Of a DNA stretch of 64,000 nucleotides, positions 1-64,000 are shown piece after piece; within the stretch, counting starts at the first letter, position 1, and each line of letters opens with the position of its first letter. The stretch lies in the IMG/VR virus record IMGVR_UViG_3300045256_000188, positions 1 to 64,000 of that record. The stretch is one strand, 5' to 3'. The stretch comes from a virus. The position numbers and the translations under genes were made by a program. The notes under the pieces are model-generated. The model saw only the letters and a list, made by a program, of their open reading frames with translations. It made no database searches and had not been told where the DNA came from.

Positions 1-58
1 TTGGGGGGGGGGGGGGGGGGGGGGGGCCCCCCCCCACCGGCCCGCCCGACCCGTCGCT

Positions 59-544
59 TTAGCTTTGCCTGCAGATTCCGTCCTTACATTCCGGCTTATC
101 GCAGGTCTTGGGGTCGCACTCAGTTTCCCCGGCGACGTCACATGGGCACAGACCATTACAGCAGCCGTGGTAGTCGATCGGCTCTTCGAGTTCCCAGCCG
201 TCCTCCTGAGCAGAGCCAACGATACAGTCGATCTTGTGGCCGTCCCGCAGGTCGAGGTCCGTCTCTACGTAGACGGTGGCGACCTCCCCGATCGGGTCAT
301 AGGTCACATCCTGGACCACGCCCTCGATCTCGGCCTTGTCGTCCGCCCGCCGTACGCAGGTGGTGATGTAGACGTTCTCCCCCGCGCGGGGCACCACGAC
401 TTGTTTCTCAGCTTCGAACTCCAACTTGGCCGTGCCGTCATGGGTGACGACCAGAACCTTGTAGACGACGGTGCGCATCGGAGACTCCTGCGGAACGATG
501 ATTGTTTCGACGCCGAACAGTTTCCGTAGCCAGACCTTCAACAT
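59..544 (-). CDS. Hypothetical protein with Cys-rich C-terminus
   Basis: 161-aa ORF with GAGGGG RBS before the ATG; C-terminal GCCNGLCPC...C..C...C cluster. Confidence 0.6.
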   Translation of the reverse strand: MLKVWLRKLFGVETIIVPQESPMRTVVYKVLVVTHDGTAKLEFEAEKQVVVPRAGENVYITTCVRRADDKAEIEGVVQDVTYDPIGEVATVYVETDLDLRDGHKIDCIVGSAQEDGWELEEPIDYHGCCNGLCPCDVAGETECDPKTCDKPECKDGICRQS

Positions 545-658
545 GACGGCCCCTCCGTTTGGTTCTCTTTATTTTAGCTCCGGGAAAGCGTAGTTGAACT
601 GTTACTGCCCCTCCCCGAAGACGGGTAGCTAAGGCGAAAGATTAATCAGGAGGGAATC

Positions 659-1471
659 ATGCGGAAGGGGCGAGGAGACGAACCTCTCGCAACCTATTTG
701 CGAGAGATCAATGAAGTCCCGCTCCTGAACCGAGAACAGGAGCAGGACTTAGCTCGTCGTATCCAGGATGGAGACATGGAGGCTCGCGACTTACTCATCC
801 GTTCGAATCTTCGTCTCGTCGTCAACATCGCCCGCAATTATTACGGCCGTGGGATCGCTATGGCTGATCTCATCGAAGACGGGAACCTCGGCCTCATCCG
901 AGCCGCAGAAGGCTACGACATCAGTTATGGCACCCGCTTTTCCACCTATGCCTCCTTCTGGATCAAGCAGAGTATCAAGAGGGCGATGGCCAACACCTGC
1001 AGGACTATCCGCCTTCCAGCCTATCTAGTTGAACTCCTGACTAAATGGAACAAGGCCAAGAACGCCCTCACCATCCCAGGCCAACCAAAACCGACGGAAG
1101 CCCAAATCGCTAAAAAAGCCGGCATCACCAAGAAGCAACAACGTCTACTCAAGAAGGCCCAGCACCTCCAACAGGTCACCACCACACCAAATCAGCAAGA
1201 AGATGGTGGCGATATCCTCGACATGGTGGCGATCGACCAAACCGAGCGACTTTATTCAGCCGACGAGATCGAGATTCTGCTGAAGTTCGTGGGCAAGCTC
1301 CCGCCGCAAGAGGCCGACATCATCCGCATGCGGTTCGGTATGGACTGCGACGAGCTTACGCTCAAGGAGATCGGCGAGATCATGGGCGTGACGCGGCAGC
1401 GTATTCGTCAAATCGAAGCAAAGGCAATTGTACGCTTGAAAGAGTGGTTAGCTAGAACGAGCACATTTTAA
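659..1471 (+). CDS. RNA polymerase sigma-70 family factor (RpoD/RpoS-like, Planctomycete-type)
   Basis: Region 1.2 YLREINEVPLL, region 2 NLRLVVNIAR..DLIEDGNLGLIRA..RFSTYASFWIKQSI, region 4 TLKEIGEIMGVTRQRIRQIE; GGAGG RBS. Confidence 0.95.
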   Translation: MRKGRGDEPLATYLREINEVPLLNREQEQDLARRIQDGDMEARDLLIRSNLRLVVNIARNYYGRGIAMADLIEDGNLGLIRAAEGYDISYGTRFSTYASFWIKQSIKRAMANTCRTIRLPAYLVELLTKWNKAKNALTIPGQPKPTEAQIAKKAGITKKQQRLLKKAQHLQQVTTTPNQQEDGGDILDMVAIDQTERLYSADEIEILLKFVGKLPPQEADIIRMRFGMDCDELTLKEIGEIMGVTRQRIRQIEAKAIVRLKEWLARTSTF

Positions 1472-1629
1472 GTTCTTCACACAACCTTCATACTCCGTGC
1501 GACCCGGCTTACTCAAAGCTAGGGCGTTATGACACTTATCGTGCCATAACAAGCTCTGGGGAAGCTCACGCTAAAGGGTCTGCTCGAACATGCTATTCAC
1601 CCCCAAACTGCACCGAAAGGGTTCCTACC

Positions 1630-2496
1630 GTGGCCAACCGAAAGAAGGCTGTTCCGGCTAAGCAGGCCGTGAATACTCAGCAGGAAGCTGCCATCCTGTG
1701 CATGACGGACCTGCACTACGGCAAAAAGACAGATTCCTTCAACCAGGACATCTTCGAGCAAGAGATCCTCCGGCTCACAGAAACGATGCAGTCTCGCCGC
1801 GAAGAATTCGCCGGCCGCAACATCACTGAACTCGTCTGCTGCATCCTTGGGGACATCAACGACGGGTCCGAGATTTATCCGACCCAGCCTCACCACCAAG
1901 TCGAAACGAACGTCGAAGTCCAAGCCGAAGAAATCACCGAGATTCTGACGCCCTTCTTCCAGAAGATGAAGGAAGTCTGGGGTAACGTACGGATCGAGAC
2001 GGTCCCAGGCAACCACGGTCGGAGCGGCCGGTTCGCCCACGACTTCGCCTCGTGGGACACCGTGACCTACAAATACCTCCGCGGAAAACTGGCGAGCGAC
2101 GACATCAAGGTGGGGATCAACAAGGGCGGCACGAACCCATTCCTCAGGAAAGTGAACGTGCTCGGTCACAATTACCTGATGTATCACGGGCACGACATCA
2201 AAATGTTCCAGGGTATCCCCTGGTACGGGATCTGGAACCGGGTGGCAAAGTGGGCCACAACCTCGACGCTGAGCCCGTTCGAAGTAATTATGATGGGCCA
2301 CTTCCACTCGTTCGCGGACAACACGCTGAACAAGATCCGGATTCTGACCAACGGCACGATGATCACCGACGACGATTGGGCTCTGCAGGTGCTCGGTCGT
2401 GAGTCGGACAACAAGTGGCACCTGTTCGGGGTGACCAAGGATAAGGCCGTCGATTGGCAGTACCCGGTTGATCTGGTGACTGGCGGCGGCCACTAA
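1630..2496 (+). CDS. Calcineurin-like metallophosphoesterase
   Basis: Motifs TDLHYG, LGDINDG, PGNHGR, YHGH, MGHFHS. Confidence 0.9.
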   Translation: MANRKKAVPAKQAVNTQQEAAILCMTDLHYGKKTDSFNQDIFEQEILRLTETMQSRREEFAGRNITELVCCILGDINDGSEIYPTQPHHQVETNVEVQAEEITEILTPFFQKMKEVWGNVRIETVPGNHGRSGRFAHDFASWDTVTYKYLRGKLASDDIKVGINKGGTNPFLRKVNVLGHNYLMYHGHDIKMFQGIPWYGIWNRVAKWATTSTLSPFEVIMMGHFHSFADNTLNKIRILTNGTMITDDDWALQVLGRESDNKWHLFGVTKDKAVDWQYPVDLVTGGGH

Positions 2497-2506
2497 GGAA
2501 TCGATC

Positions 2507-2848
2507 ATGACCCCTGACATGGTGAACGAACTCTTCGAATTCGTGGGCGGGCTGTTTCTCTGCCTGAACTGCTGGCGAATCCACAAGGATAAGCAGCTAA
2601 AGGGTGTGAGCTTCTGGTCCGTCTTCTTCTTTACGTCCTGGAACCTGTTCTTCTACCCCTCCATGGAGGCGTACTACAGCTTCTACGGAGGAATCCTGAT
2701 CGCCCTCGCCAACACCGTATGGATCGGGTTGGTGATATATTATAAAGTTCACAAACCTGCTTCGCCCAAAGATTGGGTAAAGCTGGCTCCGAGAGCACCG
2801 GAGCCAATCGTCGTGTGCCCTCGGTCCCTACTGGTGTACTATGCATAA
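2507..2848 (+). CDS. PQ-loop/SemiSWEET-like small membrane protein
   Basis: Three hydrophobic segments with IHKDKQLKGVS motif; AAGGA RBS. Confidence 0.65.
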   Translation: MTPDMVNELFEFVGGLFLCLNCWRIHKDKQLKGVSFWSVFFFTSWNLFFYPSMEAYYSFYGGILIALANTVWIGLVIYYKVHKPASPKDWVKLAPRAPEPIVVCPRSLLVYYA

Positions 2849-5384
2849 CGATTTCTGCACAGTAGTGGTCGTGGCGGAAGAAGGGGCAAAGCAGCTAGAA
2901 TTCTTCCTCCAGAACTACCGAAAGTGCTATCCCAAGGCTCCACTCCACGTCATTAGCGATGGCGTGAATGACCCAGAATATTCCAAGCTCTGCAAGAAGT
3001 ACAACGCTGACTACACCCTCGGCCGCTACTACAAGCGGATCGAATGTGGCGGTCTATGGTGGAAGCGGACCCTGGAAGTCGGGCTCAAGTATGGCAAGAA
3101 GTGGATCTTGAAGGTAGACCCCGACACCAAGTTCTGGCGGCCATTCAAAACGGCTCCCAAGCACCCGGTATCCGGCACCCACAACAACATCGGCAACCCC
3201 CACGAATACATCCAGGGCGGATGTCAGGCTATCCGCAAGGACATCGCCAAGAAAATCCTCGACTCCGGCATCCTGGCCAGCGACGAACTAACCAAGCACT
3301 GGAACTTCTGCCCAGATAAGAAGTTCCTGAACTCCTGGCTGCCCACCGGCTACTTCACCACCGATTTCTCCCTCGTCTTCATCCTCCGCAAGCTGGGGAT
3401 CGAGTTCGGTGATTGGACCGACGTCGGCTGTCAGTGGCGAGTCGCTCCACCCAACTTCGACGGCACCTACGCCGTTACCCACCCACACAAGGTCGCCGAC
3501 CACAAGCCGGTCGGGGTGACGGACAAGACGCCCATCACCATCATCACCACCTGCAAGGGCCGCAAGCACCATCTGGAGCAGACACTCCCGAAGTGGCTCA
3601 AAGAAAAGAACGTCAACGTCGTGGTCGTCGATTACAACTGCCCGCAGAACGTCGGCAATTGGGTAGAGAAGACCTACCCAGGAGTGCGGGTTGCTCGCGT
3701 CCACAATGAGCGGAAATTCCATCTCGCCAAAGCCCGAAACGTCGGTGCCAAGTACGCCCCAGCCGGCTGGTGGGTGTTCATGGATGCCGACATGATCGTG
3801 AAACCGGGTATCATGGACGAGATCCGCAAGGTACTCACCAAGGGCTATTATTACGTCGCCAGTCCACTCAAATGGGGGATGTGCGGTACTGTGGTGGTCC
3901 ACAGCGAGGACTACAAGAAGGCCGGTGGCTACGATGAGATCCTGTCGGGTTGGGGTGCTGAGGATCTCGACTTCTACGCTCGTCTCCGCCAGATGAACGT
4001 TCGCCCGGCGTTCTGGAATGGAACCTACGCTGAGAACATCCCGCATTCCGACGAGGAGCGTGTGAAGTTCTACGATAAGGCCAAGGAAGTGGCCCTAGTC
4101 CAGAACGGCAAGTACGTGCGAGCCAAGAACAAGCTTATGGTCAAGAACTGGAAGCTCTTGACCCTAGATGAGCGGAAGGCTCTGTGGGCTGATATCGTGG
4201 GCGATAATCAACCGAAAGCGGCACCGCCATCGAAGGGGAAGGCGAACCCAAAAACTGGCACCCACAAGTGCAAGTTCGAGATCAAGTTCGAGTGTGGCAA
4301 CTGCGGTCACAAGAGCACCTGCCGAGCGACGGTAGTATGCACTAACGAAGACTGTCCGAATAACCACTACCCGTGCGGACCTGGGGTGGTATCGAAGCCT
4401 GAGGACAAGTCGGGCGTTCCGGCCGACTTCTTCGGGAAGATCGACAAGAAGGGGGATGATCGAGCGGCGAGCTCTACCTCTTTCGAAACCGACGATAACC
4501 GGGGCGGTTTCCCCGGCGGCCACCACCACTCTCACGGTGGCCATCACTTCGCAGGCGGTGGACACCACGCAGGTGGGTCGCTGTCCCGCGGCAGCGGTGG
4601 CCACACCGGGGCGGTGGTGGGCACTGGTGGTTTTTACATCCCTCCACCCATTGTGAGGAAGCCGATGACGAACATCAGCGTCGTGAACCACTCGACCATC
4701 CACCTTGGTATGAGCCTGGAAGAACTGTGCCGGGTGGGGATGGACTACCTAGAACTCTTGGCCCAGTTCTGGCCAGGAGTCCAGGCGAATCTGATCCCGA
4801 CCAAGGTGATCCTGCCGAACACCCACGCCCTGGTCATCATGGACGATCCAGACCAGAACCAGCAACTGCTTGGTTATCGCGATCAAACCCCGGACGGGTT
4901 CCCACTGGCGAAGTGCTTCGCCAAGGCGGAGATGGTCGAAGGAGTACCGGTGACCGTGACCTTCACCCACGAACTCGGCGAGTTCCGGGTGGACCCGAAC
5001 AACAGCAAGAGTGCGGTCAACAGCGATGGGGTTACCCACGCCGTTGAGATTTGCGATCCGGTCGAAGACGACTGGTTCCAGCACAACGGTGTTCAGGTGG
5101 CGAACTTCGTGCTCCCGTCGTGGTACGAGTCGTTCCACAAGACGGGTTCCACCAAGTTCGACTACATGGGCCTTCTGTCCCGGCCATTCTCGATGGCTCC
5201 GGGTGGGTTCACCACGGTCCGGTCTTCGGCCGGGCAGTGGATGCAGGTGCACGGGAGTCACCCGAAGCTGGAAGATCTGGCCGGGAAGGACCAGCGGGAA
5301 TGGCGGGGTGATCTGCGGAAAAACCAGCATCACGCTTCGACGCGGCACGCTCACAACAGCTACCTACGGACTGGCCGCAAGTAA
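2841..5384 (+). CDS. Multidomain glycosyltransferase (GT-A/GT2 + GT7-C-like) with Cys-rich and His/Gly-rich linker and C-terminal zincin-like domain
   Basis: ITTCKGR, VVVDY, KARNVGA, FMDAD, GGYDE..GWGAEDLDF; CGNCGH...C cluster; GGHHHSHGGHH; HELGE..EICDPVE. Confidence 0.75.
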   Translation: MHNDFCTVVVVAEEGAKQLEFFLQNYRKCYPKAPLHVISDGVNDPEYSKLCKKYNADYTLGRYYKRIECGGLWWKRTLEVGLKYGKKWILKVDPDTKFWRPFKTAPKHPVSGTHNNIGNPHEYIQGGCQAIRKDIAKKILDSGILASDELTKHWNFCPDKKFLNSWLPTGYFTTDFSLVFILRKLGIEFGDWTDVGCQWRVAPPNFDGTYAVTHPHKVADHKPVGVTDKTPITIITTCKGRKHHLEQTLPKWLKEKNVNVVVVDYNCPQNVGNWVEKTYPGVRVARVHNERKFHLAKARNVGAKYAPAGWWVFMDADMIVKPGIMDEIRKVLTKGYYYVASPLKWGMCGTVVVHSEDYKKAGGYDEILSGWGAEDLDFYARLRQMNVRPAFWNGTYAENIPHSDEERVKFYDKAKEVALVQNGKYVRAKNKLMVKNWKLLTLDERKALWADIVGDNQPKAAPPSKGKANPKTGTHKCKFEIKFECGNCGHKSTCRATVVCTNEDCPNNHYPCGPGVVSKPEDKSGVPADFFGKIDKKGDDRAASSTSFETDDNRGGFPGGHHHSHGGHHFAGGGHHAGGSLSRGSGGHTGAVVGTGGFYIPPPIVRKPMTNISVVNHSTIHLGMSLEELCRVGMDYLELLAQFWPGVQANLIPTKVILPNTHALVIMDDPDQNQQLLGYRDQTPDGFPLAKCFAKAEMVEGVPVTVTFTHELGEFRVDPNNSKSAVNSDGVTHAVEICDPVEDDWFQHNGVQVANFVLPSWYESFHKTGSTKFDYMGLLSRPFSMAPGGFTTVRSSAGQWMQVHGSHPKLEDLAGKDQREWRGDLRKNQHHASTRHAHNSYLRTGRK

Positions 5385-5435
5385 TCCGGTCTACAGCACT
5401 GCCCGGCGATGAGCCGGGCAGCGTCGTATCCGCGG

Positions 5436-5768
5436 TTAGGCCGCAGCGTACATCTCGACGACTTCGGCTTCCGTGACCGTCTTGCCCACTTCCAGGGCTG
5501 CGGCGTACATCTGCTTGGCGGTGACGCCTTCCGGTAGCTGACGGGCCGCGATGAGGTTCCGGAGCCGCCGCTTGGCGATGAGGCCCGGCTTTCGCATGTT
5601 CTCCGCGGCCATCGCCGCTGGCCGGTGGCAGGACCGGTACAGGGCAATGATCTCCTTGAGCAGTTCCAGAACCAGAGCAATAGTGACCGGGTCCAGGAAC
5701 GCCTCCTGGCCGTCATCCAACCCCTTCGCCTTGAGCATCAGTAGCTTGGCTTTGGCTTCGTAGACCAT
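5436..5768 (-). CDS. Hypothetical protein
   Basis: 110-aa ORF with GAGGGGG RBS. Confidence 0.65.
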   Translation of the reverse strand: MVYEAKAKLLMLKAKGLDDGQEAFLDPVTIALVLELLKEIIALYRSCHRPAAMAAENMRKPGLIAKRRLRNLIAARQLPEGVTAKQMYAAALEVGKTVTEAEVVEMYAAA

Positions 5769-5819
5769 GACTGCCCCCCTCGTGTAAGAGCCACCATATC
5801 TTTGGGAGCGCCTATAGTC

Positions 5820-6104
5820 TCAGATGTGGTACTCCGGTTCCCGCCCCCAAGTCTGCAACAGGTCATAAATCGGGCGGTCACCGTTGATATTGTAGTACAC
5901 GCCAGCCGTGTCGGGGTTTTCGAACTCCTGGAAGAACAGCATGTTGCAATTCTTTGGATACTGCGAGTAATCATACTCGCCAGCGTTCACGGCTGACATA
6001 CTCTTAAGTAGTCTCTCCTTCTCGACGTCGTCGATAACACCGGGATGGAGACACACATAGTGCTGGTGAGTGTGGTGATTCCAGAAGATAATGACGGTGG
6101 TCAT
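5820..6104 (-). CDS. Hypothetical protein
   Basis: 94-aa ORF in a run of co-oriented small genes. Confidence 0.55.
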   Translation of the reverse strand: MTTVIIFWNHHTHQHYVCLHPGVIDDVEKERLLKSMSAVNAGEYDYSQYPKNCNMLFFQEFENPDTAGVYYNINGDRPIYDLLQTWGREPEYHI

Positions 6105-6119
6105 GCCGTCACAACACCG

Positions 6120-6500
6120 TCAGCCGCCGCCATGGATCTTGAGCAACTTCTCACTCATGATCATTGAGTTGACCCGCATGTAGTCGTGGATATCCAACTC
6201 TTCCGGATTCCACTCTTTCATCTGCTCGTGGATGAAAGCGAGGATTTTGGTGACGTGATCGGGGTCGGTATAGGGGAACCGTTGGACCTTCTTGACGCGA
6301 GCAGACGAGGCCACCGCTTCGGCCTCTTTGAAGCCCACGACGACCAGCCCGGCCATGTGGGGGGCGTCGATGCGGATGATCTCGCGAACGCCTCCGTCGT
6401 AAGCGGAGAGCCGAAAAGACCCGCCCTCCGGCATAGTGATGCCAGCTTTGACTGCGGCGAGAGCGTTATCGGCGATCGATGGTGTGGTTTCGTCAGTCAT
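6120..6500 (-). CDS. Hypothetical protein
   Basis: 126-aa ORF, AAGGAG RBS. Confidence 0.65.
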   Translation of the reverse strand: MTDETTPSIADNALAAVKAGITMPEGGSFRLSAYDGGVREIIRIDAPHMAGLVVVGFKEAEAVASSARVKKVQRFPYTDPDHVTKILAFIHEQMKEWNPEELDIHDYMRVNSMIMSEKLLKIHGGG

Positions 6501-6528
6501 GGGGTTCTCCTTTGCTCCTATATACAGC

Positions 6529-6556
6529 AGAACCCGCCGAACGGCCAGCGGGTTCT
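6529..6556 (-). terminator. Intrinsic terminator-like hairpin
   Basis: agaacccgc...gcgggttct inverted repeat just downstream of the 6571..7035 gene. Confidence 0.5.
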
Positions 6557-6570
6557 CAGACTGTCACTCC

Positions 6571-7035
6571 TTACTTGGCAGGCGACGGCGTGATCGGCCA
6601 CAGAATGAAGCTGCCGGGCTGGATACCGGCCTCGATGTAGTAGTTCCCGGATGGGATGTTGCCCTGGCTTTGGATCGTCAGCGGCTGCTGACCGGGGTAG
6701 GCCGACGTGACCGGCTGGCCCTGCACTACGGGCTGGCTCATCACGACGCCGTTCTGGATCGGCTGGCTGTAGGTGTAGCTCGGCTGCTGGAACTCGCCGA
6801 TGACGACGGGGCAGCCGGTGGCGGAACACTCGCCGACCGAAGCTGGGGCCGACTGGCCCACGAACCCGCTGAAGCCAAACCCGCCGCAGGACGAGCGGAC
6901 GAAGCCCCCGCTCGTAAACGCCGGCTGGGAGCTACCGCAGCCGCCCTTGCTCTTCCGACCGAACGCCTGGGCGTCGGTACTCGTGGCCAGAACAGCCGCG
7001 ACCGCCAGCCCGAAAATCAGTCCACGCATCTCCAT
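6571..7035 (-). CDS. Secreted low-complexity protein (Planctomycete-style signal peptide)
   Basis: MRGLIFGLAVAAVLATSTDAQA|FGRKSKGGCG signal peptide; Gly/Cys- then Gln/Pro-rich; AAGGAGG RBS. Confidence 0.7.
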   Translation of the reverse strand: MEMRGLIFGLAVAAVLATSTDAQAFGRKSKGGCGSSQPAFTSGGFVRSSCGGFGFSGFVGQSAPASVGECSATGCPVVIGEFQQPSYTYSQPIQNGVVMSQPVVQGQPVTSAYPGQQPLTIQSQGNIPSGNYYIEAGIQPGSFILWPITPSPAK

Positions 7036-7094
7036 CGACCTCCTTGGTGATCCCGCACTCCTATCGTGCGGAACGACTTAAATACAGGAGGACG

Positions 7095-7364
7095 TCAGAT
7101 CTCGACAGGTGTACGTCCGGCTCGGCGTTTGGACTTGATGAAGGGATTGCGAGAACAGGGCAGTCTGCGGGCTTCGGCTTTGGTGGGAGCTAACGGGATC
7201 GTGTGCTTGACGGGAACTGCTGTGACGTGACGGGCGAGTCTGGTGTCCGGCCACCGGTAGAAGACCGACGTGCCGATTTCGATGTGATTCTTACATACCC
7301 AGCACTTACGCGGCTGGTCCAGGACCGCGACGGGTCCTTCTTTTGGAAGTCGAGAGATCACCAT
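7095..7364 (-). CDS. Small hypothetical protein with CxxC
   Basis: KCWVCKNHI motif; AAGGA RBS. Confidence 0.5.
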   Translation of the reverse strand: MVISRLPKEGPVAVLDQPRKCWVCKNHIEIGTSVFYRWPDTRLARHVTAVPVKHTIPLAPTKAEARRLPCSRNPFIKSKRRAGRTPVEI

Positions 7365-7611
7365 GATTATTCCTTACGGCGAGATCGATAGCCTCTTGGG
7401 GAGTCCGACCGAAATAATACCGGGCGTTGCCAATCCGGAATCTGTAACAGTCGCCGTCTGCCAGGAGTCCGCGAATGGTCGCTATCTCAGCGTCGGACAG
7501 CAAGCTTCTCAGATGAAGGACAACGCTGTTGACGTCTGAGTTCGGGCTGAGCCGATCCAGGTGCCACGAGCGAAGATTGTCTGGAATTGTCACCTTCATA
7601 TGTGCAGCCAC
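7306..7611 (-). CDS. Hypothetical protein
   Basis: 101-aa ORF, overlaps the next gene. Confidence 0.45.
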   Translation of the reverse strand: MAAHMKVTIPDNLRSWHLDRLSPNSDVNSVVLHLRSLLSDAEIATIRGLLADGDCYRFRIGNARYYFGRTPQEAIDLAVRNNHGDLSTSKRRTRRGPGPAA

Positions 7612-7674
7612 TTTTTCACTTCCGTCAATACTTGATCGTCGAAAGTCGGATCGGCATATTCAAAACGGGCCGCG

Positions 7675-7889
7675 TCAGCCGGCAGTCGATCGACATGACG
7701 GCCGGGGAGAAAGAGCGGGGGACGATGGAGACCCTACTCATCAGCTCGGCCGAGCGGACCGAGATCGTGGCCGGCAAGTTCGCCGCCACCACCGGGTTCG
7801 CGTTCGCCTCGGTGGTGTGGAACGTCCTGTGGATCACCGGCGGGTTGCGGTTTTCGTGGAAAACGAGGACTGACTTCTGCTCATCTTAG
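7675..7889 (+). pseudogene. Fragment of host ABC-2/NatB-type permease gene
   Basis: SIDMTAGEKERGTMETLLISSAERTEIVAGKF matches the conserved ABC-2 permease motif; the rest of the gene is absent. Confidence 0.7.
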
Positions 7890-7895
7890 CACGGA

Positions 7896-8477
7896 CTAGC
7901 GGCAGCGGCCCGTGGTGCAGACCGGGTAACGATAGATCGGCGGGGCGGACGGGATCGCTTCCATCATGGGAATCCCGTCCTTGAGGTAGCACCTGTACAG
8001 GCCGGGGGCAAGGCCGGCGTACCCGGCGGCTACCCGGCAGTCGCACGGACCGTCCCCCTCGCCGACCCGCAAGACGCCCGACTTGCCCTGGCGGACCGAA
8101 GCGAGAAACGCCGAGTACCGGTCGGTGTCAGTCGGGTTCCGCTTCGGCGCGGAAGATTTTAAGGCGACGGCCACCTTTTCGGCCAAATCTTTCGCCTGGT
8201 CGGCACAGTTCTTCCCGGGCGTCTCACACCGACCAGCCGACAGGGCCAAGGCGACACGGACTCTCGTTTCGGTGCCGTCGGCGGTCGGGTTCCGCTTCGG
8301 CACGGGAGATTTTAAGGCGACGGCCACCTTTTCGGCTAAATCTTTCGCCGGGTCGGCACAGTTCGTCTCACACTGGCAAGCCGACAGGGCCAAGGCGACA
8401 CGGACTCTCGTTTCGGTGTCGTCGGCGGTCAGGGGGGCGGCCGATAGCAGGGCGACAGTCAGGGCAAGCGTCTTCAT
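7896..8477 (-). CDS. Secreted protein with internal tandem duplication
   Basis: Signal peptide; TETRVRVALALSA..CET..NCAD.AKDLAEKVAVALKS..PKRNPT present twice; CTTGRCR tail. Confidence 0.7.
   Translation of the reverse strand: MKTLALTVALLSAAPLTADDTETRVRVALALSACQCETNCADPAKDLAEKVAVALKSPVPKRNPTADGTETRVRVALALSAGRCETPGKNCADQAKDLAEKVAVALKSSAPKRNPTDTDRYSAFLASVRQGKSGVLRVGEGDGPCDCRVAAGYAGLAPGLYRCYLKDGIPMMEAIPSAPPIYRYPVCTTGRCR
8130..8420. repeat. ~140-bp direct repeat x2 inside the 7896..8477 gene
   Basis: gtcgggttccgcttcggc...gattttaaggcgacggccaccttttcggc...gacagggccaaggcgacacggactctcgtttcggtg occurs twice. Confidence 0.85.
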
Positions 8478-8488
8478 TTTTCACCTCG

Positions 8489-9532
8489 TTAACGTGTCAG
8501 GGCGAATAGCGTCTCCGGCCGCAAACGAACGGCGAAGAACGGGGGCCGGCGGGCCGGGAACCCCACCGCGTCCGACAGGGCGTAGCTGTCCCCCTGGGCG
8601 ACCATGCGTTCAACCGTCTGGGCGTCCGCCCAGAACCCAGCGGGCGGCTGGTCGGGCGGGTAAACCGGGCCGGTGTGGGCCCGGTCGCCCCAACTGTTCA
8701 GGACGAAAGCCCCGTCCCTCGGAGTGCTCCGGACGCCGATGATCGCCATGCAGTGGTACCATGTCCCGGACGGCCTGGCAAACCCGTCCCGGTCCCGGGT
8801 CATGGTGAACCCTTGGTCCGAACAGACGGCCACCGGGTACCCCTGGGCGATCGCTCGCTTGACATCCGTCCAGGAGCGGACGAGGGCCGCCCCCTTGACC
8901 GGCGACTCCTTTGCCACGGTCTCGATCTCGTCGGGCACGCCCCGGGCCCCGAACACCCTGGCCCGGTACGGGTCGAACGTGGACAAGTCGATAGACCCGA
9001 CCTTCTCCATCGGGACGACGCCGTACCGGCTCACCCACTTCGCGGCCCACGCCCCGACCGACCCGTCGCCACGGATTCGCCCGCCGCCGATCTCGACGCG
9101 AGACCCGCCGTAGATCACCTCGGCGGACACCGGCTTCCACGCCGCCTCTTGGCCGGACAAGATTTGGTTGGCGAGCAGGATGTCAACCGCGTGCTTGAAC
9201 CCGCACCCGACGCAACAGCCCACGTCCCTCTGGTTGATGTTCGGGTAACTGTTTTCGGGCAAACCTGCGACACTGCGGACGCCGCGCCAGAGGAACGCTT
9301 CGGCGTACCCCTGGGCAGACTTCCCGGCCGGCGTGTCCGCGAAGTCCGGGATGGCGGACGCCTTGACCGTCTCTTCGACGGCGGCGGGATCCGGGACCCA
9401 GCCGGTCGCGGGGACGAAACCGAGCGCCGTTATGTCCTCGTCACTGGTTTTGCGGGCCGGCAGGAACGACAGGGCGACGCCGACAAGAATGCCGACGAGG
9501 AACACGATTACGTACTGGCGAAGGTGCGTCAT
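8489..9532 (-). CDS. Membrane-anchored papain-like (C1) cysteine peptidase
   Basis: N-terminal TM; NQRDVGCCVG (Gln/Cys), WYHCMAIIG (His), LNSWG (Asn). Confidence 0.8.
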   Translation of the reverse strand: MTHLRQYVIVFLVGILVGVALSFLPARKTSDEDITALGFVPATGWVPDPAAVEETVKASAIPDFADTPAGKSAQGYAEAFLWRGVRSVAGLPENSYPNINQRDVGCCVGCGFKHAVDILLANQILSGQEAAWKPVSAEVIYGGSRVEIGGGRIRGDGSVGAWAAKWVSRYGVVPMEKVGSIDLSTFDPYRARVFGARGVPDEIETVAKESPVKGAALVRSWTDVKRAIAQGYPVAVCSDQGFTMTRDRDGFARPSGTWYHCMAIIGVRSTPRDGAFVLNSWGDRAHTGPVYPPDQPPAGFWADAQTVERMVAQGDSYALSDAVGFPARRPPFFAVRLRPETLFALTR

Positions 9533-9534
9533 GA

Positions 9535-10335
9535 TTACTCCAGAGTAGTCAGGGCGGAGGCCGCCCTATTGTACACGTTGGAGATTTTTGCCCTGGTGTC
9601 GTCGGTAAGCGGGGTCACGAGGTCGGCGATCTTCCCGATCTCCTCAGCAACCAAGGTTCGGACGGCAATTAGGCCGCTAACCCCCAGTAGATCGGCGGCC
9701 CGGCGAACCTGCTCGATCAGTTGGGAGCCGGTCGCCGTGTCCGGCCGACCCGCGATCATCGCAGCTTGCCGGTACAGTTCGGCGAGCGTTGCCGCCTGAC
9801 CTCGCTTGGTGTCGAGCTGGGTCGGGTCGGCCCGGTAGGCGGCCCTCAACGCGGCCGCGAACGGGTCGGCTGGTGGCGGCGGTGGCGGCGGCGGTGGCGG
9901 CGGCGGCGGTGGTGGCGGCGGCGGTGGCGGCGGCGGCGGTGGTGGCGGTGGCGGTGGCGGCGGCGGTGGCGGTGGAACGGGTGGGGTCGGCGGAAGGGGG
10001 GTCGGCGGTGGGCCGCCATAGACCACCTCGATTTCGAGCGGGCGGGACGACACGTTGTCTCTCACGGCCCACGCCAGGACCGGCCACCGGCCGGGGCCGG
10101 GCGGGATGAGGACTGCTGATTTCCGGTCCGGGAAAACGACGATCTCGGCGGCGGGCAGGACGCTCCACCATTCGCACGGGACGTCGCTGGTCAGCCGGAC
10201 CGGCCCCCTAGCCTGGGTGACGACGGTTGGGGCCGGCCGGTCCGGGGTCTTCGCCAGGGAAACGGCTGGCGGGGGCGGCGGGTCGGCGGCGGTTGCCGGG
10301 GGCGACGGATCGGCCAGTAAGGCGAGCAGGAGCAT
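9535..10335 (-). CDS. Secreted proline-rich protein
   Basis: Hydrophobic N-terminus, long poly-Pro linker, helical C-terminal domain; tightly coupled to the peptidase gene. Confidence 0.65.
   Translation of the reverse strand: MLLLALLADPSPPATAADPPPPPAVSLAKTPDRPAPTVVTQARGPVRLTSDVPCEWWSVLPAAEIVVFPDRKSAVLIPPGPGRWPVLAWAVRDNVSSRPLEIEVVYGGPPPTPLPPTPPVPPPPPPPPPPPPPPPPPPPPPPPPPPPPPPPPPPPADPFAAALRAAYRADPTQLDTKRGQAATLAELYRQAAMIAGRPDTATGSQLIEQVRRAADLLGVSGLIAVRTLVAEEIGKIADLVTPLTDDTRAKISNVYNRAASALTTLE
9871..9975. repeat. (GGC/GGT)n trinucleotide tract encoding poly-Pro
   Basis: About 35 consecutive Pro codons on the minus strand. Confidence 0.9.
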
Positions 10336-10512
10336 CGGCGTCTCGGGTACTTGGCGGCTGGAAAGGGGTCAAATATTCAGAGTATCTTTGCTCGAACATT
10401 CGAATAGCCGTGCGGACTCATCACCAGCTCTCTAAAACAAAACACCGTGGAGAGCAGAGGAGGCAATCCACCTCAGCTTCCGTCGTTAGACCACGTGTTG
10501 TCGAGACCGGAG

Positions 10513-10642
10513 GAACCGTAGGAACTACGGGGTTAGCGGGTGGAGAGAAGCATAAGACTTCCCCAAGGAAGCAGTTCTCAGTGAAACCCGAAGCCGCCAC
10601 CTCTCTGCGAGCGAAAGCGAGCAGGGGGTAGGGGTAGTTCAC
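10513..10642 (+). mobile_element. Orphan IS200/IS605 right end / TnpB omega-RNA-like scaffold
   Basis: Near-identical to 22228..22356 (minus), which follows a TnpB C-terminus; ends GGGTAGTTCAC; no tnpB upstream here. Confidence 0.75.
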
Positions 10643-10809
10643 CTGAACCACTTGGTCGGGTGAGGTGGAACCCCCCGCGGGCGACTGCTGGGTCCATGTC
10701 TTAGCTTTGGTCGGCGTATTCAAAAGACAGCGATGATGCTGAGAATCCAGATCACGCCCCACAATTACTCAAAGCCAGTATTGTACTGGCAGTAACAGGG
10801 GAGTGGTCT

Positions 10810-11330
10810 ATGAGCAAGGGCACTGGCATTCAATGAGCTGACGACACCGTTAACCCCACGTCCGGCTGCGACGGTTGCGAACTCTGGATTCCGGGACAGG
10901 GCGGACCCTGTTACGTCGGGAACCTCCACGAGATTCGCCTCTCGAAGTCCCTACCGACACTGTACGATCCGGTCTTCACCAACGTCCGGCTCACCCCCGG
11001 ACCGATGGCCAAAGCCCTCCGCTGTATGGACCACACCGGGAAAGTGGCCCGGCCGGAAAAGCCGTGACTGGGGCTCAGTCCGCGGAAGATCTTCGTCGGC
11101 GACCTCGGAGACATCTTCTCGAAGGTCGTCCCGTTCGACTTCCTCAAGGCTGAGATCATCAACCCGGCCCGGAACTCGCCGCACCACATACAGCTTCTGA
11201 CCAAAGAGCCGCAACGGGCTCTCCAGTTTGCCGGATGGTTGAACGAGCCGTGGCCGGAGAACGTCTGGATCGGCACCAGCATCACCGGGGTCGCTAGCCC
11301 CCCACGGATCGAGCACCATCCCTCAAGGTC
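10810..11330 (+). pseudogene. Gp37/Gp68 (DUF5131) family pseudogene
   Basis: MSKGTGIQ*ADDTVNPTSGCDGCEL..CY..KP*LG..RKIFVGDLGDIF..QLLTKEPQRA..WPENVWIGTSI; in-frame TGA at 10834 and 11065; degenerate 3' end. Confidence 0.8.
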
Positions 11331-11515
11331 CGCCAGATGCCGGCCTAGCGGTGGCAAATCCGGCCGACCTTGGGATTGGCTGGCGAAACAGGAGCAGTGA
11401 CGACCGCCGGTGTGTGGAGAGGGGCCGCCCAATCCACAGCCGGCGAATCGATAGCACCCTTATGGCACCGGGGCATAGCCCGCCACCCGATGGATCTGGG
11501 CTGGAATGTGGTGGA

Positions 11516-12052
11516 TCATGGATGTGCTACCAGGATATCTTTGGGACCGTTGCAACTGTCCTCTAACTCGATCTTGTAGGCCGGGTTGATGGCCAGTAGC
11601 AGTTCGAGGGTGGTCTTTAAATCTACCTCCAGACCCCACAACGTCTTGCCGAAGACCCTGAGGTCGTCGATAATGATGGTATGTGTCTTGATGGGGTGAA
11701 GGGCTATCGATCGCAACTCCTGGTAGAGCGGCGTGTGCGGGGTGTGCCCATCCAACCAGAAGGTGATGGGGACGTCGATGGTCTTGATGAGTTCGGGCAG
11801 CACTACGGCTGAATCGCCGAGATGGAGTCTTACCCGTTTTTCACCGGCGAACATGGCCAAGGCGTTGGCGTGGGATTGCGGGTCGATCTCGATACTGTGA
11901 ACGGTTTCGAAGGGGAACTGCAGGGCTAAGGCAATACCACCGCCATTAAGTGTTCCGGTTTCGATGAAAACCGGGTTCTGGTGCTTTTGCAGTACCCCGT
12001 ACGGGAGCGTGCTATCCCCTGGGGTGAGGTTATTCTGGGTGTGTGGTATCAT
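11516..12052 (-). CDS. Class I SAM-dependent methyltransferase-like protein
   Basis: FIETGTLNGG, VHSIEID, LGDS, FWLDGH, IIIDDLR. Confidence 0.75.
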   Translation of the reverse strand: MIPHTQNNLTPGDSTLPYGVLQKHQNPVFIETGTLNGGGIALALQFPFETVHSIEIDPQSHANALAMFAGEKRVRLHLGDSAVVLPELIKTIDVPITFWLDGHTPHTPLYQELRSIALHPIKTHTIIIDDLRVFGKTLWGLEVDLKTTLELLLAINPAYKIELEDSCNGPKDILVAHP

Positions 12053-12357
12053 GACTTACTCCTGTAGATGGCTTCATAGATTCTACCGTGCGGTGGCTCC
12101 CAAGCTCGGTGCGAGTAGAGCGGCAGGGCACCGCGAGGCCCGACGCACGCGGCCATTTCCAAGGGGAAGAGATCGCCAAGGAAATTTTCTGTATGAAAGT
12201 TGAGATTCCACATGGCCCGCGTCCAGTTCTCTACTGCTTGGGGACGTGGGCCGGTACGTCTCATACCGTATGTTTGACCCACGAACCACCTGGCGACCTC
12301 GACGGCGGTCTGGACCTTGGACAGGCCGTACTTCTTCTTGACGACCCGCCTGAGCAT
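12049..12357 (-). CDS. Hypothetical protein
   Basis: ATGA-coupled to the methyltransferase; KKYGLSKV..AVEVARWF resembles the C-terminus of the upstream gene. Confidence 0.5.
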   Translation of the reverse strand: MLRRVVKKKYGLSKVQTAVEVARWFVGQTYGMRRTGPRPQAVENWTRAMWNLNFHTENFLGDLFPLEMAACVGPRGALPLYSHRAWEPPHGRIYEAIYRSKS

Positions 12358-12432
12358 CCGCCATTTGGACTCGCCGAGAGAAATCTGGGCTATGGTTACT
12401 CCAGGTAAGGGACCAGCGGAGCAACACGGGGC

Positions 12433-12741
12433 TTAGCCCACGAACCACGTGGCTACTTCCATTGACGCCCGGACCTTGGGGAGGCCATGTTTCTTGATAA
12501 GGGCTCCCAGTCCCTTGGCGACAACTGGATCAATAGTCTGGCCATCCTCGGTCTGGCCCGTCAGGAGAGTACCGACGGCTCGCTGTTGCTCGTTGCTTAC
12601 CCGCTTGATGAGTCGACCAACAACCGCTGCAGTAAACCGGCGGTGATACTTCTCTTGAATGTAAGCCGAGACTTCGGCGGAGCCATTGTGTCCCGCTTTG
12701 ATGGCTTCCCGAATCATGTCGATGGGGCGTAGATCTGGCAT
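12433..12741 (-). CDS. Small putative DNA-binding protein
   Basis: IREAIKAGHNGSAEVSAYIQEKY helical motif; start moved to the ATG behind GGAGA. Confidence 0.55.
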   Translation of the reverse strand: MPDLRPIDMIREAIKAGHNGSAEVSAYIQEKYHRRFTAAVVGRLIKRVSNEQQRAVGTLLTGQTEDGQTIDPVVAKGLGALIKKHGLPKVRASMEVATWFVG

Positions 12742-12788
12742 GGCCATTCTCCATGTTGATGTTGCAGTCCTCCCCATCAACACGGTGG

Positions 12789-13094
12789 TCACTTCTTCTG
12801 ATATTGCCAGATCCGGTAGGGCGGAAATAGCCAGACAGTGTTATCCTTAGCCCGGCAGACGTTGAGGACGGGGACGCCGTAGTCCTGGAAGGTGGCTTTC
12901 CAGACCCAGCCCACTTCGGCGGGATTATGGCCACTGGTATCCAGGATGCGGTTGGGGATGAGAGGGTCGTGCGGTTCCTTGACGATCCCAACAACTTTGT
13001 ATTCCTTGCCCTTGGGGGTGGTGAATTGGGTGTCGTTGGGGGCCGGGCTGACGGATAGAAGTGCGAAGGCGAGTGCGAACATGGCGACCAACAT
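12789..13094 (-). CDS. Small secreted hypothetical protein
   Basis: Signal peptide; AAGGAGG RBS. Confidence 0.6.
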   Translation of the reverse strand: MLVAMFALAFALLSVSPAPNDTQFTTPKGKEYKVVGIVKEPHDPLIPNRILDTSGHNPAEVGWVWKATFQDYGVPVLNVCRAKDNTVWLFPPYRIWQYQKK

Positions 13095-13354
13095 GGCGAC
13101 CTCCTTGTGGGTTCTCTAAATACGACAACGGCTGGGGACAGCCCCGGCCTTTTCCGCGTAGTTGGTTGGTGATTTTCCAGCGCCATCGCGCCCCACTACA
13201 GATGTCACCTCCATTGTTAAGGGGTCGGTGTCCCAGGGAGCGACCCAGAACCCTTCGACGCCTTATCTTCCAATGCGAATTTCCACAAACCACTCATTTA
13301 TGATCTAGGTAGCGACAGCGAGTTTCTTCATGCGCAGCAGATAGCGAAACGACC

Positions 13355-15148
13355 TCAGCGACTTCTGGATGGCGTGCCTGACAGTGGCCTGGCGGCGCTT
13401 TGGTATCGCCTCTCTAGCACAAACCTCAATTTTCCCGTCCCAAAAACCTTCTTGTAGCCGAACTTGTCGGCATAGGCTGCTTCTTTCATCGACATTTTCA
13501 CGGCGCGCTCGTAGAGCGTCTTTTTGTGCATCACCCAGCCGTGCTCGTCTACGTACCAGTAATCTGGGCGAATTACCTTGTCCTGCTTGAAATTGAGCGC
13601 TTTGTAGACCGCCCCGTCGTGATTGAATGTAGTGTCACAGTACGAGATGACAAACTTGTACTTCTTATCTAACTGCTTCAGGCACCTACTAACGAACCAG
13701 CTGGCGAAATTGTGCTTCTGATACCGTGGATGGATACACAGCCGACTCAATTCGACAGTCTCAGCCAATGTGAACTCGCCAGTGTCTACGTTCTGGCGCA
13801 CCGGAGGCGAAAAAACGCATACCGCGATGAGCTTATCTTCTAGATATGCCCCGTGGGCTATGCCGCCGCGTCCGGCGTTAGCCAAGTAGTGATACTTGGA
13901 CAACAACAACCTATAATCTACGGCGTCAGCTTTCCTGATTACAATGTCCTTGAAGGAGAACGATGCTATTTCCAACTCCGTTAGCCCAAGCCAATATTTC
14001 AAAGTCTCGACTACTTTCTCTTTGCAACCGAACTCGTGCTCCCACAGGTATTTCAGTTCGTGGCTACCGCCGCAATACCTGGCCACGTACATCGCTTTGG
14101 CCTTATCCACACGCACAGCTCGCGCCAGGGAATGCCAATAATCGCCTTGGCACTCAATCACCAATAATGGCTTGTTGGCCCGTGGGATTACACAGTCGAA
14201 ATTATATGGACCGATGGTGCACTCCGGATCAGCCGCCCTGTCGGCGTACTCCCGGAAGTATCGTATCCCCAGATCGTCCAGAATACTGTAAAGAGTCGTC
14301 TGTAGGCCGGAGACGCGCGGCTGTGCTTCCCGTGCTTTCGCCATACGTTCTCGGAATTCGTCACTCTCCCAAACTTTCCTAATCCTCTCTGCATTAGCTT
14401 CTCGCAATCCTGGGTCTGACCATACAATCTTCATCAGGTTTGAGATCTTCTGTCTCTTGAGCGGATCGGCCCATATCCTCTGCTGGATAGCCGACATCTC
14501 TGCTTTCTTCTCATCGGTCCATACTAAAACCTGGACCGCTCGCATAGCTTCGACGCGTTCGGGGCTGTCCCAGTAATCCCGGAGAATGTCGGCCATTTTC
14601 TCACGGAGCGTAATATCAGACCACACAATCTTCTGAATAGTCGCTTGTTTGCGGCGGTACTCCGGCTGAGCCCAGAGGTCCTTCGAGCCCTCGGACAGCT
14701 TCCGTCGGAGTTCCGGCGTTACCCGCGCCTCCGATGACGCAGCAGCAGCGCTCCGCTTATCGTCCGTCCACGCTTTCTTCATGCGTTCCGATTGAAGAGC
14801 CGCAAAGTCCTCTGGGCCACTTATGCCGTGCTTTTTGCAGAGACGCTCCAAGGCTGATACTGAACCGCCGACAACTGCGACGATCTCTTGCAATGACTTG
14901 GTAGGACGGAGTTGCCTGACCTGTTCTATGGTCTCTGGAGTATCTAGGTTCGATTTGTTGCATAAGGCTGCGGTCTCAGCCACACTCCGTTTCAGCCCCA
15001 AGTGCACCAGTAGCTTTCCTATGGTCCTAGCTGGCTTCCTGTAAATTGCCCCAATCTCCTTAGCAGTTTTCCCTTCCGAAAATAGCCTAATAATATCCTG
15101 CTTCTGGGTGTCACTGAACTGCTGATGAACTGAGATAGGCGCTGGCAT
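13355..15148 (-). CDS. HTH + Trp-repeat + Vsr/DUF559-like endonuclease fused to Mom-like GNAT domain (Hef-like architecture)
   Basis: Two HTHs; ~8 W-containing repeats; YNFDC..VIECQGDYWH..DKAK..YLWEHE; YHYL..ELSRLC..SWFVSRCL..ISYCD..HDGAVYKALNF; start set at ATG behind GGAAAGGA. Confidence 0.75.
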   Translation of the reverse strand: MPAPISVHQQFSDTQKQDIIRLFSEGKTAKEIGAIYRKPARTIGKLLVHLGLKRSVAETAALCNKSNLDTPETIEQVRQLRPTKSLQEIVAVVGGSVSALERLCKKHGISGPEDFAALQSERMKKAWTDDKRSAAAASSEARVTPELRRKLSEGSKDLWAQPEYRRKQATIQKIVWSDITLREKMADILRDYWDSPERVEAMRAVQVLVWTDEKKAEMSAIQQRIWADPLKRQKISNLMKIVWSDPGLREANAERIRKVWESDEFRERMAKAREAQPRVSGLQTTLYSILDDLGIRYFREYADRAADPECTIGPYNFDCVIPRANKPLLVIECQGDYWHSLARAVRVDKAKAMYVARYCGGSHELKYLWEHEFGCKEKVVETLKYWLGLTELEIASFSFKDIVIRKADAVDYRLLLSKYHYLANAGRGGIAHGAYLEDKLIAVCVFSPPVRQNVDTGEFTLAETVELSRLCIHPRYQKHNFASWFVSRCLKQLDKKYKFVISYCDTTFNHDGAVYKALNFKQDKVIRPDYWYVDEHGWVMHKKTLYERAVKMSMKEAAYADKFGYKKVFGTGKLRFVLERRYQSAARPLSGTPSRSR

Positions 15149-15177
15149 GGTATATCCTTTCCACGTCCAATACATTT

Positions 15178-15220
15178 GACGCGCCCCAGAAAGAAACAAT
15201 AGTCTTTCCGGGACGCGTCA
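15178..15220 (-). terminator. Hairpin following the capsid 3'-end remnant
   Basis: tgacgcg.cc.gaaaga...tctttccgggacgcgtca inverted repeat. Confidence 0.45.
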
Positions 15221-15233
15221 GCATGAGACTGTT

Positions 15234-15298
15234 TTAGAGGTTGCTGACAGTGATTACGCTGTCAGGTCCAGCACGGTCGGCGTGCTGAGCAGCGGGAC
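15234..15298 (-). pseudogene. Remnant second copy of the major capsid gene 3' end
   Basis: Reads VPLLSTPTVLD, then after a deletion VITVSNL*; the capsid ends IPLLSTPTVLD...VVTVSNL*. Confidence 0.85.
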
Positions 15299-15321
15299 CA
15301 TCTCAGATATTAAGACCTAAC

Positions 15322-17034
15322 TTATCTTCCAGCACAAATTTCCACAAACCACTCATTCGGTGCTTTGTGTCGGGCGCGGCTCACTAAAGGTAGCGCATTG
15401 ATGATAAAATCAGCAGTCAAAGCATTCTTCATCGGTTTGTCCACGTGCAGTACAACCCGCTTCGCATGAGTTTTCGCCTTTTGAACTAGAGGACGCAAAA
15501 ACTCAGCATACCAAGTCTCAAACTTCCCATACTCAACCCCATCCAAATAATCCTCCTTGTTGTGGAAAGGCGGAGATGTAAGCACGAAATCCACATCGGA
15601 CCATATCACATCTTGCCATTTCAAGTTGTGAAGCTGGCAAGAAGAACCCACAAATTCTTTGATCTTCACTAGGCCAGGATAGGAAATACCAGGATCGGTA
15701 GCCTCATAATCGCAACCCGCAATTTTCGCAGCTAAAAGTCGATGCCCCCAACCAGCACAAGGGTCGAACCATTTCCCTTGAAGCCCAAAATGTTTGAGCG
15801 CAGCAATAATCACCGGGACACTCAACATGGAGGCCATGGTCAAACCAGCAAACCGCAGTTCTCGAATTAGACGGGCTGGACTTAAAGTCTTCCCAGGGGT
15901 AATGAATGCTTTGACCGCTCGTGCTACCGTCTTCGGAGCCTTAGCAAGTTCAGCTACAGAGACACCACCCTGACGGACGTGATAAGCAAGTGGTTGGTGA
16001 TGTAAGACTAGCTGATTCCCAGGAGCCAATCCTGTAGTAATTTGATTTTCACCAAGATACTGACCAATATCGATCGATTGACAAGCTAACCAATCACTAT
16101 CGCAATCGAATTTCTTTGATTGCCAACCACTACTGATGATAGTAGACACAAATTCGTTGATAATATCATGCCTGTCGGTCCTTGCCATAATCTCTGCTGC
16201 GGTCAACTTAAATTCGAAATCGTGGATATTGTTCCAAACGAAAGGTCGCAGACCTTGAAATTCGAGCCAGCGAGTGTATTTCCGTTCCAACCGAACCGAA
16301 TTATCGGAGTAGATAAAATTCCCAAACTTCGCGACATTGCCGCGATTGGCCCAGCGAAGCTCGTAAACCGATTTTCGCGGCTTCACTTGTGTAAATGGCC
16401 CACCAACCGCCGCAATACGACAATTGATCTTATTCAGCGCCCCATCGAATTTGCAGACAATATTACTGTACCATCGACGTTTACGACGGTGTTTCCTCTT
16501 CTGGCTACTGATGCACCCATCTCCGTCAAAATAGCCGCGAACAAAATGATGCAAAAGAAAGTCCGGCACTGTGTTGATTATTTCGAAGTTGATGCCATTT
16601 TTATAATCGAGCCAACCTAATTGCAGGAGAATCCTGGTCATTATCACATCATTGAATACCATCACCTTCCTAGGATGATTGTCTCTCAGATCGTCAAAGA
16701 ACTCACCTTTATAACCCAAGAAATCGGCCAACAATCGCAGATGCCCTTCATCCCGCTTCTGTAAAGAAACCCTGATAGTGCGGTATGTGCCCGCTGATTT
16801 GGCGATGCAACCATCGGCCAACATGAAACCTAACCAGTAAGCTTTTTCCGGAACATCAATCGTATCGAAAATGTGACTGTTAAGAACGAATGAACGCTCA
16901 CCTTTTGACTGACCTTTCAACCCAGCTTTTTTCATATATCGACGAACGGTAGTAACACTACAGTTTAACCGCTCAGCGATAGTTTTCTGTGGAATCTTCT
17001 GACGAGCCAATTTAATGATGTCGTCGGATAGCAT
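15322..17034 (-). CDS. HTH + LAGLIDADG endonuclease fused to a DNA methyltransferase-like domain
   Basis: HTH QKTIAERLNCSVTTVRRY; AYWLGFMLADG and HFVRGYFDGDG; FDPCAGWGHR (SAM binding) and LTSPPF (amino-MTase motif IV); visibly AT-richer than flanks. Confidence 0.8.
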   Translation of the reverse strand: MLSDDIIKLARQKIPQKTIAERLNCSVTTVRRYMKKAGLKGQSKGERSFVLNSHIFDTIDVPEKAYWLGFMLADGCIAKSAGTYRTIRVSLQKRDEGHLRLLADFLGYKGEFFDDLRDNHPRKVMVFNDVIMTRILLQLGWLDYKNGINFEIINTVPDFLLHHFVRGYFDGDGCISSQKRKHRRKRRWYSNIVCKFDGALNKINCRIAAVGGPFTQVKPRKSVYELRWANRGNVAKFGNFIYSDNSVRLERKYTRWLEFQGLRPFVWNNIHDFEFKLTAAEIMARTDRHDIINEFVSTIISSGWQSKKFDCDSDWLACQSIDIGQYLGENQITTGLAPGNQLVLHHQPLAYHVRQGGVSVAELAKAPKTVARAVKAFITPGKTLSPARLIRELRFAGLTMASMLSVPVIIAALKHFGLQGKWFDPCAGWGHRLLAAKIAGCDYEATDPGISYPGLVKIKEFVGSSCQLHNLKWQDVIWSDVDFVLTSPPFHNKEDYLDGVEYGKFETWYAEFLRPLVQKAKTHAKRVVLHVDKPMKNALTADFIINALPLVSRARHKAPNEWFVEICAGR

Positions 17035-17036
17035 CT

Positions 17037-17108
17037 TTAGTCCGTAAAAGTGTTCAGCACCGTTTAAATACGTTTGATTCGGCAACCATGAACACTTTTA
17101 CGGACTAA
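17037..17108. promoter_or_regulatory. Perfect 20-bp inverted repeat around a 32-bp promoter-like spacer
   Basis: ttagtccgtaaaagtgttca (17037-17056) / tgaacacttttacggactaa (17089-17108). Confidence 0.7.
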
Positions 17109-17152
17109 TAAACCACTAGAAAGATGAATATTTCTACGAAACCATAAATACA

Positions 17153-17180
17153 ACAAGAGGGGCCGTCAGGCCCCTCTTGT
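17153..17180 (-). terminator. Terminator of the major capsid gene
   Basis: acaagaggggcc-gtca-ggcccctcttgt 12-bp stem followed by TGTATTT on the minus strand. Confidence 0.75.
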
Positions 17181-17198
17181 GCCGTTCTTGACGGGGTT

Positions 17199-18845
17199 TT
17201 ACAGGTTGCTGACTGTTACCACGCCATAGTACAGACCACCATCTTCGATCAGCTTCTTCCCATAGCGGGTCATAATACCCTTGTTCGGCGTGAAGGAGTT
17301 CGGGTCGAGTACGGTAGGAGTACTCAGGAGGGGGATATAGGGAGCATAGAAGTAGCCCGCGTCGAGCACCGAGTTCCCCTTGAAGCCCATCAGAATCTTG
17401 CAGTTCGGGAACAGCGGGTCCTTGTAGATCTTCATCTTGCCCTGGATCGAGCCGATGTTCATGATCCCGATGTCCACGCCCTCGGTGGTGAAGGCGTCGG
17501 AGGCACGGAAGTCGTTCAACTGCTCGAACTTGGACGCGATGTCCGCCGACATCACCATCCAGTTGGCCGGGCCGCGGAGGGTGGTCCGGTGGATGATGTT
17601 CGCCACTTCCAGGACCTTGTACATCAGGGCGATGTTGCGGTCCGTGAAGTTGACGCTCGCCCCGGCAGCGGTGGCGAAGTTGTGGTCGGCTCGGATCGCC
17701 GCAGCGATGATGAGGTCGTTGATGATCTCACGATCGATCTCGGCCACCATCTCGTCGGCCATCAGGTCGGTCAGGGTGGACTCAGCGTCGATGTTGTGCA
17801 CCGACTTGAGGTCCTGAGCGGCTTCCAGCGACCAGGAGGTCTTCAGCTTGCGGGTGATCGCAGCGACCGAATCACTGTCGATGCTCAGGGTCACTTCCGG
17901 CTGGAAGGGGTTGGCTTCCAGGTCGTACTCGTAGTTGACGCGGGCCACGGCCCCGACCGGGAAGGACCCAGCGGACAGGGTGACCTGGACGGCACCGGTC
18001 GAGTGGTTGAAGGTAGTCGCACCGGGAGTGCTGACGTCCACCGTCAGGGTGTCGGTGAACTCGGTGCAGTCGCCGACCAACACGACGTCAGGGTTGCCGT
18101 CGCTGTCGAAGCTCACCCGGAGGCACGGCGTGGCGTCGTCGCAGTTCGGGCTGGCGTCGGCGGCGGAGGCGAAAACCTCGACCACGACGGTGCCGGCCAG
18201 GACCGGACGGTGAGCCAGGGTCGCGGACACCACCGAGTTACCGGTGATCGTCGCGTCCTCGCCCCGGACTTCCTGCGAGGAGTAGTATGGGTCGAGAGCC
18301 CAGCCGTTCTGACGAGCGAAGCTCTGGGCGGTGTTCTGCCGCATGATCTGCGTGCCGGCGACCGTCTGGCCCTTCGTCAGAGCGTAGCGGTACCGGATGT
18401 AGAAGATCAGGCTGGCCGGCTGGCTCATCGGCTGGACGCCGACGAGGTTGTCCGCGATCAGCTTCGGGTACGACTTCCGGATCAGCGGCAGGGCGAACCG
18501 GGTGAAGTCGGCGATGTTCGCGGTGGTGGTCTGGTCTTCGAACAGCAGCGACCGCTTCTCCGGGTTCCAGGCGTTGAACTGGTTCTCCAGGATGGAGGCC
18601 ATCAGCCCGAACTTTTGGGGGCCGACTTCGCGGCACTTACTCAGAACCGGCGACCACTTGCGGACGAGTTGGTTCTTCTTCGACTCATGGATGACGGCGG
18701 CCTTGTGCAGGTCCGTCTCCTCGGTCAGCATACGACTGCCACGATTGACCCCTTCAGCGAGGTGCCGGCGAGCAGCGGGGGCAGCGGCCCGTGCTGCGGG
18801 AGCAGCCGGACGAGCAGCGAACCGTTGCGTGCGAGAAGGAAGCAT
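17199..18845 (-). CDS. Major capsid protein, T4 gp23-like
   Basis: KWSPVL, LPLIRK.YPKLIA..LVGVQPM..PA.LIFY, TRKLKTSWSLEAAQDL, EIDREII, GYFYAPYIPL, KGIMTRYG. Confidence 0.95.
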   Translation of the reverse strand: MLPSRTQRFAARPAAPAARAAAPAARRHLAEGVNRGSRMLTEETDLHKAAVIHESKKNQLVRKWSPVLSKCREVGPQKFGLMASILENQFNAWNPEKRSLLFEDQTTTANIADFTRFALPLIRKSYPKLIADNLVGVQPMSQPASLIFYIRYRYALTKGQTVAGTQIMRQNTAQSFARQNGWALDPYYSSQEVRGEDATITGNSVVSATLAHRPVLAGTVVVEVFASAADASPNCDDATPCLRVSFDSDGNPDVVLVGDCTEFTDTLTVDVSTPGATTFNHSTGAVQVTLSAGSFPVGAVARVNYEYDLEANPFQPEVTLSIDSDSVAAITRKLKTSWSLEAAQDLKSVHNIDAESTLTDLMADEMVAEIDREIINDLIIAAAIRADHNFATAAGASVNFTDRNIALMYKVLEVANIIHRTTLRGPANWMVMSADIASKFEQLNDFRASDAFTTEGVDIGIMNIGSIQGKMKIYKDPLFPNCKILMGFKGNSVLDAGYFYAPYIPLLSTPTVLDPNSFTPNKGIMTRYGKKLIEDGGLYYGVVTVSNL

Positions 18846-18933
18846 CGGAATCTCCTAGTTTCGTTCGTTGTGACTCAGTAGCTTACGTGTTGGAAACTCA
18901 CAGTACCCCATTTTTGCTTGGGGGACTAAGAGT

Positions 18934-19689
18934 TTAGATCAGGTCCTCGTCGATCTGCTCGGCGATGTCGGCAATGCCGAACCCGCCACGGTTCCCCTGC
19001 TGCCGGGTGTTACCACCCTGGGCCGGGGCCGCTTGACGACGATCCTGATTCTCAACGATGGTCGGCCGACTTGTCACCGGCCGAGCGGCCCGACGGGTCC
19101 CGTCGATCCGCTGCTGCCCCCGGGGGGCCCCACGCCCCTCAGTCACAGGTTGCTTTCCACCGCTGCCCTGGGACTTCAGCCTAGCGTTCTCGGTGACCAA
19201 CTCGCGGTTACGGCTCAGCACCTTCTCGGCGATGGCGTTCCGCTTGTTGGCGAGAGCGATGGCCTGATCCCGTTCTTCCGTTAGCTGCTGGATCTTCTGC
19301 TTCGCCTTCTCGATGACGGCTGGAAGTTGCCCGTTCTGGCTGGCACCATTCGACTCCACCTGCACACCCTCAAGAAGGGACTTCAGTTTACGGAGCTTGG
19401 TCACAGCCTCGGACTCGTTCAGGGCCGACTGACGCTGGAGATGAGCATCGATCGCAGCACTCTTCGTCTCCAGGAAGACCTGGAGCCGGCGGGCCAGTTC
19501 CCGCTTGTGGGCTTCCGTTTCCTCAATGCAGACCTTCTTGGCCTGCTCCACCTTTGCGGTGTAATCCGCCTCATACTGCTCACGGATGGTGGTCTTGTAC
19601 TGCTCCAGGGACTCGCCGATTGAAGCGACGAGTTCCGCTTTGCAGCCCGCCTTGGTCAGCAGGTCCAAGATCTTCTGGCTCATGATCAA
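18934..19689 (-). CDS. Prohead core/scaffold protein (gp22-like)
   Basis: Coiled-coil protein between protease and capsid; several (L/V/I)xE sites; GGAGGAG RBS. Confidence 0.7.
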   Translation of the reverse strand: MIMSQKILDLLTKAGCKAELVASIGESLEQYKTTIREQYEADYTAKVEQAKKVCIEETEAHKRELARRLQVFLETKSAAIDAHLQRQSALNESEAVTKLRKLKSLLEGVQVESNGASQNGQLPAVIEKAKQKIQQLTEERDQAIALANKRNAIAEKVLSRNRELVTENARLKSQGSGGKQPVTEGRGAPRGQQRIDGTRRAARPVTSRPTIVENQDRRQAAPAQGGNTRQQGNRGGFGIADIAEQIDEDLI

Positions 19690-19739
19690 GACTCCTCCGC
19701 GAGCAGTTCGAGGTATATTTGCGTGAGGTCAGTTAGTTT

Positions 19740-20256
19740 AGGATGTACTTCGCGAGTATCCCCGCCAGACACCCTTTACCATCCACGGAGGTCAACGCCT
19801 CATAATGGATTTTTGACGACAACCCCCAATTTCTTCAGCACACCAGCCAGCCGACGATCGAACCACTCAGAATGCGGAGCCCACCACTTCTGGGCCTCCC
19901 GGGTGTTCGCCGATGATCTTGCAAGCAGCTACACCTGATGCTTGGTAAGGAGAAGCAGGACGCGATGAAGAAGTTGGGCGGTGGGAAGCCGCATCCGATG
20001 CAGACGGCGATGGGTTAGTGAGTGGTGTTCTCGTCGCCGTAGCACATCCGCCCTTGTGTGGTGTAGATGAACGCCACCGAACCCGGCTTCAGGAACAGAG
20101 AATCCGGGTTCTGGTAGTCCCGATGGTGCCCCGCCAGTTCGTTTTCGTTCGGCTTCTCGGCATTTGACCCAGAAGACGATGGGATTTGTCAGTCAGGATT
20201 CGGAATTGCCCGGAGAGGACGTACCCGGCTTTCCCGAATTTGGCGAAGAGAGCCCA
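19740..20256 (-). pseudogene. Degraded coding-like sequence of unknown origin
   Basis: 500-bp gap in the head operon with short codon-like stretches (HHRDYQNPDSLFLKPGSVAFIYTTQGRMCYGDENTTH*) broken by stops. Confidence 0.35.
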
Positions 20257-20258
20257 TA

Positions 20259-22214
20259 TTAGCTCCGACGAGATGGCAGCCGGACGGGAACAGTCACCTT
20301 CTTGCGGTCCAACCCGAAATAGCCGTTGATCTCCTTGACGAGAAGGTCGTTGTAGACATCCTCGCTGAAGAGCTTCTTCTGCTGAACGATTGGCTTGATC
20401 CGCCGGTTAAGTCCTTCCTGAATGTTCAGGATGGCCCCATGCACCGACGGCTCCGCCACCACATCCCAGGTCACGAAAGTGTAACCCGGCATGACCCGGT
20501 AGACGTCCCGACCCTTGTGCTCCATCACTTCCATGTCGCCCACGCCGCGGGACGAGATACCGACGCGAACCTTGTGCTCGAACAGACCACGAAGCATCGC
20601 CCCACATGGCAGCTTGTGGAGCACTTCGGCTTCGCCATACACCTTCTTCCCCTCCAACCACACCTTGGTCATCAGGTGGGACAGGCGGTCGAGGTGAATC
20701 TTGGCATCGGAGTTACCGGTCCAGAATGAACAACCACCGGTTTCCATATAGAAATTGCCGTGGTCCACCGAAACGCAATAAATCCGACCGGTATGGTGGA
20801 TCTTCTCGATGATAGTAAACCGCGGATCTAGACAAACCGATCGCGTCCGCGACACATGAAGCTGATGAAGGGTCCGCTTGTCAACAGCCCGAATGGCTCG
20901 GCCGGCGAACATATAATCATTGCTCGGCTCAACCTTCGACAGCCGGCCGGCACCACCAACTTTGACCAAGCACTCATGCAGGTCCCGAATCAGTCGTTCG
21001 GACACGCTGGACACAGCCAGCCTGCTGTACACCCCTAAATCGAGTTTCTGGACCACAGCGGCGTCAGTCTTGACACTTAGCGAGCGGGAATGACGATCCT
21101 CGGCCCGTAGCATCCGACCGTCGCCAATCGCGAAAGAGTAGATCAGAGCTTCAAGACAATCATCCGACAACGACTTGATATCTTCGGGAATGAATTTATC
21201 GGCAACGCCACCTAGACGGCGTAGCCAATTCGCCAGCCGTGCATCGTTCGTGAGGAACCCGCGTTTGCAGGGGGTCCACTGCAGTTCATTTGACACCCCA
21301 TCTAGAATTTCAGACACCAATTTGCGACCATGTGGCGTCTTTTGAGCAATACAAACCCCATTACGACCATTCAGATTGCCCTTGGATAGATAAAGACCCA
21401 ACAACAGACAGAATTGCCTTGCGTCCATTACCAGAGGGTTGACGAGATGTGGCTTCTTGAGTTTAAAGGCGTAGGCAGCTTCTACACCAGGGATAGTGTA
21501 CAAAGATGACTGTGCCACTTTCCTACTAGCGGTCTTTGGGATGCGATAATGAGCGTAGCGTTTCCGGTTTAAGTATACGTCCTCGATGGTGGCGTAGATC
21601 TGGTGGCCGTGGCGGTCCTCCAGAAGCAGTCGATGTCCCGGCGTATACGAATCGCTGATGTTGGCGTTATGAATCCTATATGCAGGACCATCGTACGGCT
21701 CGTCGATTATCGCGTTGACCCGCGATTCCACGAACGAACCGGCGACCCGCGACCAAATCCGGTCACCCACCCGAACTTCTCGGAACTCCTTCCATCCGGA
21801 GGTGGTCATCAAACGGAAGTTTGTATCCAATCGGCAAGGGTGGTCAAATTCACCGGGGACAGCACGAGCCGCCACATCCTCCTGGATATTGCGGACCGCA
21901 GGGATCAGCACATCCTGAGTGCCGTAGAACCGGCCGTTGGCGTTCTCGACGTCACCGTTCTGGATCAGCCCGCTGATCTTCATGATCGGCTCTTCCCGGC
22001 CACCGACCCCCTCGCAGATGGACTGCTTGATGTCCATCACTTCGAATGGGAAAGTGTCCCGGATTAGCTGCATCCCAGCGGGAATGACGCCAGTCTCGGC
22101 GATCAACGCACGGTTGATCACACCCGACTGGAGCCGGGTGTTCTTGTCTTCGGAGAGAACGCCCTGGCGAACTAGGCCGGGGCTGATTCCCATTACGCGA
22201 CGGCTAGGTAACAT
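20259..22214 (-). CDS. Prohead maturation protease, T4 gp21-like, with one intein
   Basis: NANGRFY, GEFDHP|intein|SDAKIHL..SH, VGISSRGVG, WDVVAEPSVHGA. Confidence 0.9.
   Translation of the reverse strand: MLPSRRVMGISPGLVRQGVLSEDKNTRLQSGVINRALIAETGVIPAGMQLIRDTFPFEVMDIKQSICEGVGGREEPIMKISGLIQNGDVENANGRFYGTQDVLIPAVRNIQEDVAARAVPGEFDHPCRLDTNFRLMTTSGWKEFREVRVGDRIWSRVAGSFVESRVNAIIDEPYDGPAYRIHNANISDSYTPGHRLLLEDRHGHQIYATIEDVYLNRKRYAHYRIPKTASRKVAQSSLYTIPGVEAAYAFKLKKPHLVNPLVMDARQFCLLLGLYLSKGNLNGRNGVCIAQKTPHGRKLVSEILDGVSNELQWTPCKRGFLTNDARLANWLRRLGGVADKFIPEDIKSLSDDCLEALIYSFAIGDGRMLRAEDRHSRSLSVKTDAAVVQKLDLGVYSRLAVSSVSERLIRDLHECLVKVGGAGRLSKVEPSNDYMFAGRAIRAVDKRTLHQLHVSRTRSVCLDPRFTIIEKIHHTGRIYCVSVDHGNFYMETGGCSFWTGNSDAKIHLDRLSHLMTKVWLEGKKVYGEAEVLHKLPCGAMLRGLFEHKVRVGISSRGVGDMEVMEHKGRDVYRVMPGYTFVTWDVVAEPSVHGAILNIQEGLNRRIKPIVQQKKLFSEDVYNDLLVKEINGYFGLDRKKVTVPVRLPSRRS
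20712..21836 (-). mobile_element. Intein (LAGLIDADG) in the prohead protease
   Basis: CRLDTNF...TPGHR...IYCVSV..GNF..WTGN|S. Confidence 0.9.
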
Positions 22215-22227
22215 TGCGACTCTCCTT

Positions 22228-22580
22228 GTGAACTACCCTACCCTCTGCTCGCTCTCGCTCACAGAGAGGTGGTGGCTTCGGGTTTCACTGAGAACTGCTT
22301 CCTTGCGGAAGGCTGACGCTTCTCTCCACCCGCTAACCCCGTAGTTCCTACGGTTCTTTTTCCTTCCATCAAGATGTTCTTCGCCGCGTTAAAGTCCCTG
22401 TCATGCTCCACCCGACATCCCGGACACACCCAAGACCGGTCGGACAAAGTGAGGGGCTCGTTGACGAAACCACCTTTTCGCTCGCTCTCTGGACTTCGAC
22501 CCCTTCACCTTCCGGGACAACTCCCGATGCAGGCGCTTCAACCGCCGCTCCAACGTCCTGTACGGCTTGATGGCGGGCCA
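22228..22580 (-). mobile_element. tnpB: Internally deleted IS200/IS605 tnpB remnant with omega-RNA/right end
   Basis: KPYRTLERRLKRLHRELSRKVKGSKSRERAK joined to GFVNEPLTLSDRSWVCPGCRVEHDRDFNAAKNIL, then scaffold ending GGGTAGTTCAC. Confidence 0.85.
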
Positions 22581-22586
22581 GGAAGG

Positions 22587-25500
22587 TTACTCGTCAGAGC
22601 CCTTCTTGGCGACTGGAGGGTTGGTGCCGCTGCCGTCATCGACCTTCAGATCCGGCCCGATACCATCGAGCTTGTCATCGGTCTTGCCGGGCACCTTCAC
22701 GTCCGGCATCTTCCTCTTGTTGTCCTTCAGCGGGGCCGTGTACTTCGAAGAGGCCGGGGACGTCATGTCCTTGTCTTCGAAGTGAACCCTGTCATCTTCC
22801 GAGCCAGCGGGAGCGGGCTTGGCGGCCGGCTTCTCGGCCGGGGCCGCGGGCTTGGTAGGAGCGGGTTCCATCGCACCGCCCTGGGCCTCGAAGTCCGGCA
22901 TTGCCTCTTCGCCAGCACCACCGTTCGGGTCGAGGCCATCCTCCCCGCCACCGGTCTGAGCCTGGGCCGGTTCCGAACCCGCGGCAGCCGGGTCAGTCGC
23001 ATCCACCGGAGCCATACCATCGTCGGCACCGGCATCCATCCCGCCACCGGCGGTGTCAAGGCCACCATCACCGCCACCCTGGTCAGCCAGTTCCTGAACT
23101 TCGACGTCCGGGGTTACCTCCACCGACAGCGAGCCGTCCGGCCCGGCGGTGATCTTGGCGACAGCCTCCTCCAGAGCCCGGTCCTCAGCGTCCGAGATCG
23201 GCCGGAGTTGCTCCAGGGAGTTGGCCAGCCAGCCCACGAACCGGGAGCCATCACCCTCGGTCATGTTGGCCGCGGCGAAAGCGTCCTCGACCAGGTCCTG
23301 CGGCACTGGGATCTCGACCGCCCCGTCTTCCGACAGGATGACCGGCTCCAATCCGGTGTCACCACCGTGATCGAAGATGAACTTCACCCCGGCCATCTCA
23401 CCCAAGACAGCATCATCCTGCGAAACCCCCCAGATGATACCCTCGGCGACAGCCCGCTTCACGTTGATGCGGCCCTCGTTCGTGGAGCCACCTGCCCGGC
23501 TGGGCTTCGGAACCTCACGTTCCAGGTTGGACCGGGCGAAGCCGCGGGGCCGACGGACCGGGATCTTGTACTGATCCTCGTCCACGCACCCGTCGTCCTC
23601 GTGCTCGTCGTCCTCGTGCTCGTCGTCCTCGTGCTCGTCGTCCTTCTTCTTGTCCTTCTTGAGCCAGGGCTTCTCCCACTCCTCAGAAAAGGCGTTGACA
23701 ACCTGTTCGAGAGCCTTGGGCATCTTCCCTTCGGGAATCCGCAGGCCAATGGCCTTGATACTGGCCCTGGCCATGTTCTCCAGGTTCTCGCCCAGGGCCT
23801 TGCCGACGAGCTTGTGCTCGGTGGCCAGACGCCGCATGATGCGGATGATCTTGTCGAGGTCGCCCTCGTCGGTGATCACCGGGGCACCGTAATCGGTGAA
23901 CCGCAGCCCTTCGTTGACGATGAATTCGCCCTTCTTCACGGCGTAGGGGTCCGAGTTTTCGGCTAGGAAGTCGCCGTCCCGTTCCAGACCCTGCATCAGC
24001 GGCTGAGCACGGGGAGCCAAAGGAGCCCCGCCTGGGGCCGGAGGAGCCCCGCCGGGAGCCGGAGGAGCCCCGCCGGGAGCGGGAGCACCACCCGGAGGCG
24101 GCGGAGCCCCGCCACCGCCGCCCAGAAGGGCGTCGAGTTCCGGATCGCCCGCACCACCCGCGGCCGGGTCCCCACCCGGCGGCGGAGCACCGCCAGCAGC
24201 GGCTGGATCGCCACCCGCGGCGGATGTACCACCGATCTGGATGAGCGGACTGTTGATGTTGATGACCGGGGCACCCTGCCCGCCGCCACCTATATCGATT
24301 GCCCCGCCACCCGGAGCCATCGGGTCCATGCCTTCCATGTCGCCCGGTATCTGATCGAAGTTGCCCATCGTCTCGGCCGCCCCCAACTCCTCCTGGATGG
24401 TGGCGATGAGGTCTTCGGCCTCGTAGATGGCAGCGTCGTCAAAGTTCCGCTGCTTGAGCCGGTTGATGAGCCCGTTCAGCTTGGACGACAGTTCGTGAGA
24501 CTCCTTGATCTTCGGGGTCTTGTTTCGCAGCACGTCCAGGGTCGTGGCCAGGGCTTCAGCCGCCACTTCCCGGTTACTGATGGCCTCGAAGATGAGGGTT
24601 AGAAACTTGTTGTAGGTCGCCTCAAAGTTCTTGGCGTTCTCCAGTATGTTGACGTTCTCGGCGAGCACCGGGTGTTCGGACTTACGAGCGATGTTCTTCC
24701 ACTCCTCGACGATCTTGGCCTTGTTGACCTTGATGTTGGTGCGGTAGAACAGAGTCGCCGTGTCGTCGCACAGTTGCTGGTTGAAGACGGCCTTGGCTGC
24801 CAGAGCGTTCTCGACCAGGGTCTGCGTCTGGCTGCGGGTCAGGAGAGTGAATTCCTCCATCTCATCCAGGAACCCGGCGAGCCCCTTGACGGCTTCTTCA
24901 ATCTTGTTCTCGGAGATAAGCTTAGCTGCAGTGTAGATCCGGTCCTGGAACCCCTGGCTCCAGTAGGCGTTCTTGGCCGACTCCAGCATTCGCCGGGCGA
25001 CGAGCTTGCGTGCGGCCCACTTGGTCACAGGTAGCTTGACCTGCTCTTCACCGAAGGAGGCAGAGGTGACGTGGCCGTTCTCGACAATCACTCGGTCACG
25101 GAGAGACTCCACGATGGCGCTGACCAACCGGTCTTTCACGTCCTCGCCGATCTCGTCGCCCTTGCTGATGGTGATGCGCCGCAGCACCCCATCCTTGCAC
25201 TTGACCATGCCGGATTCGGGGACGACGCGAGAGGAGAACCGCTGGCTCTTAAGCCGGTTGAAAGCGGTCGCCATCTCCTTCTGGTCATTGGCTTCCAGAG
25301 CGTTGATGAGCCGCAAGGCACTCTCACTGAAGAGTTCCTGCTTCTCACCCTCCACCACCACGACCGGTCGGATGTTGGTGATGTTCACCTTCCCGTGGTC
25401 CCGGCTGTGCTCGGCCACGTAGTAGGTGTGGGTATCCTGGTCCTCAATGAACAGTTCCTTGGCATGAAGGGCAGCTAGACGCCAGTCCTTACCGGCTTGA

Positions 25501-25616
25501 GCACCCATTTCCCGGACACGCTCTTCAAAGAACGCGACCTTGGCCTGAGCGGAATCGTTTAGGTGACCAAGAAATTTGCGGCTGTCCATGATAACCGCTG
25601 CAACCGACTTGCTCAT
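22587..25616 (-). CDS. Large acidic prohead core/internal head protein
   Basis: 1009 aa between portal and protease; many (L/I/V)xE sites; Gly/Ala/Pro linkers; EHEDD x3 repeat. Confidence 0.65.
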   Translation of the reverse strand: MSKSVAAVIMDSRKFLGHLNDSAQAKVAFFEERVREMGAQAGKDWRLAALHAKELFIEDQDTHTYYVAEHSRDHGKVNITNIRPVVVVEGEKQELFSESALRLINALEANDQKEMATAFNRLKSQRFSSRVVPESGMVKCKDGVLRRITISKGDEIGEDVKDRLVSAIVESLRDRVIVENGHVTSASFGEEQVKLPVTKWAARKLVARRMLESAKNAYWSQGFQDRIYTAAKLISENKIEEAVKGLAGFLDEMEEFTLLTRSQTQTLVENALAAKAVFNQQLCDDTATLFYRTNIKVNKAKIVEEWKNIARKSEHPVLAENVNILENAKNFEATYNKFLTLIFEAISNREVAAEALATTLDVLRNKTPKIKESHELSSKLNGLINRLKQRNFDDAAIYEAEDLIATIQEELGAAETMGNFDQIPGDMEGMDPMAPGGGAIDIGGGGQGAPVININSPLIQIGGTSAAGGDPAAAGGAPPPGGDPAAGGAGDPELDALLGGGGGAPPPPGGAPAPGGAPPAPGGAPPAPGGAPLAPRAQPLMQGLERDGDFLAENSDPYAVKKGEFIVNEGLRFTDYGAPVITDEGDLDKIIRIMRRLATEHKLVGKALGENLENMARASIKAIGLRIPEGKMPKALEQVVNAFSEEWEKPWLKKDKKKDDEHEDDEHEDDEHEDDGCVDEDQYKIPVRRPRGFARSNLEREVPKPSRAGGSTNEGRINVKRAVAEGIIWGVSQDDAVLGEMAGVKFIFDHGGDTGLEPVILSEDGAVEIPVPQDLVEDAFAAANMTEGDGSRFVGWLANSLEQLRPISDAEDRALEEAVAKITAGPDGSLSVEVTPDVEVQELADQGGGDGGLDTAGGGMDAGADDGMAPVDATDPAAAGSEPAQAQTGGGEDGLDPNGGAGEEAMPDFEAQGGAMEPAPTKPAAPAEKPAAKPAPAGSEDDRVHFEDKDMTSPASSKYTAPLKDNKRKMPDVKVPGKTDDKLDGIGPDLKVDDGSGTNPPVAKKGSDE

Positions 25617-25625
25617 GATGACCTC

Positions 25626-25999
25626 TTAACGGGTGGCTTCCTGAACGCCGTTGTCTGCCCTTTGGTTACCCCGCTCTCCCCAATGGAGTTTGCGGTGGCA
25701 ATTAGAACAGAGTTGTCGGCACTTCTTAATTTCACCAGTAATCCGCTCCATACTGTAGCGTTTGCGAACAGCTACAGAGATGGAGAACTCCTTGACTTGC
25801 GGATCGGTATGGTGGAAGTCAATCACCGCCGGGTGATCTTCTCCGCAGGCATCACAGGCCAACTCGATCCCTTGAGTGGCCAAACAAACGAAAATTTTTT
25901 GCAAGTAGTCTGCAATCCATCGTAACGGCTTCAATTACTCGCAAAACACGACCTATCGAGACAACTATCACAATCGGGGCAGTGCTTCTCGTCCGGCAT
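25626..25999 (-). pseudogene. HNH endonuclease, disrupted
   Basis: C-terminal CDACG..DFHH..EIKKCRQLCSNCHRKLH; upstream MPDEKHCPDC..F.SN*SRYDGLQTTCK zinc finger lies in another frame with an internal TGA. Confidence 0.7.
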
Positions 26000-26036
26000 C
26001 AGCACACCCTCCATTACTAATTTTGACAAAGGTGGC

Positions 26037-29000
26037 TTACAAGCCACTCACCGCCACCGGTAAGTCGGACTCCGTTATCTCTTCCGAGTCAGACTCCTCA
26101 GGCAGATCATGACCCACGGTGATGACGTTGTAGACTTCCCGAATTACCTCATCCCGGATGTCCTTAGGTACTGACCACTCGACGAGAAGCCCAGGGTCCT
26201 CGCTTGGATCGTACAACAACGGAACCTCAAGCCCCTCGGACATCACGATCTGGTTGGGCGTAGGTTTGCCCCTACACAGCCCATCCAACTCCTTGCTCTC
26301 CAGCACGGCCTGGAAACCGCTGGTAAACTCACGGTCCTCCGCAAACAGAGGCTTACCCAACCGATCAGCCCACTTGCGGACCAAGGACATCGCCTTGTTG
26401 CGTTGACCACTCTTCTTATACTCAGCCAGGAGACGCTTATCAGCCTCCCAGTCGAAGCCCGGCAGCTTCGATTCAGGGATAGCGTTGGGGTCGGTCATCG
26501 CCGCAGCTTCCGCCCCCGCCGCAGCAGGGTCAGGAGGAGCCCCACCAGCAGCAGGATCACCACCAGCAGCAGGATCACCACCAGCCGCAGGATCAGCGGG
26601 AACATCCAAGCCACCACCCCCACCACCCCCACCACCCCCACCACCCCCACCAGCAGCATCCCCACCGCCACTAACTGCCTCAGCGGTCATCTCCTTAAGT
26701 TCTTCGATCTCGTCCGGAGACAGATCGGTGAAGTTGGTGACAATCCACTCCTTCGGGAACCAGCCCAGAGCTTGCAGGTCGGTCATCACACCCACCCGCG
26801 TCTGCCACGTCTCGATCCGGTACAATTCCTCCATCGCAGAAGTAGCGGTCAGAGCGATCTCGAATCCCTTCAGATCCTCGACCGGATAACCACGCAAAGC
26901 GAGGTGGATGATGGCCACTTTGGTCAGACCGGTAGCCACCTCCCGTTGAACCCACTGCACCGACTTGGCGAACTCCGAATGCGACTGGCTGAGCGACTTC
27001 TCGCTCGCTTCCCCACTGCCCTCCCCGATACCCACACGAGAGAAGGGGATCTTCATGGGGGCGATCATCTTCTTCTTGAAGTATTCGATATCAGCGATCT
27101 TGTCCACGTTCTCGCCACCCGGCAGCACATCCACGTCCGGACCAGTGCCGTCAGGACGACGCGGCAAGAAGAAATCGTCTTCTTGGATAAGCGGCGAGTA
27201 CCGCTCGTCGAAACTCCCTGTCGAAGGGTTGTAGAACCGCTGCCGCTTGAAGTTGCGGGCGATCATCTGCATATATTCAGGCACTTCCTTCGGCGGAATC
27301 AAGCCAACCGGGATAGTGAACTTCCGCTTTTCAGGCGCGCGGGTATTCGCTTGCACATTACCATTGGAGATGAAATTATGGACCTCATCCTCAACAGTAA
27401 TATCATAGACTAGATCATCACCTACCTCCTCTACTCCCAAGATGGCCTCGGAAGCGTTCGAATGCCTCTCACCAGCCCTCACGATATAATCAGGATCTGG
27501 CAATTGTCTCTTGGTAAAGTAGAGAGACCAACCAACGGTGTCCGGCATAACTCTGCCGGGCTCTATCTCGTGACCGCCACTTCGTTCATGCTTCCGCACT
27601 AGGCCAACATCCCAGCCCAGGCGATGACAAAGTTCCTTGAGGTCCCTCAGCAGCAGCTCGTTGCAGCAATCAACCTCGCAAGACTCGGTATTACCGCCCT
27701 CGAACAGTCGGCGATGGCCGTCAGCATCAATATAGCCGTCAATGAACGCTTCCTGCACCGAGCGAGGCGACTGGAACACCCACGCCGGAATCCGCTTGTT
27801 AGCCGCCCCAGAAATGAAACCATTGTCAAGCATGAAATCATGCAACGGCTTTGAATTAATCGAAAACGAACCGAGCCTCCCACCAGAATCACCGGAAAAA
27901 GTAAGCTGGCCAACAAACGACGCAAACAACTTAGCATAATAATCATTGGTGTGGGCATCAGCACCAATAGCAAACCCAACCTGTCTGGTTACGCTGCCAG
28001 GACGATTCCGATGTGGCCTCGCCGACACGAAGCCGTCACCGACCATGAACCCGAACCACCTAGCAAAGTCTTCGGTAGCCACTTCAGGAATTGTGAAGGC
28101 TCTGCTGGCTGATTCGCGACCGCCAGCGGCCAACGACGACCGATCGAGTGGCACATACTCAGTGTGTTTCACCTGCGGCAGCAAGAAGCGATGATGGCTA
28201 GCGATGCCGTTACGCTTAACGATCAAGTCTTTGACATCAACGTATTCCAAACGAGCTGGGCGGTCCTTGTCTCGTTTATTCGAATAGGACGTCTCGACAA
28301 GGATCGGGTGGGTAGCATTACAAAAGATCTCCCGATGTTGTGAGTAGACGCGATAGATGACGTCCCGCCCATTGCATTGCCAGTCAATTACTTTAGTGAC
28401 TTTGGGCTGGCCGTCCTTGAAGCAGTAAACCTCGTCGCCGACCTTGAGATCCTTAATGGGGGTGTGGCCGGTAGGCGTCCACACCAGAGTATCACCCCTA
28501 AGGCAGATCCTATAGATAAGAGCAGCATCCTCCATGAGACGTAACTGCTTAAACGCCTTGCGGCCACCATCAAGAATTGAGTTGTGAACGACAACACCAT
28601 TGGCGTTGAAATTGTGGAAGCAAGAGGCGACTTGGATGTCACCGACCTCCAGACGACCGGCACTCTCAGCGCGGACGACATCCTCGGCCATATACGAGTT
28701 GGCGTCATCATACTCCGGGTCATGGACTACGATCTTGCTACCTGGAACGACGTATTTAGCCGGCACATACCGGCGGAATAACTTGCCGCCAGCCCCGCCC
28801 ATAACAGCCAAGATCGGGTGATCTTCACTGACCTCTATAGTCCGATACTTCGTGGTTATCCTCAACCCCGGCTTATAACCGCTGCAAACGGTCTGCCGGA
28901 CTGTCGTGGCCCTGGGTGTGAGCCCATCAAACGAGTAAACGACGTCGCCGCGTGTGAGATCCCGTAGTTGCTTGTACCCACCCGGTACCAGGATGGGTGT

Positions 29001-30797
29001 ACGCATATCGCAACACCGCCCATACGGGTGATAGATGTTCTCGAAGGACGTCAGCCGAAGGTGCATCACCTGCCAGGGGTGCAGGAACACCGGACGCGGC
29101 CAGAGGGCATCCATGTAGAAGAAACCGATCAGGTCACCGTACCGCGTCTCGATCCGGGTGAAGTTGTAGACGTTCATGAACTTCAGTGATGCCACTGCAG
29201 TTCGATGTTGGTCAAGAATCACTTCGAAGGGAAGATCGCCGTACTTGCACAGGTAGCGAACCGACGGCCTGCAGTAGGTATCCCACTGTAGGGTATTGAA
29301 GAATAGTTCCTCAAGCTCCTTCTTCAGGCGGCGGTTTCGAGCACGGATGATGAGGGTGTGCTTGCGTTCCGGGTCAACCAGGCTGTTGTGAACGATAACC
29401 CAGGACGATTCAGTGCCGGCCGCAAAACAGTGATATCCTGGAACTTCGATGTCGTAAACTGTCTCAGAAACGCCGGCTGGCTCGACGGCGACAACCTTGT
29501 GATTTCCGAACGACTTCTGCAAATAACGGGATTCGCAGACGGTCGGCCGGCAGTCGTCGCAGTAAGGACTGTAGGCCGCGCCATTCTTGAGAAACCGGCT
29601 CGCCGGTTTGACGTCATCACAAGCTAAGCACAGACGTTCGGATACAGGGACGTAGGCGGAACGCTTATTAGCGTTACGTCTATCGCGATACGCCGTTTCA
29701 CTCTTGCGGCGCTGATGGTAATCACGAAGATATTCCTGACGACACTGCCGACAGACCCACGCCACGCCAGTAATCCGTTCGTTACAGCACGAGCAACGGT
29801 GGTGAGCGTCACGGAAAGCGGCCCACGTCAGATCGTTGGCCGCCAGGACCCGGCGCAAGACCCGCTCCCCGATATCACAGGCCCCACAGACCCCGGCGAT
29901 GGTGACCGGACCAGACCAATCGGCCATCGCATGGAGTATCTCGTCCAGGGTGATATCGTTGAAACTGTGGTTCTCAGCGCCATACTTCTTGTGGATGATA
30001 TCATGCTGAGTCTTGGTCATCCCTACCAAATTAGACGGAGAATTATTTAGACTGTCAAAATCCTTGTGGTGAACGACCTGCGGGCTATCGTCGTTGAGGT
30101 GGTGATAGACCCACCGGTGAGTGCTGGTGAAATTCTTGCCGTTGAAGAAATACTCATAGGCGGTCGCCGTCGGGTATGGTTTCTCGTCGAATAGGGCGTA
30201 ACCGTCTTTGGCGCGATATTTCTTCTTCCGGTATAGGGGTTTGAGGCTGTCGCCGGGGCGCAGATCACCCGCCTGACGATAGGTCCCGGCCTTAGTCATA
30301 AAAAGGTGGTCCGAGGTACACTTAATACTAGATCCATCATCAAGAACGACGCGGACGATCGGGACATTAATCCCGCTGACACGAGCCCCACGCGCCAACG
30401 CGGGGACGTATGAACCAGTCTTGGGGTCGACTGAATACACCCAGAATTCGTTATCCACTCCTCTATTGGCCAGCTCGGCGATAGTGGGACAGGAACCGTC
30501 TAGAAGTGGGATACGCGTATCCCCGGTCAAGCAGGCTTCATCAGCATAAAGATCCAATGCCAGGGACACTTCCCCGGTCTGATCCATCTGCTCGTAGTCC
30601 TTATACCGCTCCAAACGGTTGATCTGAAGGTTGGTCTGGTCAAGGATCGCCGCCTGATTGTTGAAATCAAGGAACTCGCCGCCAGCCGTCAGCCGGTCTA
30701 GATTGGATTGGTCCTGGAAGACCCGTTCGAAGCTGTAAATCCGACCCTGCCGGGCTAGGGCTCGAATGCGGTCAAAGACCAACCAGTTGCTTGGCAT
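26037..30797 (-). CDS. Portal protein, T4 gp20-like, with three inteins
   Basis: Exteins: ALDLYADEA, YGRSILD..RKAFKQLRLMEDAALIYRITRAPEKRKF, EDDFFLPRR..G..VDVLPGG, DIEYFKKK. Confidence 0.92.
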   Translation of the reverse strand: MPSNWLVFDRIRALARQGRIYSFERVFQDQSNLDRLTAGGEFLDFNNQAAILDQTNLQINRLERYKDYEQMDQTGEVSLALDLYADEACLTGDTRIPLLDGSCPTIAELANRGVDNEFWVYSVDPKTGSYVPALARGARVSGINVPIVRVVLDDGSSIKCTSDHLFMTKAGTYRQAGDLRPGDSLKPLYRKKKYRAKDGYALFDEKPYPTATAYEYFFNGKNFTSTHRWVYHHLNDDSPQVVHHKDFDSLNNSPSNLVGMTKTQHDIIHKKYGAENHSFNDITLDEILHAMADWSGPVTIAGVCGACDIGERVLRRVLAANDLTWAAFRDAHHRCSCCNERITGVAWVCRQCRQEYLRDYHQRRKSETAYRDRRNANKRSAYVPVSERLCLACDDVKPASRFLKNGAAYSPYCDDCRPTVCESRYLQKSFGNHKVVAVEPAGVSETVYDIEVPGYHCFAAGTESSWVIVHNSLVDPERKHTLIIRARNRRLKKELEELFFNTLQWDTYCRPSVRYLCKYGDLPFEVILDQHRTAVASLKFMNVYNFTRIETRYGDLIGFFYMDALWPRPVFLHPWQVMHLRLTSFENIYHPYGRCCDMRTPILVPGGYKQLRDLTRGDVVYSFDGLTPRATTVRQTVCSGYKPGLRITTKYRTIEVSEDHPILAVMGGAGGKLFRRYVPAKYVVPGSKIVVHDPEYDDANSYMAEDVVRAESAGRLEVGDIQVASCFHNFNANGVVVHNSILDGGRKAFKQLRLMEDAALIYRICLRGDTLVWTPTGHTPIKDLKVGDEVYCFKDGQPKVTKVIDWQCNGRDVIYRVYSQHREIFCNATHPILVETSYSNKRDKDRPARLEYVDVKDLIVKRNGIASHHRFLLPQVKHTEYVPLDRSSLAAGGRESASRAFTIPEVATEDFARWFGFMVGDGFVSARPHRNRPGSVTRQVGFAIGADAHTNDYYAKLFASFVGQLTFSGDSGGRLGSFSINSKPLHDFMLDNGFISGAANKRIPAWVFQSPRSVQEAFIDGYIDADGHRRLFEGGNTESCEVDCCNELLLRDLKELCHRLGWDVGLVRKHERSGGHEIEPGRVMPDTVGWSLYFTKRQLPDPDYIVRAGERHSNASEAILGVEEVGDDLVYDITVEDEVHNFISNGNVQANTRAPEKRKFTIPVGLIPPKEVPEYMQMIARNFKRQRFYNPSTGSFDERYSPLIQEDDFFLPRRPDGTGPDVDVLPGGENVDKIADIEYFKKKMIAPMKIPFSRVGIGEGSGEASEKSLSQSHSEFAKSVQWVQREVATGLTKVAIIHLALRGYPVEDLKGFEIALTATSAMEELYRIETWQTRVGVMTDLQALGWFPKEWIVTNFTDLSPDEIEELKEMTAEAVSGGGDAAGGGGGGGGGGGGGGLDVPADPAAGGDPAAGGDPAAGGAPPDPAAAGAEAAAMTDPNAIPESKLPGFDWEADKRLLAEYKKSGQRNKAMSLVRKWADRLGKPLFAEDREFTSGFQAVLESKELDGLCRGKPTPNQIVMSEGLEVPLLYDPSEDPGLLVEWSVPKDIRDEVIREVYNVITVGHDLPEESDSEEITESDLPVAVSGL
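27345..28505 (-). mobile_element. Portal intein 3 (LAGLIDADG)
   Basis: I|CLRGDT..FGFMVGDG..FIDGYIDADG..VYDITV..NVQAN|T. Confidence 0.9.
28581..29015 (-). mobile_element. Portal intein 2 (mini-intein, 145 aa)
   Basis: R|CCDMRT..SEDHP..VGDIQV..HNFNANGVVVHN|S. Confidence 0.9.
29385..30533 (-). mobile_element. Portal intein 1 (HNH + zinc fingers)
   Basis: A|CLTGDT..TSDH..THRWV..VHHKDFDSLNNSPSNL..VYDIEV..IVHN|S. Confidence 0.9.
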
Positions 30798-30880
30798 TAC
30801 GACTCCCCTAGAGCGATGCGACAGAGAGTATCTACGGTGAGGTCGCCCTGAGCGTCTATTCGTAAGTTTGAGGGTGTAGA

Positions 30881-31465
30881 ATGCGTCGTCGCGTACTCCC
30901 AGGAGCGATCGGGGCCGGACTTCTCGGCGGTCTGCTGTGGTGGCTCACCGGCAGCCAACCGCCTCCGCCCGCTCCACAACCGCCACCAAACCCGGCTCCC
31001 ACACCGGCCCCAACCAACACCATCTCCCAATTACTCGACGCCCACAATCGCTACCGTGCCCAGCACAACGTCCCCGCCTTAGCCCTCAACGCCAAGCTCA
31101 CCGCTGCCGCCCAGAAGCATGCACGGTGGATGGCCAACAACCGAAGAATGAGCCACACCGGAGTCGGCGGCTCATCCTTCGCCGACCGCATCAGGGCGGA
31201 GGGCTACGACTTCCGGATGGGAGGAGAGAACATCGCGGCTGGCTATAAGTCCGTCGATGCTGCCATGACCGGCTGGATGAACAGTCCAGGCCACCGGGCC
31301 AACATCCTAAACCCAAACTATAAGGAGGTCGGGCTGGGGGTCGTCAACAACTACTGGTGTACCGTATTCGCTACCCCATTCACCAGCACCAACGCCGTCA
31401 CCAACTCGATCATCGAACTCCCCGGTGGCATCCGAGCCGGTGACCTCGACGAATTCGGGCCTTAA
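30881..31465 (+). CDS. CAP/SCP-domain protein with N-terminal membrane anchor
   Basis: HNRYRA..L..AAQKHA..MSH..GENIAAG..WMNSPGHRANIL..EVGLG. Confidence 0.9.
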   Translation: MRRRVLPGAIGAGLLGGLLWWLTGSQPPPPAPQPPPNPAPTPAPTNTISQLLDAHNRYRAQHNVPALALNAKLTAAAQKHARWMANNRRMSHTGVGGSSFADRIRAEGYDFRMGGENIAAGYKSVDAAMTGWMNSPGHRANILNPNYKEVGLGVVNNYWCTVFATPFTSTNAVTNSIIELPGGIRAGDLDEFGP

Positions 31466-34400
31466 TCCTTGTCGTAAAAGAAACGCTTTGGGGTGACCAA
31501 CGGCTTACCCTGGCTGATTGGGATACTACCCAGCGACAAAGTATAAGCATCAAGCTGCCGCTGGGCCGAAGTCTCCGGTAGCTCCGTCGGGGCCAGGGTC
31601 ATGGGCATCAAAAGCCCAGGCCCGCCGCGTGCCGCGAACGTCTCCTGCAGATCTACTCGCGACGTATCGGACAGAATCTTCGGCCCCGTCTGGCTCTTGA
31701 AATCACCACCATTCGGCCCCATCGGAACGAGGTTCCCGGCGTCGATAATGTAAGCATCAGCGGCCCCCACCAGGGCCATACCGCATGCCATCACCAAGTC
31801 GTCGAAATTACCAGCCCCGTCCTCCGCCTCAGTCTTCATTGTGTCCTTACCAGACCGGTCACGCTTTCGCACATAGGTCTGGAACTGTTTGAGCAATCGC
31901 TTAGAAAAGACCGTGTAGCCGTCTTCCTCGTTATCACGGATGCAGTCGATGAGGAACTTGTTGAGTGTGGGCTTCGACGCAGTAGTGGTCAAGAAACCGT
32001 AGGGAGCCACCTTGAGTGGCCGAGCCCGCTGCCCAGACCACATCGGACGGGGCTTGTCGTTGATATCCTTCTTACGCCAGATTCGTGGATACATGATGTC
32101 GTGACGGAGCATGTCGATGAGAGTGTCGCCGCCATTGTTCCGCTCGATTACCGCCAGAGCACAGTTATACCACCGCCCAATCCGGTCGATGAACTTCACA
32201 AATTCCCGCGGCAGGCAGTGAGCCATAAACTCAGCCACTTGTTGGCGGGTGATGACATCGAAGACCTCGATAGCCGAATAGTCACGGCCCTTACCGGTCG
32301 CGATGTCCACCCCCATCACGTAGGAATGGGCCGGAGTACCAGGGTCGATGATCGTATTGCCCCGCTTCTTCATCGGGGTCGCCAGTACCGGCTTCTCCCA
32401 GACCCATAGACCCTCGTTGGGATCCCTAAACGAGAAGTCCAATTCCTCGGTGCTACCGGTGACAGGGTGCACGTAAACCTGAAGTCCCTCGACCTTGTAC
32501 TTGGGCTCTTTGAGGGTGGTCTGGACGTGGGCCAGAACCTCCTTGGAGAGCACCGTGTTACCGGAGCCGACGAACTGTGCGAGCACTTCTTGTTCGAACT
32601 TCCAGGCTTCACCCTGTTCTTGCAGTGCCCGATATTGGTCTTCCAGCCACGGTGACCACCACTGCCCGTACTTCACGGGATCGAGGCGGATCGGCCCGTG
32701 CTTGGGGTGCTGGATGATCTGGCCCTTGGCCTCCAAGATACCGTCACACGGAGCAATCCGGCGGTTCTCTTTGGACAGAGGATCGACATACTCGATCGCC
32801 CAATCCATATCCCACCAGTTGATGATACATGGGTTGAACTGGTTGACGCCGGCTTCCGCGTCAGTGACTGTACTCCAGTACCAGTTACCGACGCCATTGG
32901 TATTATGCGAGACGAAACCGTTGGAGATGAACGTATGGTCACCTGGAATCGTGAAGTCATACGTCTCTGCGCTCGAAACATCGACATTCTTAACTTCGTC
33001 CCAAAAAATAGACTCATCGGTCAATGACTGTAGAGCCTTAAATGACAGATAGGTGTTATGGTCTGGGGCTAGCACATCGACCAGTTTACGGAGTACGGAG
33101 CGCTCGGTAAGATCCTTAGCCCGTTTCTTGAATAACAGATTCGGAGTGTTGATTCCGCGACGCTTCAGCTCGCCGATAGACAGTCCGGACTCCTGCCGCA
33201 AACGCGCGAGCCAAAAACGGACATTAGGGACGAATTCTCTTCTGGAGAGTGTCTTGTTCGAATTGGCCGTCTTCCTATCCAGCCCGAAACCGATGAGATC
33301 ATAGAATTTATCGATCTCTCCGGACGGGACAATCAACTGCCACGACTCCCGACAGTCAGACATGTAGCTGCGTCCGTTGAGGTCGAAAGTCTTCGTGTGT
33401 GCCGGATGATATTCTTCGCGAGTGATGATCCCAAAATTAAGGAGTATTGCCCGCACTTGTTTGATGAGTTGCCGCGAGGTGGACGTATATCCGACCTCTC
33501 CGTTGCGTGAGCGACTGTGACCATCGCCGTCGTACAACCCACGCAAGAATGCGGCGATGATGCCTTTGGAACACGACCAGAGACGCCGTGGGATTTCTTT
33601 ATCCGGTGCCGTTCCGGGGACACACCCGAGCCATCTGAGGAACCTAACAAAACAACGATTGTAACAACTGATATGCGCAGACCGACTCTCCGGCATCCAG
33701 ACTAGGCCCCACCGGTTGGATGTCAGCCAGTCATGGGTCTCGCGATCATCACTGGTAACCGTGACATAATCGTCATTGATGTAGCCTTCAGCGACAATTA
33801 GGCCGACCATGGCCGCCAATTCATCGTCAATCTTGCCGACGTTGAATGACGATGACGCATGCGTGCCCGGACCGTCGCTGAAGTTCAGGTCGTCATCGTC
33901 CCCGAACTGCATCATCCCGCGTTTGATTGGTATAAAGTCACCGGGCCTAATTTGATCGGCGTAGGTCCAACCCGCCATCTCTCCCTCACGACAGAGCCAG
34001 ACACGATGCTTGGTGTGGGCTTCTAGCTCATAGCCCATTTTGGAAGTGATACGACGAGTCTCTTCGGCTCGCCGTTTGTAGAATGCACTAGGTTGTTGTA
34101 AACCTCGCCGCCCGAACACAGCCGGGCCGACATACAGCTTGTATTCATACCCACCCTCTTCACCGACATAGTCGCCGTCAAAATCGCCGATGCGGCACAT
34201 ACCCTTGTTCGTCCACACCAGCGAGTCGCCGGCCACGCACGTACTGATGACGATGACGTTACCACCGTGCTGCAGGGTGTTGTGACTCACCATCCCGTTA
34301 GCGAGATAGGTATTGTTGTGAGGAACAGAAATATCAAATGTCTCAGTTTCACCGCTCTTTACAGCAGCGACAGTGTCGAAAAAGAACCCTCGCTGGATAT

Positions 34401-37134
34401 AAGAGGACAAGCGATCCGTTAGACCAAATTCGTTAGCCAGCTCACGAACCAAAGCCAATCGTACCACTCCAGACCGGCGGATTCTATGGAGATTCCACTT
34501 GCGAGCATCTGGGCATTGACGGAATGTCCCACCAGCAATCAATTTCTTGAGAACGGCAGTGGCGAACTCATAGACAAGCACTGGATGATCTATCTCGGCG
34601 AATTCGTTGGAGCCGCAAAAAGCGTCGAGGGCAGCCTGCTTCCTGTCCGTGATAAAACCAATCAAGTCCCGATATTTTAGTTTGCTCGCAGCGTCCCAAA
34701 TATCGACTCGCCAATATGGCTCACCGCCATAACGCTGCTCGTTTCGGTCCGGAACTTTAGCCGGCTCGACCAGGCAACGGCGGCTGATGATACCCAGAGC
34801 ATGTAACGCGATCTGGACTTGTTCAGCCAGCAACTCCGATGTGGTGGACAACCCAAGCTTCAGGCCGGTTGACGACTGATAACACCAGCCGTCCGAATCA
34901 AACAACCCCCGCAAGAACGCACAGAGAACCTTGGTGTCCGACTTGAGGATCATTTGGGGGATTTGTGCATTCTGCGGCTTACTCTTACTGGCCAGCCCAT
35001 TACGGACTAGCAGCTCACAAAATTCAGCCGAGTTCAGACGTAGATTCTCAGTGTCGAACTCCGTCTCAGCATACGCTGTGGTCGTGAGGCCCAAAGGCAG
35101 ACCGTTGAATTTGGCTATAACAGCGTCCCTGGTGGCCGCATCTTGGGGGTCGAAAACAATCTTGAAACGCTTGGGCCTGGAGCGACTGAGGCTTCCGTCA
35201 CCGATATAAAGACCTAAGATCTCGGCGAGATCCGGAGATAACTCGATGCCATTATCGAGGTATTGACGTTTGCCGACGAACTGACCTGGGAGACTAACAA
35301 GGATATCTCCTGGGCTGATATCACCTAGTTCTCTCCAGACGTAGTTCCCAACTTCATCGATAACCCGTAAACGGTGGTGGTGCGTGCCTTCGATCTGGAA
35401 TCCAAGCGACGTATCAACGATCGTGGTGGGTTTACGTCCGGAGACGTAAGCCTTATCACTATACTGATAGCCATTGTCGGTCGCGACACTGATGCTATGA
35501 TCTTTCCACGGATCTCCACCTCGTGCCAGGTCGCCTACCTTAACCAACCCCTCTGCCGTCTGGATGAGTGTATTATACCTAGTGCAAGGCCAACCACCAG
35601 CCCACATGATATCCATAGACGGGATGAACGCCGCTTCGTCAATGATGTTCAGCGAGGAGGCGTTCGACCGGAGGACGTCGGGGTGGCTGGTGAGGCTCTT
35701 GATCTTAGAGCCGTTCGGGAAGAATAGCTCGTGCTCGTTGTTCTTGACCGGCTTCCACAACTCTTGCATCCAGGGCGGCAGGTGCTCGAATAGGAAGACG
35801 ATCTGTTCACGCAAGAAGTTCATCGCGTCATTGTCGGTACGGGACACGATAAGAATCGTCTTGTGTGGATGGAACATCGCAAACCAGAGTGCGAATGCCC
35901 CAGCGATCTTCGAGATGCCAGCCTGACGGCAATTATGTGCGACGACACCATCAACAATGAAGTTGTATTTGTCAACCTCAAGATCGTAGACCAACGCCTT
36001 CCCGGCCGGCTTCACGGACTTGACCTGCCCCTTGACCCGCTTTCGGAAGAAGCCTTTGGTCGTAGGAGTGTATCGCGGTTCCTTGCCGTATATCCCGATC
36101 TGGTCTACGAAGCGGCTGAAGTTGTCAGTTCCGAAGATCCGCAGTTTGGCCAATGAATTATCAGTGGCCGGATAAAATTTAGCGTCGATCCCGAACCGGC
36201 TCAACAGCTGCTTGACTTGATGTAGCAGCAAGGCCGACTCCGACCTCAGCCCCACCTCATTGCAGTGCTTACCGCTGTACCAACCGCCCCCAGCGAAGAT
36301 GCGATTCAGAAGCACGGCCAGCGAAGCATTATTCCAGCTGAAGACACATTCCGGGAGCCGTTTGTTCTCGGCCTTGTGGCCCCACATCCCGATCGATTTG
36401 AGCCACTTGCGGGCCGCCGTATCGGAAGAAAGCACGCGATACAAGTCTTTCTTACTCTTCCCACTTCCGGCTTTGTTGTGCAGTTTGATGCGTAGGCGTT
36501 TGGCGAACCTTTTCTGAAAGTGCCGCTGATATTCAAGCAAGTATTTCCGACAGGTATTGGTGAAATGGAACTGATGGCCGCTACCGGAGCCGCTGTAACA
36601 GCCATCGGTCACCAGATAACCAATTATGATAGCTTCTGACTCGTCGGCGTCCAGATACCGCTGCGGTTCGTGAACCTCGACCAGGACGTCGTTGGGGGTG
36701 AAGTCCTTGGCTTCCATCCAGCGACGGCGTGTCAGAAACGAATGATCAGGAGTGCAATCGGAACGGTGGCCAGTCTTGGTCCGCACCGTGACGATGTCCC
36801 TCTCACCATTACACCAGGCCGCTGTGACCTTACCGATCACTACGGCACCGGTGCGTTGGTCGTACGAATAGACCTCATCCCCCTTCTTGACAGCCTCGAT
36901 CGGCTTGGGGCCGGTAGGCGTCCAGACCATCGATCCGGCCGCGAAACACTTGCGGAAAATGTTCAGGCGGTGCTTGCGGAACGACTTAATGGCCTTTAGC
37001 TGGTACTTGAACGGGAAGAAGGGAATGATACCCGCGGACGGGTGCTTCACCTTCCCCAGGTTACGCAAGAACCACGCCATCGACAATTGGCAACGACGGA
37101 TCACCTCACGTTGTTGTGCGTTGACCACTACCAT
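31462..37134 (-). CDS. Terminase large subunit, T4 gp17-like, with three inteins
   Basis: FKYQ adenine motif, K|CRQAGIS Walker A, IIDEAAF Walker B, IST|TNG, GVDIATG..DYSA, ERNN.G, DDLVMA. Confidence 0.92.
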   Translation of the reverse strand: MVVVNAQQREVIRRCQLSMAWFLRNLGKVKHPSAGIIPFFPFKYQLKAIKSFRKHRLNIFRKCFAAGSMVWTPTGPKPIEAVKKGDEVYSYDQRTGAVVIGKVTAAWCNGERDIVTVRTKTGHRSDCTPDHSFLTRRRWMEAKDFTPNDVLVEVHEPQRYLDADESEAIIIGYLVTDGCYSGSGSGHQFHFTNTCRKYLLEYQRHFQKRFAKRLRIKLHNKAGSGKSKKDLYRVLSSDTAARKWLKSIGMWGHKAENKRLPECVFSWNNASLAVLLNRIFAGGGWYSGKHCNEVGLRSESALLLHQVKQLLSRFGIDAKFYPATDNSLAKLRIFGTDNFSRFVDQIGIYGKEPRYTPTTKGFFRKRVKGQVKSVKPAGKALVYDLEVDKYNFIVDGVVAHNCRQAGISKIAGAFALWFAMFHPHKTILIVSRTDNDAMNFLREQIVFLFEHLPPWMQELWKPVKNNEHELFFPNGSKIKSLTSHPDVLRSNASSLNIIDEAAFIPSMDIMWAGGWPCTRYNTLIQTAEGLVKVGDLARGGDPWKDHSISVATDNGYQYSDKAYVSGRKPTTIVDTSLGFQIEGTHHHRLRVIDEVGNYVWRELGDISPGDILVSLPGQFVGKRQYLDNGIELSPDLAEILGLYIGDGSLSRSRPKRFKIVFDPQDAATRDAVIAKFNGLPLGLTTTAYAETEFDTENLRLNSAEFCELLVRNGLASKSKPQNAQIPQMILKSDTKVLCAFLRGLFDSDGWCYQSSTGLKLGLSTTSELLAEQVQIALHALGIISRRCLVEPAKVPDRNEQRYGGEPYWRVDIWDAASKLKYRDLIGFITDRKQAALDAFCGSNEFAEIDHPVLVYEFATAVLKKLIAGGTFRQCPDARKWNLHRIRRSGVVRLALVRELANEFGLTDRLSSYIQRGFFFDTVAAVKSGETETFDISVPHNNTYLANGMVSHNTLQHGGNVIVISTCVAGDSLVWTNKGMCRIGDFDGDYVGEEGGYEYKLYVGPAVFGRRGLQQPSAFYKRRAEETRRITSKMGYELEAHTKHRVWLCREGEMAGWTYADQIRPGDFIPIKRGMMQFGDDDDLNFSDGPGTHASSSFNVGKIDDELAAMVGLIVAEGYINDDYVTVTSDDRETHDWLTSNRWGLVWMPESRSAHISCYNRCFVRFLRWLGCVPGTAPDKEIPRRLWSCSKGIIAAFLRGLYDGDGHSRSRNGEVGYTSTSRQLIKQVRAILLNFGIITREEYHPAHTKTFDLNGRSYMSDCRESWQLIVPSGEIDKFYDLIGFGLDRKTANSNKTLSRREFVPNVRFWLARLRQESGLSIGELKRRGINTPNLLFKKRAKDLTERSVLRKLVDVLAPDHNTYLSFKALQSLTDESIFWDEVKNVDVSSAETYDFTIPGDHTFISNGFVSHNTNGVGNWYWSTVTDAEAGVNQFNPCIINWWDMDWAIEYVDPLSKENRRIAPCDGILEAKGQIIQHPKHGPIRLDPVKYGQWWSPWLEDQYRALQEQGEAWKFEQEVLAQFVGSGNTVLSKEVLAHVQTTLKEPKYKVEGLQVYVHPVTGSTEELDFSFRDPNEGLWVWEKPVLATPMKKRGNTIIDPGTPAHSYVMGVDIATGKGRDYSAIEVFDVITRQQVAEFMAHCLPREFVKFIDRIGRWYNCALAVIERNNGGDTLIDMLRHDIMYPRIWRKKDINDKPRPMWSGQRARPLKVAPYGFLTTTASKPTLNKFLIDCIRDNEEDGYTVFSKRLLKQFQTYVRKRDRSGKDTMKTEAEDGAGNFDDLVMACGMALVGAADAYIIDAGNLVPMGPNGGDFKSQTGPKILSDTSRVDLQETFAARGGPGLLMPMTLAPTELPETSAQRQLDAYTLSLGSIPISQGKPLVTPKRFFYDKD
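32902..34239 (-). mobile_element. Terminase intein 3 (LAGLIDADG)
   Basis: T|CVAGDS..VGLIVAEG..LRGLYDGDG..TYDFTI..VSHN|T. Confidence 0.9.
34279..35586 (-). mobile_element. Terminase intein 2 (LAGLIDADG)
   Basis: P|CTRYNT..LGLYIGDG..LRGLFDSDG..TFDISV..VSHN|T. Confidence 0.9.
35932..36948 (-). mobile_element. Terminase intein 1 (LAGLIDADG, in Walker A)
   Basis: K|CFAAGS..TPDH..VYDLEV..VAHN|C. Confidence 0.9.
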
Positions 37135-37847
37135 TAGTATTCATCATCCCCACTGGATTCCAACGGATTGTTGTTGAGAAGATCCACCAGCGACTTATCA
37201 GCTTGGGCAGAGACGTTAGTATTCTGGATCAAGTTGTTGTTCTGAACCTGAACGCCAGCTTTGGTTGCCGCCAACAACTTAGCCTTAGCTTCGAGGGCCT
37301 TGATAGCTGTCAAGTTTACCGTCGCTTTGATCTCCAGTGCTTTGGTGAGGTTATCTACCCACATCCGTGATGGGTTCTGCCCAGCATTTATTGCTTTCTG
37401 AATTTCACCACGACACAAATTGATGGCGTCCTGCGTTTCTTGACGATCATGTCTAGTGCCCTGGACCACTTCTTCGGCGATTGCATCAAACTGCTCAAAT
37501 TGCTTGCGAATGTCCACCACCGGTTCCGGCGGCGGAGGTGGTGGAGTTGACTCCTCGGCGGTCACCAGCTGAGGGAGGATATCGAGGCGACGGACCTCGG
37601 AAGTCTGGGGCGGAGTAGCTGGGGGTTCGTCGAGCTTGTCGGCAGCGGGGTTCGGGGCCATCTCGATAGGCGGGGAGGCATCACCATCTACGCCGGGGAC
37701 CTCGGCCACCATACGGCCGGTCAAGTACTCGTCTGTTTCGTCCAGTTCACCTAGCAAGCCCTTCATCTCGTCGTCGAGGTCATCGACGTCTTGCGGCGGA
37801 CCCTCGGTATCAAACTGGTCGTCAGGGTCGATGGGAATATCTGGCAT
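37134..37847 (-). CDS. Hypothetical protein, possible terminase small subunit
   Basis: Stop/start-coupled directly upstream of the large terminase; acidic N-terminus, helical core, QNNN-rich tail. Confidence 0.5.
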   Translation of the reverse strand: MPDIPIDPDDQFDTEGPPQDVDDLDDEMKGLLGELDETDEYLTGRMVAEVPGVDGDASPPIEMAPNPAADKLDEPPATPPQTSEVRRLDILPQLVTAEESTPPPPPPEPVVDIRKQFEQFDAIAEEVVQGTRHDRQETQDAINLCRGEIQKAINAGQNPSRMWVDNLTKALEIKATVNLTAIKALEAKAKLLAATKAGVQVQNNNLIQNTNVSAQADKSLVDLLNNNPLESSGDDEY

Positions 37848-37848
37848 A

Positions 37849-38448
37849 TTAGCCCAGCTTTTGAGTGAGAGCGTACAACCAGTCTCGGTCTACACCCGGC
37901 CGGCTCATCAACTTACCAGCCAAGGTTTTCACGTACAGCCTGTTGGGGACTTCGGCCATAACCTCAGGTGTGAGGGGTTGGCCGATATGCTCGGCCAGGA
38001 ACTTCAGAGCGGGCTGGAACTTCTCCGGCACCTTAGCCTCCTTAAGGGAGGCTGCCATTGTCTTCTCCTGGGTCCGGGCGGAGTGGGCGTGAGCGATACG
38101 GGCCCGGCCATGCGACTGCTGGTTGACCGGTTGCCGCTTGGGTTGGACGCGAGCCGCCATTGTCAGCGTCTTGAGGGGATCAGTCTCGTTGTCGATGTGA
38201 CTGTCGGTCGGGTTGGTGATTGTCCGACGACGTACACGATCCCGGATAGCTTCAGGGGTGCTCTCGCCGATCATAGTCCTAGAGATCAGCTTATTGAAGT
38301 CTTCGCATGTAACCGAGCCAGAGTCGATCCGTTCGATTACCGACTCCAGGGCAGCGTCAAGTTCCCGCTTCTTTGGCTGGATCATATCCTCTACCCCATA
38401 TGGTTTGCCCGGACTATGTATCTTTACGGGCCGCAGGAATCCTGCCAT
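37849..38448 (-). CDS. Hypothetical protein
   Basis: Co-oriented ORF abutting the next gene; start uncertain (38448 or 38493). Confidence 0.55.
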   Translation of the reverse strand: MAGFLRPVKIHSPGKPYGVEDMIQPKKRELDAALESVIERIDSGSVTCEDFNKLISRTMIGESTPEAIRDRVRRRTITNPTDSHIDNETDPLKTLTMAARVQPKRQPVNQQSHGRARIAHAHSARTQEKTMAASLKEAKVPEKFQPALKFLAEHIGQPLTPEVMAEVPNRLYVKTLAGKLMSRPGVDRDWLYALTQKLG

Positions 38449-38511
38449 ATCTTTGGTAAAGACAACAACGTCCGTATTAGAGCCAGTAACCAACCATCCG
38501 CGAGGCCCTAA

Positions 38512-39105
38512 ATGCTACGTCGCCAGGAGCGTAAGCTCAAAATCAAAGTAACCGACAGTCTCCGCATCCGCATGCTCGACGTCGCCCGGCAGTTCGACAT
38601 CAACAAGGGTGGCCACTACGACGGCTCCGGCGGGATGGTCGTTAACGTCTGGTGTGCCCCAGACGACAAGCCGGTCTGCTGGGACGTGCCCATCAACCAG
38701 GGCGGACTAGACTATCCGCGGGAGTTCGTCGGCACCATCCGCTTCGAGCTACTGACAGACGACACCTACCAACTCGAACTGGAAGCGCTCCCTTACGAAC
38801 TGTACCGAGAACGGGAACGGCCCCGCAAGCCCTCGGAAGCCGAACTGGGCCAGTGCCTCAACTGGATCGAGGTCAAGGCTCAGGAACTACTACGGCTGGC
38901 TGACCTGCACCCGGACATCGTGGGCCTTAAATGCCCCTTCTGCAACTACATCCACCCAACGGGCGAGCTACTCAACGACATGCTCACCCACATCCAGGAT
39001 GTCCACGGTACGTCTATCCTGGGCCTGACCCTAAGTGACCCGCCCTATATCACCGTGGACGGCGGAGCCAAACACAACCTCGAACCTGCTGAGCAGTTCG
39101 TATGA
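38512..39105 (+). CDS. Hypothetical protein with C2H2-type zinc finger
   Basis: CPFC..x12..HIQDVH. Confidence 0.6.
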   Translation: MLRRQERKLKIKVTDSLRIRMLDVARQFDINKGGHYDGSGGMVVNVWCAPDDKPVCWDVPINQGGLDYPREFVGTIRFELLTDDTYQLELEALPYELYRERERPRKPSEAELGQCLNWIEVKAQELLRLADLHPDIVGLKCPFCNYIHPTGELLNDMLTHIQDVHGTSILGLTLSDPPYITVDGGAKHNLEPAEQFV

Positions 39106-39485
39106 TTCAGCGGGAGCGTGCCTGGGGATTGGACGACGGTGGCCTACTGGCGGTGCTGGCTAACGACCTGCACTTGAAAGTATCCTACGGGGTGTTCCAG
39201 TCCAAGCAGTACGTCTTGAGCCGGCTAAACTTAGCCGGCAAGATACTCTACTGCTCCTGTCGTATCAGCACAGAAGGCACCGACGTGATGTTGACCGGTT
39301 CGAACGGTCAGGAAATGGTTGTCAACATCGCCGACCCCAACAGCATCGAGAAGTTGGAGAAAGCCATCAAGGACGACAACTTCATGCTGGTTGCCGGTCC
39401 TAAGACCGAGCAAAAAATCATCGAGATGGAGCGAGATGTGTTCGGCCTAGAAGATTTACTCTTCAAGATGAAGAGTACGATCTAG
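39102..39485 (+). CDS. Hypothetical protein
   Basis: ATGA-coupled to the previous gene. Confidence 0.6.
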   Translation: MIQRERAWGLDDGGLLAVLANDLHLKVSYGVFQSKQYVLSRLNLAGKILYCSCRISTEGTDVMLTGSNGQEMVVNIADPNSIEKLEKAIKDDNFMLVAGPKTEQKIIEMERDVFGLEDLLFKMKSTI

Positions 39486-40474
39486 GACTCGTCCTCGTTG
39501 TCGTCCGCGCTACGTCGCCATCCGGCCCGCTGCCCATCAGCACCACGGTTCAGATTCGAGTCAGTCAGTTCCATACTCCGCAATTTCGTCAACTGGATGA
39601 AGTTGGTGACCGTAGCCCGGGATAGCCCGGTGCGGTCTACCAGCTTACCAATGATCCCATCGTGCGGCCGGTCGTCGTTCTCGGCAATCCAGGCGATTGC
39701 TTCGATGATCTGCAGGTGATCGTTGTGGTACTTCCACAATTCGCGGGCTTCGTTGAGGAACCTCTCCATCACCCCCGACACCGGCCGGCTCTTGGTCCCA
39801 AGGTGGTTAACGTAAGAGCCGGAGTTCTTGCGGTCCCGGCCCTCTTTCTTGATATAGGCCAAGATTACCGTTCGGGCGATCTGGCTCCACATGTTGAAGA
39901 CTTTGGATATGCCGCGGAACAGTACCGTCTCAGAACCACCATATCTGCCCTGCTTGGGCTCGACGCCCGGTGATGCATTCAGGAGGGCTTGGCAATGTGG
40001 GCAGCGACGGCCGCGGTGGAGACTGATAACCTCCTCAATCGTCTTGATACCATACTCCTTGTCGCCCGGTTGGTAGAGCAGGGAGTCGGAGGGGCGTTCT
40101 GGGTTGAAGCAAACCCGACAGTGTGGGCGTGCTCGATACTTGTAGAGGGTCCGCTCGATTTGAACCCAGGCAGTCTGGAGAAGGTCACCGAAAGCGGACT
40201 CTTCTTGGCCTGGGTAGATGGTGTGGAGGCCCTGCTTGCGGATTATTTGGCGGATGAGTTCGGTGGCGTGACTCATGATCTGGTCACGCAGAACTACCTT
40301 CGTGCAACCCGTCCAAATGTATAGCGTTAGCTGCCATTCGACTTCTTCATTAATGAAATACAATTTACGTTGCGGCGTCACCACCGGTGGCGGGCACGGG
40401 GGGACTTGGCTGCTTGGAGGCTGGGACAAGCAGCTTTCGTCGGATTTTGAATCTACTTTTAACGAGTTCTGCAC
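39482..40474 (-). CDS. Late sigma factor-like protein (T4 gp55-like) with zinc-ribbon insert
   Basis: LYFINEEVE; FNMWSQIARTVILAYIKKE resembles gp55 F.YFTQ....AF...IKKE; CRVC..CPHC insert; C-terminal HTH TGLSRATVTNF. Confidence 0.55.
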   Translation of the reverse strand: MQNSLKVDSKSDESCLSQPPSSQVPPCPPPVVTPQRKLYFINEEVEWQLTLYIWTGCTKVVLRDQIMSHATELIRQIIRKQGLHTIYPGQEESAFGDLLQTAWVQIERTLYKYRARPHCRVCFNPERPSDSLLYQPGDKEYGIKTIEEVISLHRGRRCPHCQALLNASPGVEPKQGRYGGSETVLFRGISKVFNMWSQIARTVILAYIKKEGRDRKNSGSYVNHLGTKSRPVSGVMERFLNEARELWKYHNDHLQIIEAIAWIAENDDRPHDGIIGKLVDRTGLSRATVTNFIQLTKLRSMELTDSNLNRGADGQRAGWRRSADDNEDES

Positions 40475-43400
40475 CGTCCACGCTCCCGCCAGGAAATACG
40501 ACCTTGGTAGGGTAGCCGGCTTGGACTATCACCTTGAGCCGGGCCTTCGAGTGATCGTATAGGTACCGGTTGCAGCGGAAGAAGAAGTCGTAAATCTTGC
40601 TTTCGCCGCGACGGTTCCGCCGAAGGGCACGGCCGATCTTTTGAATGAACTCCGATTGGAGCTTACCCCCCGACGCGATTATCAGGTTCTCGCAACCTCC
40701 CTGCAGGTCAAGACCCCGGTTAATAATCTTCCCGCCGATAAGTACATCCAGTTCCCGCCGTTCGAACGCACGCAATGCCTCATCACGTTTACGCTGCGGC
40801 GTCTTCCCGAAGATGAACTTCACCCTGAGTCCGGTCAGATTCACAGCCTCTTCCAACTTGAAACCCAACGCCTCCCGGTCCACCAGCACTAGTGTCCCAT
40901 CCATCGGGTCCCGTTTACACCGCTTGCACAACTTCGCCACGATCGTGTGGAAGCGGACACTCTCAGTAATGTGCTCGTTGTAGGCGATGTCGTAAGCCGA
41001 CGCCTCGTTGATATCCCCATCCAGCCCGCAGGCCAACATGTGGTATTCGCAAGGAATGATCCGGCCCAGCTTCGTCAGGTTCTCCCGCGTCTCCTGGAAA
41101 ATCACACTGCCCAAGTGCTCCTGCACCACCATCGCCTCGACCGGCTTGGCCGGATCGAACGGAGTACCAGAGTTGTGAACCAGCACACCATCAGCATAGA
41201 AGTTTGAGGCCGGATTGACGTCCAGAACGTCATACATTCTGACCTCTTTGCCGGTATCGACGACTTCAATCACCGACGTTTTAGCTTTTCGACAGAGATA
41301 AACGGGAACACCTTTCCATGAGGACAAGCTGTGATCGTCAAAAGAGAACGGGATAAAAGCCGCATTGGGTATCACTACGTCATCACCGTTCGATGCGACG
41401 ACTGTCCTGCAGTATACCAGTGCCCGGTGGACCGCCCAACCTATCAGATCCGGACTTTTGGTAGGCATCTGTGTCCGCAGTGCATCCAGAAATTGCCACA
41501 CATCGTTGAGAGAAGAAGACGGGCTATGGAGGCCACAAAAGAAAAGATGTTGCGAGATCACGGCGTGGAAAACTGGTTTTCCGTCGCAGAGCACCAGAAA
41601 ACCGCGAAGTCCACTAGGCAACGGCTGTACGGCAGTGAGTCGTTCAACAATCAAAAACGGCGTAGGGAGACCTGCCTCGGCAGATACGGCGTTGACCACC
41701 CGATGAAACTGAAGGGCATGGTCCAGAGAGTCCAAAACACTATGATGGAGCGTTACGGCTGTCCCATCATCTTCCAAGCACCCGATAAGATCCAACGACG
41801 ATTGAAGATATTCAAGCAGCGTTTCGGCGGCAACCCCGTCAACGACCCTTCCGTTCGACAGAAAATTAGCCGCACTCTCGCTGAAGGATACAGCAGTGGC
41901 AGACTCAAATTCCCGACCAAATTCAAGACCGGATACTACCTCGACCGGCATGGGCGGTTGTTGTATTACGCCTCGTCTTATGAACTCCTGTTTCTCCAGT
42001 TCCTCGACGGGCACGGCATTGCGTTCACCACGCAAGAACCCAGAATCGGCTATGAATTCGAGGGGAGACGCCAATACGTGATCGATTTCTGTACCGACGA
42101 GTGCTTGATCGAGGTAGGACCGCGTAAACTCAAGGCCCGGCCACGCAATGTGGCCAAGATCCACGCCGGGGTCGCTTTTGCCCAGAAAGTCGGTAAGCGA
42201 TATAAGCTTCTCGACGAGACGATCATCTTGAGTCTGGATAATTTGACCTGGGCTGATATCTTGAACTCTGATGTAGCGTCCCAGATCGTCAGCGATAAGG
42301 TGATCACCTGACGCCCCTAGCCGCGTACCGTCGCTGAATAAGACCTCCCATAACCTCTTAAAGCCGCTGTCAACAACTGTCCCGACCCCAAAAACATCCC
42401 TACCATTCGATCGGCACAGGACGTCAACCACCTGACCGTCGCCGAACGAACTCAACTTTCTACATCCATCTTTAGTGACCACAGACACATCGCCTGGCAA
42501 GCAGAACCCATACCGCCGCCGGCCTCTGAAATAGAAGCGGAACAGGTTCTTCCACGGATCGGACACAGCCTTGTCGCAATTATGAACTAACAAGCCGTTC
42601 GCTTCAAAACAAGCTGGACCGGGGACAGTCAAATCAATCAAGCGTGCGGGATCAGCCAACTCGACGGTTTTAACTATTTCAACCGCATAATCACAGAGAC
42701 TGGTGTCCACTCGTTTAGAAGCAAGGCGATTTTGCAAATTCCGCACATAACCACGCCATAGATCATCACCTCGCTGGCGACGATCCCACGCCGTCTTGCT
42801 GTCTATGCCAGCGAACGCCGCCACTTTGGCGTCACTAACACCGAATAAATTTTTGGCAGCAGCATAATTGGCCGGTACCACCGCGATCAAATTGTCAATT
42901 GATTTTTGCCATTTAACCAACCTTATAAGACTAATTTTGTTACGATTGCCAGGAGACACACCGGTAGTGTTGGTCCCTAGGATTCTAGCCAGTTTGACTG
43001 GGGGCAGACCAGCTTCCCGCCAGTGAGCCAACCATGGTTGCGGATCAATTCGTCGTTCACTGTCCACAACCGAAGAGAGCACGGGTTTGCTCTGTTTTCG
43101 GCTGAAACCAAAACCAACCAGTCGATGCCACTTCCTAAAATTTTCGCCAGATACGGCAACCCGCCACAGTTTAGCGTGTTGTGCACGATCACGCTTATTA
43201 CTAATGAACACACTAGAGCCAATTCCTAAATAAGCCATGAGTTTCTGAGCGAAATTCATCAATGCCCAATCGATTGAGTCACAAGTCACGGAGCTTGGAT
43301 AAGACGACCCTTTTGCATCAAATAATCCACGCAATAAGCTAGCCGCAGCGTCGGTGCTGGGAACCACAAATCGTGGATCGATCGACCCCATCTTACGTCC

Positions 43401-44714
43401 GGGTTTGAACCCAAGCTGTTTCAACCATGCTGTTAAGGCTGACGACTTGATTATAAACACAAAATCGCCACGGCGATTGAAACCAGATTTAAATGACCCA
43501 GACCAGGCGACAGCCATCGCCACACCAACAGCATGCCAGTCGTCAACATCTTTCCGAACTGCGAAGCGTACTCGCTCATTATCCAAAAAATGGCCATCTC
43601 CGATAAACAGACCGAGGTGGTACCAAGAGTCTATGATTGTGGTGGTAGCAATCTCCGGGCGAGGGGCCAACAGCAAGTCGCCGGGGACGAGATCGCAAGC
43701 ATGACGATAGTCGCATCGGCCATTAACTAAAACAGCACATGGATGGTTGTGCGAAGTCCGCAAAATTATACCAGTCGTGGTTGTAACGTTGACAGTAGCT
43801 TCTACCTTTTCGGACCACCCACTAATTCGATAATACTTATCATTGACGCGAGCCATTACAACTTGACCAGTCTGCAAACGTTCTACCACCACTGCGGCTC
43901 GTTCGAGACCTCCGTCGGTGACTATTACAGTGTCTTCGTGAACGCACTCGTCCACAATAATCATTTCGGCCTTGCGGACGTACTCGATCAGCACCTTAGC
44001 ATTCTTGCGACGGGTCTTGAACGCCTTGAACTTCTTATCCCACTGTTCCATCCGTTTCTGGAACGAGATATCGCCTTCCCCCATCTTCTGGGTAGGGACC
44101 TCCGGTGGCTTGGTAGGCAATGTAAGTGACTGGATAGAACCGATGACCACCATCTGGCCATTGGGCCGCTTCCCAGCGTAGAACATGCCGACTTCTTCGG
44201 CCACATCCCGCAGTTCCAGCCGCTCCTTGAGTTGCTTTACTACAATCACTTGGTCAGCGAGGATGATCGTCGGGCAAGGAATAGCCTTGCAAGTGCCGGC
44301 GATGAGTTCGCCCTTACCGCCGCCGGTTGGTATGTCGATAATACCGCACTCGACCCTGACGGTCTTTCGGATGCAGTCGATCTGGTACTGCTCCAGCTTG
44401 ATGCCGGGCAGGAAATTCTCGTCGATGGTATCAGGATCGACTGTTTGGTAATTCCAAGCTGGGCGAAGATCGCGAACTGAGAGGGGTAGGTTGTGCTTGT
44501 TGCAAACACCACGGAGCATCGACAGGAATGGGCGGGCCATTCGCCGCCGGCCGCGATTGTACTTGCGGAACACCCCATCCCAATTCGCCATCTGGGTTGG
44601 GTCAACATAACGGCCCGGTCGACTAACACTGAACTCTTCCCAAAGGATGTTCTCCTCGGCGTCCGTGATGTTGTCGAAGTAAATCCACTGGTTGTCGTTG
44701 AGTATGGCGATCAC
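40365..44714 (-). CDS. SF2 DNA helicase (UvsW-like) with two inteins
   Basis: YQ, PTGGGKG, IVDE|CD, GF|SGTP, RGLD, QKIGRALR. Confidence 0.9.
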   Translation of the reverse strand: MIAILNDNQWIYFDNITDAEENILWEEFSVSRPGRYVDPTQMANWDGVFRKYNRGRRRMARPFLSMLRGVCNKHNLPLSVRDLRPAWNYQTVDPDTIDENFLPGIKLEQYQIDCIRKTVRVECGIIDIPTGGGKGELIAGTCKAIPCPTIILADQVIVVKQLKERLELRDVAEEVGMFYAGKRPNGQMVVIGSIQSLTLPTKPPEVPTQKMGEGDISFQKRMEQWDKKFKAFKTRRKNAKVLIEYVRKAEMIIVDECVHEDTVIVTDGGLERAAVVVERLQTGQVVMARVNDKYYRISGWSEKVEATVNVTTTTGIILRTSHNHPCAVLVNGRCDYRHACDLVPGDLLLAPRPEIATTTIIDSWYHLGLFIGDGHFLDNERVRFAVRKDVDDWHAVGVAMAVAWSGSFKSGFNRRGDFVFIIKSSALTAWLKQLGFKPGRKMGSIDPRFVVPSTDAAASLLRGLFDAKGSSYPSSVTCDSIDWALMNFAQKLMAYLGIGSSVFISNKRDRAQHAKLWRVAVSGENFRKWHRLVGFGFSRKQSKPVLSSVVDSERRIDPQPWLAHWREAGLPPVKLARILGTNTTGVSPGNRNKISLIRLVKWQKSIDNLIAVVPANYAAAKNLFGVSDAKVAAFAGIDSKTAWDRRQRGDDLWRGYVRNLQNRLASKRVDTSLCDYAVEIVKTVELADPARLIDLTVPGPACFEANGLLVHNCDKAVSDPWKNLFRFYFRGRRRYGFCLPGDVSVVTKDGCRKLSSFGDGQVVDVLCRSNGRDVFGVGTVVDSGFKRLWEVLFSDGTRLGASGDHLIADDLGRYIRVQDISPGQIIQTQDDRLVEKLISLTDFLGKSDPGVDLGHIAWPGLEFTRSYLDQALVGTEIDHVLASPLEFIADSGFLRGERNAVPVEELEKQEFIRRGVIQQPPMPVEVVSGLEFGREFESATAVSFSESAANFLSNGRVVDGVAAETLLEYLQSSLDLIGCLEDDGTAVTLHHSVLDSLDHALQFHRVVNAVSAEAGLPTPFLIVERLTAVQPLPSGLRGFLVLCDGKPVFHAVISQHLFFCGLHSPSSSLNDVWQFLDALRTQMPTKSPDLIGWAVHRALVYCRTVVASNGDDVVIPNAAFIPFSFDDHSLSSWKGVPVYLCRKAKTSVIEVVDTGKEVRMYDVLDVNPASNFYADGVLVHNSGTPFDPAKPVEAMVVQEHLGSVIFQETRENLTKLGRIIPCEYHMLACGLDGDINEASAYDIAYNEHITESVRFHTIVAKLCKRCKRDPMDGTLVLVDREALGFKLEEAVNLTGLRVKFIFGKTPQRKRDEALRAFERRELDVLIGGKIINRGLDLQGGCENLIIASGGKLQSEFIQKIGRALRRNRRGESKIYDFFFRCNRYLYDHSKARLKVIVQAGYPTKVVFPGGSVDGAELVKSRFKIRRKLLVPASKQPSPPVPATGGDAAT
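41172..42503 (-). mobile_element. Helicase intein 2 (interior is the antisense of an endonuclease gene)
   Basis: F|CLPGDV..ASGDH...MYDVLDV..NFYADGVLVHN|S; no nuclease motifs in the intein frame. Confidence 0.88.
41331..42311 (+). CDS. Endonuclease (Zn finger + ERYG repeats + TnsA-like PD-(D/E)XK domain) nested antisense in helicase intein 2
   Basis: CDDC..CPQC; TCLGRYGVDHP, TMMERYGCP-type repeats; YYASSYELLFLQFLD..EP.IGY..YVIDF..LIEVG; GAGGA RBS before GTG. Confidence 0.8.
   Translation: MIVKRERDKSRIGYHYVITVRCDDCPAVYQCPVDRPTYQIRTFGRHLCPQCIQKLPHIVERRRRAMEATKEKMLRDHGVENWFSVAEHQKTAKSTRQRLYGSESFNNQKRRRETCLGRYGVDHPMKLKGMVQRVQNTMMERYGCPIIFQAPDKIQRRLKIFKQRFGGNPVNDPSVRQKISRTLAEGYSSGRLKFPTKFKTGYYLDRHGRLLYYASSYELLFLQFLDGHGIAFTTQEPRIGYEFEGRRQYVIDFCTDECLIEVGPRKLKARPRNVAKIHAGVAFAQKVGKRYKLLDETIILSLDNLTWADILNSDVASQIVSDKVIT
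42579..43946 (-). mobile_element. Helicase intein 1 (LAGLIDADG, in Walker B)
   Basis: E|CVHEDT..LGLFIGDG..LIDLTV..FEANGLLVHN|C. Confidence 0.9.
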
Positions 44715-44784
44715 TCGATGACCTCTTTATCTCGCCATCCATCACAACTCGCCGCCGGTCATTACCGAATTTGACTTCTCCTTC

Positions 44785-44880
44785 AACCGGTAACACCGTT
44801 CTGACAAGGTATCTACTAATACCAGTGACAGATGGGATCTCTTTGATCGATTTACCTTCGGTGACCAAATCGCAAATACA
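44785..44880 (-). pseudogene. HTH relic, probably the N-terminus of a deleted free-standing endonuclease
   Basis: ICDLVTEGKSIKEIPSVTGISRYLVRTVL resembles the N-terminal HTH of the 13355 and 15322 proteins. Confidence 0.4.
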
Positions 44881-44882
44881 AC

Positions 44883-44913
44883 GGGAGCCTGGGATGAATA
44901 CCCCCCAGGCCCC
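44883..44913 (-). terminator. Hairpin after the RNR gene
   Basis: ggg.gcctggg...cccaggcccc inverted repeat. Confidence 0.5.
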
Positions 44914-44935
44914 GTTGGTGCCGCAACCACATACC

Positions 44936-47900
44936 CTACGTGGGCATGGCGCACTTGTCGTTGTCGCAGAACTGCGAACCCACCGCCTCGTACAGATACT
45001 CCGAGTAATCGGCGTTACCGAGCTTGGAGTTGTACTCCTCAACTTCCGCGGCCTCACACGGAATGTATGGGGCCTGGGCGTAGCCATGGTCTACGTGCGG
45101 CAGGAAACTGATGCCCTTGAGTTGGTCCTCAAAAGCTTCCAGCACGCGGGCAATGTCCGCGGCCTCGTGCGGCTTAAACTTCACGGTACACGACACTTGG
45201 TTATCGGCCCAATACCGCTGGTAATCCACGGCGTTCTGCATCTGTTCCCAGATGCTAACTTCGCCGACTGGCCGGACGCCCGATTCGCCCTTGACGCCGA
45301 AGTAGACCACCACGGTCCGGTCCGGGTCAGACAGCACCGGCTCGACCTTGAAACCCGCCTCGCGGAGGATCTTGACCAGGACCGAGTCCTTGGCGACCCG
45401 CACCAACCGCCAGTAGGTGCCGGCTTCGGGATGGTGGATGCCGGGGGAGACGCCCACGACCAGACTGACGGTGTTATGGCTTTTCACCGCCCCCGCATAG
45501 TACCAGTGACTATTATCGACCTCGACATCATATGTGCGTTGCCGTTCGCCTTGGGTTACAGCCACCACTTTGCCAAATAATCTGTTCTTCTTGCCAACTT
45601 GGTGTGTCCATGGTAAATCGGCAACGGCGTCTTCCACACACTTATTGCAGTGTTTAGCGAACAACGCGAAGCGGTCGTCCACGGTGTGTTTCATCCCAGA
45701 CAAGGACCACATTCTTCGCACGCCTTGATGATTGCGTCCCTTAGCGTTAAGCGACCTACTGAAAACAAGACCAACGGCCAACGCCACATCCTGAACGTGC
45801 CGAGCAAATAAATCCCCAGACATTGAAATGATTGGATACTGATCAGACGCCCGCCGACCAATGCAGCCATCGGAATCACACAGCCCAGCCAGGAAGGCCA
45901 AGATGTCTTCGTAGCTTGAACTGCGTATGCATTTCGGGATCAAATCAGCATTGCTCTTGATTTTCAGACAGTCGTTAATCAAGAGCCAGTGCCACAGCAA
46001 CTTGGAACCAACTTCGAGAACGAAAGCATCACGACCTTGGGAAGCCCGTGTGATTTTCGTCTCGACTCCGAATTGCTCCAGAATAACCCTTTGGGCTTTG
46101 TGTAAATTAGACAGATTTTGATCGGTGTACCGCATCCTGAATTTCAGGAACGATTGTGAACCGTCGCCCCACATGTATCCGAGCAACCACGCTAGATCCG
46201 GGTTCATGTGCGTTGGTTGCTCAATGGCTGCGACCGGACCACGCATCGACACGTGCCTAGATGATAGTTTGCAGAGGGCAGCATGGTTGCGACACGAATA
46301 AATACCAGGAGTCAGTTGCACGATGTCGCCAGGCAACAGTTCGTCGGCACGTTTCCAGTCGTTGACCTGGCTTAATTTCCGCTTCTTACCTCGGTCGTAT
46401 CGTGACACTACGAACCATTGATGGTTTGGAGTCGACTCAAGCATGAAATTGTAGTTGAGTTTGACCTTCACGACATCAGATAAGCCGTTGTCATAGGTCT
46501 TGGTGATGCGATCACCGATTGCCGTGGCAACTCCAGCCATCATCGACCGACTAGAATCGATTCCATCTCCCTGAACAGCGATCACTTCTTTGGTCATATC
46601 ACACCACCGTTCCCCATCCTGATGGCCAGACATCTCGAACAGCTCTTCGAGGGTCAGCAGACCGGCGGATGTTGTCGTCAGTGCATGCCAGGGCCGACAG
46701 CCGCTAGGCTTGACCGACGTGACCTTGATCGACTTCGGAACGCACATCCATTCCGAGTAGATCTGGTCCCAACGGCGGATCTCATTGTAGCCGGCATCGC
46801 AGAAGTCCTTGAGGACCGTGCGACGACCAAACTTGGCGAACGCTTCCACGATCCCCGACTGGCTCAGGCCGATCCGCCGGTTGCGGAGGGTGACCTGATT
46901 CGTCCGGCGATTGTGGGTTGGCAGCAGGGTGACGGTCTTGGCGTACAGGTAGGCGAACTTGAGGGTCCGCATGTAGTCGTTGGCATCATCGTGGTTCGAT
47001 GGGAACGTCTCCACGAGATTACATTGGTAAGTGATGACGTTCCCGAATACACCCATGTGGTTGTCCGGCTCATCAAAGCAATAAGTAGTATGCAGACCAG
47101 GAAGTTTCTCGACGGCAACCACATACTGCTTTTGGGCGACATCGATTCCGCGATTCGAGTATCGTGGATTCGGCTTAATCCGGCTACCGATCTTAGTTGC
47201 TCGCTTCACCCTGGTTGGGATTTCTCCGCACTCGAAGCTCGGAATCTGAATGTACCAGAGGTCGTTCTGTCGCACCCCCTTGTTCGTCACTTGCCCAGCC
47301 GGGTGATAAAAATTGACGGAGGCGTGGTTGATCCCAGCCCTGCGTAGGAGTAGTTGGGCATCACGAATCTTGGCTTCCAAACCGTAGATCCGATAGCTGT
47401 GAGTATTAGCCTGCTTACACACGCAACCGTCCGACTCGATCCAACCGGCGATGAACTCCAAGATGCTCTCACGATCGAAAGCCATCACCCACGCCGGTAA
47501 GCCGGCGTTCTTGTCGCGAAGTTCTCTGAGCTGATCGGAAGTCATACAGTCTCGAAGATTGATGCGATTATACGGGTCGCCGTAACCATCCTTATTCTGT
47601 GGTTTGTACCAACGACCTCCCATGTCCAGCGTCTTGAGTTTGGCCTTTTGGCCACAGGCGACGGCCATGGGGCGGGTATAGCGTGGCCGATTCACGAGAT
47701 CACCATCGCCAGTAGCATAGCCCATTTCAAAAGCGTTAGAGACTTTGTTACCAGCGACCCGGCCCAGAGAGAAACCCAGCACGCGGTCTCCAGGCTGTAA
47801 TTGTAGGGTTCCAACACGTCGATAGACCCGTTTTCCAACAGGCCGCACCGACCATCCGTGATTGCCGGTAGCATCCAGATAAGAACCGTCGGAGAAGTGA

Positions 47901-50900
47901 ACTCGATATAGTTCGCGGTCGCTCCCAGTGACGCGGGGCGTGACTTTCGACCAACTATCGCCGTTCCAGACTTCGACAATCTTACCAACCACGGCGTCGA
48001 TCCGGCGGATGCCATCCCGGAGCTGTAATTTAGTGTCACCACTGACACACAGCTCGTACGACTCCAGGGACTGCTCCATGCATTGACCAATTATTATCCC
48101 ATTGACAACAACTTTATTATGCCCCGGTTCGGTAAGACAGAAAGTCTCCTCCTCACCGACACGCTCAACAGACATGACCATCGCAAACAGTTTCGGTAAA
48201 GAGTTGCGGCTACCATGGTGGTCGGCCAACCAAGATGTAGCCTTTTCGGTTTTCGAAGCCTGTATAAAACCGATCTGATTCATGAACAGCTGAACGTTAG
48301 TACGACCGGAGATTATTAGTTCGTGGCCACCATTTCCATCGTTCATAAGTCTGGTGGTAACCGCTTGTCTTCGCAGGACGCTAGAATTGATCCCAAACTG
48401 CCTAAGCAACAGTTGACATTCATTCAAGAATGACTTCGATTTCTGGCCGGCCCTGATAGAGATTGATAGTTTGTAGTTGCTAATCTGTACACCACCGTCC
48501 GCACTAAAGAAGCCCCTAAGGAAAGCTGCCACTGTTTCGCGAGTGCCACCCCAAATAGATGTAGGGACCCTGTGCTTGTCGCCTGGAACAACACCGTCAC
48601 TATTAAGCAATCGACCCAGGACATTGGACCTGATCGATTTCTGCCGATGGCTGAAATGCTCCTGACGGCGTTCACTGCCATCGAAATCGGGAGACTGATC
48701 ACTGGATTGATTGTGCCGATGATAGACATCCAATAGATTACGGCGCAACACCGGTAAGACCTCTTCGATATCGTCCTGATGACAGGCCACAAACGCCGTC
48801 ACCTGACCATCACGCTGTTGTGACAGTGAGCCATCTCCGATCACCCAGCCAGCCAATTCAGCATAGTGCGGATCGCTGAATTGCCCGAATGCTGGCACGA
48901 AATGAAGTGGCAAACGGTGACCCGGAACCAATTCACATAGCCGTACCCTGTGCTCAACCATATCATCATCCAAGACTACGAAGACATGATCAGCGGTGGC
49001 GTCGATATACTGACCATTACTAAGCATCACGCGGAATATTTCAGCACGTTCGCTAGTTCGATAAACATTGGTAGCAGTAACCACACCAGCATGGTTTACT
49101 ACTCTGAGTGTGCCATGCTTGTCAACGGATGGTTGACCGCTATACTCCTGAAACCCACCACTTACCCACAGTTCGCGCATCGTGCGATATCCGTTCTCGG
49201 TCAACAACCTCATGGCTCCCGCAAAACAAGGGTTCGCCCCCATCACGCGGCCATCCACACCGGGCTTGAGGCCGTCCACCATCCGCCCGTAGTCGCGGAC
49301 GTTGTTGAGCCAGATGATACCCGGCTCGCCGTTGACGCCGATCTGCTGACCGACAGGACGGTAATCCATGCCGAGCTTGGCGAAGATCGAGTTGTTGGAT
49401 GCCCAGCGGTGGTGGTTAAGGGCGTTCCAGGTCTGGATTGCCGGCAGCAACCGCTCATCCGGGATGTCCTTACCGGCGAAGTCGTCCTTGGTGGCCGAGT
49501 TCCGCTTGGCGGCGTAAATCTTGCCCGTAACTTCGAACCACGCATCCATGTCCTGCGGCAGCAGGGTCTTGGTCGGGTTCTTCATCGAGCAGTACGCTTC
49601 GTCGTCGGCGTCACCGAAGGCGATTTCGGCGGTGTTATGCACCAAACGCCCCTCCGCCACGAACTCGCTGCGGTCCGGCACGGACAGATCGTAGGTCTCG
49701 ACGGTCACTCCCTCGTCCACGACTGAGGTCACCGCCACCGGAATCAGACCCTTTGTCTTCAGGCCCAGCGTAGTAGCACTTGAATAGGTCATCTGTTCCT
49801 GTTGCGGCGTCCAGGTTCGGCCGTAGTCAGCATACATCACACTCTTGCTGACCATCTCCGTCGGGTAGCCGAAATCGTGGCCGCTGGCCCGTCCCATCTC
49901 GCGAAGCTGCTTGACCGCATGGGGCTGGACATGCTGGCGGAAACCGGCGATGGCATACTCGCCCAGCAACGAGATCTCCCATTTGGCCTGGCCAGCAGCG
50001 TCGGCCTTCTTACGGAGCCGCAATTTGGTCGGGATACCAAGGCTTGAGTATACGGCCTGCACCTGCCGTAGGAAGTCACGATATACGCTAGTCACCAGGG
50101 TGGTTGGACGGTTCTTGGTGGAACCGTCGCTGTCCAGCAGCCCGGCGAGGTAGGCAGATCTGATCTCCGGGATCCCCATGCGGATACAGGCCGGTACGTC
50201 AAGGGGCTTACGGGCCTGCTTAACGTGAGTGTACAAATAGTGGGCCAGTCGCTTGGAAATGACACGGATCTTGCGACAATTATCTTGGCTGCGTTGCTCG
50301 CCGGGGGCGTCGAAACCGAAGGCCGCAAATCCGGCGTTCACTTTGGCGGTGATACCATCATGGTATTCGTCTCGATTTACGGGGATCGTCACCGAGGCTC
50401 CATGGTACTTGCGGCCCTTGTGGGCACGCCCAGGATACACGTAGCCGCCGCCATGTACGGCCCCCAGGAACCACGCCACGTCCGTGGTCAGACCGGGGAC
50501 GATCAGGGTTGACCCGCGGCCGGATAGGTCACTGTAGCCGGGCAGGACGGTATCGGTACCGGGGATGACGGCATCCACGAACACCATTCGGTCACCGGCC
50601 CGGAGTTCGTGGGCACGCTTCCACTCGTATTGGTCCAGGCCGCTCATCACGGCGATCCGGTGCCTGTCGGTGCAGCGGAACGGCCCCATCAGACTGTTGA
50701 TGGTCACCACCCGCTGAACCCCCTGGGCCACGTTTTCGGCGACCGGGTAATAGCCGTCGGCGGTGAGGACTAAATCACCGACCTGTACCTGTTCGATCGG
50801 GACCAACCCGCGTTTGAGGTGAACCAGGGTGCCCTTGGGCAAGCACCGACGGACATTCCCAGCAACCACGCAACGACCAATGTAGTTCATCAAGTCGGTG

Positions 50901-53857
50901 ATGTCCACCGAATCGAGGGTCTGGCCGATCTTCCGGTCCAGGTGGGCTCGAATGAGGACGTGCAGTTCGATCAGGATACTAGGGCCGCTGGCCTTGCCGC
51001 CAAAGCCCTTGATGTCCGACCCTTCCTTTCGAATCTGGGAATAGTCGAACTCGACGATGCCTTCCTTGTAGGCCACGGTGTAGGAGCGGATCAGGTGGCG
51101 TACCGAGTCAACCCAGCCCTCGCGGGAGTCTGGGATGACAAACGGCCGAATGATGCTTGGATTGGGCTGGTAGATGTTGATCTTGCCAGCACCCTTGGTA
51201 TCAAACCCGACGCCCACGCCGAGCATCGACATGTCCATGAGGAAGCAGAACGGCTCAGCCGGGTCTGACTCCGACAGATCGGAGGTCGAGACGAAGCCGC
51301 AGTTCCGGGAATGGATACCGTCAGCGAGAGCAAATGAGTGGTAATCTGGAACCTGTGGGCAGAAGACTTCTTCGTACCGGTCGGTTGGCTCCACTGACTT
51401 GACGCGCCAGTGATATACAGGCCGCGTCCGGTGACTGGACCAGGACTCGAATCGACGGCGATGTTCTTTCAGCAAGAAGAACTCAGGCCGTAAATGAGAC
51501 CCCATAAGCCCAATCTCATAACTGTCGAAGGTCTTAACTTCCCCATCATGCTTGACAACTTGATGGCTCTTGATGATAGAATATGTGCCAATACCAAGAA
51601 CGGCACACACGTCACGCACGACTAGAAGATTGGACTTCTTACTGCTGCTAATCCTGATACAGTTGCCTTTCTTGTTGATCTTCCCGTCAGCAGCGAAGTA
51701 ACCGGCGAGCCAGCCATAGAGATAACTGCTCGACTCACGCAGAGACGGTGGTTCTTTGAAGAATCGCGGAAGATCCGCGACTCGCACCGCCCCACCCTCA
51801 CACTTGTCGGGATGATCGGTAGTCGGGCAAGAGTTGAAGTACTTGAGCAGTTCCCTATCCTTGTGGCCACACAGATAAATAGATGCTCCGCTGTGACCAG
51901 CTGCCGGGGTATTGCCGTCACCATACGTGATCCCGTGGGCGATGCCAAAGTTACTTGGCCGAAGTTCACCACCGATGCCACGTCCAAACAGGTATCGCAG
52001 GCAATCAACGCCGGGTTTGAGGTCCTTAGTAGTGCAGATGCGATAAGGAGCCGTTCTCCGCCTCTTGGCTGTGATGACAGCCACACTCACACCATCGGAC
52101 TGACTGGCATGGTTTGCCGGTGCGAACCGGCGATCACGTGCGTACCACTCATGATCAGCGGTAGCGTAGATGATCTTCTCTGAACCAGAACGCTCAAGAG
52201 TGATTTTCCATAGTTGTTGCACCCCAAACGATTTGATAGGTGCTTCAACCCAGCGTCCACCCTCGGTCAGTAGCGTCTGGACGGTGCCAGCCAATTCACC
52301 TATGGGCTTGATGCCGTCGCGAGTAACAATCTCCTCTTCGGCCGGGAGACAGTTCCCGGTCAAGATGTTGTCTTCGAGGACGAAACATCCCTTGCCAGGA
52401 ACTGTGGCACAATATACTTCCTCTTCCCGATCAGTTTCTTCGACCGATTCCACGATCCATTTTTCGCGATGGCTACCGCCGCGTTCCTTCCAGGCCAGGA
52501 ATCGCTGGCGGTGATGAGACAGCAGGAAGAAGTCTTCGGTCAGGTGCTCCAATTTCAGGTACACCCGGTATCCAACGAATTCGCGGCGGTCACCGCGGTG
52601 GTTCACCACATGCATGCCCTGTTGTACTAGACCGGTGCCGATACCGAGAACAGCACAGACCTCACGTACCAGTTCCATGTTCTCCTGTTTCGAGGAATGG
52701 ATAAACGCCGTACATGCCTTCTTATTGATAGAGCCGTCAGCAGCGAAATATCCGGCCAGCCAACCGTACAAGTACGCCTTACACTCACGCAGATCCGGCG
52801 GCGACTTATAGTGGCGTGGCAGATCAGCCACCCGGATCGCGCCCTCCTTGCCCTTGCGTGGGTCGAAACTCGTCGGCGATTTCGAGAAGAACTCTAGTAA
52901 TTCAAAGTTCTTCTTGCCGCAGAGATAGAGATAGCTGCCGGTGCTCTTATCCTTGTGACCGAGCGTCCCATCGCCAAAGCAGATGCCATGGGCGATGCCG
53001 AACTGCGACGGTCGAACGCTCTGAACGCCTTGCCCATAGACCATCTGAAGCTCGTGCCCGATCTCCAGATTGCGTGTAAGCGTTTCCTGGAACGGCCCCT
53101 TACGCCGGATGTGACGAAGCCGTTCGTCCCGGTCCACTCCGGCCGGGATTCGATTCAGTGCTGGTCTAGCGAACCAGCGGTGATCAGGGGTGGCGTAGAT
53201 GACCTTGCGAGTCCTGAACCGCTTCAGGACTATTTTCATCAGTTTCTGTCTGCCGAAACTGCGGATTGGTGCATCTACCCACTCACCGTTGCTAGTCATC
53301 AACATCTGAGTGGTACCGGCCAGCTCCCCAATGGGCTTGATCCCATCTCTGGTGATGATCCGTGTGTTGAATTCCAGACAGTTGTTCAAGGCGGCGGAGC
53401 CCCGTTCCCACATGAACTTGGTGCCCATCATCCAGAGCCCGCGGCCCGGCGGCAGGAACTTGAAGTCCCACATCCGCTGAAACATCTCCTGGGCACTGGC
53501 CTGGGCTTTTTCAGCGGTCCAGGGGATGTGCAGGTGATTGCAGTGTCGCCGCTGGATCTCGTAGCAGCCTTCAACGACCCGCTGGACGACGTCGAGGAAC
53601 GTCTCCTTGCTGCCGTCCTCCTTGAGGCGGGAGTAGGTGCGGTAGAAGACGAATTCACCGAGTCCGCTGAAGCCGAATTTGGGCTTCTTCCCCTTGTACC
53701 CCTTGAGGAATGCCGGATCGAGGGTGAAATGAGCTTCTCCCTGTCCGCCGCCGAGATACTTCTCGGCGATGTTATAGATCTCGGCTTGCGGAGACAGGGG
53801 GATAGCGGGGCCATTCCCCACGGCCGCTGGCCGCAGGTTCAAGAGGATAACAGACAC
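44936..53857 (-). CDS. nrdJ: Class II (adenosylcobalamin) ribonucleotide reductase, RTPR-type, with six inteins
   Basis: RTYSR, PPGRGLW, LNN|CGF, GVGVGFD, VAGNVRR|TA, RWASNNS, NGEPG, GANP|CMEQSLESYEL|CNLVE, NRRIGLS, VKPSG|TVS, C-terminal FCDNDKC; start set at GTG behind GGAGAG. Confidence 0.93.
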   Translation of the reverse strand: MSVILLNLRPAAVGNGPAIPLSPQAEIYNIAEKYLGGGQGEAHFTLDPAFLKGYKGKKPKFGFSGLGEFVFYRTYSRLKEDGSKETFLDVVQRVVEGCYEIQRRHCNHLHIPWTAEKAQASAQEMFQRMWDFKFLPPGRGLWMMGTKFMWERGSAALNNCLEFNTRIITRDGIKPIGELAGTTQMLMTSNGEWVDAPIRSFGRQKLMKIVLKRFRTRKVIYATPDHRWFARPALNRIPAGVDRDERLRHIRRKGPFQETLTRNLEIGHELQMVYGQGVQSVRPSQFGIAHGICFGDGTLGHKDKSTGSYLYLCGKKNFELLEFFSKSPTSFDPRKGKEGAIRVADLPRHYKSPPDLRECKAYLYGWLAGYFAADGSINKKACTAFIHSSKQENMELVREVCAVLGIGTGLVQQGMHVVNHRGDRREFVGYRVYLKLEHLTEDFFLLSHHRQRFLAWKERGGSHREKWIVESVEETDREEEVYCATVPGKGCFVLEDNILTGNCLPAEEEIVTRDGIKPIGELAGTVQTLLTEGGRWVEAPIKSFGVQQLWKITLERSGSEKIIYATADHEWYARDRRFAPANHASQSDGVSVAVITAKRRRTAPYRICTTKDLKPGVDCLRYLFGRGIGGELRPSNFGIAHGITYGDGNTPAAGHSGASIYLCGHKDRELLKYFNSCPTTDHPDKCEGGAVRVADLPRFFKEPPSLRESSSYLYGWLAGYFAADGKINKKGNCIRISSSKKSNLLVVRDVCAVLGIGTYSIIKSHQVVKHDGEVKTFDSYEIGLMGSHLRPEFFLLKEHRRRFESWSSHRTRPVYHWRVKSVEPTDRYEEVFCPQVPDYHSFALADGIHSRNCGFVSTSDLSESDPAEPFCFLMDMSMLGVGVGFDTKGAGKINIYQPNPSIIRPFVIPDSREGWVDSVRHLIRSYTVAYKEGIVEFDYSQIRKEGSDIKGFGGKASGPSILIELHVLIRAHLDRKIGQTLDSVDITDLMNYIGRCVVAGNVRRCLPKGTLVHLKRGLVPIEQVQVGDLVLTADGYYPVAENVAQGVQRVVTINSLMGPFRCTDRHRIAVMSGLDQYEWKRAHELRAGDRMVFVDAVIPGTDTVLPGYSDLSGRGSTLIVPGLTTDVAWFLGAVHGGGYVYPGRAHKGRKYHGASVTIPVNRDEYHDGITAKVNAGFAAFGFDAPGEQRSQDNCRKIRVISKRLAHYLYTHVKQARKPLDVPACIRMGIPEIRSAYLAGLLDSDGSTKNRPTTLVTSVYRDFLRQVQAVYSSLGIPTKLRLRKKADAAGQAKWEISLLGEYAIAGFRQHVQPHAVKQLREMGRASGHDFGYPTEMVSKSVMYADYGRTWTPQQEQMTYSSATTLGLKTKGLIPVAVTSVVDEGVTVETYDLSVPDRSEFVAEGRLVHNTAEIAFGDADDEAYCSMKNPTKTLLPQDMDAWFEVTGKIYAAKRNSATKDDFAGKDIPDERLLPAIQTWNALNHHRWASNNSIFAKLGMDYRPVGQQIGVNGEPGIIWLNNVRDYGRMVDGLKPGVDGRVMGANPCFAGAMRLLTENGYRTMRELWVSGGFQEYSGQPSVDKHGTLRVVNHAGVVTATNVYRTSERAEIFRVMLSNGQYIDATADHVFVVLDDDMVEHRVRLCELVPGHRLPLHFVPAFGQFSDPHYAELAGWVIGDGSLSQQRDGQVTAFVACHQDDIEEVLPVLRRNLLDVYHRHNQSSDQSPDFDGSERRQEHFSHRQKSIRSNVLGRLLNSDGVVPGDKHRVPTSIWGGTRETVAAFLRGFFSADGGVQISNYKLSISIRAGQKSKSFLNECQLLLRQFGINSSVLRRQAVTTRLMNDGNGGHELIISGRTNVQLFMNQIGFIQASKTEKATSWLADHHGSRNSLPKLFAMVMSVERVGEEETFCLTEPGHNKVVVNGIIIGQCMEQSLESYELCVSGDTKLQLRDGIRRIDAVVGKIVEVWNGDSWSKVTPRVTGSDRELYRVHFSDGSYLDATGNHGWSVRPVGKRVYRRVGTLQLQPGDRVLGFSLGRVAGNKVSNAFEMGYATGDGDLVNRPRYTRPMAVACGQKAKLKTLDMGGRWYKPQNKDGYGDPYNRINLRDCMTSDQLRELRDKNAGLPAWVMAFDRESILEFIAGWIESDGCVCKQANTHSYRIYGLEAKIRDAQLLLRRAGINHASVNFYHPAGQVTNKGVRQNDLWYIQIPSFECGEIPTRVKRATKIGSRIKPNPRYSNRGIDVAQKQYVVAVEKLPGLHTTYCFDEPDNHMGVFGNVITYQCNLVETFPSNHDDANDYMRTLKFAYLYAKTVTLLPTHNRRTNQVTLRNRRIGLSQSGIVEAFAKFGRRTVLKDFCDAGYNEIRRWDQIYSEWMCVPKSIKVTSVKPSGCRPWHALTTTSAGLLTLEELFEMSGHQDGERWCDMTKEVIAVQGDGIDSSRSMMAGVATAIGDRITKTYDNGLSDVVKVKLNYNFMLESTPNHQWFVVSRYDRGKKRKLSQVNDWKRADELLPGDIVQLTPGIYSCRNHAALCKLSSRHVSMRGPVAAIEQPTHMNPDLAWLLGYMWGDGSQSFLKFRMRYTDQNLSNLHKAQRVILEQFGVETKITRASQGRDAFVLEVGSKLLWHWLLINDCLKIKSNADLIPKCIRSSSYEDILAFLAGLCDSDGCIGRRASDQYPIISMSGDLFARHVQDVALAVGLVFSRSLNAKGRNHQGVRRMWSLSGMKHTVDDRFALFAKHCNKCVEDAVADLPWTHQVGKKNRLFGKVVAVTQGERQRTYDVEVDNSHWYYAGAVKSHNTVSLVVGVSPGIHHPEAGTYWRLVRVAKDSVLVKILREAGFKVEPVLSDPDRTVVVYFGVKGESGVRPVGEVSIWEQMQNAVDYQRYWADNQVSCTVKFKPHEAADIARVLEAFEDQLKGISFLPHVDHGYAQAPYIPCEAAEVEEYNSKLGNADYSEYLYEAVGSQFCDNDKCAMPT
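45473..46699 (-). mobile_element. RNR intein 6 (LAGLIDADG)
   Basis: G|CRPWHA..TPNH..TYDVEV..KSHN|T. Confidence 0.9.
47024..48049 (-). mobile_element. RNR intein 5 (LAGLIDADG, C-terminal Gln)
   Basis: L|CVSGDT..TGNH..TYCFDEP..VITYQ|C. Confidence 0.88.
48083..49228 (-). mobile_element. RNR intein 4 (LAGLIDADG, C-terminal Gln)
   Basis: P|CFAGAM..TADH..TFCLTEP..IIIGQ|C. Confidence 0.88.
49634..50845 (-). mobile_element. RNR intein 3 (LAGLIDADG)
   Basis: R|CLPKGT..TDRH..LAGLLDSDG..TYDLSV..LVHN|T. Confidence 0.9.
51302..52351 (-). mobile_element. RNR intein 2 (LAGLIDADG; paralogue of intein 1)
   Basis: CLPAEE..TADHEW..VFCPQV..GIHSRN|CGF. Confidence 0.9.
52352..53380 (-). mobile_element. RNR intein 1 (LAGLIDADG; tandem with intein 2)
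   Basis: N|CLEFNT..TPDHRW..VYCATV..NILTGN|C. Confidence 0.9.
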
Positions 53858-54510
53858 GGTTCTCTCCAGTCTTGCTCGAAGATGTCGCGGGCTTGGTTGA
53901 GGTTTCCCTGATCCTTCAGGAATTCCTGCCACAGGATGTACAATTCGGTCTGCCTGGGTAACAATCCCCGTTCGTCTGGGTAGTCGCGGTTGAGTCGAGC
54001 CAGAACTTTGGAGCAGGACCGCGACAGTGCGAGATAGAGCGGTGTGATACGGGACGCCTGGAACCACATAGTCAGGTTACAAAACCCGTCAGGGTCTGCC
54101 CGACTTGATAGCACTTCCACGGCGTTGCCATCGCCAATTTTCTTGCTGAGCCAGGACTTGATGTGCCGGAGGGAATCGGTCGTTCGCGTGTTGTTGTTGG
54201 ACTCTTCTTGCAGTTCCTCGTAGCACAGATCCAGCATGTTGTGCTGGTGCAGTACTGCGAGTCCCTTGTTCAGCAGTCCCTTCTCTTTCGCGAGCCGCAC
54301 GGCGATGTCGATGAACTTCTTCGCCGCTTCATCCGGTAGTTCCCACTCCTCAAACTTTTTAGCGATGGCCGTCGCATACCGCCACTGGTAAGTCTTGGAC
54401 GGGTCCGTACCGGCCGGGAGGCTCAGCCTACGGCCTTGCCGTAGATAGGCTTCTGAGCACCAGGACCAGACGTCGAGCACCCGGTTGTCGTCCACTTGCG
54501 ACCTCTTCAT
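53839..54510 (-). CDS. Hypothetical protein
   Basis: Protein-like composition from MKRSQVDD; overlaps the RNR start. Confidence 0.65.
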   Translation of the reverse strand: MKRSQVDDNRVLDVWSWCSEAYLRQGRRLSLPAGTDPSKTYQWRYATAIAKKFEEWELPDEAAKKFIDIAVRLAKEKGLLNKGLAVLHQHNMLDLCYEELQEESNNNTRTTDSLRHIKSWLSKKIGDGNAVEVLSSRADPDGFCNLTMWFQASRITPLYLALSRSCSKVLARLNRDYPDERGLLPRQTELYILWQEFLKDQGNLNQARDIFEQDWREPCLLSS

Positions 54511-54535
54511 GCGGATGTCAATACAAGGAGCTTCG

Positions 54536-54913
54536 ATGACTGACAAGCCCGCACTCCCAGACAAGCAGAAGGCCAAGAATGCACCAGATGTGGCCACCAC
54601 TATCGATGCCCCAGCAGTGGCCCAAAACGGGGTTGGCGAGGGTGCTTCCGACCCTCGCCAGGACAGTTTTGACGCTCGATTCGCGAAGCTAACCAATGGA
54701 TTTGGTCAAGCCTGCGAACAGGAGGGTGTCGAAATCGCGATAGCTATCGCCATCCACCCGGAAGAGAAGCACCCCATCATATTCATGCGGGGCCACCAAT
54801 ACGACGTCGGGGTGCTCTTAGCAGACGTGCTTCGGCAGTTCTCACGACGGCTGATCGGGCCTCTCAACGCCAACCCGAACTACGAGCCAGAAGAAGACGA
54901 GAACGACGAATGA
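54536..54913 (+). CDS. Hypothetical protein
   Basis: AAGGAG RBS before MTDKPAL; acidic tail. Confidence 0.6.
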   Translation: MTDKPALPDKQKAKNAPDVATTIDAPAVAQNGVGEGASDPRQDSFDARFAKLTNGFGQACEQEGVEIAIAIAIHPEEKHPIIFMRGHQYDVGVLLADVLRQFSRRLIGPLNANPNYEPEEDENDE

Positions 54914-55646
54914 GATAGTAGGGCGTCCCGGATCTCGGTGTAGACCTGCCGAGCCGCCGTTTCTCGCGTATACCCGTCCGGCGGATTGGTGATCGGCCGA
55001 CCCACCACGATCATGTCGGCCCCGGCCTTCATCGCCTCCGCCGGGGTCATTACCCACTTCTGGTCATTTGCTGCCGCCCACTCAGGGCGGATACCGGGAG
55101 TGATCTTCTTGAACTTGTCGAACAGCCCCTCTTGCTTGAGGTGCTCCAGGTCTTTTGACGAACAGATCAGAGCCTCGATACCCGCTTCATGAGCCCGCCG
55201 AACCAGCAGACCGACCCCACTGCATCTGCGTCCGACCGGCCGTGCATATCGAAACCGAGCGATGACAAATCTTGAGCGTCCATCGAGGTAAGCACCGTCA
55301 CCGCTGCCACCGTCATGGCCTTTCCTGCCGCTTCCTTGGCCTTCCGCATTGCCTCGACGCCCGCCGTGGCGTGCATGTTAATGAGATCAACGGAAAGGCC
55401 ACGGAACACACGAACGGCCCGTTCCACAGTGGTTGGGGTGTCATTCAGTTTAATGTCGTAGAAGACCTTCCCGCCATACTGCTTGATCCAGCCGATCACC
55501 TTGGCCGCTTCCTGGCTGGCGATCAGTTCCAGACCCACCTTGTACCAACCCACGTGTTGGTGAGTCTATTCGATCACCAGCAGAGCACTGGAAACATCAG
55601 GTACGTCCAGAGCCACGATGATCCGGTCCGCGATCGCGTCAGCCAT
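54880..55646 (-). pseudogene. pyrF: Orotidine-5'-phosphate decarboxylase, disrupted
   Basis: IIVALD..E*(TAG)..YKVGLEL..FYDIKLNDTPTTV..VTVLTS; frameshift near 55200; then TPGIRP..DQ..VMTP..GADMIVVGRPIT. Confidence 0.85.
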
Positions 55647-55649
55647 CCG

Positions 55650-56051
55650 TCACCTCGGATTTGAGAGAAGTGCCATGATATCTACTTTGGTGGTTGCATC
55701 CACCTGTTCATAGCACTTACTCAACACGCGGAACAAAGGCGTAGACGAATCGATCTCCCACCGGTATACGGTGATCATGAACTCCTTACCACTCGACATG
55801 TTCAAGCAGATCGGAACCAGAGCCCGCATGCTGGCACCCTTCAAGTTCTCCATCAAAAACTTGATGAAAACATCAGTCTTGGGATCGTCGTCATCAATGT
55901 AAGTGCGGAGGGACCCTTCAATACCGCGGAGAACCTGATCCCAACTGAAACAGGGATAGACACAATCAGCATCCTGGTGATACACCAGGGCCCACAGAAC
56001 AATCACTTGACCTTTAAGGTCGGGAGAGATGTCAGTCTGTTGAGTAGGCAT
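55650..56051 (-). CDS. Hypothetical protein
   Basis: 133-aa co-oriented ORF. Confidence 0.55.
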   Translation of the reverse strand: MPTQQTDISPDLKGQVIVLWALVYHQDADCVYPCFSWDQVLRGIEGSLRTYIDDDDPKTDVFIKFLMENLKGASMRALVPICLNMSSGKEFMITVYRWEIDSSTPLFRVLSKCYEQVDATTKVDIMALLSNPR

Positions 56052-56428
56052 TCAGGTAGCTCGCCTAACCTAGAGACGTCAAGTTTGCCGCCCTCGACCA
56101 GTCGGACGATATCGTCCCGCCGCACCTGCCCACCCCTGTCCGAGAAGTATTCCTCGAACATGGCCCCCGACTTATGCACAATAAACATGTGCGGCACTAG
56201 CGAGGCTACGTCATAAGTATTTCCAGGCCCCAGGTGCGTCCGTATTACAAATGGCCCGAAAAACTCAACGATCTCTACCAACCCAGAAGTGACCGTGAAC
56301 CTATTGGCCCGATGGCGATGGAAATGCATCGAACAATACCCTCCCGCCACGATCTCCAACTCATGGCAGGAGTAGAACGGACTATCGACAAGCTCCTTGG
56401 TCCGACCCCAGACCTTATCCACCCACAT
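56003..56428 (-). CDS. Cupin-domain protein (sugar isomerase-like)
   Basis: VDKVWG, CSMHFH..F.V.SG, PHMF, DDIVR. Confidence 0.75.
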   Translation of the reverse strand: MWVDKVWGRTKELVDSPFYSCHELEIVAGGYCSMHFHRHRANRFTVTSGLVEIVEFFGPFVIRTHLGPGNTYDVASLVPHMFIVHKSGAMFEEYFSDRGGQVRRDDIVRLVEGGKLDVSRLGELPECLLNRLTSLPTLKVK

Positions 56429-58058
56429 GGTTGGCCCCTTGCCGGCCCGACTTGATACCGCCCGGCGGCGGATTCTTCTCGTAGTAGTAAGTGATCTTCC
56501 GGGAACCCATCACGATCAACTCGTTGAAACCGACACCTGACTTGTTAGTCGGGTCCGCTGGCTTCCCCGTCGGTAGGATGTTCCCAGCCGGCTGAAAAAC
56601 ATCCACATAGGCAATCCCGTCGATCCGCTTGATCGTCTCGATGAAGTTCGACAGGTAGAACGGCAGTCCCATCTCCCACTTCGTGATATCGAAGTAACTG
56701 GTGATCGCCGTCTCCACCCGTTCCTTCACCACGGAGGCGTCAGCGTTCCGGTTAACGATGACCGTCATCTCCACATCAACCGGCCGGATCGCCCCATCCA
56801 AGACAACCACATGGTCAGTCAGAACATTCAGGTCGTTGAAGTAGGTCACCAGACCCGCCTTCAGGCCCGCATTCGGGGCCACCGGCAGACCATCCGGCCC
56901 TTCAGCCAGAGCGTACATCTCGACCCGGTTGGCGTTCTTGCTCGTGCGGATTGTCGCCAGTGACTTCGAAATCGCCCCGAAGACCGGGTGGCTGAAGCTT
57001 GATGCCGCCTGTGCGTAGTCCTCGGCGGTCACAATCGACCGCTGCAAGGCGAAGTCACGGGGAGCCCGTTTCTTGGCTGCTTCCAAGCTCTCGCGGTCCG
57101 TACCACCAGCCGATGGCGAAATGTTCCGGAATCGCACGGAAGTAGCAGCGTTAGCTGGCGGCAGAGGCGTCACCTGCCGGGTCGTGTCAATCTGGCCCAC
57201 CCCGATCCGGCCACGAATACCACCACCGGCCCGGTAGCGGAATTGGATCAACGATCCGGACACCGGAGCTTGGCCGGTCACATCATCCCCGAACCGGAAC
57301 TTTACCTTGTCTTCGATGAAGATGACTTCTACCACCTTATCGGTCGGGCCGTATCGCTCGATCGGTTCGGTAATGACCTTCCATTCTTCGGTAGTGTTCC
57401 CGACCGTGACCGTGACAAAGATCGGCGATTCAAGGATGTTGGCATCCTGGACGGTATAAGTCTGGTTCCCACCACCGGCACTCGTCACCACCACAGGACC
57501 GGCAAACACCCCCTCCAAACCATAGGCGATGACGCCCCGCTTACCAGCGGGGATGACCACCTTGCTCTTCCAGTCCCCAGGTGCCCGGTAGACTTCATAG
57601 GTGACAGAGGAGCCATCCGGCCCGTTCACCGTGAAGCTAGTGCCCGGCTCAATCTCGATGTCGGTGAAAGTCGGCTGGTCCACGCTGACTTCAATATCAA
57701 CGACCGCTGGGGTCTGCCGCTTAATCCGTTGGTTGATGAGAGCAAGGTGGTTAACCACCGCTTCTTCAGTCTGGGACGTGGGTAAGGTGGCTTCATTGGC
57801 CAGGATGTCACCCCGCAGCGACAGTTTGCCGACGCCCGACGAGAAGATTTCAAGGAGCATCATCATACCGTTGGAGGCGATGAAGTCGTTGAAATCGTCG
57901 GGGAAGTAGGTCTTGATATACTCGATGCCGGCACGCCGAGCAGTGGTGAAGTCCAGCCCAGAAAAGTCCAACCGCCGCAAGTTGGGCGGCGGCAGAACAA
58001 CCCCGAACTCGTCTGGCGTGTTCGGCAGGTCGAATAGGGTCGAACGGCTATCAGCCAT
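56415..58058 (-). CDS. Baseplate wedge protein, T4 gp6-like
   Basis: LDF..YFPDDFNDF..S.GMMLLE, FGDDVTGQAP, YRAGGG..G, GG.DRESLE..K..AP..QR.IVTAEDY. Confidence 0.88.
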   Translation of the reverse strand: MADSRSTLFDLPNTPDEFGVVLPPPNLRRLDFSGLDFTTARRAGIEYIKTYFPDDFNDFIASNGMMMLLEIFSSGVGKLSLRGDILANEATLPTSQTEEAVVNHLALINQRIKRQTPAVVDIEVSVDQPTFTDIEIEPGTSFTVNGPDGSSVTYEVYRAPGDWKSKVVIPAGKRGVIAYGLEGVFAGPVVVTSAGGGNQTYTVQDANILESPIFVTVTVGNTTEEWKVITEPIERYGPTDKVVEVIFIEDKVKFRFGDDVTGQAPVSGSLIQFRYRAGGGIRGRIGVGQIDTTRQVTPLPPANAATSVRFRNISPSAGGTDRESLEAAKKRAPRDFALQRSIVTAEDYAQAASSFSHPVFGAISKSLATIRTSKNANRVEMYALAEGPDGLPVAPNAGLKAGLVTYFNDLNVLTDHVVVLDGAIRPVDVEMTVIVNRNADASVVKERVETAITSYFDITKWEMGLPFYLSNFIETIKRIDGIAYVDVFQPAGNILPTGKPADPTNKSGVGFNELIVMGSRKITYYYEKNPPPGGIKSGRQGANHVGG

Positions 58059-58450
58059 TACGTCCTCCCCGTCAGGAAGTGCTCGACGGTCAGGACCCGC
58101 TTGAGATCCTTCTTGAGCCGGACCACGACCTTGATGTTGATGCCATTACGTTCATCGTCCCGATCGATAGTCACCTCCTCGACGGTCACCCGCTTATCGG
58201 TCTCCGTGATGGCGTCGATAATCTGGCTACGCAGAATGTCGATGTCAGAGGACGTGGACTGCTCGAACACGAATGACCGAAGCGGCACCCCATACAGAGG
58301 CCGCATAACCCGCTCGCCCGGCACCGTCAGGAGTAGCTGCAGGATGTCGTTCTTGATGAGCCGATCGTCCTCCTGGCGAGACAGGACGTTCTGCGGCCCC
58401 CCCAAGAAGGGTGGGTTGAAGCCAAAGAATATAGCCTTTGATTTAGCCAT
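58058..58450 (-). CDS. Baseplate wedge subunit, gp25/GPW-like
   Basis: IKNDILQLLLTVPGERVMRPLYG. Confidence 0.9.
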   Translation of the reverse strand: MAKSKAIFFGFNPPFLGGPQNVLSRQEDDRLIKNDILQLLLTVPGERVMRPLYGVPLRSFVFEQSTSSDIDILRSQIIDAITETDKRVTVEEVTIDRDDERNGINIKVVVRLKKDLKRVLTVEHFLTGRT

Positions 58451-59175
58451 TACTTCAGCACCATCGCAACTGCCCGCAGTTGCACCAGGACAGCCTCAGC
58501 ATCGGCGGCGTAGCCGTTAGCGGCCTCGATCGCCTTGTCGCGGGCGGCTGTGGCTTCAGCCCGCTTCTTCTTGAGTTTGGTGATAAGATCAGCCACGTCC
58601 GAAGATGACTTGGCGATAACCTCCAGAGCTTTAATAGTTCGGTTCGTCTCGTTGATGAGCTTCTGCTGTAGGTTGATATCCACTTCAGCGTCAGCCCGCT
58701 GCTGTTTCAGCTTGTTCAACTGGTCGGTCAAATCAGAATGGGTCTTAAGGGACGCCATAGCGATGGTCGCTTGCTCCTCCTCCGTGACTCCCAAAGCGTC
58801 ATAGTCGAAGATGTTGTTATTGTGTTGGATCTCCGTCACAGCACTGACTAGCATCGGCTCGACCGCCGCCGTGTCCGACTCCTCGAATTCCAGCACCTGC
58901 CCAATCTCGAACTGCTTGGAGTTACTACCCACCGCCCGCCGCCGCGAACTGGAGATGCTGAAGATCAGGTCCCCCAAATACTTGCGGTTGTCCAGCGGAG
59001 TGATGGGTTCAGGCTTGTCCCGGCCGCGGTCCACTAGACCGACCGGGATCTTGGGGAACACAAGGTTAGTGCGGGGCGGGGTTGTGTTCGATATCGTGAA
59101 CGTAACATTCCCCCGGTCCTGCGGATTCACCGGCAGGACATCACGGTATAGACCGGTTGGGAATTTGACGATCAC
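58450..59175 (-). CDS. Hypothetical virion protein with coiled coil
   Basis: Stop/start-coupled inside the baseplate operon; heptad C-terminus. Confidence 0.6.
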   Translation of the reverse strand: MIVKFPTGLYRDVLPVNPQDRGNVTFTISNTTPPRTNLVFPKIPVGLVDRGRDKPEPITPLDNRKYLGDLIFSISSSRRRAVGSNSKQFEIGQVLEFEESDTAAVEPMLVSAVTEIQHNNNIFDYDALGVTEEEQATIAMASLKTHSDLTDQLNKLKQQRADAEVDINLQQKLINETNRTIKALEVIAKSSSDVADLITKLKKKRAEATAARDKAIEAANGYAADAEAVLVQLRAVAMVLK

Positions 59176-59185
59176 TGCCTACCCC

Positions 59186-61435
59186 CTAACTTGTCGGGTG
59201 CTCGATTTCGTCCCGCGGGCACTCCTCAAATGGCTCATTGTAAGTTTGGCCACGGTCCGTCGGCTCCAGCTTCGGCACATCCGGCGGATTCACCCTCCCC
59301 ACACGAGCCCCACCCGGCCGTTGACAACCAGTTGTGGTCCGACCCTTGACGCGGACGCGGACATTGAGCCGCACTGGCACGCTCTTATTACCCACCTTGA
59401 CCTTACCGCTGGCAGACCCAGTGCCGACCCCCACCACTTTGTGGGTGCAGATTTGGGCCATAATCCGTCGGCCGAAGTAGGTCTTATTGGTCCGAACCCC
59501 ACCCCCGTTAATAGTGAGCCTAGTACCACCAGCCTCCATCCGAATCGCACGCTGGGCGTACATGTCAATGGTGCCGTTGGATGAGATCTTCACATCCCTC
59601 TTGGCGATGATGTTCACATTCGTCTTAGCGAAGATGGTAATTTCACCTTCGTTGTTGTAAATGGCAATCCGCCGACCTTTCTCATCCATCCATATGAACA
59701 TCTTCTTACCCTTGCGGGCACGCCAAATACCAAGTTTCTCCTGCTTACTCCACCACATCCCGCGGTGCTGAGAATCGACAATCTCCGTCCAGGGACCATC
59801 CCCAGACCGCCCGTCCCGCATCTCCACGCCCTGCTGGAACTTGGACCCCGATTTCTCAGCCGGCATCATCGGCCGGGGACCGCCACCACCACGAGTCTTC
59901 AAACGGATATATTCGTTATCGTGATCGAGCTTCAGGTGATGGGAGGTCTTCTCCGGGTTCCGCATCATAGCGGGCTTCCCGATGAACTCGTTCTCTTTGA
60001 TCCCCTCCCACTTCCTGGCCCATTTCTTACCAAGTGAGGCCGACAGTAGCACGTACTGGTAGCGGTCGTTCATCTCCATAGTGAGACCCATCGGGGTGCC
60101 CCACATGGTGTGATTCGCCTTGTCGTTCTCGTTGAACTCCCAGAAGTAACCCTTCCCCTTACCACCGCGTGGAACAGCTTTCACCGACGGTTCACGCCGT
60201 CCCTTGATTAGAACGCCGTTGCCGTGCGGGTCACTCCGCTTGTCGGCACGTTTGTCATCGGAACCACGGTCATCGAGCACGAACTTGAAACCGTGCCGCG
60301 TGACCATCCGCATCCAGCGGGCATCCTTATCCTTCCAGTATTGATCTTCCTTCTCGGACCGCGGCCCCATCTCTTCGGTGATCTTCCGCTTGACGAATTG
60401 ATCTTCTTCAGGGTCGAATCCCTTGTCGTACGCTTGGAATAGCATACCGCCTTTGGTGCGGAGCTTGATCCAGCGGAAATCGTTTTCCGATTCCTCAGAC
60501 AAGATGCGGCGAGGACCGTACTCATCACTCCGCGATTTTGACTTGATTGGTCCCTGTTGTGCCCAGCCAGTGTCCCGCATCTCGAACTTGGAACCATAGC
60601 GGTTCATGATAGAAACGCGGCGGTGATCACCCTTCGGCTCACCCTCATTGAGCACTTTCTGTAGGCACTTCCACCGCTTGATCTCATACTTCTCATCCTT
60701 TTTGAACGAGCCCTCGAACTCGCCGAGTTCGCCGCCATCCTCGTCCTTTTTCCAGTGATAGCCCTGGTCCGACATGATGAACATAGAGCCGTACTTCGTC
60801 ACACGAGCCATATACTTCTTGTCGGGGTCGTTCACCTCCGGCGTTTGTCGCTTCTGCTCGAATTTAGCCTTCTGAACGGCATCGTGGTCCGGTGGCGGCG
60901 GCGGGTCCTTGTGTTCTTCGGGGAAAAAGCCCACGGACGAGTGAATGTCCAAGTTGCCGTAGCGATCCTGCCAGCCGTGGGCCATCGGCCGCCCGTCCTT
61001 CGGCAGGTACTGCTCGTCGTAGTCGTTGGGGCGGTCGGCTGGTTTGCCGTCCTCATTCACCGATAGTGGCGTCTTTTGGAAGATTTGTGGGTAGGCGTAA
61101 TACTTGCGACGGGTAGGTGTGGCGAAGCCAGTCCAGATTGGTCCGTACGGGTGCTGCTTTTCGAAGGTAATCCAGATCCAGTCGCCGATACAGGGGTGTG
61201 AGAATCGCCCAGCCCGTTGGCCACCCAGGTCAAAGGCGGGAACGGCCCAGGGGCAGTCCTCGGCTTCGAGATCGAAATCGTGCATGTCCGGGCACTTGAA
61301 TCGTACCCGATACATGTTAAGGGGGTCGTTGGTTTCGACGACCAGAGCACGGAAATGCCCAGGGAACCGCTCCCAGAGGGTCCGGGTGCGGTGTCCGAAA
61401 AACTTTCCCCAAACGACGTTTAGGTTATCGGCCAC
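59186..61435 (-). CDS. Baseplate hub/spike protein (gp5/VgrG OB-fold-like)
   Basis: RALVVETNDPLNMYRVRFKCP..WA.P..P.IGDWIWITFE; C-terminal beta-helix-like repeats. Confidence 0.75.
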   Translation of the reverse strand: MADNLNVVWGKFFGHRTRTLWERFPGHFRALVVETNDPLNMYRVRFKCPDMHDFDLEAEDCPWAVPAFDLGGQRAGRFSHPCIGDWIWITFEKQHPYGPIWTGFATPTRRKYYAYPQIFQKTPLSVNEDGKPADRPNDYDEQYLPKDGRPMAHGWQDRYGNLDIHSSVGFFPEEHKDPPPPPDHDAVQKAKFEQKRQTPEVNDPDKKYMARVTKYGSMFIMSDQGYHWKKDEDGGELGEFEGSFKKDEKYEIKRWKCLQKVLNEGEPKGDHRRVSIMNRYGSKFEMRDTGWAQQGPIKSKSRSDEYGPRRILSEESENDFRWIKLRTKGGMLFQAYDKGFDPEEDQFVKRKITEEMGPRSEKEDQYWKDKDARWMRMVTRHGFKFVLDDRGSDDKRADKRSDPHGNGVLIKGRREPSVKAVPRGGKGKGYFWEFNENDKANHTMWGTPMGLTMEMNDRYQYVLLSASLGKKWARKWEGIKENEFIGKPAMMRNPEKTSHHLKLDHDNEYIRLKTRGGGGPRPMMPAEKSGSKFQQGVEMRDGRSGDGPWTEIVDSQHRGMWWSKQEKLGIWRARKGKKMFIWMDEKGRRIAIYNNEGEITIFAKTNVNIIAKRDVKISSNGTIDMYAQRAIRMEAGGTRLTINGGGVRTNKTYFGRRIMAQICTHKVVGVGTGSASGKVKVGNKSVPVRLNVRVRVKGRTTTGCQRPGGARVGRVNPPDVPKLEPTDRGQTYNEPFEECPRDEIEHPTS

Positions 61436-61447
61436 AAGTCATTCCTA

Positions 61448-61759
61448 CTACAGAAGCTCGGGTAGAACAATCGCGTCAACCGGATACTCGATCGTGTCAC
61501 CAGTTCGTGGCCAGTTGAGGGGGTCACGCACCTTATTGAAGGCGATCAGGACCCAATCCAGCAAGGGTGTGCTGTAGATCTGGTTGGAGATAAGATCAGG
61601 GCGACCTTCCAGGGCACTAGTGACCCGGAAAACGCCGATGTTCTCCTCGTCTGGCCGCTCCTTGAGGAATGAGAAGCTGACCCAACGACCGTATGTCTCC
61701 TTGCCCTCCACGATTGTAGGAGGGGTTTTCTTGAAACGGGAGAACGTGTCGAGGTCCAT
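61448..61759 (-). CDS. Baseplate wedge gp53/LysM-like protein
   Basis: GRPDLISNQIYSTPLLDWVLIAFN..DP. Confidence 0.8.
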   Translation of the reverse strand: MDLDTFSRFKKTPPTIVEGKETYGRWVSFSFLKERPDEENIGVFRVTSALEGRPDLISNQIYSTPLLDWVLIAFNKVRDPLNWPRTGDTIEYPVDAIVLPELL

Positions 61760-61769
61760 AGCCTACCCC

Positions 61770-62342
61770 TTAGTACCACTTCGTCTCTTCCTCCCGCTTC
61801 AGACCCTTGAGGTCCTGCGTCTCCACTTTGCTACCCCTGGTCCAGAGTCGCAGTTCAATCGTGATATCGGTGCGGAGCGGGTACGCTTTATCGTAATTCT
61901 TGTTGCCACCGGTGCAGTGAGTCACAATCGTCTCAGAGTGCTTCACGTCCACACTCTTGATGCGGCACGACATGGTGTCTGAGCCACCGAAGTTCCACAT
62001 CTTGAAGAAGACGATCAGGTTACGCTGGCCCTGGACATTAGGGTCTTTGGTCCGGGCGAAGTAACCACGCATGATCTTAACTTGCTCGGCCACTTTATCC
62101 GTGGTCCACTCCTGACTACCATCGACGATGTAGGTCCACGTGAGACTGATCTCACGCGGTCCGGACCTCTGGTAGACGGCCACCGGTTCCGTGCCGGGCA
62201 AATTGCCCTCGTGCCACTCGCCCTTACGACTGTCGCTCGTAATCTTGGGTGGGAACTGGAAGACAATCTTGGGGCCATTGTTGAACTGCATGGTGACAGC
62301 ATCAGCAAGGCCCCGGTCGAACTCAGTAATTTGTGCTGGCAT
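61770..62342 (-). CDS. Tail tube initiator-like protein
   Basis: FQFPPKITSDSRKGEW..G.EP...Y..SGPREISL; located between tape measure and gp53-like genes. Confidence 0.6.
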   Translation of the reverse strand: MPAQITEFDRGLADAVTMQFNNGPKIVFQFPPKITSDSRKGEWHEGNLPGTEPVAVYQRSGPREISLTWTYIVDGSQEWTTDKVAEQVKIMRGYFARTKDPNVQGQRNLIVFFKMWNFGGSDTMSCRIKSVDVKHSETIVTHCTGGNKNYDKAYPLRTDITIELRLWTRGSKVETQDLKGLKREEETKWY

Positions 62343-62344
62343 GG

Positions 62345-64000
62345 TTACCTAGCCCATGAGTTAAGTTCGCTACCAAGACCATGGTCACCCTTGTTCATCC
62401 CAGGCAAGTAAGCCTGCAGGATGGCGACGATCTCAGACAGTTCACCCTTACCGCCGGCCGTCATCTCTCCGAGCTTCTCGTCAATAGCTACCAGGGTTTC
62501 GCTCACCTTCACCAGTATCTTCGTGCTCTCATCCTGTGCCTCACGTGCCTCCCCATCGGTTCTATCCATGACCTGGACAGTACTGATAGCCTCAGATCGC
62601 ACCGTCTCCTCGATCCCGGCCTCCCCCGCCGCTCGGATCGCCGGCATCGCCTTGGTTACTACCGCCGTCTCGATCCGGCTGGACGCATTCTCCAGTAGAT
62701 TAGCGTAGTTGTCTAGCATATCGGCCAGTTTGCCGACGTCATCAGTCAAGTTCAACCCCTGACCAAACGCGGTAATCGTCTCGGTCAGTTCCTTGAGGAT
62801 AGCGTTCAGCCGCTCCGCCGGTCCCTGGAAGGCCCGGACACCCTCATCGAGCTTGGAGGCGGCGACCGTTAGGTCGCTGCCCAACTTCTCGATGTCTGGG
62901 ATTGCTCCCAGAGCCTCGTCCGCCATCTCCCGCAGACCCTTCAGCGGGGTATTGTTGAGGGCCTGGAACGAGTCAGCCAGAAGCGACATCGCCGCCCCGA
63001 CCTTCTCCACCCGGTCAATGGTCTTGGAGAAGCGGAAGACCGCAAACTCCAGCACCATCAGCCCGCCGTAGATCGCCCAGGCCGCCGGCCTCATCATGTT
63101 CCCAGCGATCATTAACATCACCGCCGAATCGATCATCCATCCGGCCGCGATCGACAGCACAATCGCCCCGAAGGTGAGGCCCCCGCTCGCGTAGATCGCC
63201 ATATCCCCAGCCACAGCCAGGGTGAACATAGCGTCCATGATATTGAGGGCCGCCATCGGGAGCAGGACACCCGCCACCACCAACTGGATGGCCGCCACGA
63301 AGATATTCCTCGCAGCGATCGACAGGAAGATCGACCCGACCAGGATGATGGCCATCGCACCCAGGTAGAGGACCGATGTGTAGAGGATAACCATCGAAGC
63401 CTCGGCCAGAGCCAGGGCCGCCGGTAGCAGCACGAACGAGGCGAGCAGCAGGACAGAGGACCCCGACAAGAGCAGGAGGCCGGCGGACAGCGACATCTCC
63501 GCGGCCGGCAGCAGGAACTGCATCGCCGTCAGCAGGAGGTTGGCAGCCGGAGCCATCACCACGCCACCGACCAGGAGCAGAACCGCAGCAACCAGCAGGA
63601 ACTGGACACCCCACAGAATCATCGCGATGCCCGTCGCCAGGGGGACACCGGAGATCGCCATGAGCAGGGCCGCCGGCAGCAGCTTCAGTGCCGCTTCCAG
63701 AAGGATCGTCGCCCCAATAAGGACCTGCACCGAAGCCGTCAGCATCACCGAGGCCAGTGACCCCAGCATCCCCACCGCCATCTGCAGGATGATCGTCCCG
63801 AACAGCAGCGGGAACACCCCCTCCTGCAGAGCACGCCCAACGATCGAGATGTAGATGCAACCCAACACCAGTTGGAGCGAAGCAATCCGGAGCATGAGTC
63901 CGGCCGGGAACATGGCGTTAGCCGCCTCTGTCACCTTCGGCATCAACCCCTTCAGGACGTCAAGACTGGAGTCGATCTGCCCGGCCGAGTCGCCCAGCAG
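62345..64000 (-). CDS. Tape measure protein (C-terminal part; 5' end outside the window)
   Basis: Long Ala/Leu/Gly-rich helical repeats upstream of baseplate genes; frame open to the window edge. Confidence 0.7.
   Translation of the reverse strand: MLGDSAGQIDSSLDVLKGLMPKVTEAANAMFPAGLMLRIASLQLVLGCIYISIVGRALQEGVFPLLFGTIILQMAVGMLGSLASVMLTASVQVLIGATILLEAALKLLPAALLMAISGVPLATGIAMILWGVQFLLVAAVLLLVGGVVMAPAANLLLTAMQFLLPAAEMSLSAGLLLLSGSSVLLLASFVLLPAALALAEASMVILYTSVLYLGAMAIILVGSIFLSIAARNIFVAAIQLVVAGVLLPMAALNIMDAMFTLAVAGDMAIYASGGLTFGAIVLSIAAGWMIDSAVMLMIAGNMMRPAAWAIYGGLMVLEFAVFRFSKTIDRVEKVGAAMSLLADSFQALNNTPLKGLREMADEALGAIPDIEKLGSDLTVAASKLDEGVRAFQGPAERLNAILKELTETITAFGQGLNLTDDVGKLADMLDNYANLLENASSRIETAVVTKAMPAIRAAGEAGIEETVRSEAISTVQVMDRTDGEAREAQDESTKILVKVSETLVAIDEKLGEMTAGGKGELSEIVAILQAYLPGMNKGDHGLGSELNSWAR

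Follow-up and report, generated by a model that had tools for sequence, protein, structure and literature searches.

A predicted LAGLIDADG homing nuclease fused to an amino-methyltransferase module behind the capsid gene of a jumbo phage

Described systems and the window's fusion gene

Phages related to T4 carry free-standing endonuclease genes of the Seg and Mob types (GIY-YIG or HNH), which are wedged between conserved genes and are patchily distributed among relatives. For instance, segD of T4 lies between genes 23 and 24, according to a table in PMC2988022. In the ShiLan element, an HNH homing endonuclease lies within a phage DNA methylase gene; according to PMC11855218, the insertion is out of frame and interrupts the methylase. 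Nucleases are also joined to methyltransferases in Type IIG/IIC enzymes such as MmeI and BpuSI. These have an N-terminal PD-(D/E)XK nuclease, an amino-methyltransferase with motif I before motif IV, and a C-terminal target-recognition domain, all in one polypeptide. They recognize short sites, cut unmodified DNA while sparing modified DNA, and are cellular defence genes. Finally, there are phage proteins that combine a helix-turn-helix (HTH) with a LAGLIDADG nuclease and end after the nuclease. They belong to PHROG 4645 and are annotated as "endonuclease" or "mobile intron protein" (examples are ORF036 of Bacillus phage 0305phi8-36 and g328 of Yersinia phage phiR1-37).

We analyzed a 64,000-nucleotide stretch of viral DNA (positions 1 to 64,000 of IMG/VR record IMGVR_UViG_3300045256_000188), which we call the window. 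Its source is a jumbo phage that has not been cultivated and whose head genes are of the T4 type. One of its genes encodes, in a single chain, an HTH, a monomeric two-motif LAGLIDADG nuclease, and an amino-methyltransferase module (Table 1).

Like the Seg and Mob genes, the fusion gene is wedged between conserved genes and is patchy among relatives, and like segD (as placed in the table of PMC2988022) it occupies the slot directly behind the major capsid gene. It is likely to spread by "intronless homing". Unlike Seg and Mob, it has the LAGLIDADG fold and a fused methyltransferase, and in the window its insertion took the place of the capsid gene's 3' end, of which a remnant is left. Unlike the HTH-LAGLIDADG proteins of other phages, the window protein continues into a methyltransferase, and its gene is outside any intron or intein. 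In the ShiLan element, too, one gene locus houses both a homing endonuclease and a DNA methylase of a phage, but the window's arrangement differs: the two domains share a reading frame and are conserved together as a single protein, and it is the gene as a whole that is mobile.

Like MmeI and BpuSI, the window protein has an N-terminal nuclease and an amino-methyltransferase in one polypeptide, with motif I before motif IV, and we propose below that it follows the same logic of cutting unmodified and sparing modified DNA. We nevertheless rejected its classification as a Type IIG/IIC enzyme: the nuclease is LAGLIDADG, not PD-(D/E)XK, and no target-recognition domain lies behind the methyltransferase, which is followed by nothing at all. 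Also, its nuclease is of a type with long sites, and the gene is a mobile phage element. In the literature that we searched (most subscription journals and supplements were outside the search), we did not find a LAGLIDADG-methyltransferase or nuclease-Mom fusion described.

Table 1. Features at the capsid slot of the window
Feature	Coordinates	Strand	Details
HTH repeats + Vsr/PD-(D/E)XK-like nuclease + Mom (neighbouring fusion)	13355..15199	-	Pfam; PHROG 1384, 559, 3339
Displaced remnant of the capsid gene's 3' end	15237..15298	-	"VPLLSTPTVLD", internal deletion and frameshift, then "VITVSNL*"
HTH-LAGLIDADG-methyltransferase fusion gene	15322..17034	-	ATG start, 570 aa; Pfam, PHROG, and homologue matches
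Methyltransferase module (helical subdomain + Rossmann fold)	15325..16227	-	aa 270-570; PHROG 12517
Methyltransferase motif IV, TSPPF	15565..15579	-	aa 486-490; catalytic, amino-methyltransferase type
Methyltransferase motif I, FDPCAGWG	15745..15768	-	aa 423-430; SAM binding
Double-motif LAGLIDADG nuclease domain	16249..16857	-	aa 60-262; PHROG 4645, AF2 model, Foldseek
LAGLIDADG motif 2, VRGYFDGDG	16516..16542	-	catalytic Asp172
LAGLIDADG motif 1, LGFMLADG	16810..16833	-	catalytic Asp74
N-terminal HTH	16927..17034	-	aa 1-36; HTH_11 26 bits, HTH_7 25.4 bits
Strong terminator hairpin	17153..17180	-	12-bp stem; between the capsid gene and the fusion gene
Major capsid protein gene (gp23 type)	17199..18845	-	Pfam Gp23, E = 1.2e-78

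The fusion protein and its family

The sequence-only reading had described one ORF with an HTH, two LAGLIDADG motifs, and the methyltransferase motifs FDPCAGWG and TSPPF, and all of these motifs are in place. Its interpretation, that a homing-type LAGLIDADG nuclease and a methyltransferase domain form one chain, agrees with the domain searches, the predicted folds, and the homologues. The ORF list also gives an alternative start, a TTG at 17085, which would lengthen the protein to 587 aa (15322..17085); the homologues begin where the first ATG (17034) does. The domain search that had been proposed gave matches to PHROG 4645, LAGLIDADG_3, HTH_11, and HTH_7. Both HTH scores are above their Pfam cut-offs, and the HTH region has three helices in the AF2 model. 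Both halves of the protein were modelled confidently (pLDDT 92.7-95.8).

In the nuclease half, PHROG 4645 ("endonuclease") matches aa 20-272 of the 587-aa form (E = 2.9e-43). The LAGLIDADG_3 score of 28.6 bits is above the Pfam cut-off of 22.5, and LAGLIDADG_1, at 21.5 bits, is slightly under its cut-off of 23.1. Judged by its secondary structure, the AF2 model contains two alpha-beta-beta-alpha-beta-beta-alpha units, which would form the DNA saddle. The best Foldseek matches were to I-AniI (1p8k/3eh8), I-LtrI, I-HjeMI (3uvf), and I-OnuI, with E values from 5e-08 to 3e-06; for I-AniI, E was 4.8e-08 and TM was 0.59-0.61 (normalised to I-AniI). The window protein shares with these monomeric double-motif enzymes the fold and the two motifs with one catalytic Asp each. 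A single-sequence search of the PDB with the fusion protein returned HTH noise only, and a profile search returned weak matches to LAGLIDADG proteins and to the methyltransferase motifs.

We also considered an intein-borne nuclease and rejected it: the HTH is at the ORF's first residues, with nothing before it, and the methyltransferase half is one complete domain rather than a split extein. The fusion protein has no match to Pfam's intein families at E <= 0.1.

The C-terminal module was modelled as a confident Rossmann fold (pLDDT 95.8, pTM 0.92); the sequence-only reading had held that the lack of a SAM-binding fold would count against it. The protein ends about 80 aa past motif IV, with the last Rossmann strands. 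Along with this fold, the module shares a glycine-rich SAM loop, an SPPF catalytic loop past strand 4, and an acidic residue past strand 2 (ATD) with the (D/N/S)PP(Y/F) amino-methyltransferases. Foldseek matched it to METTL16, Trm11, and HsdM, and VIA-align aligned it with Trm11 (Z = 15.7, rmsd 3.0, 172 residues) and TrmN (Z = 15.6, rmsd 2.4, 163 residues). In the PDB profile search, the region matched by motif IV was at the start of chain 2zie, and that matched by motif I was at the end of chain 8s9m.

The module's kinship to amino-methyltransferases is with N6_N4_Mtase (PF01555) by sequence and with Trm11, TrmN, and METTL5 by structure. The window protein itself has no match to PF01555 (cut-off 26.7 bits) at E <= 0.1. 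Among the members of its family, 11/41 match weakly at E <= 1 (the best is 4.3e-4). At E <= 0.001, 32 of 50 extended relatives of the module match N6_N4_Mtase, and more distant members are above the cut-off (for example, P0156 with 44.5 bits and P0158 with 37.3 bits). Unlike the PF01555 enzymes, the module has its own helical N-terminal subdomain, forms its own family (PHROG 12517, listed as "unknown function"), and scores below the Pfam cut-off; its motif order is also the reverse of that in PF01555. These similarities suggest that the module is distantly related to N6/N4 DNA methyltransferases, and DNA is the predicted substrate. However, the nearest solved structures are RNA m2G/m6A enzymes (Trm11, TrmN, METTL5, and METTL16), so the fold alone does not indicate a DNA substrate.

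We found 47 full-length homologues of the fusion protein, at 29-53% identity. The homologues are fused proteins and not gene pairs, contrary to what would have undermined the sequence-only reading. For alignments A1 and A2, seven of the 47 were omitted to thin the set (P0009, P0011, P0013, P0016, P0020, P0023, and P0027). The two halves are similarly diverged (mean identity 37% and 39%), and they diverge in step (r = 0.74, a value reached by 0 of 999 permutations). Across the 41 rows of the alignment, the catalytic Asp is conserved in 40 at motif 1 and in 39 at motif 2, so that three members have lost one. DPCAGWG is exact in 38 rows and TSPP[FY] is present in all but one (40/41). A search of the phage collection for near-identical DNA found nothing. 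In a protein search of INPHARED, the halves were matched separately, and none of the 50 matching records reached 80% query cover.

The methyltransferase module is found in other contexts as well. We examined the best 150 of 639 representatives: 24 are attached to this type of LAGLIDADG, 50 have another large extension, and 76 stand alone, with no large partner. The partners identified in the group of 50 are LAGLIDADG_2 (18 cases), Endonuclease_7 (2), TnsA-like (2), HNH_3 (1), and zf-His_Me_endon (1). Scanning contigs with two of the stand-alone modules (P0128 and P0126) found no locus.

Insertion and turnover behind the capsid gene

In all nine loci that we found through the fusion protein, the fusion gene is directly behind the capsid gene. 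In the window, its GC content is 45.5%, versus 62.8% for the capsid gene. The closest relative of the window's capsid protein (92.7% amino acid identity, locus L082) lacks the fusion gene.

Directly past the fusion gene lies a displaced piece of the capsid gene, a remnant of its 3' end. It is identical to the capsid gene of L082 at 39 of 41 nucleotides (tblastn is further evidence), and its local alignment score was 53, as compared to a maximum of 39 among 60 shuffles. A second locus (L003, with identical sequence in L006, L152, and L153) has a capsid remnant at the same place. Only these 2 of the 13 carriers examined have one; the other eleven entries scored at the level of shuffled sequence.

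The foreign GC content, the patchy presence, and the displaced remnant are typical traces of an active mobile nuclease. We conclude that the fusion gene is a predicted free-standing, mobile homing-endonuclease gene that inserted at the capsid gene's 3' end, and that the capsid gene is probably both the target and the host gene of the insertion.

The 3' region of the capsid gene at the start of the remnant is a candidate nuclease target. We compared the capsid codons around IPLLSTPTVLD across all loci, grouped by their downstream content, and saw no pattern that separates carriers from non-carriers, although this is a weak test because the site is approximate. The absence of a consistent junction difference leaves room for immunity based on modification. 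We also looked for co-conversion by computing sliding identity between the window's capsid gene and those of L082 and nine others, and found no sharp drop at the 3' end.

To survey the slot, we took 80 capsid-related loci and dropped 12 with less than 1.2 kb downstream (L083, L105, L106, L108, L115, L133, L139, L144, L146, L147, L155, and L158). In the remaining 68, the slot holds a methyltransferase-module gene in 24, a Mom gene in 8, and neither in 36; several loci are one phage in different samples, so these counts are not independent events. Across the related loci that we examined, 39 of the 43 module ORFs are extended at the N terminus by 189 aa or more, and we did not see a nuclease gene and a methyltransferase gene split into a pair.

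The partners vary. The methyltransferase module is joined to LAGLIDADG, TnsA-like, or endonuclease VII/HNH nucleases, and Mom is joined to LAGLIDADG or Vsr-like nucleases. This amounts to four or more nuclease folds and two modifier folds, unrelated among themselves and joined in a constant order. The window itself carries two such fusions in tandem: next to the methyltransferase fusion is a Mom fusion (Pfam Mom, E = 3.8e-17; MTES_1575, E = 0.0016) whose likely start is the ATG at 15148. As judged from their predicted domains, the nuclease-modifier fusions at this slot are combinatorial, and they would compete for the position.

What the methyltransferase may do

The sequence-only reading had offered self-protection, anti-restriction cargo, and phage-phage competition as possible functions. 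We tentatively favour the idea that the methyltransferase confers immunity on the carrier's genome against its own nuclease, although we would give it a little less than an even chance. During a mixed infection, the nuclease would cut the 3' region of the capsid gene, close to the codons for IPLLSTPT, in relatives without the element, and the element would be copied in during repair. The HTH-LAGLIDADG part would hold the methyltransferase on the same DNA, and the methyltransferase would modify a base within or near the nuclease's site. The carrier's packaged DNA, being already methylated, would be spared, and the unmethylated DNA of rivals would be cut. The result would be a one-protein module that cuts the rival and marks itself, akin to a single-chain restriction-modification enzyme riding on a homing element. 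Immunity of this kind could let the element target invariant codons of an essential capsid gene without a resistant allele. Target methylation inhibits I-CreI-derived meganucleases (PMC3827243), so methylation can block this class of enzyme.

Some observations count against self-immunity. About half of the examined representatives of the module lack a large partner, so the module can work without a tethering nuclease. Also, the loss of a catalytic Asp in three family members, as compared to the near-constant TSPP[FY], hints that the methyltransferase is useful on its own. Both observations fit a different explanation, in which the methyltransferase is anti-restriction cargo of the homing gene: it would act in trans on a short motif across the genome and shield it from host restriction, much like the orphan methyltransferases of phages or like Mom. 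The fusion would merely keep the cargo and the selfish nuclease together, so that selection at the level of the phage retains the element. In phage Mu, Mom (the slot's other nuclease-fused modifier) provides a broad anti-restriction modification. According to PMC7468147, the two gene types that vary most often in phage metagenomic islands are orphan methyltransferases and homing endonucleases. But for cargo, adjacency would suffice, and yet nearly all of the slot's module ORFs are fused and no nuclease gene with its modifier in a gene of its own behind it was seen there. The joining of so many unrelated folds in one order also speaks against cargo, and we consider it somewhat less likely than self-immunity.

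Another idea is that the HTH-LAGLIDADG part is a recognition module for a long site, and that the protein marks or regulates that site (for instance, near the capsid gene) without cutting it. Degenerate LAGLIDADG domains serve in DNA recognition in WhiA-type regulators, and one source gives the name "WhiA" to family member P0044. The methyltransferase module itself lacks a large domain for target recognition, and the pTM of the full-length model (0.78) points to domains that are held in a rather fixed arrangement. However, a binding scaffold would not need the catalytic Asp residues, which are almost always conserved, and the traces of an active mobile nuclease described above do not fit. We view this idea as improbable. 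Least probable of all, and by our estimate very much so, is that the methyltransferase modifies RNA or protein and that the nuclease is attached to it for reasons other than DNA protection or through an accidental gene fusion. The best structural matches are indeed to tRNA/rRNA m2G and m6A methyltransferases and to PrmC, but the sequence affinity is to N6_N4_Mtase, the domains repeatedly joined to it are DNA nucleases and DNA-binding HTHs, and Mom, a DNA modifier with another fold, takes the module's place in parallel fusions.

Returning to self-immunity, we speculate that these fusions constitute a new class of mobile element, the "homing restriction-modification" module, although we are doubtful that so broad a claim will hold. 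In such modules, the modifier (the methyltransferase, or Mom next door) would provide epigenetic immunity to its own long-site nuclease. The modules would also be weapons against co-infecting relatives, and they would have been built repeatedly, from at least four nuclease and two modifier folds. Homing endonucleases and restriction-modification systems are usually seen as separate kinds of selfish nucleases, and a natural protein with both a long-site homing nuclease and a DNA modifier would connect them. Several such fusions have arisen at a single hotspot behind the capsid gene, from nucleases of unrelated kinds and from modifiers that are likewise unrelated. If modification protects the carrier, this would explain how a homing gene that is free-standing can target a sequence indispensable to the genome that carries it, and the displaced capsid remnant offers a concrete candidate for the target. 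The fusions would also provide natural pairs of meganuclease and methyltransferase as tools, perhaps matched for one site. For the phages themselves, self-immunity of this kind, if true, would add a mechanism of phage-against-phage competition.

Architecture and conservation of the fusion protein

The sequence-only reading described 15322–17034 as a single ORF encoding an HTH, two LAGLIDADG motifs, and methyltransferase motifs, and every one of these was recovered from the window's DNA. The ORF is on the minus strand and spans 15322..17085 (587 amino acids from a TTG). Because homologs begin at the first ATG, at 17034, the proposed start is right, and the protein has 570 amino acids. Domain searches agree for the N-terminal part, which matches HTH families and LAGLIDADG_3 in Pfam (28.6 bits versus a cut-off of 22.5), as well as PHROG 4645, annotated as "endonuclease" (amino acids 20–272 of the 587-aa form, E = 2.9e-43). 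The last 300 residues of the window's protein did not match any Pfam family; this methyltransferase module (amino acids 270–570) corresponds to PHROG 12517, "unknown function".

Features of the fusion gene and its surroundings
Feature	Position	Strand	Remarks
Scaffold-like gene and prohead protease gene	upstream of the fusion gene	(-)	same strand as the fusion gene
Major capsid gene, gp23-type	17199–18845, upstream of the fusion gene	(-)	Pfam Gp23, E = 1.2e-78
Fusion gene	15322–17034	(-)	
HTH	aa 1–36		fusion protein, 570-aa form; read from DNA
LGFMLADG, LAGLIDADG motif 1	aa 68–75		as above
VRGYFDGDG, LAGLIDADG motif 2	aa 165–173		as above
FDPCAGWG, methyltransferase motif I	aa 423–430		as above
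TSPPF, methyltransferase motif IV	aa 486–490		as above
Capsid remnant piece 1, VPLLSTPTVLD	15298–15266	(-)	
Capsid remnant piece 2, VITVSNL(stop)	15257–15234	(-)	
Second fusion	13355–15199, likely start 15148	(-)	directly downstream of the fusion gene

A word-indexed search scored 8000 candidates, of which 494 had E ≤ 0.001, and the best 120 of these 494 were listed. At least 47 proteins (P0002–P0048, 545–630 amino acids) span at least 90% of the query, at 29–53% identity. We aligned the window's protein with 40 of these 47, and used HMMs from the two halves of this alignment to sort the 120 listed matches: 59 contain both halves, and 61 contain the nuclease half only. According to precomputed Pfam assignments, 4 of the 61 listed proteins with the nuclease half only have a Mom domain and 3 have a C5 methylase (PF00145).

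Within the 41-row alignment, the catalytic aspartate is kept in 40/41 proteins for LAGLIDADG motif 1 and in 39/41 for motif 2. DPCAGWG is exact in 38/41, and TSPP[FY] is present in 40/41. Divergence is equal in the two halves (37% and 39% mean pairwise identity), and their distances are correlated (r = 0.74, reached by 0/999 label permutations). Together with the conserved motifs, this indicates that the fusion protein evolves as a single unit, with constraint on both predicted active sites.

Both structure models were built on 41-row alignments. In the full-length model (pLDDT 92.7, pTM 0.78), three helices at the N-terminus are followed by a linker and then by two alpha-beta-beta-alpha-beta-beta-alpha units. 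Foldseek matched this model best to I-AniI (1p8k, 3eh8), I-LtrI, I-HjeMI, the bI3 maturase, and the I-OnuI group. The C-terminal domain had been called methyltransferase-like, and in the model of amino acids 270–570, predicted from the alignment of 40 homologs (pLDDT 95.8, pTM 0.92), it is a predicted class I Rossmann methyltransferase with a helical subdomain in front.

Insertion behind the capsid gene

CheckV rates the 83-kb virus record as 23% complete, which makes a jumbo phage probable. Its nearest cultured capsid relatives are jumbo phages of Stenotrophomonas and Xanthomonas (31–33% identity). The capsid gene is followed by a terminator with a 12-bp stem and then by the fusion gene, which is foreign in composition: its GC content is 45.5%, whereas the capsid gene has 62.8% and the window as a whole 56.8%.

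All nine of the viral-contig loci that were found via the fusion protein (8 distinct sequences) have the fusion gene directly after the capsid gene. At these loci, the capsid proteins are 67–86% identical to the window's, but the fusion proteins are just 34–50% identical. A search based on the capsid protein recovered 80 loci; in 68 of them, the downstream sequence is at least 1.2 kb long. Some of these 68 are the same phage from different samples, so these counts are not events: 24/68 encode the methyltransferase module no more than about 1.1 kb behind the capsid gene, 8/68 have a Mom-domain ORF, and 36/68 have neither. The 36 include L082, the closest relative (capsid 92.7% identical).

The interval that separates the fusion gene's stop (15322) from the next gene contains a stretch of capsid-gene 3' end, broken into two pieces that are in different frames, with ~27 codons missing between them. 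The remnant is nearly identical to the capsid gene of L082 (39/41 nucleotides), while the window's intact capsid gene differs from L082 at 8/33 corresponding bases. This indicates that the remnant is the old resident 3' end, displaced by an incoming cassette that brought a new 3' end for the capsid gene together with the terminator and the fusion gene. To judge from where the remnant starts, the break and join may have fallen close to the strongly conserved codons for IPLLST, which are thereby a candidate target. In L003, whose sequence is shared by L006, L152, and L153, GLYYGVVTV from the capsid C-terminus lies ~145 nt after the fusion gene. The remnants score 53 in the window and 51 in L003, versus null maxima of 39 and 37 (60 shuffles); no remnant scored above the shuffle null in the other 11 carrier entries. 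Weak tests found no clear co-conversion tract in the capsid gene, and no sequence signature in the junction region that sets carriers apart from non-carriers.

The second fusion has HTH repeats, a Vsr/PD-(D/E)XK-like nuclease (MTES_1575, E = 0.0016), and Mom (PF25680, E = 3.8e-17); the window thus carries two different nuclease-modifier fusions in tandem. Its homologs are right behind the capsid gene in L081, L088, L102, L107, and L124. A gap of ~86 nt separates the remnant's stop from the second fusion's likely ATG (15148); in L081 and L088, the homolog starts 58–97 nt after an intact capsid gene. This spacing fits an ancestor with the capsid gene followed by the Mom fusion, with the LAGLIDADG-methyltransferase cassette invading later.

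Several other arrangements were also noted. L002 (7986–11919; the same contig as L111) has two nuclease-methyltransferase genes in tandem behind the capsid gene, encoding a 563-aa LAGLIDADG-methyltransferase and then a 735-aa protein that has the same methyltransferase module behind 414 N-terminal amino acids without assignment. Six loci (L119–L121 and L135–L137) have a lone 168-aa ORF ~800–1330 nt after the capsid gene; it shares ~41% identity with a portion of the Mom-fusion protein in the window, and may represent either a fragment of this type of element or one of its domains on its own. A diverged second capsid-like C-terminal segment lies ~5–6 kb downstream of the capsid gene in L095, L096 (+5814), and L154 (+5195), and is probably a vertex-protein paralog, not a remnant. 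The capsid gene of one carrier (L007, 6317–7811) is split into two overlapping ORFs (303 and 207 amino acids), which may be due to a frameshift or an assembly error. In Bacillus phage SP-15 (KT624200.1 / NC_031245.1, 25512–27954), the capsid gene is annotated as two pieces, and the capsid match overlies a "putative endonuclease", another nuclease gene at a gp23-type capsid gene. Finally, the window's prohead protease ORF (20259–22214, minus strand; 651 amino acids) has a Peptidase_S77 match that is confined to amino acids 514–595. It contains ~376 extra in-frame codons (~20710–21838) where the L082 homolog is contiguous. The insert begins with CRLDT, has two LAGLIDADG-like motifs, ends with FWTGN ahead of a serine, and is probably an intein with a homing endonuclease.

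Other combinations of nucleases and modifiers

We scanned examples from behind the capsid gene with Pfam and PHROGs.

Nuclease-modifier combinations behind the capsid gene
N-terminal part	Modifier	Examples
HTH + LAGLIDADG	methyltransferase	window fusion gene; L111, L150, L152, L156, and others
HTH/NUMOD + TnsA-like nuclease	methyltransferase	L089, L100; L103 by length and module model only
Zinc ribbon + endonuclease VII/HNH	methyltransferase	L084, L141; L085–L087, L140, L142 by module model only
HTH repeats + region without assignment (Pfam, PHROGs)	methyltransferase	L128, L138, L149, L157
HTH + LAGLIDADG	Mom	L127
HTH repeats + PD-(D/E)XK-like	Mom	L125 by scan; L081 by BLASTP only; window 13355–15199

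A full HMMER search with the module against 1.84 billion representatives gave 639 hits with E ≤ 0.001, and we examined the best 150 of these 639. The module is joined to this type of LAGLIDADG in 24 of the 150; 47 have another N-terminal extension of at least 150 amino acids, 3 have a C-terminal extension, and 76 have no large extension (some of these may be fragments). Among the 50 extended relatives from the same best 150, Pfam identified LAGLIDADG_2 in 18, Endonuclease_7 in 2, a TnsA-like domain in 2, HNH_3 and the zinc loop of His-Me homing endonucleases in 1 each, and zf-CGNR in 3. Across the 160 loci, a sample that is biased by how the loci were found, 39/43 module-bearing ORFs have 189 or more additional amino acids at the N-terminus, and a nuclease gene with a methyltransferase gene of its own behind it was not seen.

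Substrate and proposed function

VIA-align of the model of amino acids 270–570 against 48,161 chains gave Trm11 (Z 15.7, rmsd 3.0, 172 aligned) and TrmN (Z 15.6, rmsd 2.4, 163 aligned), and then Trm14, METTL5, RsmC, and PrmC; Foldseek matches were METTL16, Trm11, TrmN, and a Type I HsdM. These enzymes methylate exocyclic or amide nitrogens via a (D/N/S)PP(Y/F) loop. Because most of the top structural matches act on RNA, the fold does not name the substrate. These matches would favor a substrate other than DNA, but the module's sequence affinities are with DNA enzymes, and we consider such a substrate very improbable. The family profile has weak matches to motif IV of a Thermus modification methylase and to motif I of a DNA cytosine-N4 methyltransferase. 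N6_N4_Mtase (Pfam) is matched weakly by 11/41 family members, at E ≤ 1, and by 32/50 of the more distant relatives with large extensions at E ≤ 0.001. Motif I precedes motif IV in the fusion; the order is reversed in the Pfam family. SPPF with serine is typical of N4-cytosine methyltransferases.

We class the fusion gene as a free-standing homing endonuclease gene, which is a known kind, with a fused DNA-type modifier. Our literature search, with most subscription journals beyond its reach, did not find any paper describing a fusion of LAGLIDADG with a methyltransferase or of a nuclease with Mom. Among the nearest papers, one reports an HNH endonuclease concealed out of frame within the methylase gene of a phage (PMC11855218), and a survey lists, as separate entries, orphan methyltransferases and homing endonucleases as the two most variable types of phage genes (PMC7468147). 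Free-standing homing endonucleases of T4-type phages spread in mixed infections: in a genome without them they cut a conserved gene nearby, and repair then copies them in. In T4, segD sits between genes 23 and 24 (PMC2988022). By analogy, our element would home in the same way, with the capsid gene as its target. What we have directly is the architecture, predicted folds, intact catalytic motifs, foreign composition, patchy presence at a hotspot, and the displaced remnant.

Why would such an element carry a modifier? The methyltransferase could act genome-wide against host restriction, as Mom does, and give the phage a reason to retain a selfish element. The module is often found on its own, and a few members that have lost a nuclease aspartate keep methyltransferase motifs, both of which would fit such cargo; we regard this as possible but rather doubtful. 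That the protein is a targeted methyltransferase that does not cut seems less likely, indeed improbable. We tentatively suggest, at somewhat under even chances, that the methyltransferase makes the carrier genome immune to its own nuclease. The HTH-LAGLIDADG part would keep the methyltransferase at the target, where methylation in the major groove would block the nuclease; meganucleases derived from I-CreI are reported to be inhibited by methylation of their target (PMC3827243). Self-immunity would explain why the modifier is fused and not merely adjacent, and why unrelated nucleases and unrelated modifiers have repeatedly been joined in the same order.

Follow-up and report, generated by a model that had tools for sequence, protein, structure and literature searches.

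Endonuclease genes lying backwards inside inteins have reportedly been seen before. Gorbalenya is said to have described, in 1998, a Synechocystis DnaX intein with an anti-sense homing-endonuclease ORF, and a 2025 preprint by Gosselin, Arsenault and Gogarten reportedly deals with full inteins of actinobacteriophages that carry 'anti-sense VSR-like' endonucleases. Our own literature search for inteins with an endonuclease gene in antisense, which was limited to spellings other than 'anti-sense', returned no paper. The locus examined in this study lies in a 64,000-nucleotide stretch of viral DNA (referred to below as the window), where the second of two inteins in an SF2-type helicase contains a gene on the opposite strand (Table 1). 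It resembles the anti-sense-endonuclease inteins, as these are described, in that the intein is contiguous, the endonuclease gene is separate and on the opposite strand, and the host frame is open. It differs from them in its nuclease, which joins DUF7487 to a TnsA/T7-endonuclease-I-like domain and is neither LAGLIDADG nor HNH and probably not VSR-like; in its host, an SF2 helicase interrupted at RYGF|SGTP; and in having ~30 codons that are doubly constrained. The layout of a backwards gene in an intein appears already described, and the nuclease family and the host site seem new for it.

Other known systems share parts of this arrangement. Canonical bifunctional inteins, such as intein 1 of the same helicase, have the same HINT splicing ends and the same endonuclease slot between the N- and C-lobes, but there the intein polypeptide itself includes the endonuclease, whereas the middle of intein 2 is a shadow without a family match. 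In fractured genes (Dassa 2009; PMC2677866), the three coding regions all share one strand, and the host gene is interrupted by a stop followed by a restart. There, as here, an intein in a phage gene for DNA metabolism has been invaded by an endonuclease gene of the free-standing type; unlike there, the nested gene of intein 2 is antisense and the helicase frame is unbroken. Nuclear group I introns with antisense homing-endonuclease genes (PMC9548176) likewise have their mobility gene opposite to the strand of the self-splicing element. However, an intron is removed as RNA and therefore imposes no reading-frame constraint, whereas intein 2 would be removed as protein, so that the gene on its antisense strand has to leave the host frame uninterrupted. 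Lastly, the gene of F-LimVIII, which is flanked by two tail genes and runs opposite to both of them, has DUF7487 repeats in common with the nested gene (31.9% identity over residues 108-200 by tblastn). Unlike the nested gene it is free-standing and encodes 596 aa, and its antisense frame is closed by 18 TTA, CTA or TCA codons.

We consider it very probable that intein 2 is a contiguous intein whose interior is a non-functional shadow, and that the triplets of this interior also encode, on the opposite strand, a distinct 326-aa protein made up of a zinc ribbon, DUF7487 and a PD-(D/E)XK domain, for which a role in homing is proposed. In the mechanism that we propose, the helicase precursor would be translated straight through the shadow, which intein 2 would then splice out. 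An antisense transcript of its own would serve to express the nested gene, the encoded protein would cut, or at least mark, intein-less helicase alleles near the insertion site, and repair would then copy the intein and the nested gene together.

Intein 2 and the gene on its opposite strand

Helicase homologues without inteins are ~535-560 aa long. Among 12 first-round relatives, 11 had no insert at the intein 1 site; intein 1 was found in L016. This locus and L011, two diverged metagenomic phage loci (~60% identical), have the same intein as intein 2, at the same helicase site and with the same backwards gene. Class-1 HINT inteins are marked by a Cys or Ser nucleophile at the N-terminus, a His in block B, an Asp in block F, a His-Asn pair at the C-terminus and a Ser, Thr or Cys at position +1 of the C-extein. 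In intein 2, the splicing residues are C1, block B His68, block F Asp425, His443-Asn444 and the +1 Ser. H68, D425, H443 and N444 were invariant in all three sequences (window, L011 and L016), and C1 and the +1 Ser were found in these three and also in the intein of P0153, a fourth case available as protein only (989 aa). The block B Thr is replaced by Ser in the window and in L011. When intein 2 was searched alone, it scored below the Pfam Intein_splicing cut-off (21.6 vs 35.8 bits); the whole helicase passed at 36.8 bits, mainly via intein 1. From these sequence features, intein 2 reads as one contiguous class-1 intein with an N-lobe of ~95 aa, a C-lobe of ~53 aa and ~296 codons between them, and is predicted to splice.

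Table 1. Features of the helicase locus, with positions and strand in the window.
Feature	Positions	Strand	Basis
SF2-type helicase precursor gene, 1449 aa, 2 inteins	40365..44714	-	ORF; Pfam ResIII, Helicase_C, Intein_splicing, LAGLIDADG_3
Intein 1, 456 aa, canonical in-frame LAGLIDADG, at VDE|CDK	42579..43946	-	LAGLIDADG_3 at aa 457-534
Intein 2, 444 aa, helicase aa 738-1181, site RYGF|SGTP	41172..42503	-	Ends CLPGDV...VHN|SGTP
Intein 2 N-lobe part outside nested gene, 64 codons	42312..42503	-	Intein frame conserved; opposite frame with stops
Intein 2 C-lobe, 53 codons, blocks F and G	41172..41330	-	Intein frame conserved
Nested antisense gene, 326 aa, GTG start, putative homing endonuclease	41331..42311	+	ORF, family, model, codon usage
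Shine-Dalgarno-like GAGGA, 6 nt before GTG	41320..41324	+	Sequence
Zinc-ribbon-like CxxC...C...CxxC: C22, C25, C31, C48, C51	41394..41483	+	Invariant in window and L011
DUF7487 helical repeats, aa ~63-187	41517..41891	+	Pfam PF24308, 74.2 bits
PD-(D/E)XK nuclease domain, aa 196-318	41916..42284	+	Structure comparison, profile search, alignment
Doubly constrained overlap: intein block B to N4 (DHLIA..GYIR..D..PGQ..DD) vs nested gene's last ~30 codons and stop	42219..42311	both	Identity

The interior of intein 2 was then considered in both frames. Profile searches with the intein-frame interior gave no family match. The structural model of the intein frame had a pLDDT of 33.3 throughout, the C-lobe included, and it says little because this confidence is poor and the alignment, with only 3 sequences, is too shallow. 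The nested gene and the intein frame share codon triplets (the low base falls on window positions divisible by 3), and both are open. The nested gene terminates at TGA (42309-42311); read on the other strand, these three bases form the Ser codon of SGDH, at helicase aa 802. Codon usage favoured the plus strand in 41331-42308 only. Given the position of the nested gene, the strand opposite the intein 2 C-lobe must carry its translation start signals; at distances from the start similar to that of the window's GAGGA, the nested genes of L011 and L016 have GGTGAG and GAGGAAG, respectively. Scans for sigma-70-type promoters upstream of the nested gene found nothing above chance in the window, L016 or L011.

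Much of this had been proposed in a first-pass annotation of the window, namely the normal splicing ends, the shadow-like interior, the 326-aa plus-strand protein with its own ribosome-binding site, the exact codon register with both frames open, and the nested stop opposite the block B Ser codon; all of these were borne out. The same annotation held that a free-standing gene had entered a mini-intein. A nuclease-type gene is indeed present, but neither a mini-intein nor an in-frame-endonuclease version of intein 2 was found in any of 76 related loci. Moreover, the nested gene is not cleanly within a loop, as its last ~30 codons overlap block B to N4.

Domains, fold and catalytic residues of the nested protein

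Searches of both translations, as suggested at first pass, set the two frames apart: the plus-strand ORF matched DUF7487 and a nuclease fold, and the intein-frame interior gave no family match. Against Pfam DUF7487, the protein encoded in the window had an E value of 1.9e-20, and those of L011 and L016 scored 69.8 and 60.0 bits (cut-off, 27); the RYG-type repeats noted earlier are these DUF7487 repeats. The AF2 model of the nested protein had a pLDDT of 84.5, with a three-stranded sheet at residues 2-32 and helices at residues 56-185. The cysteines of the CxxC finger, which had also been noted, are those listed in Table 1. The protein matched PHROG homing-endonuclease and endonuclease families, 6435 library proteins matched at E<=1e-3, and free-standing members of the family are annotated as putative homing endonucleases.

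The C-terminal domain, initially described as TnsA-like, did match TnsA in fold (1t0f; Z 10.1, rmsd 2.5 over 104 residues), with a Foldseek probability of 1.00. Fold resemblance was also seen to Vsr (Z 8.2) and I-Bth0305I (Z 7.6). When a profile of the nested protein was compared with the PDB, T7 endonuclease I was matched at E 1.6e-6 and the matches did not include Vsr; the nested copies had no match to a Vsr-type Pfam family at E<=0.1. For Pfam Tn7_TnsA-like_N (cut-off, 26.5 bits), the window copy was unmatched at E<=0.1 and the L011 and L016 copies scored 17.2 and 13.2 bits, respectively, whereas the relatives P0114 (29.8 bits) and P0074 (34.1 bits) exceeded the cut-off. The acidic residues E218, D252 and E261 were invariant across 17 sequences. 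In all three nested copies, however, the canonical Lys of the E-x-K motif is Gly (Gly263), as had been cautioned for the window, and RKLK follows directly; 12 of 14 distant relatives keep the Lys in this column, the exceptions being P0065 and P0110. Cleavage activity is uncertain because of this substitution. Judging from the sequence, the adjoining RKLK could supply the catalytic Lys. These comparisons support the nested ORF being a real nuclease-type gene with a TnsA/T7-endonuclease-I-like PD-(D/E)XK fold, for which cutting is predicted.

The loss of the canonical Lys and the sub-threshold TnsA-like scores of the nested copies could also mean that the nested gene, although genuine and conserved, no longer encodes a cutting enzyme, its product being a DNA-binding or otherwise domesticated protein or a nickase, and that the intein now spreads only vertically or by general recombination. 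We regard this as unlikely. The three acidic residues are retained and a neighbouring Lys could stand in, purifying selection acts on the whole nuclease domain, and carriers that are scattered among nearest relatives with empty sites fit ongoing mobility.

Open host frame and selection in the two frames

The helicase frame stays open because the nested genes lack TTA, CTA and TCA, which are used for none of their 114 Leu/Ser codons. At 24 of 36 shared columns the synonymous Leu/Ser codon differs, yet none of these three codons appears. For the window, the probability of finding none, calculated from codon usage, was about 0.006 (6.5e-3). As the first-pass annotation had warned for GC-rich genes, the antisense register was also open elsewhere in the window, whose long genes contain 14 other such runs of 185-549 codons; openness alone is weak evidence in this GC3-rich genome. 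For the AT-richer relatives L011 and L016, the corresponding probabilities were 1.2e-5 and 5.5e-5, and the longest antisense-register open runs in their other genes were <=193 and <=100 codons, respectively. Openness in these relatives is far beyond chance. The three probabilities are not independent, given that the DNA-level instances (n=3) share ancestry. The nuclease is written in the one antisense register in which synonymous codons can avoid every host-frame stop. The initial suggestion that the junk translation is tolerated was right insofar as the interior evolves as a shadow, but more than tolerance is involved, as stop-making codons are kept out.

Free-standing endonuclease genes are known to split inteins (PMC2677866), and one could accordingly imagine a helicase made in two pieces that a split intein joins, with the open frame incidental. 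This is very improbable. The intein frame has no stop in any of the three loci, P0153 is contiguous too, the avoidance of TTA, CTA and TCA in L011 and L016 far exceeds what host usage would give, and the fractured genes of that source consist of same-strand coding regions separated by a stop and restart.

Selection in the two frames was compared among the three copies. Over the 296 interior codons, identity was 0.60-0.63 in the nuclease (HEG) frame vs 0.33-0.42 in the intein frame, and 99-101 codon changes were silent in the former vs 17-39 in the latter. In the nuclease frame, dS was saturated and dN was 0.26-0.32, and in the intein frame omega was 0.78-1.21; substitutions clustered at plus-frame third positions. 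The flanks of intein 2 showed the reversed pattern, with the intein frame constrained: in the N-lobe part outside the nested gene, 12-19 codon changes were silent in the intein frame vs 0-5 in the opposite one. In the overlap of block B to N4 with the end of the nested gene, the three copies shared 43-57% identity in each frame, changes were fewest at second codon positions, and omega was <1 in both frames. These data show purifying selection on the nuclease frame inside, on the intein frame at the ends, and on both frames in the ~30-codon overlap, a short natural example of opposite strands that each encode a functional protein.

The substitution pattern also refutes the notion that the plus-strand ORF is open by chance, as the antisense shadow of an in-frame endonuclease domain that has degenerated. 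The frequency with which this register is open in the window's GC3-rich genes would lend that notion some credit, but the plus-strand ORF has a DUF7487 match and a confident model, the intein-frame interior matches no family, and none of the 14 control runs (0/14) had a Pfam match at E<=0.01. We consider its probability negligible.

Recurrence, empty sites and possible spread of the nested gene

A complete opposite-strand ORF between the lobes, on the same triplets and with the host frame open, was found in all three DNA-level loci. The window belongs to a metagenome-derived virus record, and an inverted segment introduced by assembly had been raised as a possible explanation. Such a misassembly is unlikely to the point of being negligible because the same layout occurs in three independent assemblies, the other two only ~60% identical. 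DNA contigs from other runs also span 41171/41172, 41331 and 42503/42504 without joints, although these are not independent, as their sample may be the window's source; in the parts that they cover, no intein-less allele was seen. A few SNPs, one of which would alter Cys48, occurred in low-depth variant contigs (depth <5); these may be errors and were left out.

Of 76 related loci that could be assessed, 74 have an empty intein 2 site and read ...RRYGF|SGTP... without an insert. In a 63-row helicase tree, the 3 carriers need 3 changes. With carriers this scattered and the sites of their closest relatives empty, the pattern is consistent with an element that is still mobile. The helicase hosts are relatives of 350-400-kb phages. 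Further instances were sought in several ways. A word-index search yielded a single distant protein; tblastn matched 27 phage records, each of them partially and at <60% identity; and blastn with the helicase against phages gave no match. In alignment-driven scans of contigs from metagenomes and viruses, L011's contig was the sole match, and a pattern search of genome contigs recovered no further carrier. In a library of 1.84 billion representatives, the nested copies had no counterpart above 50% identity, and a class of backwards homing endonucleases would for this reason be invisible in protein databases. Such nested genes are missed by gene callers.

It is possible, although we advance this tentatively and at somewhat less than even confidence, that a zinc ribbon, DUF7487 and TnsA/T7-endonuclease-I-like family with a displaced catalytic Lys, for which no such role has been reported, took up the backwards-in-intein layout independently, in a convergence of several endonuclease families, and that the ~30-codon segment serves both proteins. 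If so, this segment would form the block B-N4 strands of the intein and the C-terminal helices of the nuclease, and the antisense transcript could tie nuclease expression to helicase expression. The locus shows how a mobile intein can acquire a mobility enzyme without in-frame fusion, and the DUF7487 family would gain a concrete role, with a predicted target at the RYGF|SGTP junction of the helicase.

Finally, the protein P0153 was compared with the window, the DNA behind it being absent from the genome contigs and viral contigs searched. Of the 135 interior residues that had changed, 101 would still allow the HEG residue of the window to be encoded on the opposite strand. In a shuffle control the mean was 24.9, and 0 of 1000 shuffles reached 101.

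The helicase, its second intein and the antisense gene

The phage helicase gene contains two inteins, and the plus-strand ORF inside the second of them is a real gene. As the first-pass annotation had described, intein 2 has normal splicing ends, and its class-1 splicing residues are complete and were invariant in 3/3 sequences. The coherent plus-strand ORF lies in exact codon register with the intein frame, its TGA stop is complementary to the SGDH serine codon of intein 2, and its own GAGGA is found 6 nt upstream of the start. All elements of that observation were thus confirmed, and the interpretation attached to it, that a nuclease gene entered an intein backwards and would be tolerated because its antisense translation is spliced out, is supported. 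Two further nested copies were found in the diverged metagenomic phage loci L011 and L016. In each of the three copies an SD-like motif lies ahead of the conserved start, and sigma-70-type promoter scans upstream of the gene in the window, L016 and L011 gave nothing above chance.

Features of the helicase region
Feature	Position	Strand	Description
Helicase ORF	40365..44714	-	1449 aa; ResIII and Helicase_C domains plus two inteins
Intein 1	42579..43946	-	In-frame LAGLIDADG intein, standard type, at VDE|CDK
Intein 2	41172..42503	-	444 aa; at RYGF|SGTP; CLPGDV start, VHN|S end
Nested gene	41331..42311	+	326 aa; GTG start; triplets identical to those of the intein frame
Neighbouring ORF	39482..40474	-	330 aa; called start region overlaps the final ~110 bases of the helicase (40365-40474)

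The neighbouring ORF probably starts further downstream than called. The virus record totals 83,425 bases, of which the window is the initial 64 kb, and CheckV estimated its completeness at 23%. Related helicases were located on contigs reaching 354-408 kb, so the record probably covers just part of the genome of a very large phage. Elsewhere in the window, a ribonucleotide-reductase ORF of 3043 aa with several inteins was observed.

Selection on the two reading frames

The caveat that this antisense register is often open in GC-rich genes was justified for the window genome, where TTA, CTA and TCA together form 1.6% of codons and codon usage gives a probability of ~0.006 for an open run of 327 codons. 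The window's long genes held 14 other open antisense-register runs of 185-549 codons (17199-18845, 22587-23963, 26175-27410, 52901-53908, plus ten more), with Pfam matches at E<=0.01 in 0/14. Such long runs are common in this GC3-rich genome, and here an open register by itself should not be taken for a gene. The longest such runs in other genes were 193 codons on the L011 contig and 100 codons on the L016 contig.

Identity, silent changes and dN/dS were compared by region among the three nested copies. As shown in the table below, this comparison, suggested at first pass, revealed an interior selected in the nuclease frame. In the stretch from intein block B to N4, changes were fewest at second codon positions, and this stretch is a genuine overlap constrained in both frames.

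Comparison of the two frames among the three nested copies
Region	Frame	Result
Interior, 296 codons	Nuclease	Identity 0.60-0.63; 99-101 silent changes; dN 0.26-0.32; dS saturated
Interior, 296 codons	Intein	Identity 0.33-0.42; 17-39 silent changes; omega 0.78-1.21
Two flanks	Nuclease	Stops present; 0-5 silent changes; omega 0.6-1.2
Two flanks	Intein	Conserved; 12-19 silent changes; dS saturated or >=2
First 30 codons after nuclease stop (block B to N4)	Nuclease	Identity 0.50-0.57; omega <1
First 30 codons after nuclease stop (block B to N4)	Intein	Identity 0.43-0.53; omega <1

Codons that would close the helicase frame were also avoided, as the annotation had proposed to examine. TTA, CTA or TCA occurred at 0/114 Leu and Ser codons of the three nested genes, versus 4.7, 9.6 and 8.5 expected from host codon usage in the window, L011 and L016, respectively; the corresponding P(0) values of 6.5e-3, 1.2e-5 and 5.5e-5 are not independent, because the copies share ancestry. 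In F-LimVIII, a free-standing relative, these codons number 18 in 596. An insertion-time filter could mimic selection; however, synonymous codons have turned over (they differ at 24/36 columns with Leu or Ser common to two or more copies), which argues for continuing selection on an open host frame, although three sequences are no proof.

Family and fold of the nested protein

The nested protein matched Pfam DUF7487 (E 1.9e-20, 74.2 bits versus a cut-off of 27) and PHROG families that carry a homing-endonuclease or endonuclease annotation, whereas the intein-frame interior matched no Pfam or PHROG family. By codon-usage likelihood, 41331-42308 was better read on the plus strand, and the sequence to either side of it on the minus strand. 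When 1.84 billion representatives were searched in full with HMMER, 6435 proteins were obtained at E<=1e-3, the best with only 33% identity; this points to a large family, but one in which the nested gene remains uncalled in public protein sets. Its C-terminal domain was common to 9/151 matching proteins compared.

The TnsA-like PD-(D/E)XK domain recognized at first pass was borne out by an AlphaFold model built with a 17-sequence alignment (pLDDT 84.5). TnsA ranked top in Foldseek and aligned with residues 196-318 at Z 10.1 (rmsd 2.5, 104 residues), ahead of Vsr (Z 8.2) and I-Bth0305I (Z 7.6), and the alignment profile matched T7 endonuclease I at E 1.6e-6. The Pfam Tn7_TnsA-like_N cut-off was passed by the relatives P0114 and P0074 and by none of the three nested copies. 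E218, D252 and E261 were invariant across the 17 sequences. The E-x-K motif is altered, as noted before (EVG), with glycine at the lysine position in 3/3 copies, then RKLK; this missing lysine makes cleavage activity uncertain. Among low-depth contigs of other runs of the probable source sample, G>A and C>T differences were seen in the nested gene at window 41461-41522, one of which would change zinc-ribbon Cys48 to Tyr; depth was <5, and these may be errors.

In the inferred mechanism, the helicase precursor would be translated through the interior opposite the nested gene and then spliced by intein 2, with the nested gene expressed separately. Its product, a putative nuclease, would target intein-less helicase alleles, and repair would then copy the element.

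Known systems and distribution of carriers

Our literature search for an antisense endonuclease gene inside an intein found no case. Gorbalenya reportedly described such an antisense ORF in the Synechocystis DnaX intein in 1998, and Gosselin, Arsenault and Gogarten are said to report antisense VSR-like endonucleases in actinobacteriophage inteins in a bioRxiv preprint of 2025; on these grounds, it is credible that the layout is already known. Three features seem new: the type of nuclease, which combines DUF7487 with a TnsA/T7-endonuclease-I-like domain, in contrast to the reportedly VSR-like preprint cases; the SF2 helicase host site; and the documented two-frame overlap. In the examples drawn from Dassa et al. 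(2009; PMC2677866), free-standing endonuclease genes inside inteins lie on the same strand and the host gene is split, whereas here the gene is antisense and the helicase frame is open.

In a first set of 12 related helicase loci, 11 had neither intein; in the remaining one, L011, the intein 2 site was occupied by an intein of 443 aa that contained an antisense ORF of 327 aa. The third locus, L016, found by degenerate-pattern search, had intein 1 as well as intein 2, and its antisense ORF was 322 aa long. When 77 related loci were scanned (76 assessable), the RYGF|SGTP-type site was empty in 74/76, the two occupied being the contigs of L011 and L016. On a 63-row helicase tree (identical rows, L092 and short rows left out), the three carriers required three changes, and each adjoined intein-less relatives. 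A fourth carrier, P0153, is known from protein only (989 aa, 58% identity across the intein frame). Its intein-frame residue differed from the window's at 135 interior positions, yet the window nuclease residue was still encodable opposite at 101 of them (shuffle mean 24.9; 0/1000 shuffles reached 101).

Intein 1 was present in the window and L016 but absent from L011 and P0153, whose sequence at this site is VDE|SDK; gain or loss of one helicase intein is therefore independent of the other. Four loci with an empty RYGF|SGTP-type site (L105, L107, L124 and L126) have much longer upstream parts, with 745-1115 aa ahead of it, which suggests that these helicases hold inteins at other positions. 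The gene downstream of the helicase in L011 (6650-8977, plus strand, 775 aa) contains an intein-like insert (...TAW|C...SHN|TQIERTLYKF...), but the window's 330-aa homologue does not and reads ...TAWVQIERTLYKY...; the helicase's neighbouring gene is therefore also polymorphic for an intein.

Follow-up and report, generated by a model that had tools for sequence, protein, structure and literature searches.

Two inteins without intervening extein at a single insertion site of a phage class II ribonucleotide reductase gene

Results and discussion

The ribonucleotide reductase (RNR) gene of a large uncultured phage (jumbo-phage) carries two complete inteins, I1 and I2, that follow one another with zero extein between them and precede the cysteine that corresponds to C119 in L. 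leichmannii RTPR. We consider it likely that these are two separate, complete bifunctional inteins of the same family and of different lineages at one site, that the second settled in a site already occupied, and that each splices independently.

The gene lies on the minus strand of the window, the stretch of 64,000 nucleotides analysed here, which forms positions 1 to 64,000 of IMG/VR record IMGVR_UViG_3300045256_000188 (contig of 83,425 b, ~23% complete). Positions 44936..54067 constitute one open frame of 3043 codons containing all three junctions of the tandem, and from its likely start, GTG at 53857 or else TTG at 53842, the frame is open over 2973 codons (8.9 kb). A homologue, P0020, starts at ORF residue 71, and database copies of the RNR protein are called from residue 71 and residue 76. 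Pfam matches in the frame are RNR_Alpha (110.9 bits) and RNR-II_ins_dom (44.5 bits), and the exteins align to PDB 1L1L (L. leichmannii RTPR). The features of the gene are listed below, with slashes marking splice junctions.

44936..53857, minus strand: precursor gene of a class II (B12-dependent, RTPR-like) ribonucleotide reductase with six inteins (ORF, Pfam, PDB 1L1L alignment)
53381..53857, minus strand: N-extein E1, 159 aa, ending ..GSAALNN (1L1L alignment)
52352..53380, minus strand: intein I1, 343 aa (Cys1 codon 53380-53378; terminal Asn343 codon 52354-52352)
51302..52351, minus strand: intein I2, 350 aa (Cys1 codon 52351-52349; terminal Asn350 codon 51304-51302)
51299..51301, minus strand: extein Cys, +1 residue of I2, equal to C119 of L. 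leichmannii RTPR (alignment ending SLNNC119)
50846..51301, minus strand: extein E2, 152 aa, CGFVSTSD...AGNVRR (aligns to 1L1L residues 203-319)
49634..50845, minus strand: intein I3, 404 aa, RR/CLPKG...LVHN/T (Pfam Hint_2 and Hom_end matches in the span)
48083..49228, minus strand: intein I4, 382 aa, ANP/CFAG...IIGQ/C, Gln-terminated, +1 being the Cys of the NPC.E motif (Pfam)
47024..48049, minus strand: intein I5, 342 aa, YEL/CVSG...ITYQ/CNL, Gln-terminated, 11 extein residues after I4 (76% identity with an intein of P0020)
45473..46699, minus strand: intein I6, 409 aa, PSG/CRPW...KSHN/T
44936-44938, minus strand: stop codon

Anatomy of the tandem

Two back-to-back inteins with zero extein had been predicted at 51302-53380, and all three junctions, AALNN/CLEFNT, NILTGN/CLPAEE and IHSRN/CGFV, are found there, each once in the frame. 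The N-extein together with the first Cys aligns to 1L1L residues 10-119, ending ..SLNNC119, where C119 is presumably one of the redox-active Cys pair. The two inteins meet at 52352/52351, and Cys1 of I2 is at the same time the +1 residue of I1, of which it is the sole possible +1 nucleophile, as proposed. At the other end, the I2/extein junction reads CGG AAC/TGC GGC TTC. I1 carries block B residues T64/H67/W69 (53191-53174), LAGLIDADG aspartates Asp137 and Asp215, the F:4 residue Cys324 (52411-52409) and a block G with Thr341 (G:5), Gly342 and Asn343. The corresponding residues of I2 are T64/H67/W69, Asp145 and Asp222, Cys331 (F:4; 51361-51359), and Ser348 (G:5), Arg349 and Asn350.

The units share TRDGIKPIGELAGT, FGIAHGI..GDG and YLYGWLAGYFAADG and match over their full length in BLASTP (175/355 identities, 49%, E 3e-111). 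Their longest common exact DNA run is 14 nt, which excludes a recent or assembly duplication and agrees with the divergence noted originally. In keeping with separate ancestries, third-position GC (GC3) is 0.82 for the exteins but 0.66 for I1 and 0.56 for I2.

Completeness of both units

I1 and I2 are each a complete HINT plus LAGLIDADG intein. Their AF2 models (pLDDT 94.3 and pTM 0.91 for I1; pLDDT 91.5 and pTM 0.89 for I2) have a common secondary-structure layout, and each forms its own closed HINT domain. The top Foldseek matches of the I2 model are PI-SceI, TliVMA and PI-PfuI (E 1e-13 to 3e-10, TM 0.5-0.65). Across 255 family inteins, 52 columns are conserved in the sense of being kept in >=90% of members. 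I1 keeps 51 of these and I2 50, against a median of 1 departure in the family and a 90th percentile of 3.6. The two departures of I2 are T6E and T348S, where Thr6 is otherwise present in 236/255 inteins, and the block G of I2 (GIHSRN) is atypical of the family (Ser G:5 in 5/255, Arg G:6 in 4/255, His G:4 in 7/255). With an atypical block G and Glu at position 6, I2 could be impaired.

The atypical block G would also suit the view that one of the units has lost its splicing, with I2 as the most likely candidate, and that the reductase is dead or truncated by cleavage and persists only because the phage can do without it. RNRs are auxiliary genes in phages, and six inteins impose a heavy maturation load. 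Against this stand the 2973 open codons, the retention in I2 of 50/52 conserved columns, among them every catalytic column and the two endonuclease aspartates, and an I2 branch of 0.34, which lies inside the ~0.20-0.39 spanned from root to tip in its sister clade (as summed from the tree described below). We therefore regard a dead reductase as unlikely.

Block A (T6E) and block G of I2, with their rare residues, would also be compatible with the pair being a single unit of 693 residues in which only the N-terminal junction of I1 and the C-terminal junction of I2 are active and the inner junction stays uncut. However, in block G the changes sit at precisely the junction on which such a composite would most depend. 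The family C-terminus (..VYCATV..NILTGN) is complete in I1, and I2 retains Cys1, T64, H67 and W69, so there is no complementary decay, and each unit is modelled with a closed HINT domain of its own. This arrangement seems somewhat less probable still than a dead reductase.

Splicing of two units around a shared cysteine

Two separate splicing units would be processed as follows. Excision of I1, with Cys1 of I2 as +1 nucleophile, would leave N-extein-I2-C-extein, and excision of I2, with the extein Cys as +1, would leave N-extein-I1-C-extein. Either order would thus yield an ordinary one-intein precursor and finally ...ALNN-CGFV..., so that no fixed splicing order would be needed. Of the original prediction, which had the two units splicing one after the other around a common Cys, the shared Cys thus holds, while the required order would fall away.

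Trp B:12 and Cys F:4 are present in 255/255 family inteins, Thr G:5 in 242/255 and Gly G:6 in 215/255. I1 and I2 have the Trp and the Cys; at G:5 there is Thr in I1 and Ser in I2, and neither has a penultimate His. Because of this combination, each unit's N-terminal splice bond would probably first be attacked by the internal block-F Cys, in the style of class 3 inteins, which would free Cys1 of I2 as a pure acceptor for I1. Three relatives start with Pro1 instead of Cys1, namely P0169_1 and, at the same RNR site as I1 and I2, P0291 and P0293; Cys1 of I2 may therefore serve mainly as the +1 nucleophile of I1, and I2 may not need it as a nucleophile of its own. On the other hand, Cys1 is found in 254/255 family inteins and Cys at +1 in 244/253, an argument for Cys1 being important that is compatible with a class 1 route. 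Likewise, a family profile search retrieved none of 6bs8, 6rix and 6riy at E <= 1, and its best intein matches were class 1 DnaE inteins. These three entries are solved class 3 intein structures (PMC7664689).

Ancestry and origin of the tandem

I1 shares 91.5% identity with the single intein of P0020 at the same site, where it directly precedes CGFVSTSDLS, and the best relative of I2 is an intein of P0003 (62% identity). Both of these genes have one intein at the site and exteins 79-97% identical to those of the window (E1: 80.5% to P0020 and 79.2% to P0003; E2: 90.1% and 88.8%). In a tree of 91 rows, I1 and I2 belong to separate starred clades of same-site inteins, each with single-copy members, and I2 is sister to a clade other than that of I1. 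An AU test rejects a clade of I1 plus I2 (p 0.00015, lnL difference 161). Judged by sequence comparison, the two inteins have separate ancestries.

The alternative origin offered earlier was a retained old tandem duplication; here this would mean that a single resident intein was doubled in place and that the two copies persisted and diverged to 49% identity. Membership of one family, near-equal length, collinearity throughout and a common frame would suit it, as would the best mutual match between the units of the L071 tandem described below. It is nevertheless very improbable here, since both I1 and I2 have nearer relatives than each other, they lie in separate starred clades and the AU test rejects a common clade. 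In addition, the 83 other same-site rows of the tree, the P0139 pair excepted, all come from single-intein sites, and an ancestral tandem would require many precise losses.

As I1 and I2 are not nearest kin and their clade is rejected, the settling of a second allelic intein at an occupied site, as originally proposed, is favoured over local duplication. Inteins at this site would then be present in the RNR gene pool as two or more allelic lineages. An allele with an I1-lineage occupant would have gained one of the I2 lineage precisely where I1 meets the C-extein; alternatively, an I2-lineage occupant would have been joined by one of the I1 lineage where the N-extein meets I2. Either event may have come about by off-target cleavage at the hybrid junction, which still contains ..AAC/TGC GGC TTC, or by a microhomology join (AAC/TG) of two occupied alleles in a co-infection, with selection for a functional reductase retaining only the precise in-frame product. 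The identities of E1 and E2 to P0020 and P0003 show no mosaic break at the insertion site, and therefore no recombination footprint favours any particular route. The relatives sampled are compatible with a gain in this lineage as well as with a precise loss of I2 in that of P0020, and do not distinguish the two.

Recurrence in other reductase genes

Two further natural zero-extein tandems of this intein family were found in other RNR genes. In P0139, a class II RNR, a 318-aa intein and a 159-aa mini-intein abut at the same site (followed by CGFVSTER), and JGI, Logan and ENA all have records of P0139. In L071, ...STSNI is followed by a 135-aa mini-intein and then by a second intein; each of these two units has the other as its closest match within the analysed set (41% over 97 aa), so duplication may explain that tandem. 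Literature searches turned up no description of natural zero-extein intein tandems. The usual expectation, also voiced for this locus, that an occupied site is immune to re-invasion has counter-examples in all three genes: a site with an intein in place can apparently accept a second one.

A fusion by the assembler of two strains, one with I1 and the other with I2, is the least credible explanation: the source contig is metagenomic and each of the two intein lineages occurs among closely related RNR genes, but the join needs a word common to the 3' end of I1 and the N-extein/I2 boundary, where only AAC/TG is available (the longest word common to I1 and I2 anywhere being 14 nt), the same protein, differing only in its called start, is present on four contigs of two assembly collections (two in JGI/IMG, the longest of 127,894 b, and two in Logan, the longest of 56,731 b), and tandems occur independently in P0139 and L071.

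Comparison with known systems

The RNR of Trichodesmium erythraeum reportedly has four inteins (Liu, Yang and Meng 2003, as cited in PMC10710043). There, too, LAGLIDADG inteins have invaded several conserved active-site positions of an RNR large subunit, although each has its own site with extein between; here, two of the gene's six inteins sit at a single site with zero extein. Neighbouring homing-endonuclease inteins in one gene are also found in Haloferax (MCM-a and MCM-d; PMC10643990). These raise the same question of mutual effects on homing between two close inteins, but they occupy separate sites with extein between and have different endonucleases, while I1 and I2 are allelic and abutting.

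Class 3 inteins are represented by MP-Be DnaB, Msm/Mch DnaB1 and Bvi IcmO (PMC2807308, PMC5222942, PMC7664689). The likeness to the family of I1 and I2 lies in the invariant Trp B:12 and Cys F:4, the near-invariant Thr G:5, the frequent absence of a penultimate His, the rare members with a non-nucleophilic first residue (Pro) and, as in Bvi IcmO, Cys at +1. The family differs by Cys1 in nearly all members, an invariant Thr B:7 and a +1 Cys instead of Ser or Thr; PMC2807308 mentions WCT inteins, three in number, in which residue 1 is Ser or Cys.

The class 1 LAGLIDADG inteins PI-SceI, TliVMA and PI-PfuI share with I1 and I2 the two-domain fold, at the Foldseek values given above, as well as Cys1, TxxH, a terminal Asn and Cys+1. 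They differ in sequence (11-15% identity) and occupy their sites singly, and I1 and I2 have Cys rather than Asp at F:4 and lack the penultimate His. A further parallel is offered by twintrons, in which an intron lies inside or abuts another intron. In both cases a second self-splicing mobile element is present in or at an occupied site and removal is, or for I1 and I2 would be, stepwise, but twintrons act at the RNA level, whereas removal of I1 and I2 would take place at the protein level, and the two are adjacent rather than nested.

A class II ribonucleotide reductase gene with six inteins

The two inteins considered here, I1 and I2, interrupt a ribonucleotide reductase (RNR) gene on the minus strand, within a single open frame of 3043 codons (44936..54067). 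The probable start is GTG 53857, which is shared with the start of P0020, a close homologue; TTG 53842 is an alternative candidate, and the public protein collection holds both start calls for an otherwise identical protein. The upstream gene ends a few codons into the RNR gene: its stop codon and TTG 53842 overlap as TTGA, as is typical of translationally coupled genes.

Features of the region
53839..54696, minus strand: upstream gene
44936-53857, minus strand: RNR precursor
53380..52352, minus strand: intein I1
52351..51302, minus strand: intein I2
47024-49228, minus strand: inteins I4 and I5

Pfam models found in the frame were RNR_Alpha (110.9 bits) and RNR-II_ins_dom (44.5 bits), together with several intein and LAGLIDADG domains. 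The RNR alpha domain, the class II insertion domain and the similarity to RTPR, including the C119 position, identify a class II (adenosylcobalamin) RNR of the monomeric RTPR type. The first two exteins, E1 and E2, each had 1L1L (L. leichmannii RTPR) as their sole PDB match (E 6e-7 and 2e-18, respectively): E1 with the next Cys aligned to residues 10-119, ending in SLNNC119, and E2, in that chain, to residues 203-319. In RTPR, C119 is a member of the redox pair. I4 and I5 take their +1 residues from the NPC.E and CNL motifs, whose cysteines presumably correspond to C408 and C419. Each of the three active-site cysteine positions (NNC, NPC.E, CNL) serves as the +1 residue of an intein.

Splitting the frame at junction motifs gave six inserts and six exteins, with inteins making up 2230 of the 2973 residues of the precursor (75%) and exteins 743.

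Exteins (E) and inteins (I) of the RNR precursor in order
E1: 159 aa
I1: 343 aa
I2: 350 aa
E2: 152 aa
I3: 404 aa
E3: 135 aa
I4: 382 aa
E4: 11 aa
I5: 342 aa
E5: 108 aa
I6: 409 aa
E6: 178 aa

Both I4 and I5 end in Gln (..IIGQ/C and ..ITYQ/C, the slash marking the junction here and below) and lack the penultimate His, and the extein between them consists of only 11 residues, CMEQSLESYEL. GC3 is 0.82 in the exteins and ranges among the inteins from 0.75 (I3) through 0.66 (I1), 0.59 (I5), 0.57 (I6) and 0.56 (I2) to 0.50 (I4), a spread that suggests different ages or donors.

Two complete inteins without an intervening extein

The original prediction placed two diverged, related inteins at one RNR site with no extein between them, and its coordinates proved exact, with the extein restarting as TGC GGC TTC (CGF) after I2. 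The relationship was borne out as well, the full-length alignment showing 49% identity (175/355, E 3e-111). I1 carries C1, T64-P-D-H67 (block B TPDHRW), VYC324ATV and ILTGN343/C; the corresponding motifs of I2 are C1, T64-A-D-H67 (block B TADHEW), VFC331PQV and IHSRN350/C. The Pfam Intein_splicing model scored 17.7 and 19 bits on the units alone, below its cut-off of 35.8, and 103 bits on the whole frame. AF2 models, built from an alignment (45 rows) of sequences from the window and from viral loci, predict a HINT fold for both I1 (pLDDT 94.3, pTM 0.91) and I2 (pLDDT 91.5, pTM 0.89), with an identical order of secondary-structure elements. In a Foldseek search, performed with the I2 model only, PI-SceI, the TliVMA intein and PI-PfuI were the best PDB matches; a PDB sequence search with I1 gave no significant match. 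Both units also contain two LAGLIDADG motifs, each with its catalytic acidic residue, and score 24.9 and 28.2 bits for LAGLIDADG_3 (cut-off 22.5). The predicted endonuclease aspartates of the ..GDG and ..FAADG motifs (Asp137 and Asp215 in I1, Asp145 and Asp222 in I2) are kept in 253 and 251, respectively, of the 255 related inteins that were extracted as a family.

Conservation reaches at least 90% in 52 columns of the alignment of these 255 inteins. The departures number one in I1 and two in I2 (T6E, and T348S at position G:5), compared with a family median of 1 and a 90th percentile of 3.6. Judged by these columns neither unit looks decayed, and conservation together with the open frame leads us to infer that both undergo protein splicing.

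Several other explanations of the arrangement were considered. An assembly chimera is unlikely: the longest exact word common to I1 and I2 is 14 nt, which is too short to let an assembler loop one unit onto the other, and the identical protein occurs on four contigs, two from JGI/IMG and two from Logan. The claim that the tandem is not an assembly duplication is therefore upheld. When the 693-residue pair was compared with proteins of 1673-5326 residues, both halves were covered by only one of the 58 matches, the window's own protein, and blastn with the 2079 bases of the pair found no match in the phage collection. A composite intein, in which the two units had decayed in complementary fashion, would be expected to have lost C-terminal motifs in I1 and N-terminal motifs in I2, and no such loss was seen across the 52 columns and 255 inteins. 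A nested arrangement is contradicted by single-intein alleles of the same site, since the whole of I1 (1-343) aligns with the single intein of P0020 and I2 (1-350) with that of the related RNR protein P0003. A shifted register, in which the middle Cys would be an extein of one residue and I2 would begin at Leu, would yield ..LNN-C-CGFV.. as opposed to the one Cys of homologues, and places the Cys of I2, which lies on the Cys1 column of the family alignment, outside the intein.

Origin of the tandem

P0020 has one intein at this site, which shares 91.5% identity with I1 and is directly followed by CGFVSTSDLS, the extein sequence of the window. The closest relative of I2 is the only intein of P0003 (62%). 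Between the window and these two proteins the exteins share 79-97% identity, so both intein lineages circulate within a narrow group of RNR genes, in which either can occupy the site.

A phylogeny with single-copy alleles, suggested with the original prediction, placed I1 and I2 in separate clades. The tree (quick IQ-TREE, LG+G4) comprised 91 rows, namely 85 RNR-site inteins, with six primase inteins as outgroup; the 85 were kept from the 255 by their RNR-site flanks (N-flank L.N, C-flank C[GAMSWY]), together with I1, I2 and both units of P0139, a further RNR discussed below, and the other 164 extracted family inteins were left out. I1 grouped with the inteins of P0020, P0123, P0019 and P0026 (support 98-99), and I2 was sister to a 10-row clade spanning P0003..P0013 (support 95). 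Constraining I1 and I2 to one clade cost 161 log-likelihood units (AU p 0.00015). An old in-situ tandem duplication, one of the two origins proposed at the outset, is thus rejected by nearest-relative identities, tree and AU test alike.

Accelerated evolution of I2 was not seen, as its branch in the 91-row tree falls inside the range of the sister clade. GC3 is lower in I2 (0.56) than in I1 (0.66) or the exteins (0.82), an order that fits I2 as the later arrival, although this is weak evidence. Mosaic exteins that would mark a crossover were not seen either, and with the nearest relative of the exteins unchanged across the site, the flanks hold no record of the route of insertion. The junction DNA reads ..AAC AAC/TGC GGC TTC at an empty site and ..GGG AAC/TGC GGC TTC between I1 and the C-extein of a one-intein allele, while AAC/TGT CT is common to the N-extein/I1 and I1/I2 junctions. 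Plausibly, the hybrid junction of an occupied allele was cut off-target and a second intein entered. Alternatively, and likewise plausibly, two occupied alleles could have been joined through microhomology.

The WCT intein family and its class

The search with I1 matched 1629 cluster representatives and that with I2 705 longer proteins at E <= 1e-3. The hosts of the family include, besides DNA polymerases and other proteins, actinobacterial DnaG primases and class II RNRs with the same ..LNN/C(G/A)F site. The 255 inteins excised from retrieved proteins share a signature of Trp B:12, Cys F:4 and, with few exceptions, Thr G:5 (WCT).

Conserved residues among the family inteins
Residue 1: Cys, 254/255
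B:7: Thr, 255/255
B:10: His, 255/255
B:12: Trp, 255/255
F:4: Cys, 255/255
G:5: Thr, 242/255
G:6: Gly, 215/255
Last residue: Asn, 253/255
+1 residue: Cys, 244/253

Class 3 inteins are defined by this same triplet in the passages concerned of PMC2807308 and PMC5222942, which, with those of PMC7664689, assign the first attack to the block F cysteine; an N-terminal nucleophile is there 'not required' (PMC5222942). The triplet is present in I1 as W69/C324/T341 and in I2 as W69/C331/S348, with Ser instead of Thr. Class 3 inteins have no Cys, Ser or Thr at position 1, whereas Cys1 is found in I1, in I2 and in 254 of the 255 members. Class 1 inteins usually combine a Cys1 or Ser1 nucleophile with Thr B:7, His B:10, Asp F:4 and a penultimate His. 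I1 and I2 have the Cys1, Thr B:7 and His B:10 of that set, with Cys at F:4 and either Gly (I1) or Arg (I2) at G:6, and the initiating cysteine is not readable from such features alone. When a profile of the family was run against PDB sequences, the solved class 3 inteins 6bs8, 6rix and 6riy were all missed at E <= 1, and the top intein matches were class 1 DnaE inteins (E 5e-4 and weaker). This result, the near-universal Cys1 and the Cys+1 that is the rule all argue against simple class 3 membership.

Pro occupies position 1 in three family inteins (P0169_1, P0291 and P0293), two of which, P0291 and P0293, lie at the same RNR site (..CLNN/PLHEDTPVLT ... VLCAVV ... VLTSN/CAF). P0291, P0293 and P0169 have Pro1, yet HxW, Cys F:4 and Thr G:5 are retained. 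The Pro1 members look like cases in which the N-terminal nucleophile was lost within a Cys1 family, a path by which class 3 inteins may have arisen. Supplemental Table 2 of PMC2807308 is described in that paper as holding WCT inteins with Ser1 or Cys1, and these may already include members of the I1/I2 family.

Recurrence of tandems

Zero-extein tandems were seen three times in RNR genes: in the window, in P0139 and in L071, a locus from the contig scans. P0139, a class II RNR, reads ..LNN / 318-aa intein ..ILTGN / 159-aa mini-intein ..VLTGN / CGFVSTER; its units are 23-45% identical in pieces, and the first has 48% relatives elsewhere. In L071, an RNR large subunit, ..NLNVSTSNI is followed by a 135-aa mini-intein and at once by a second intein that is ended by the contig edge, both carrying HxW, VYC and TGN motifs. 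P0139 was the only tandem among 251 retrieved proteins, and none occurred in 40 further non-self proteins or in 62 viral loci.

L071 came from a scan with a degenerate DNA pattern for a block G end followed by a block A start, and was the one real case among 8 metagenome-contig matches. The same broad pattern had no matches in viral contigs and 10 in prokaryote genome contigs, all due to chance. A stricter version matched once in viral contigs, at a sequence that is not an intein, and a related-locus search there with I1 alone gave 9 pattern matches, none of which was confirmed. Because the junction pattern misses the junctions of both the window and P0139, in which block A spacing or residues differ, such scans under-count tandems.

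L010 was also considered as a tandem (..YGNVLTSN/C..) and rejected, its upstream part being extein of a structural protein. The locus (L010:5590-7032, plus strand) holds a family intein in a small protein of a phage structural module, with a C-extein of only 21 residues and an N-extein whose end, ..YGNVLTSN, mimics the block G of the family. Four retrieved proteins (P0028, P0014, P0009 and P0016) carry two family inteins each that are very close yet not abutting. The gap is 8 extein residues in P0028 (..ILTGN/CRFRRDSH/CLAGETE..) and about 21 residues in P0009 and P0016, inside a zinc-finger-like CPFCGSG.. motif.

Proposed splicing mechanism

In the proposed model each unit would excise itself. 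If I1 reacts first, the N-extein would be joined to Cys1 of I2 and I1 released by cyclisation of Asn343, leaving an ordinary I2 precursor. If I2 reacts first, the N-extein together with I1 would be joined to the extein Cys and I2 released, leaving a precursor of the P0020 type. Both orders would end in ..ALNN-CGFV.., so that, contrary to the earlier statement that splicing must be sequential, the model would not require a fixed order.

The Asn343-Cys1 bond is predicted to be at once the C-terminal scissile bond of I1 and the N-terminal scissile bond of I2. Under class 1 chemistry, the acyl shift at Cys1 of I2 would turn this bond into a thioester while I1 needs it intact. The conflict would disappear if I1 and I2 were each initiated by their block F cysteine, a reading favoured by the WCT signature and by the relatives with Pro1. 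On these sequence features we lean slightly towards a class-3-type route for I1 and I2, and regard the remainder of the model as more secure.

Implications and comparison with known inteins

In homing theory, an occupied site is taken to be safe from the endonuclease, whose target has been split. A second insertion placed precisely at the same codon boundary indicates that the alleles of a single site can accumulate and need not replace each other, which changes how intein gain and loss would be modelled. With a Cys at the start, a Cys after the Asn and probable initiation from block F, a second member might settle at the exact boundary of a resident with both reactions intact. Perhaps the family of WCT inteins with Cys1 and Cys+1 is intrinsically 'stackable' and would also represent a Cys1-bearing ancestor state of class 3, an idea that we put forward tentatively and consider somewhat improbable. 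If it is true, occupancy gives a homing site no immunity, and rival alleles can become fixed side by side at one site and from then on move as a unit with two endonucleases. On the same condition, the family would be the long-postulated Cys1 state that preceded class 3 by loss of the N-terminal nucleophile, with the Pro1 variants caught in the act.

With one bond taking part in two reactions, and one Cys as a possible nucleophile for both, the tandem is a natural test bed for the coordination of splicing steps, and could reveal which route, class 1 or class 3, is followed by WCT inteins that keep Cys1. For engineering, a linker-free pair splicing in series would offer a starting design for protein ligation that is sequential or logic-gated.

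In the articles reached by full-text literature searches for tandem, adjacent or abutting inteins, no description was found of two inteins sharing one site with zero extein; the comparison also drew on PMC4031507, PMC5050341, PMC10643990, PMC3196547 and bioRxiv 10.1101/2025.01.02.630785. Earlier work already covers inteins themselves, RNRs with multiple inteins, class 3 chemistry and inteins that are neighbours but have separate sites. The most inteins known per protein is given, in the relevant passage of PMC10710043 (2023), as four and then five (Anaeramoeba Prp8), a maximum that the six inteins of the RNR precursor exceed.
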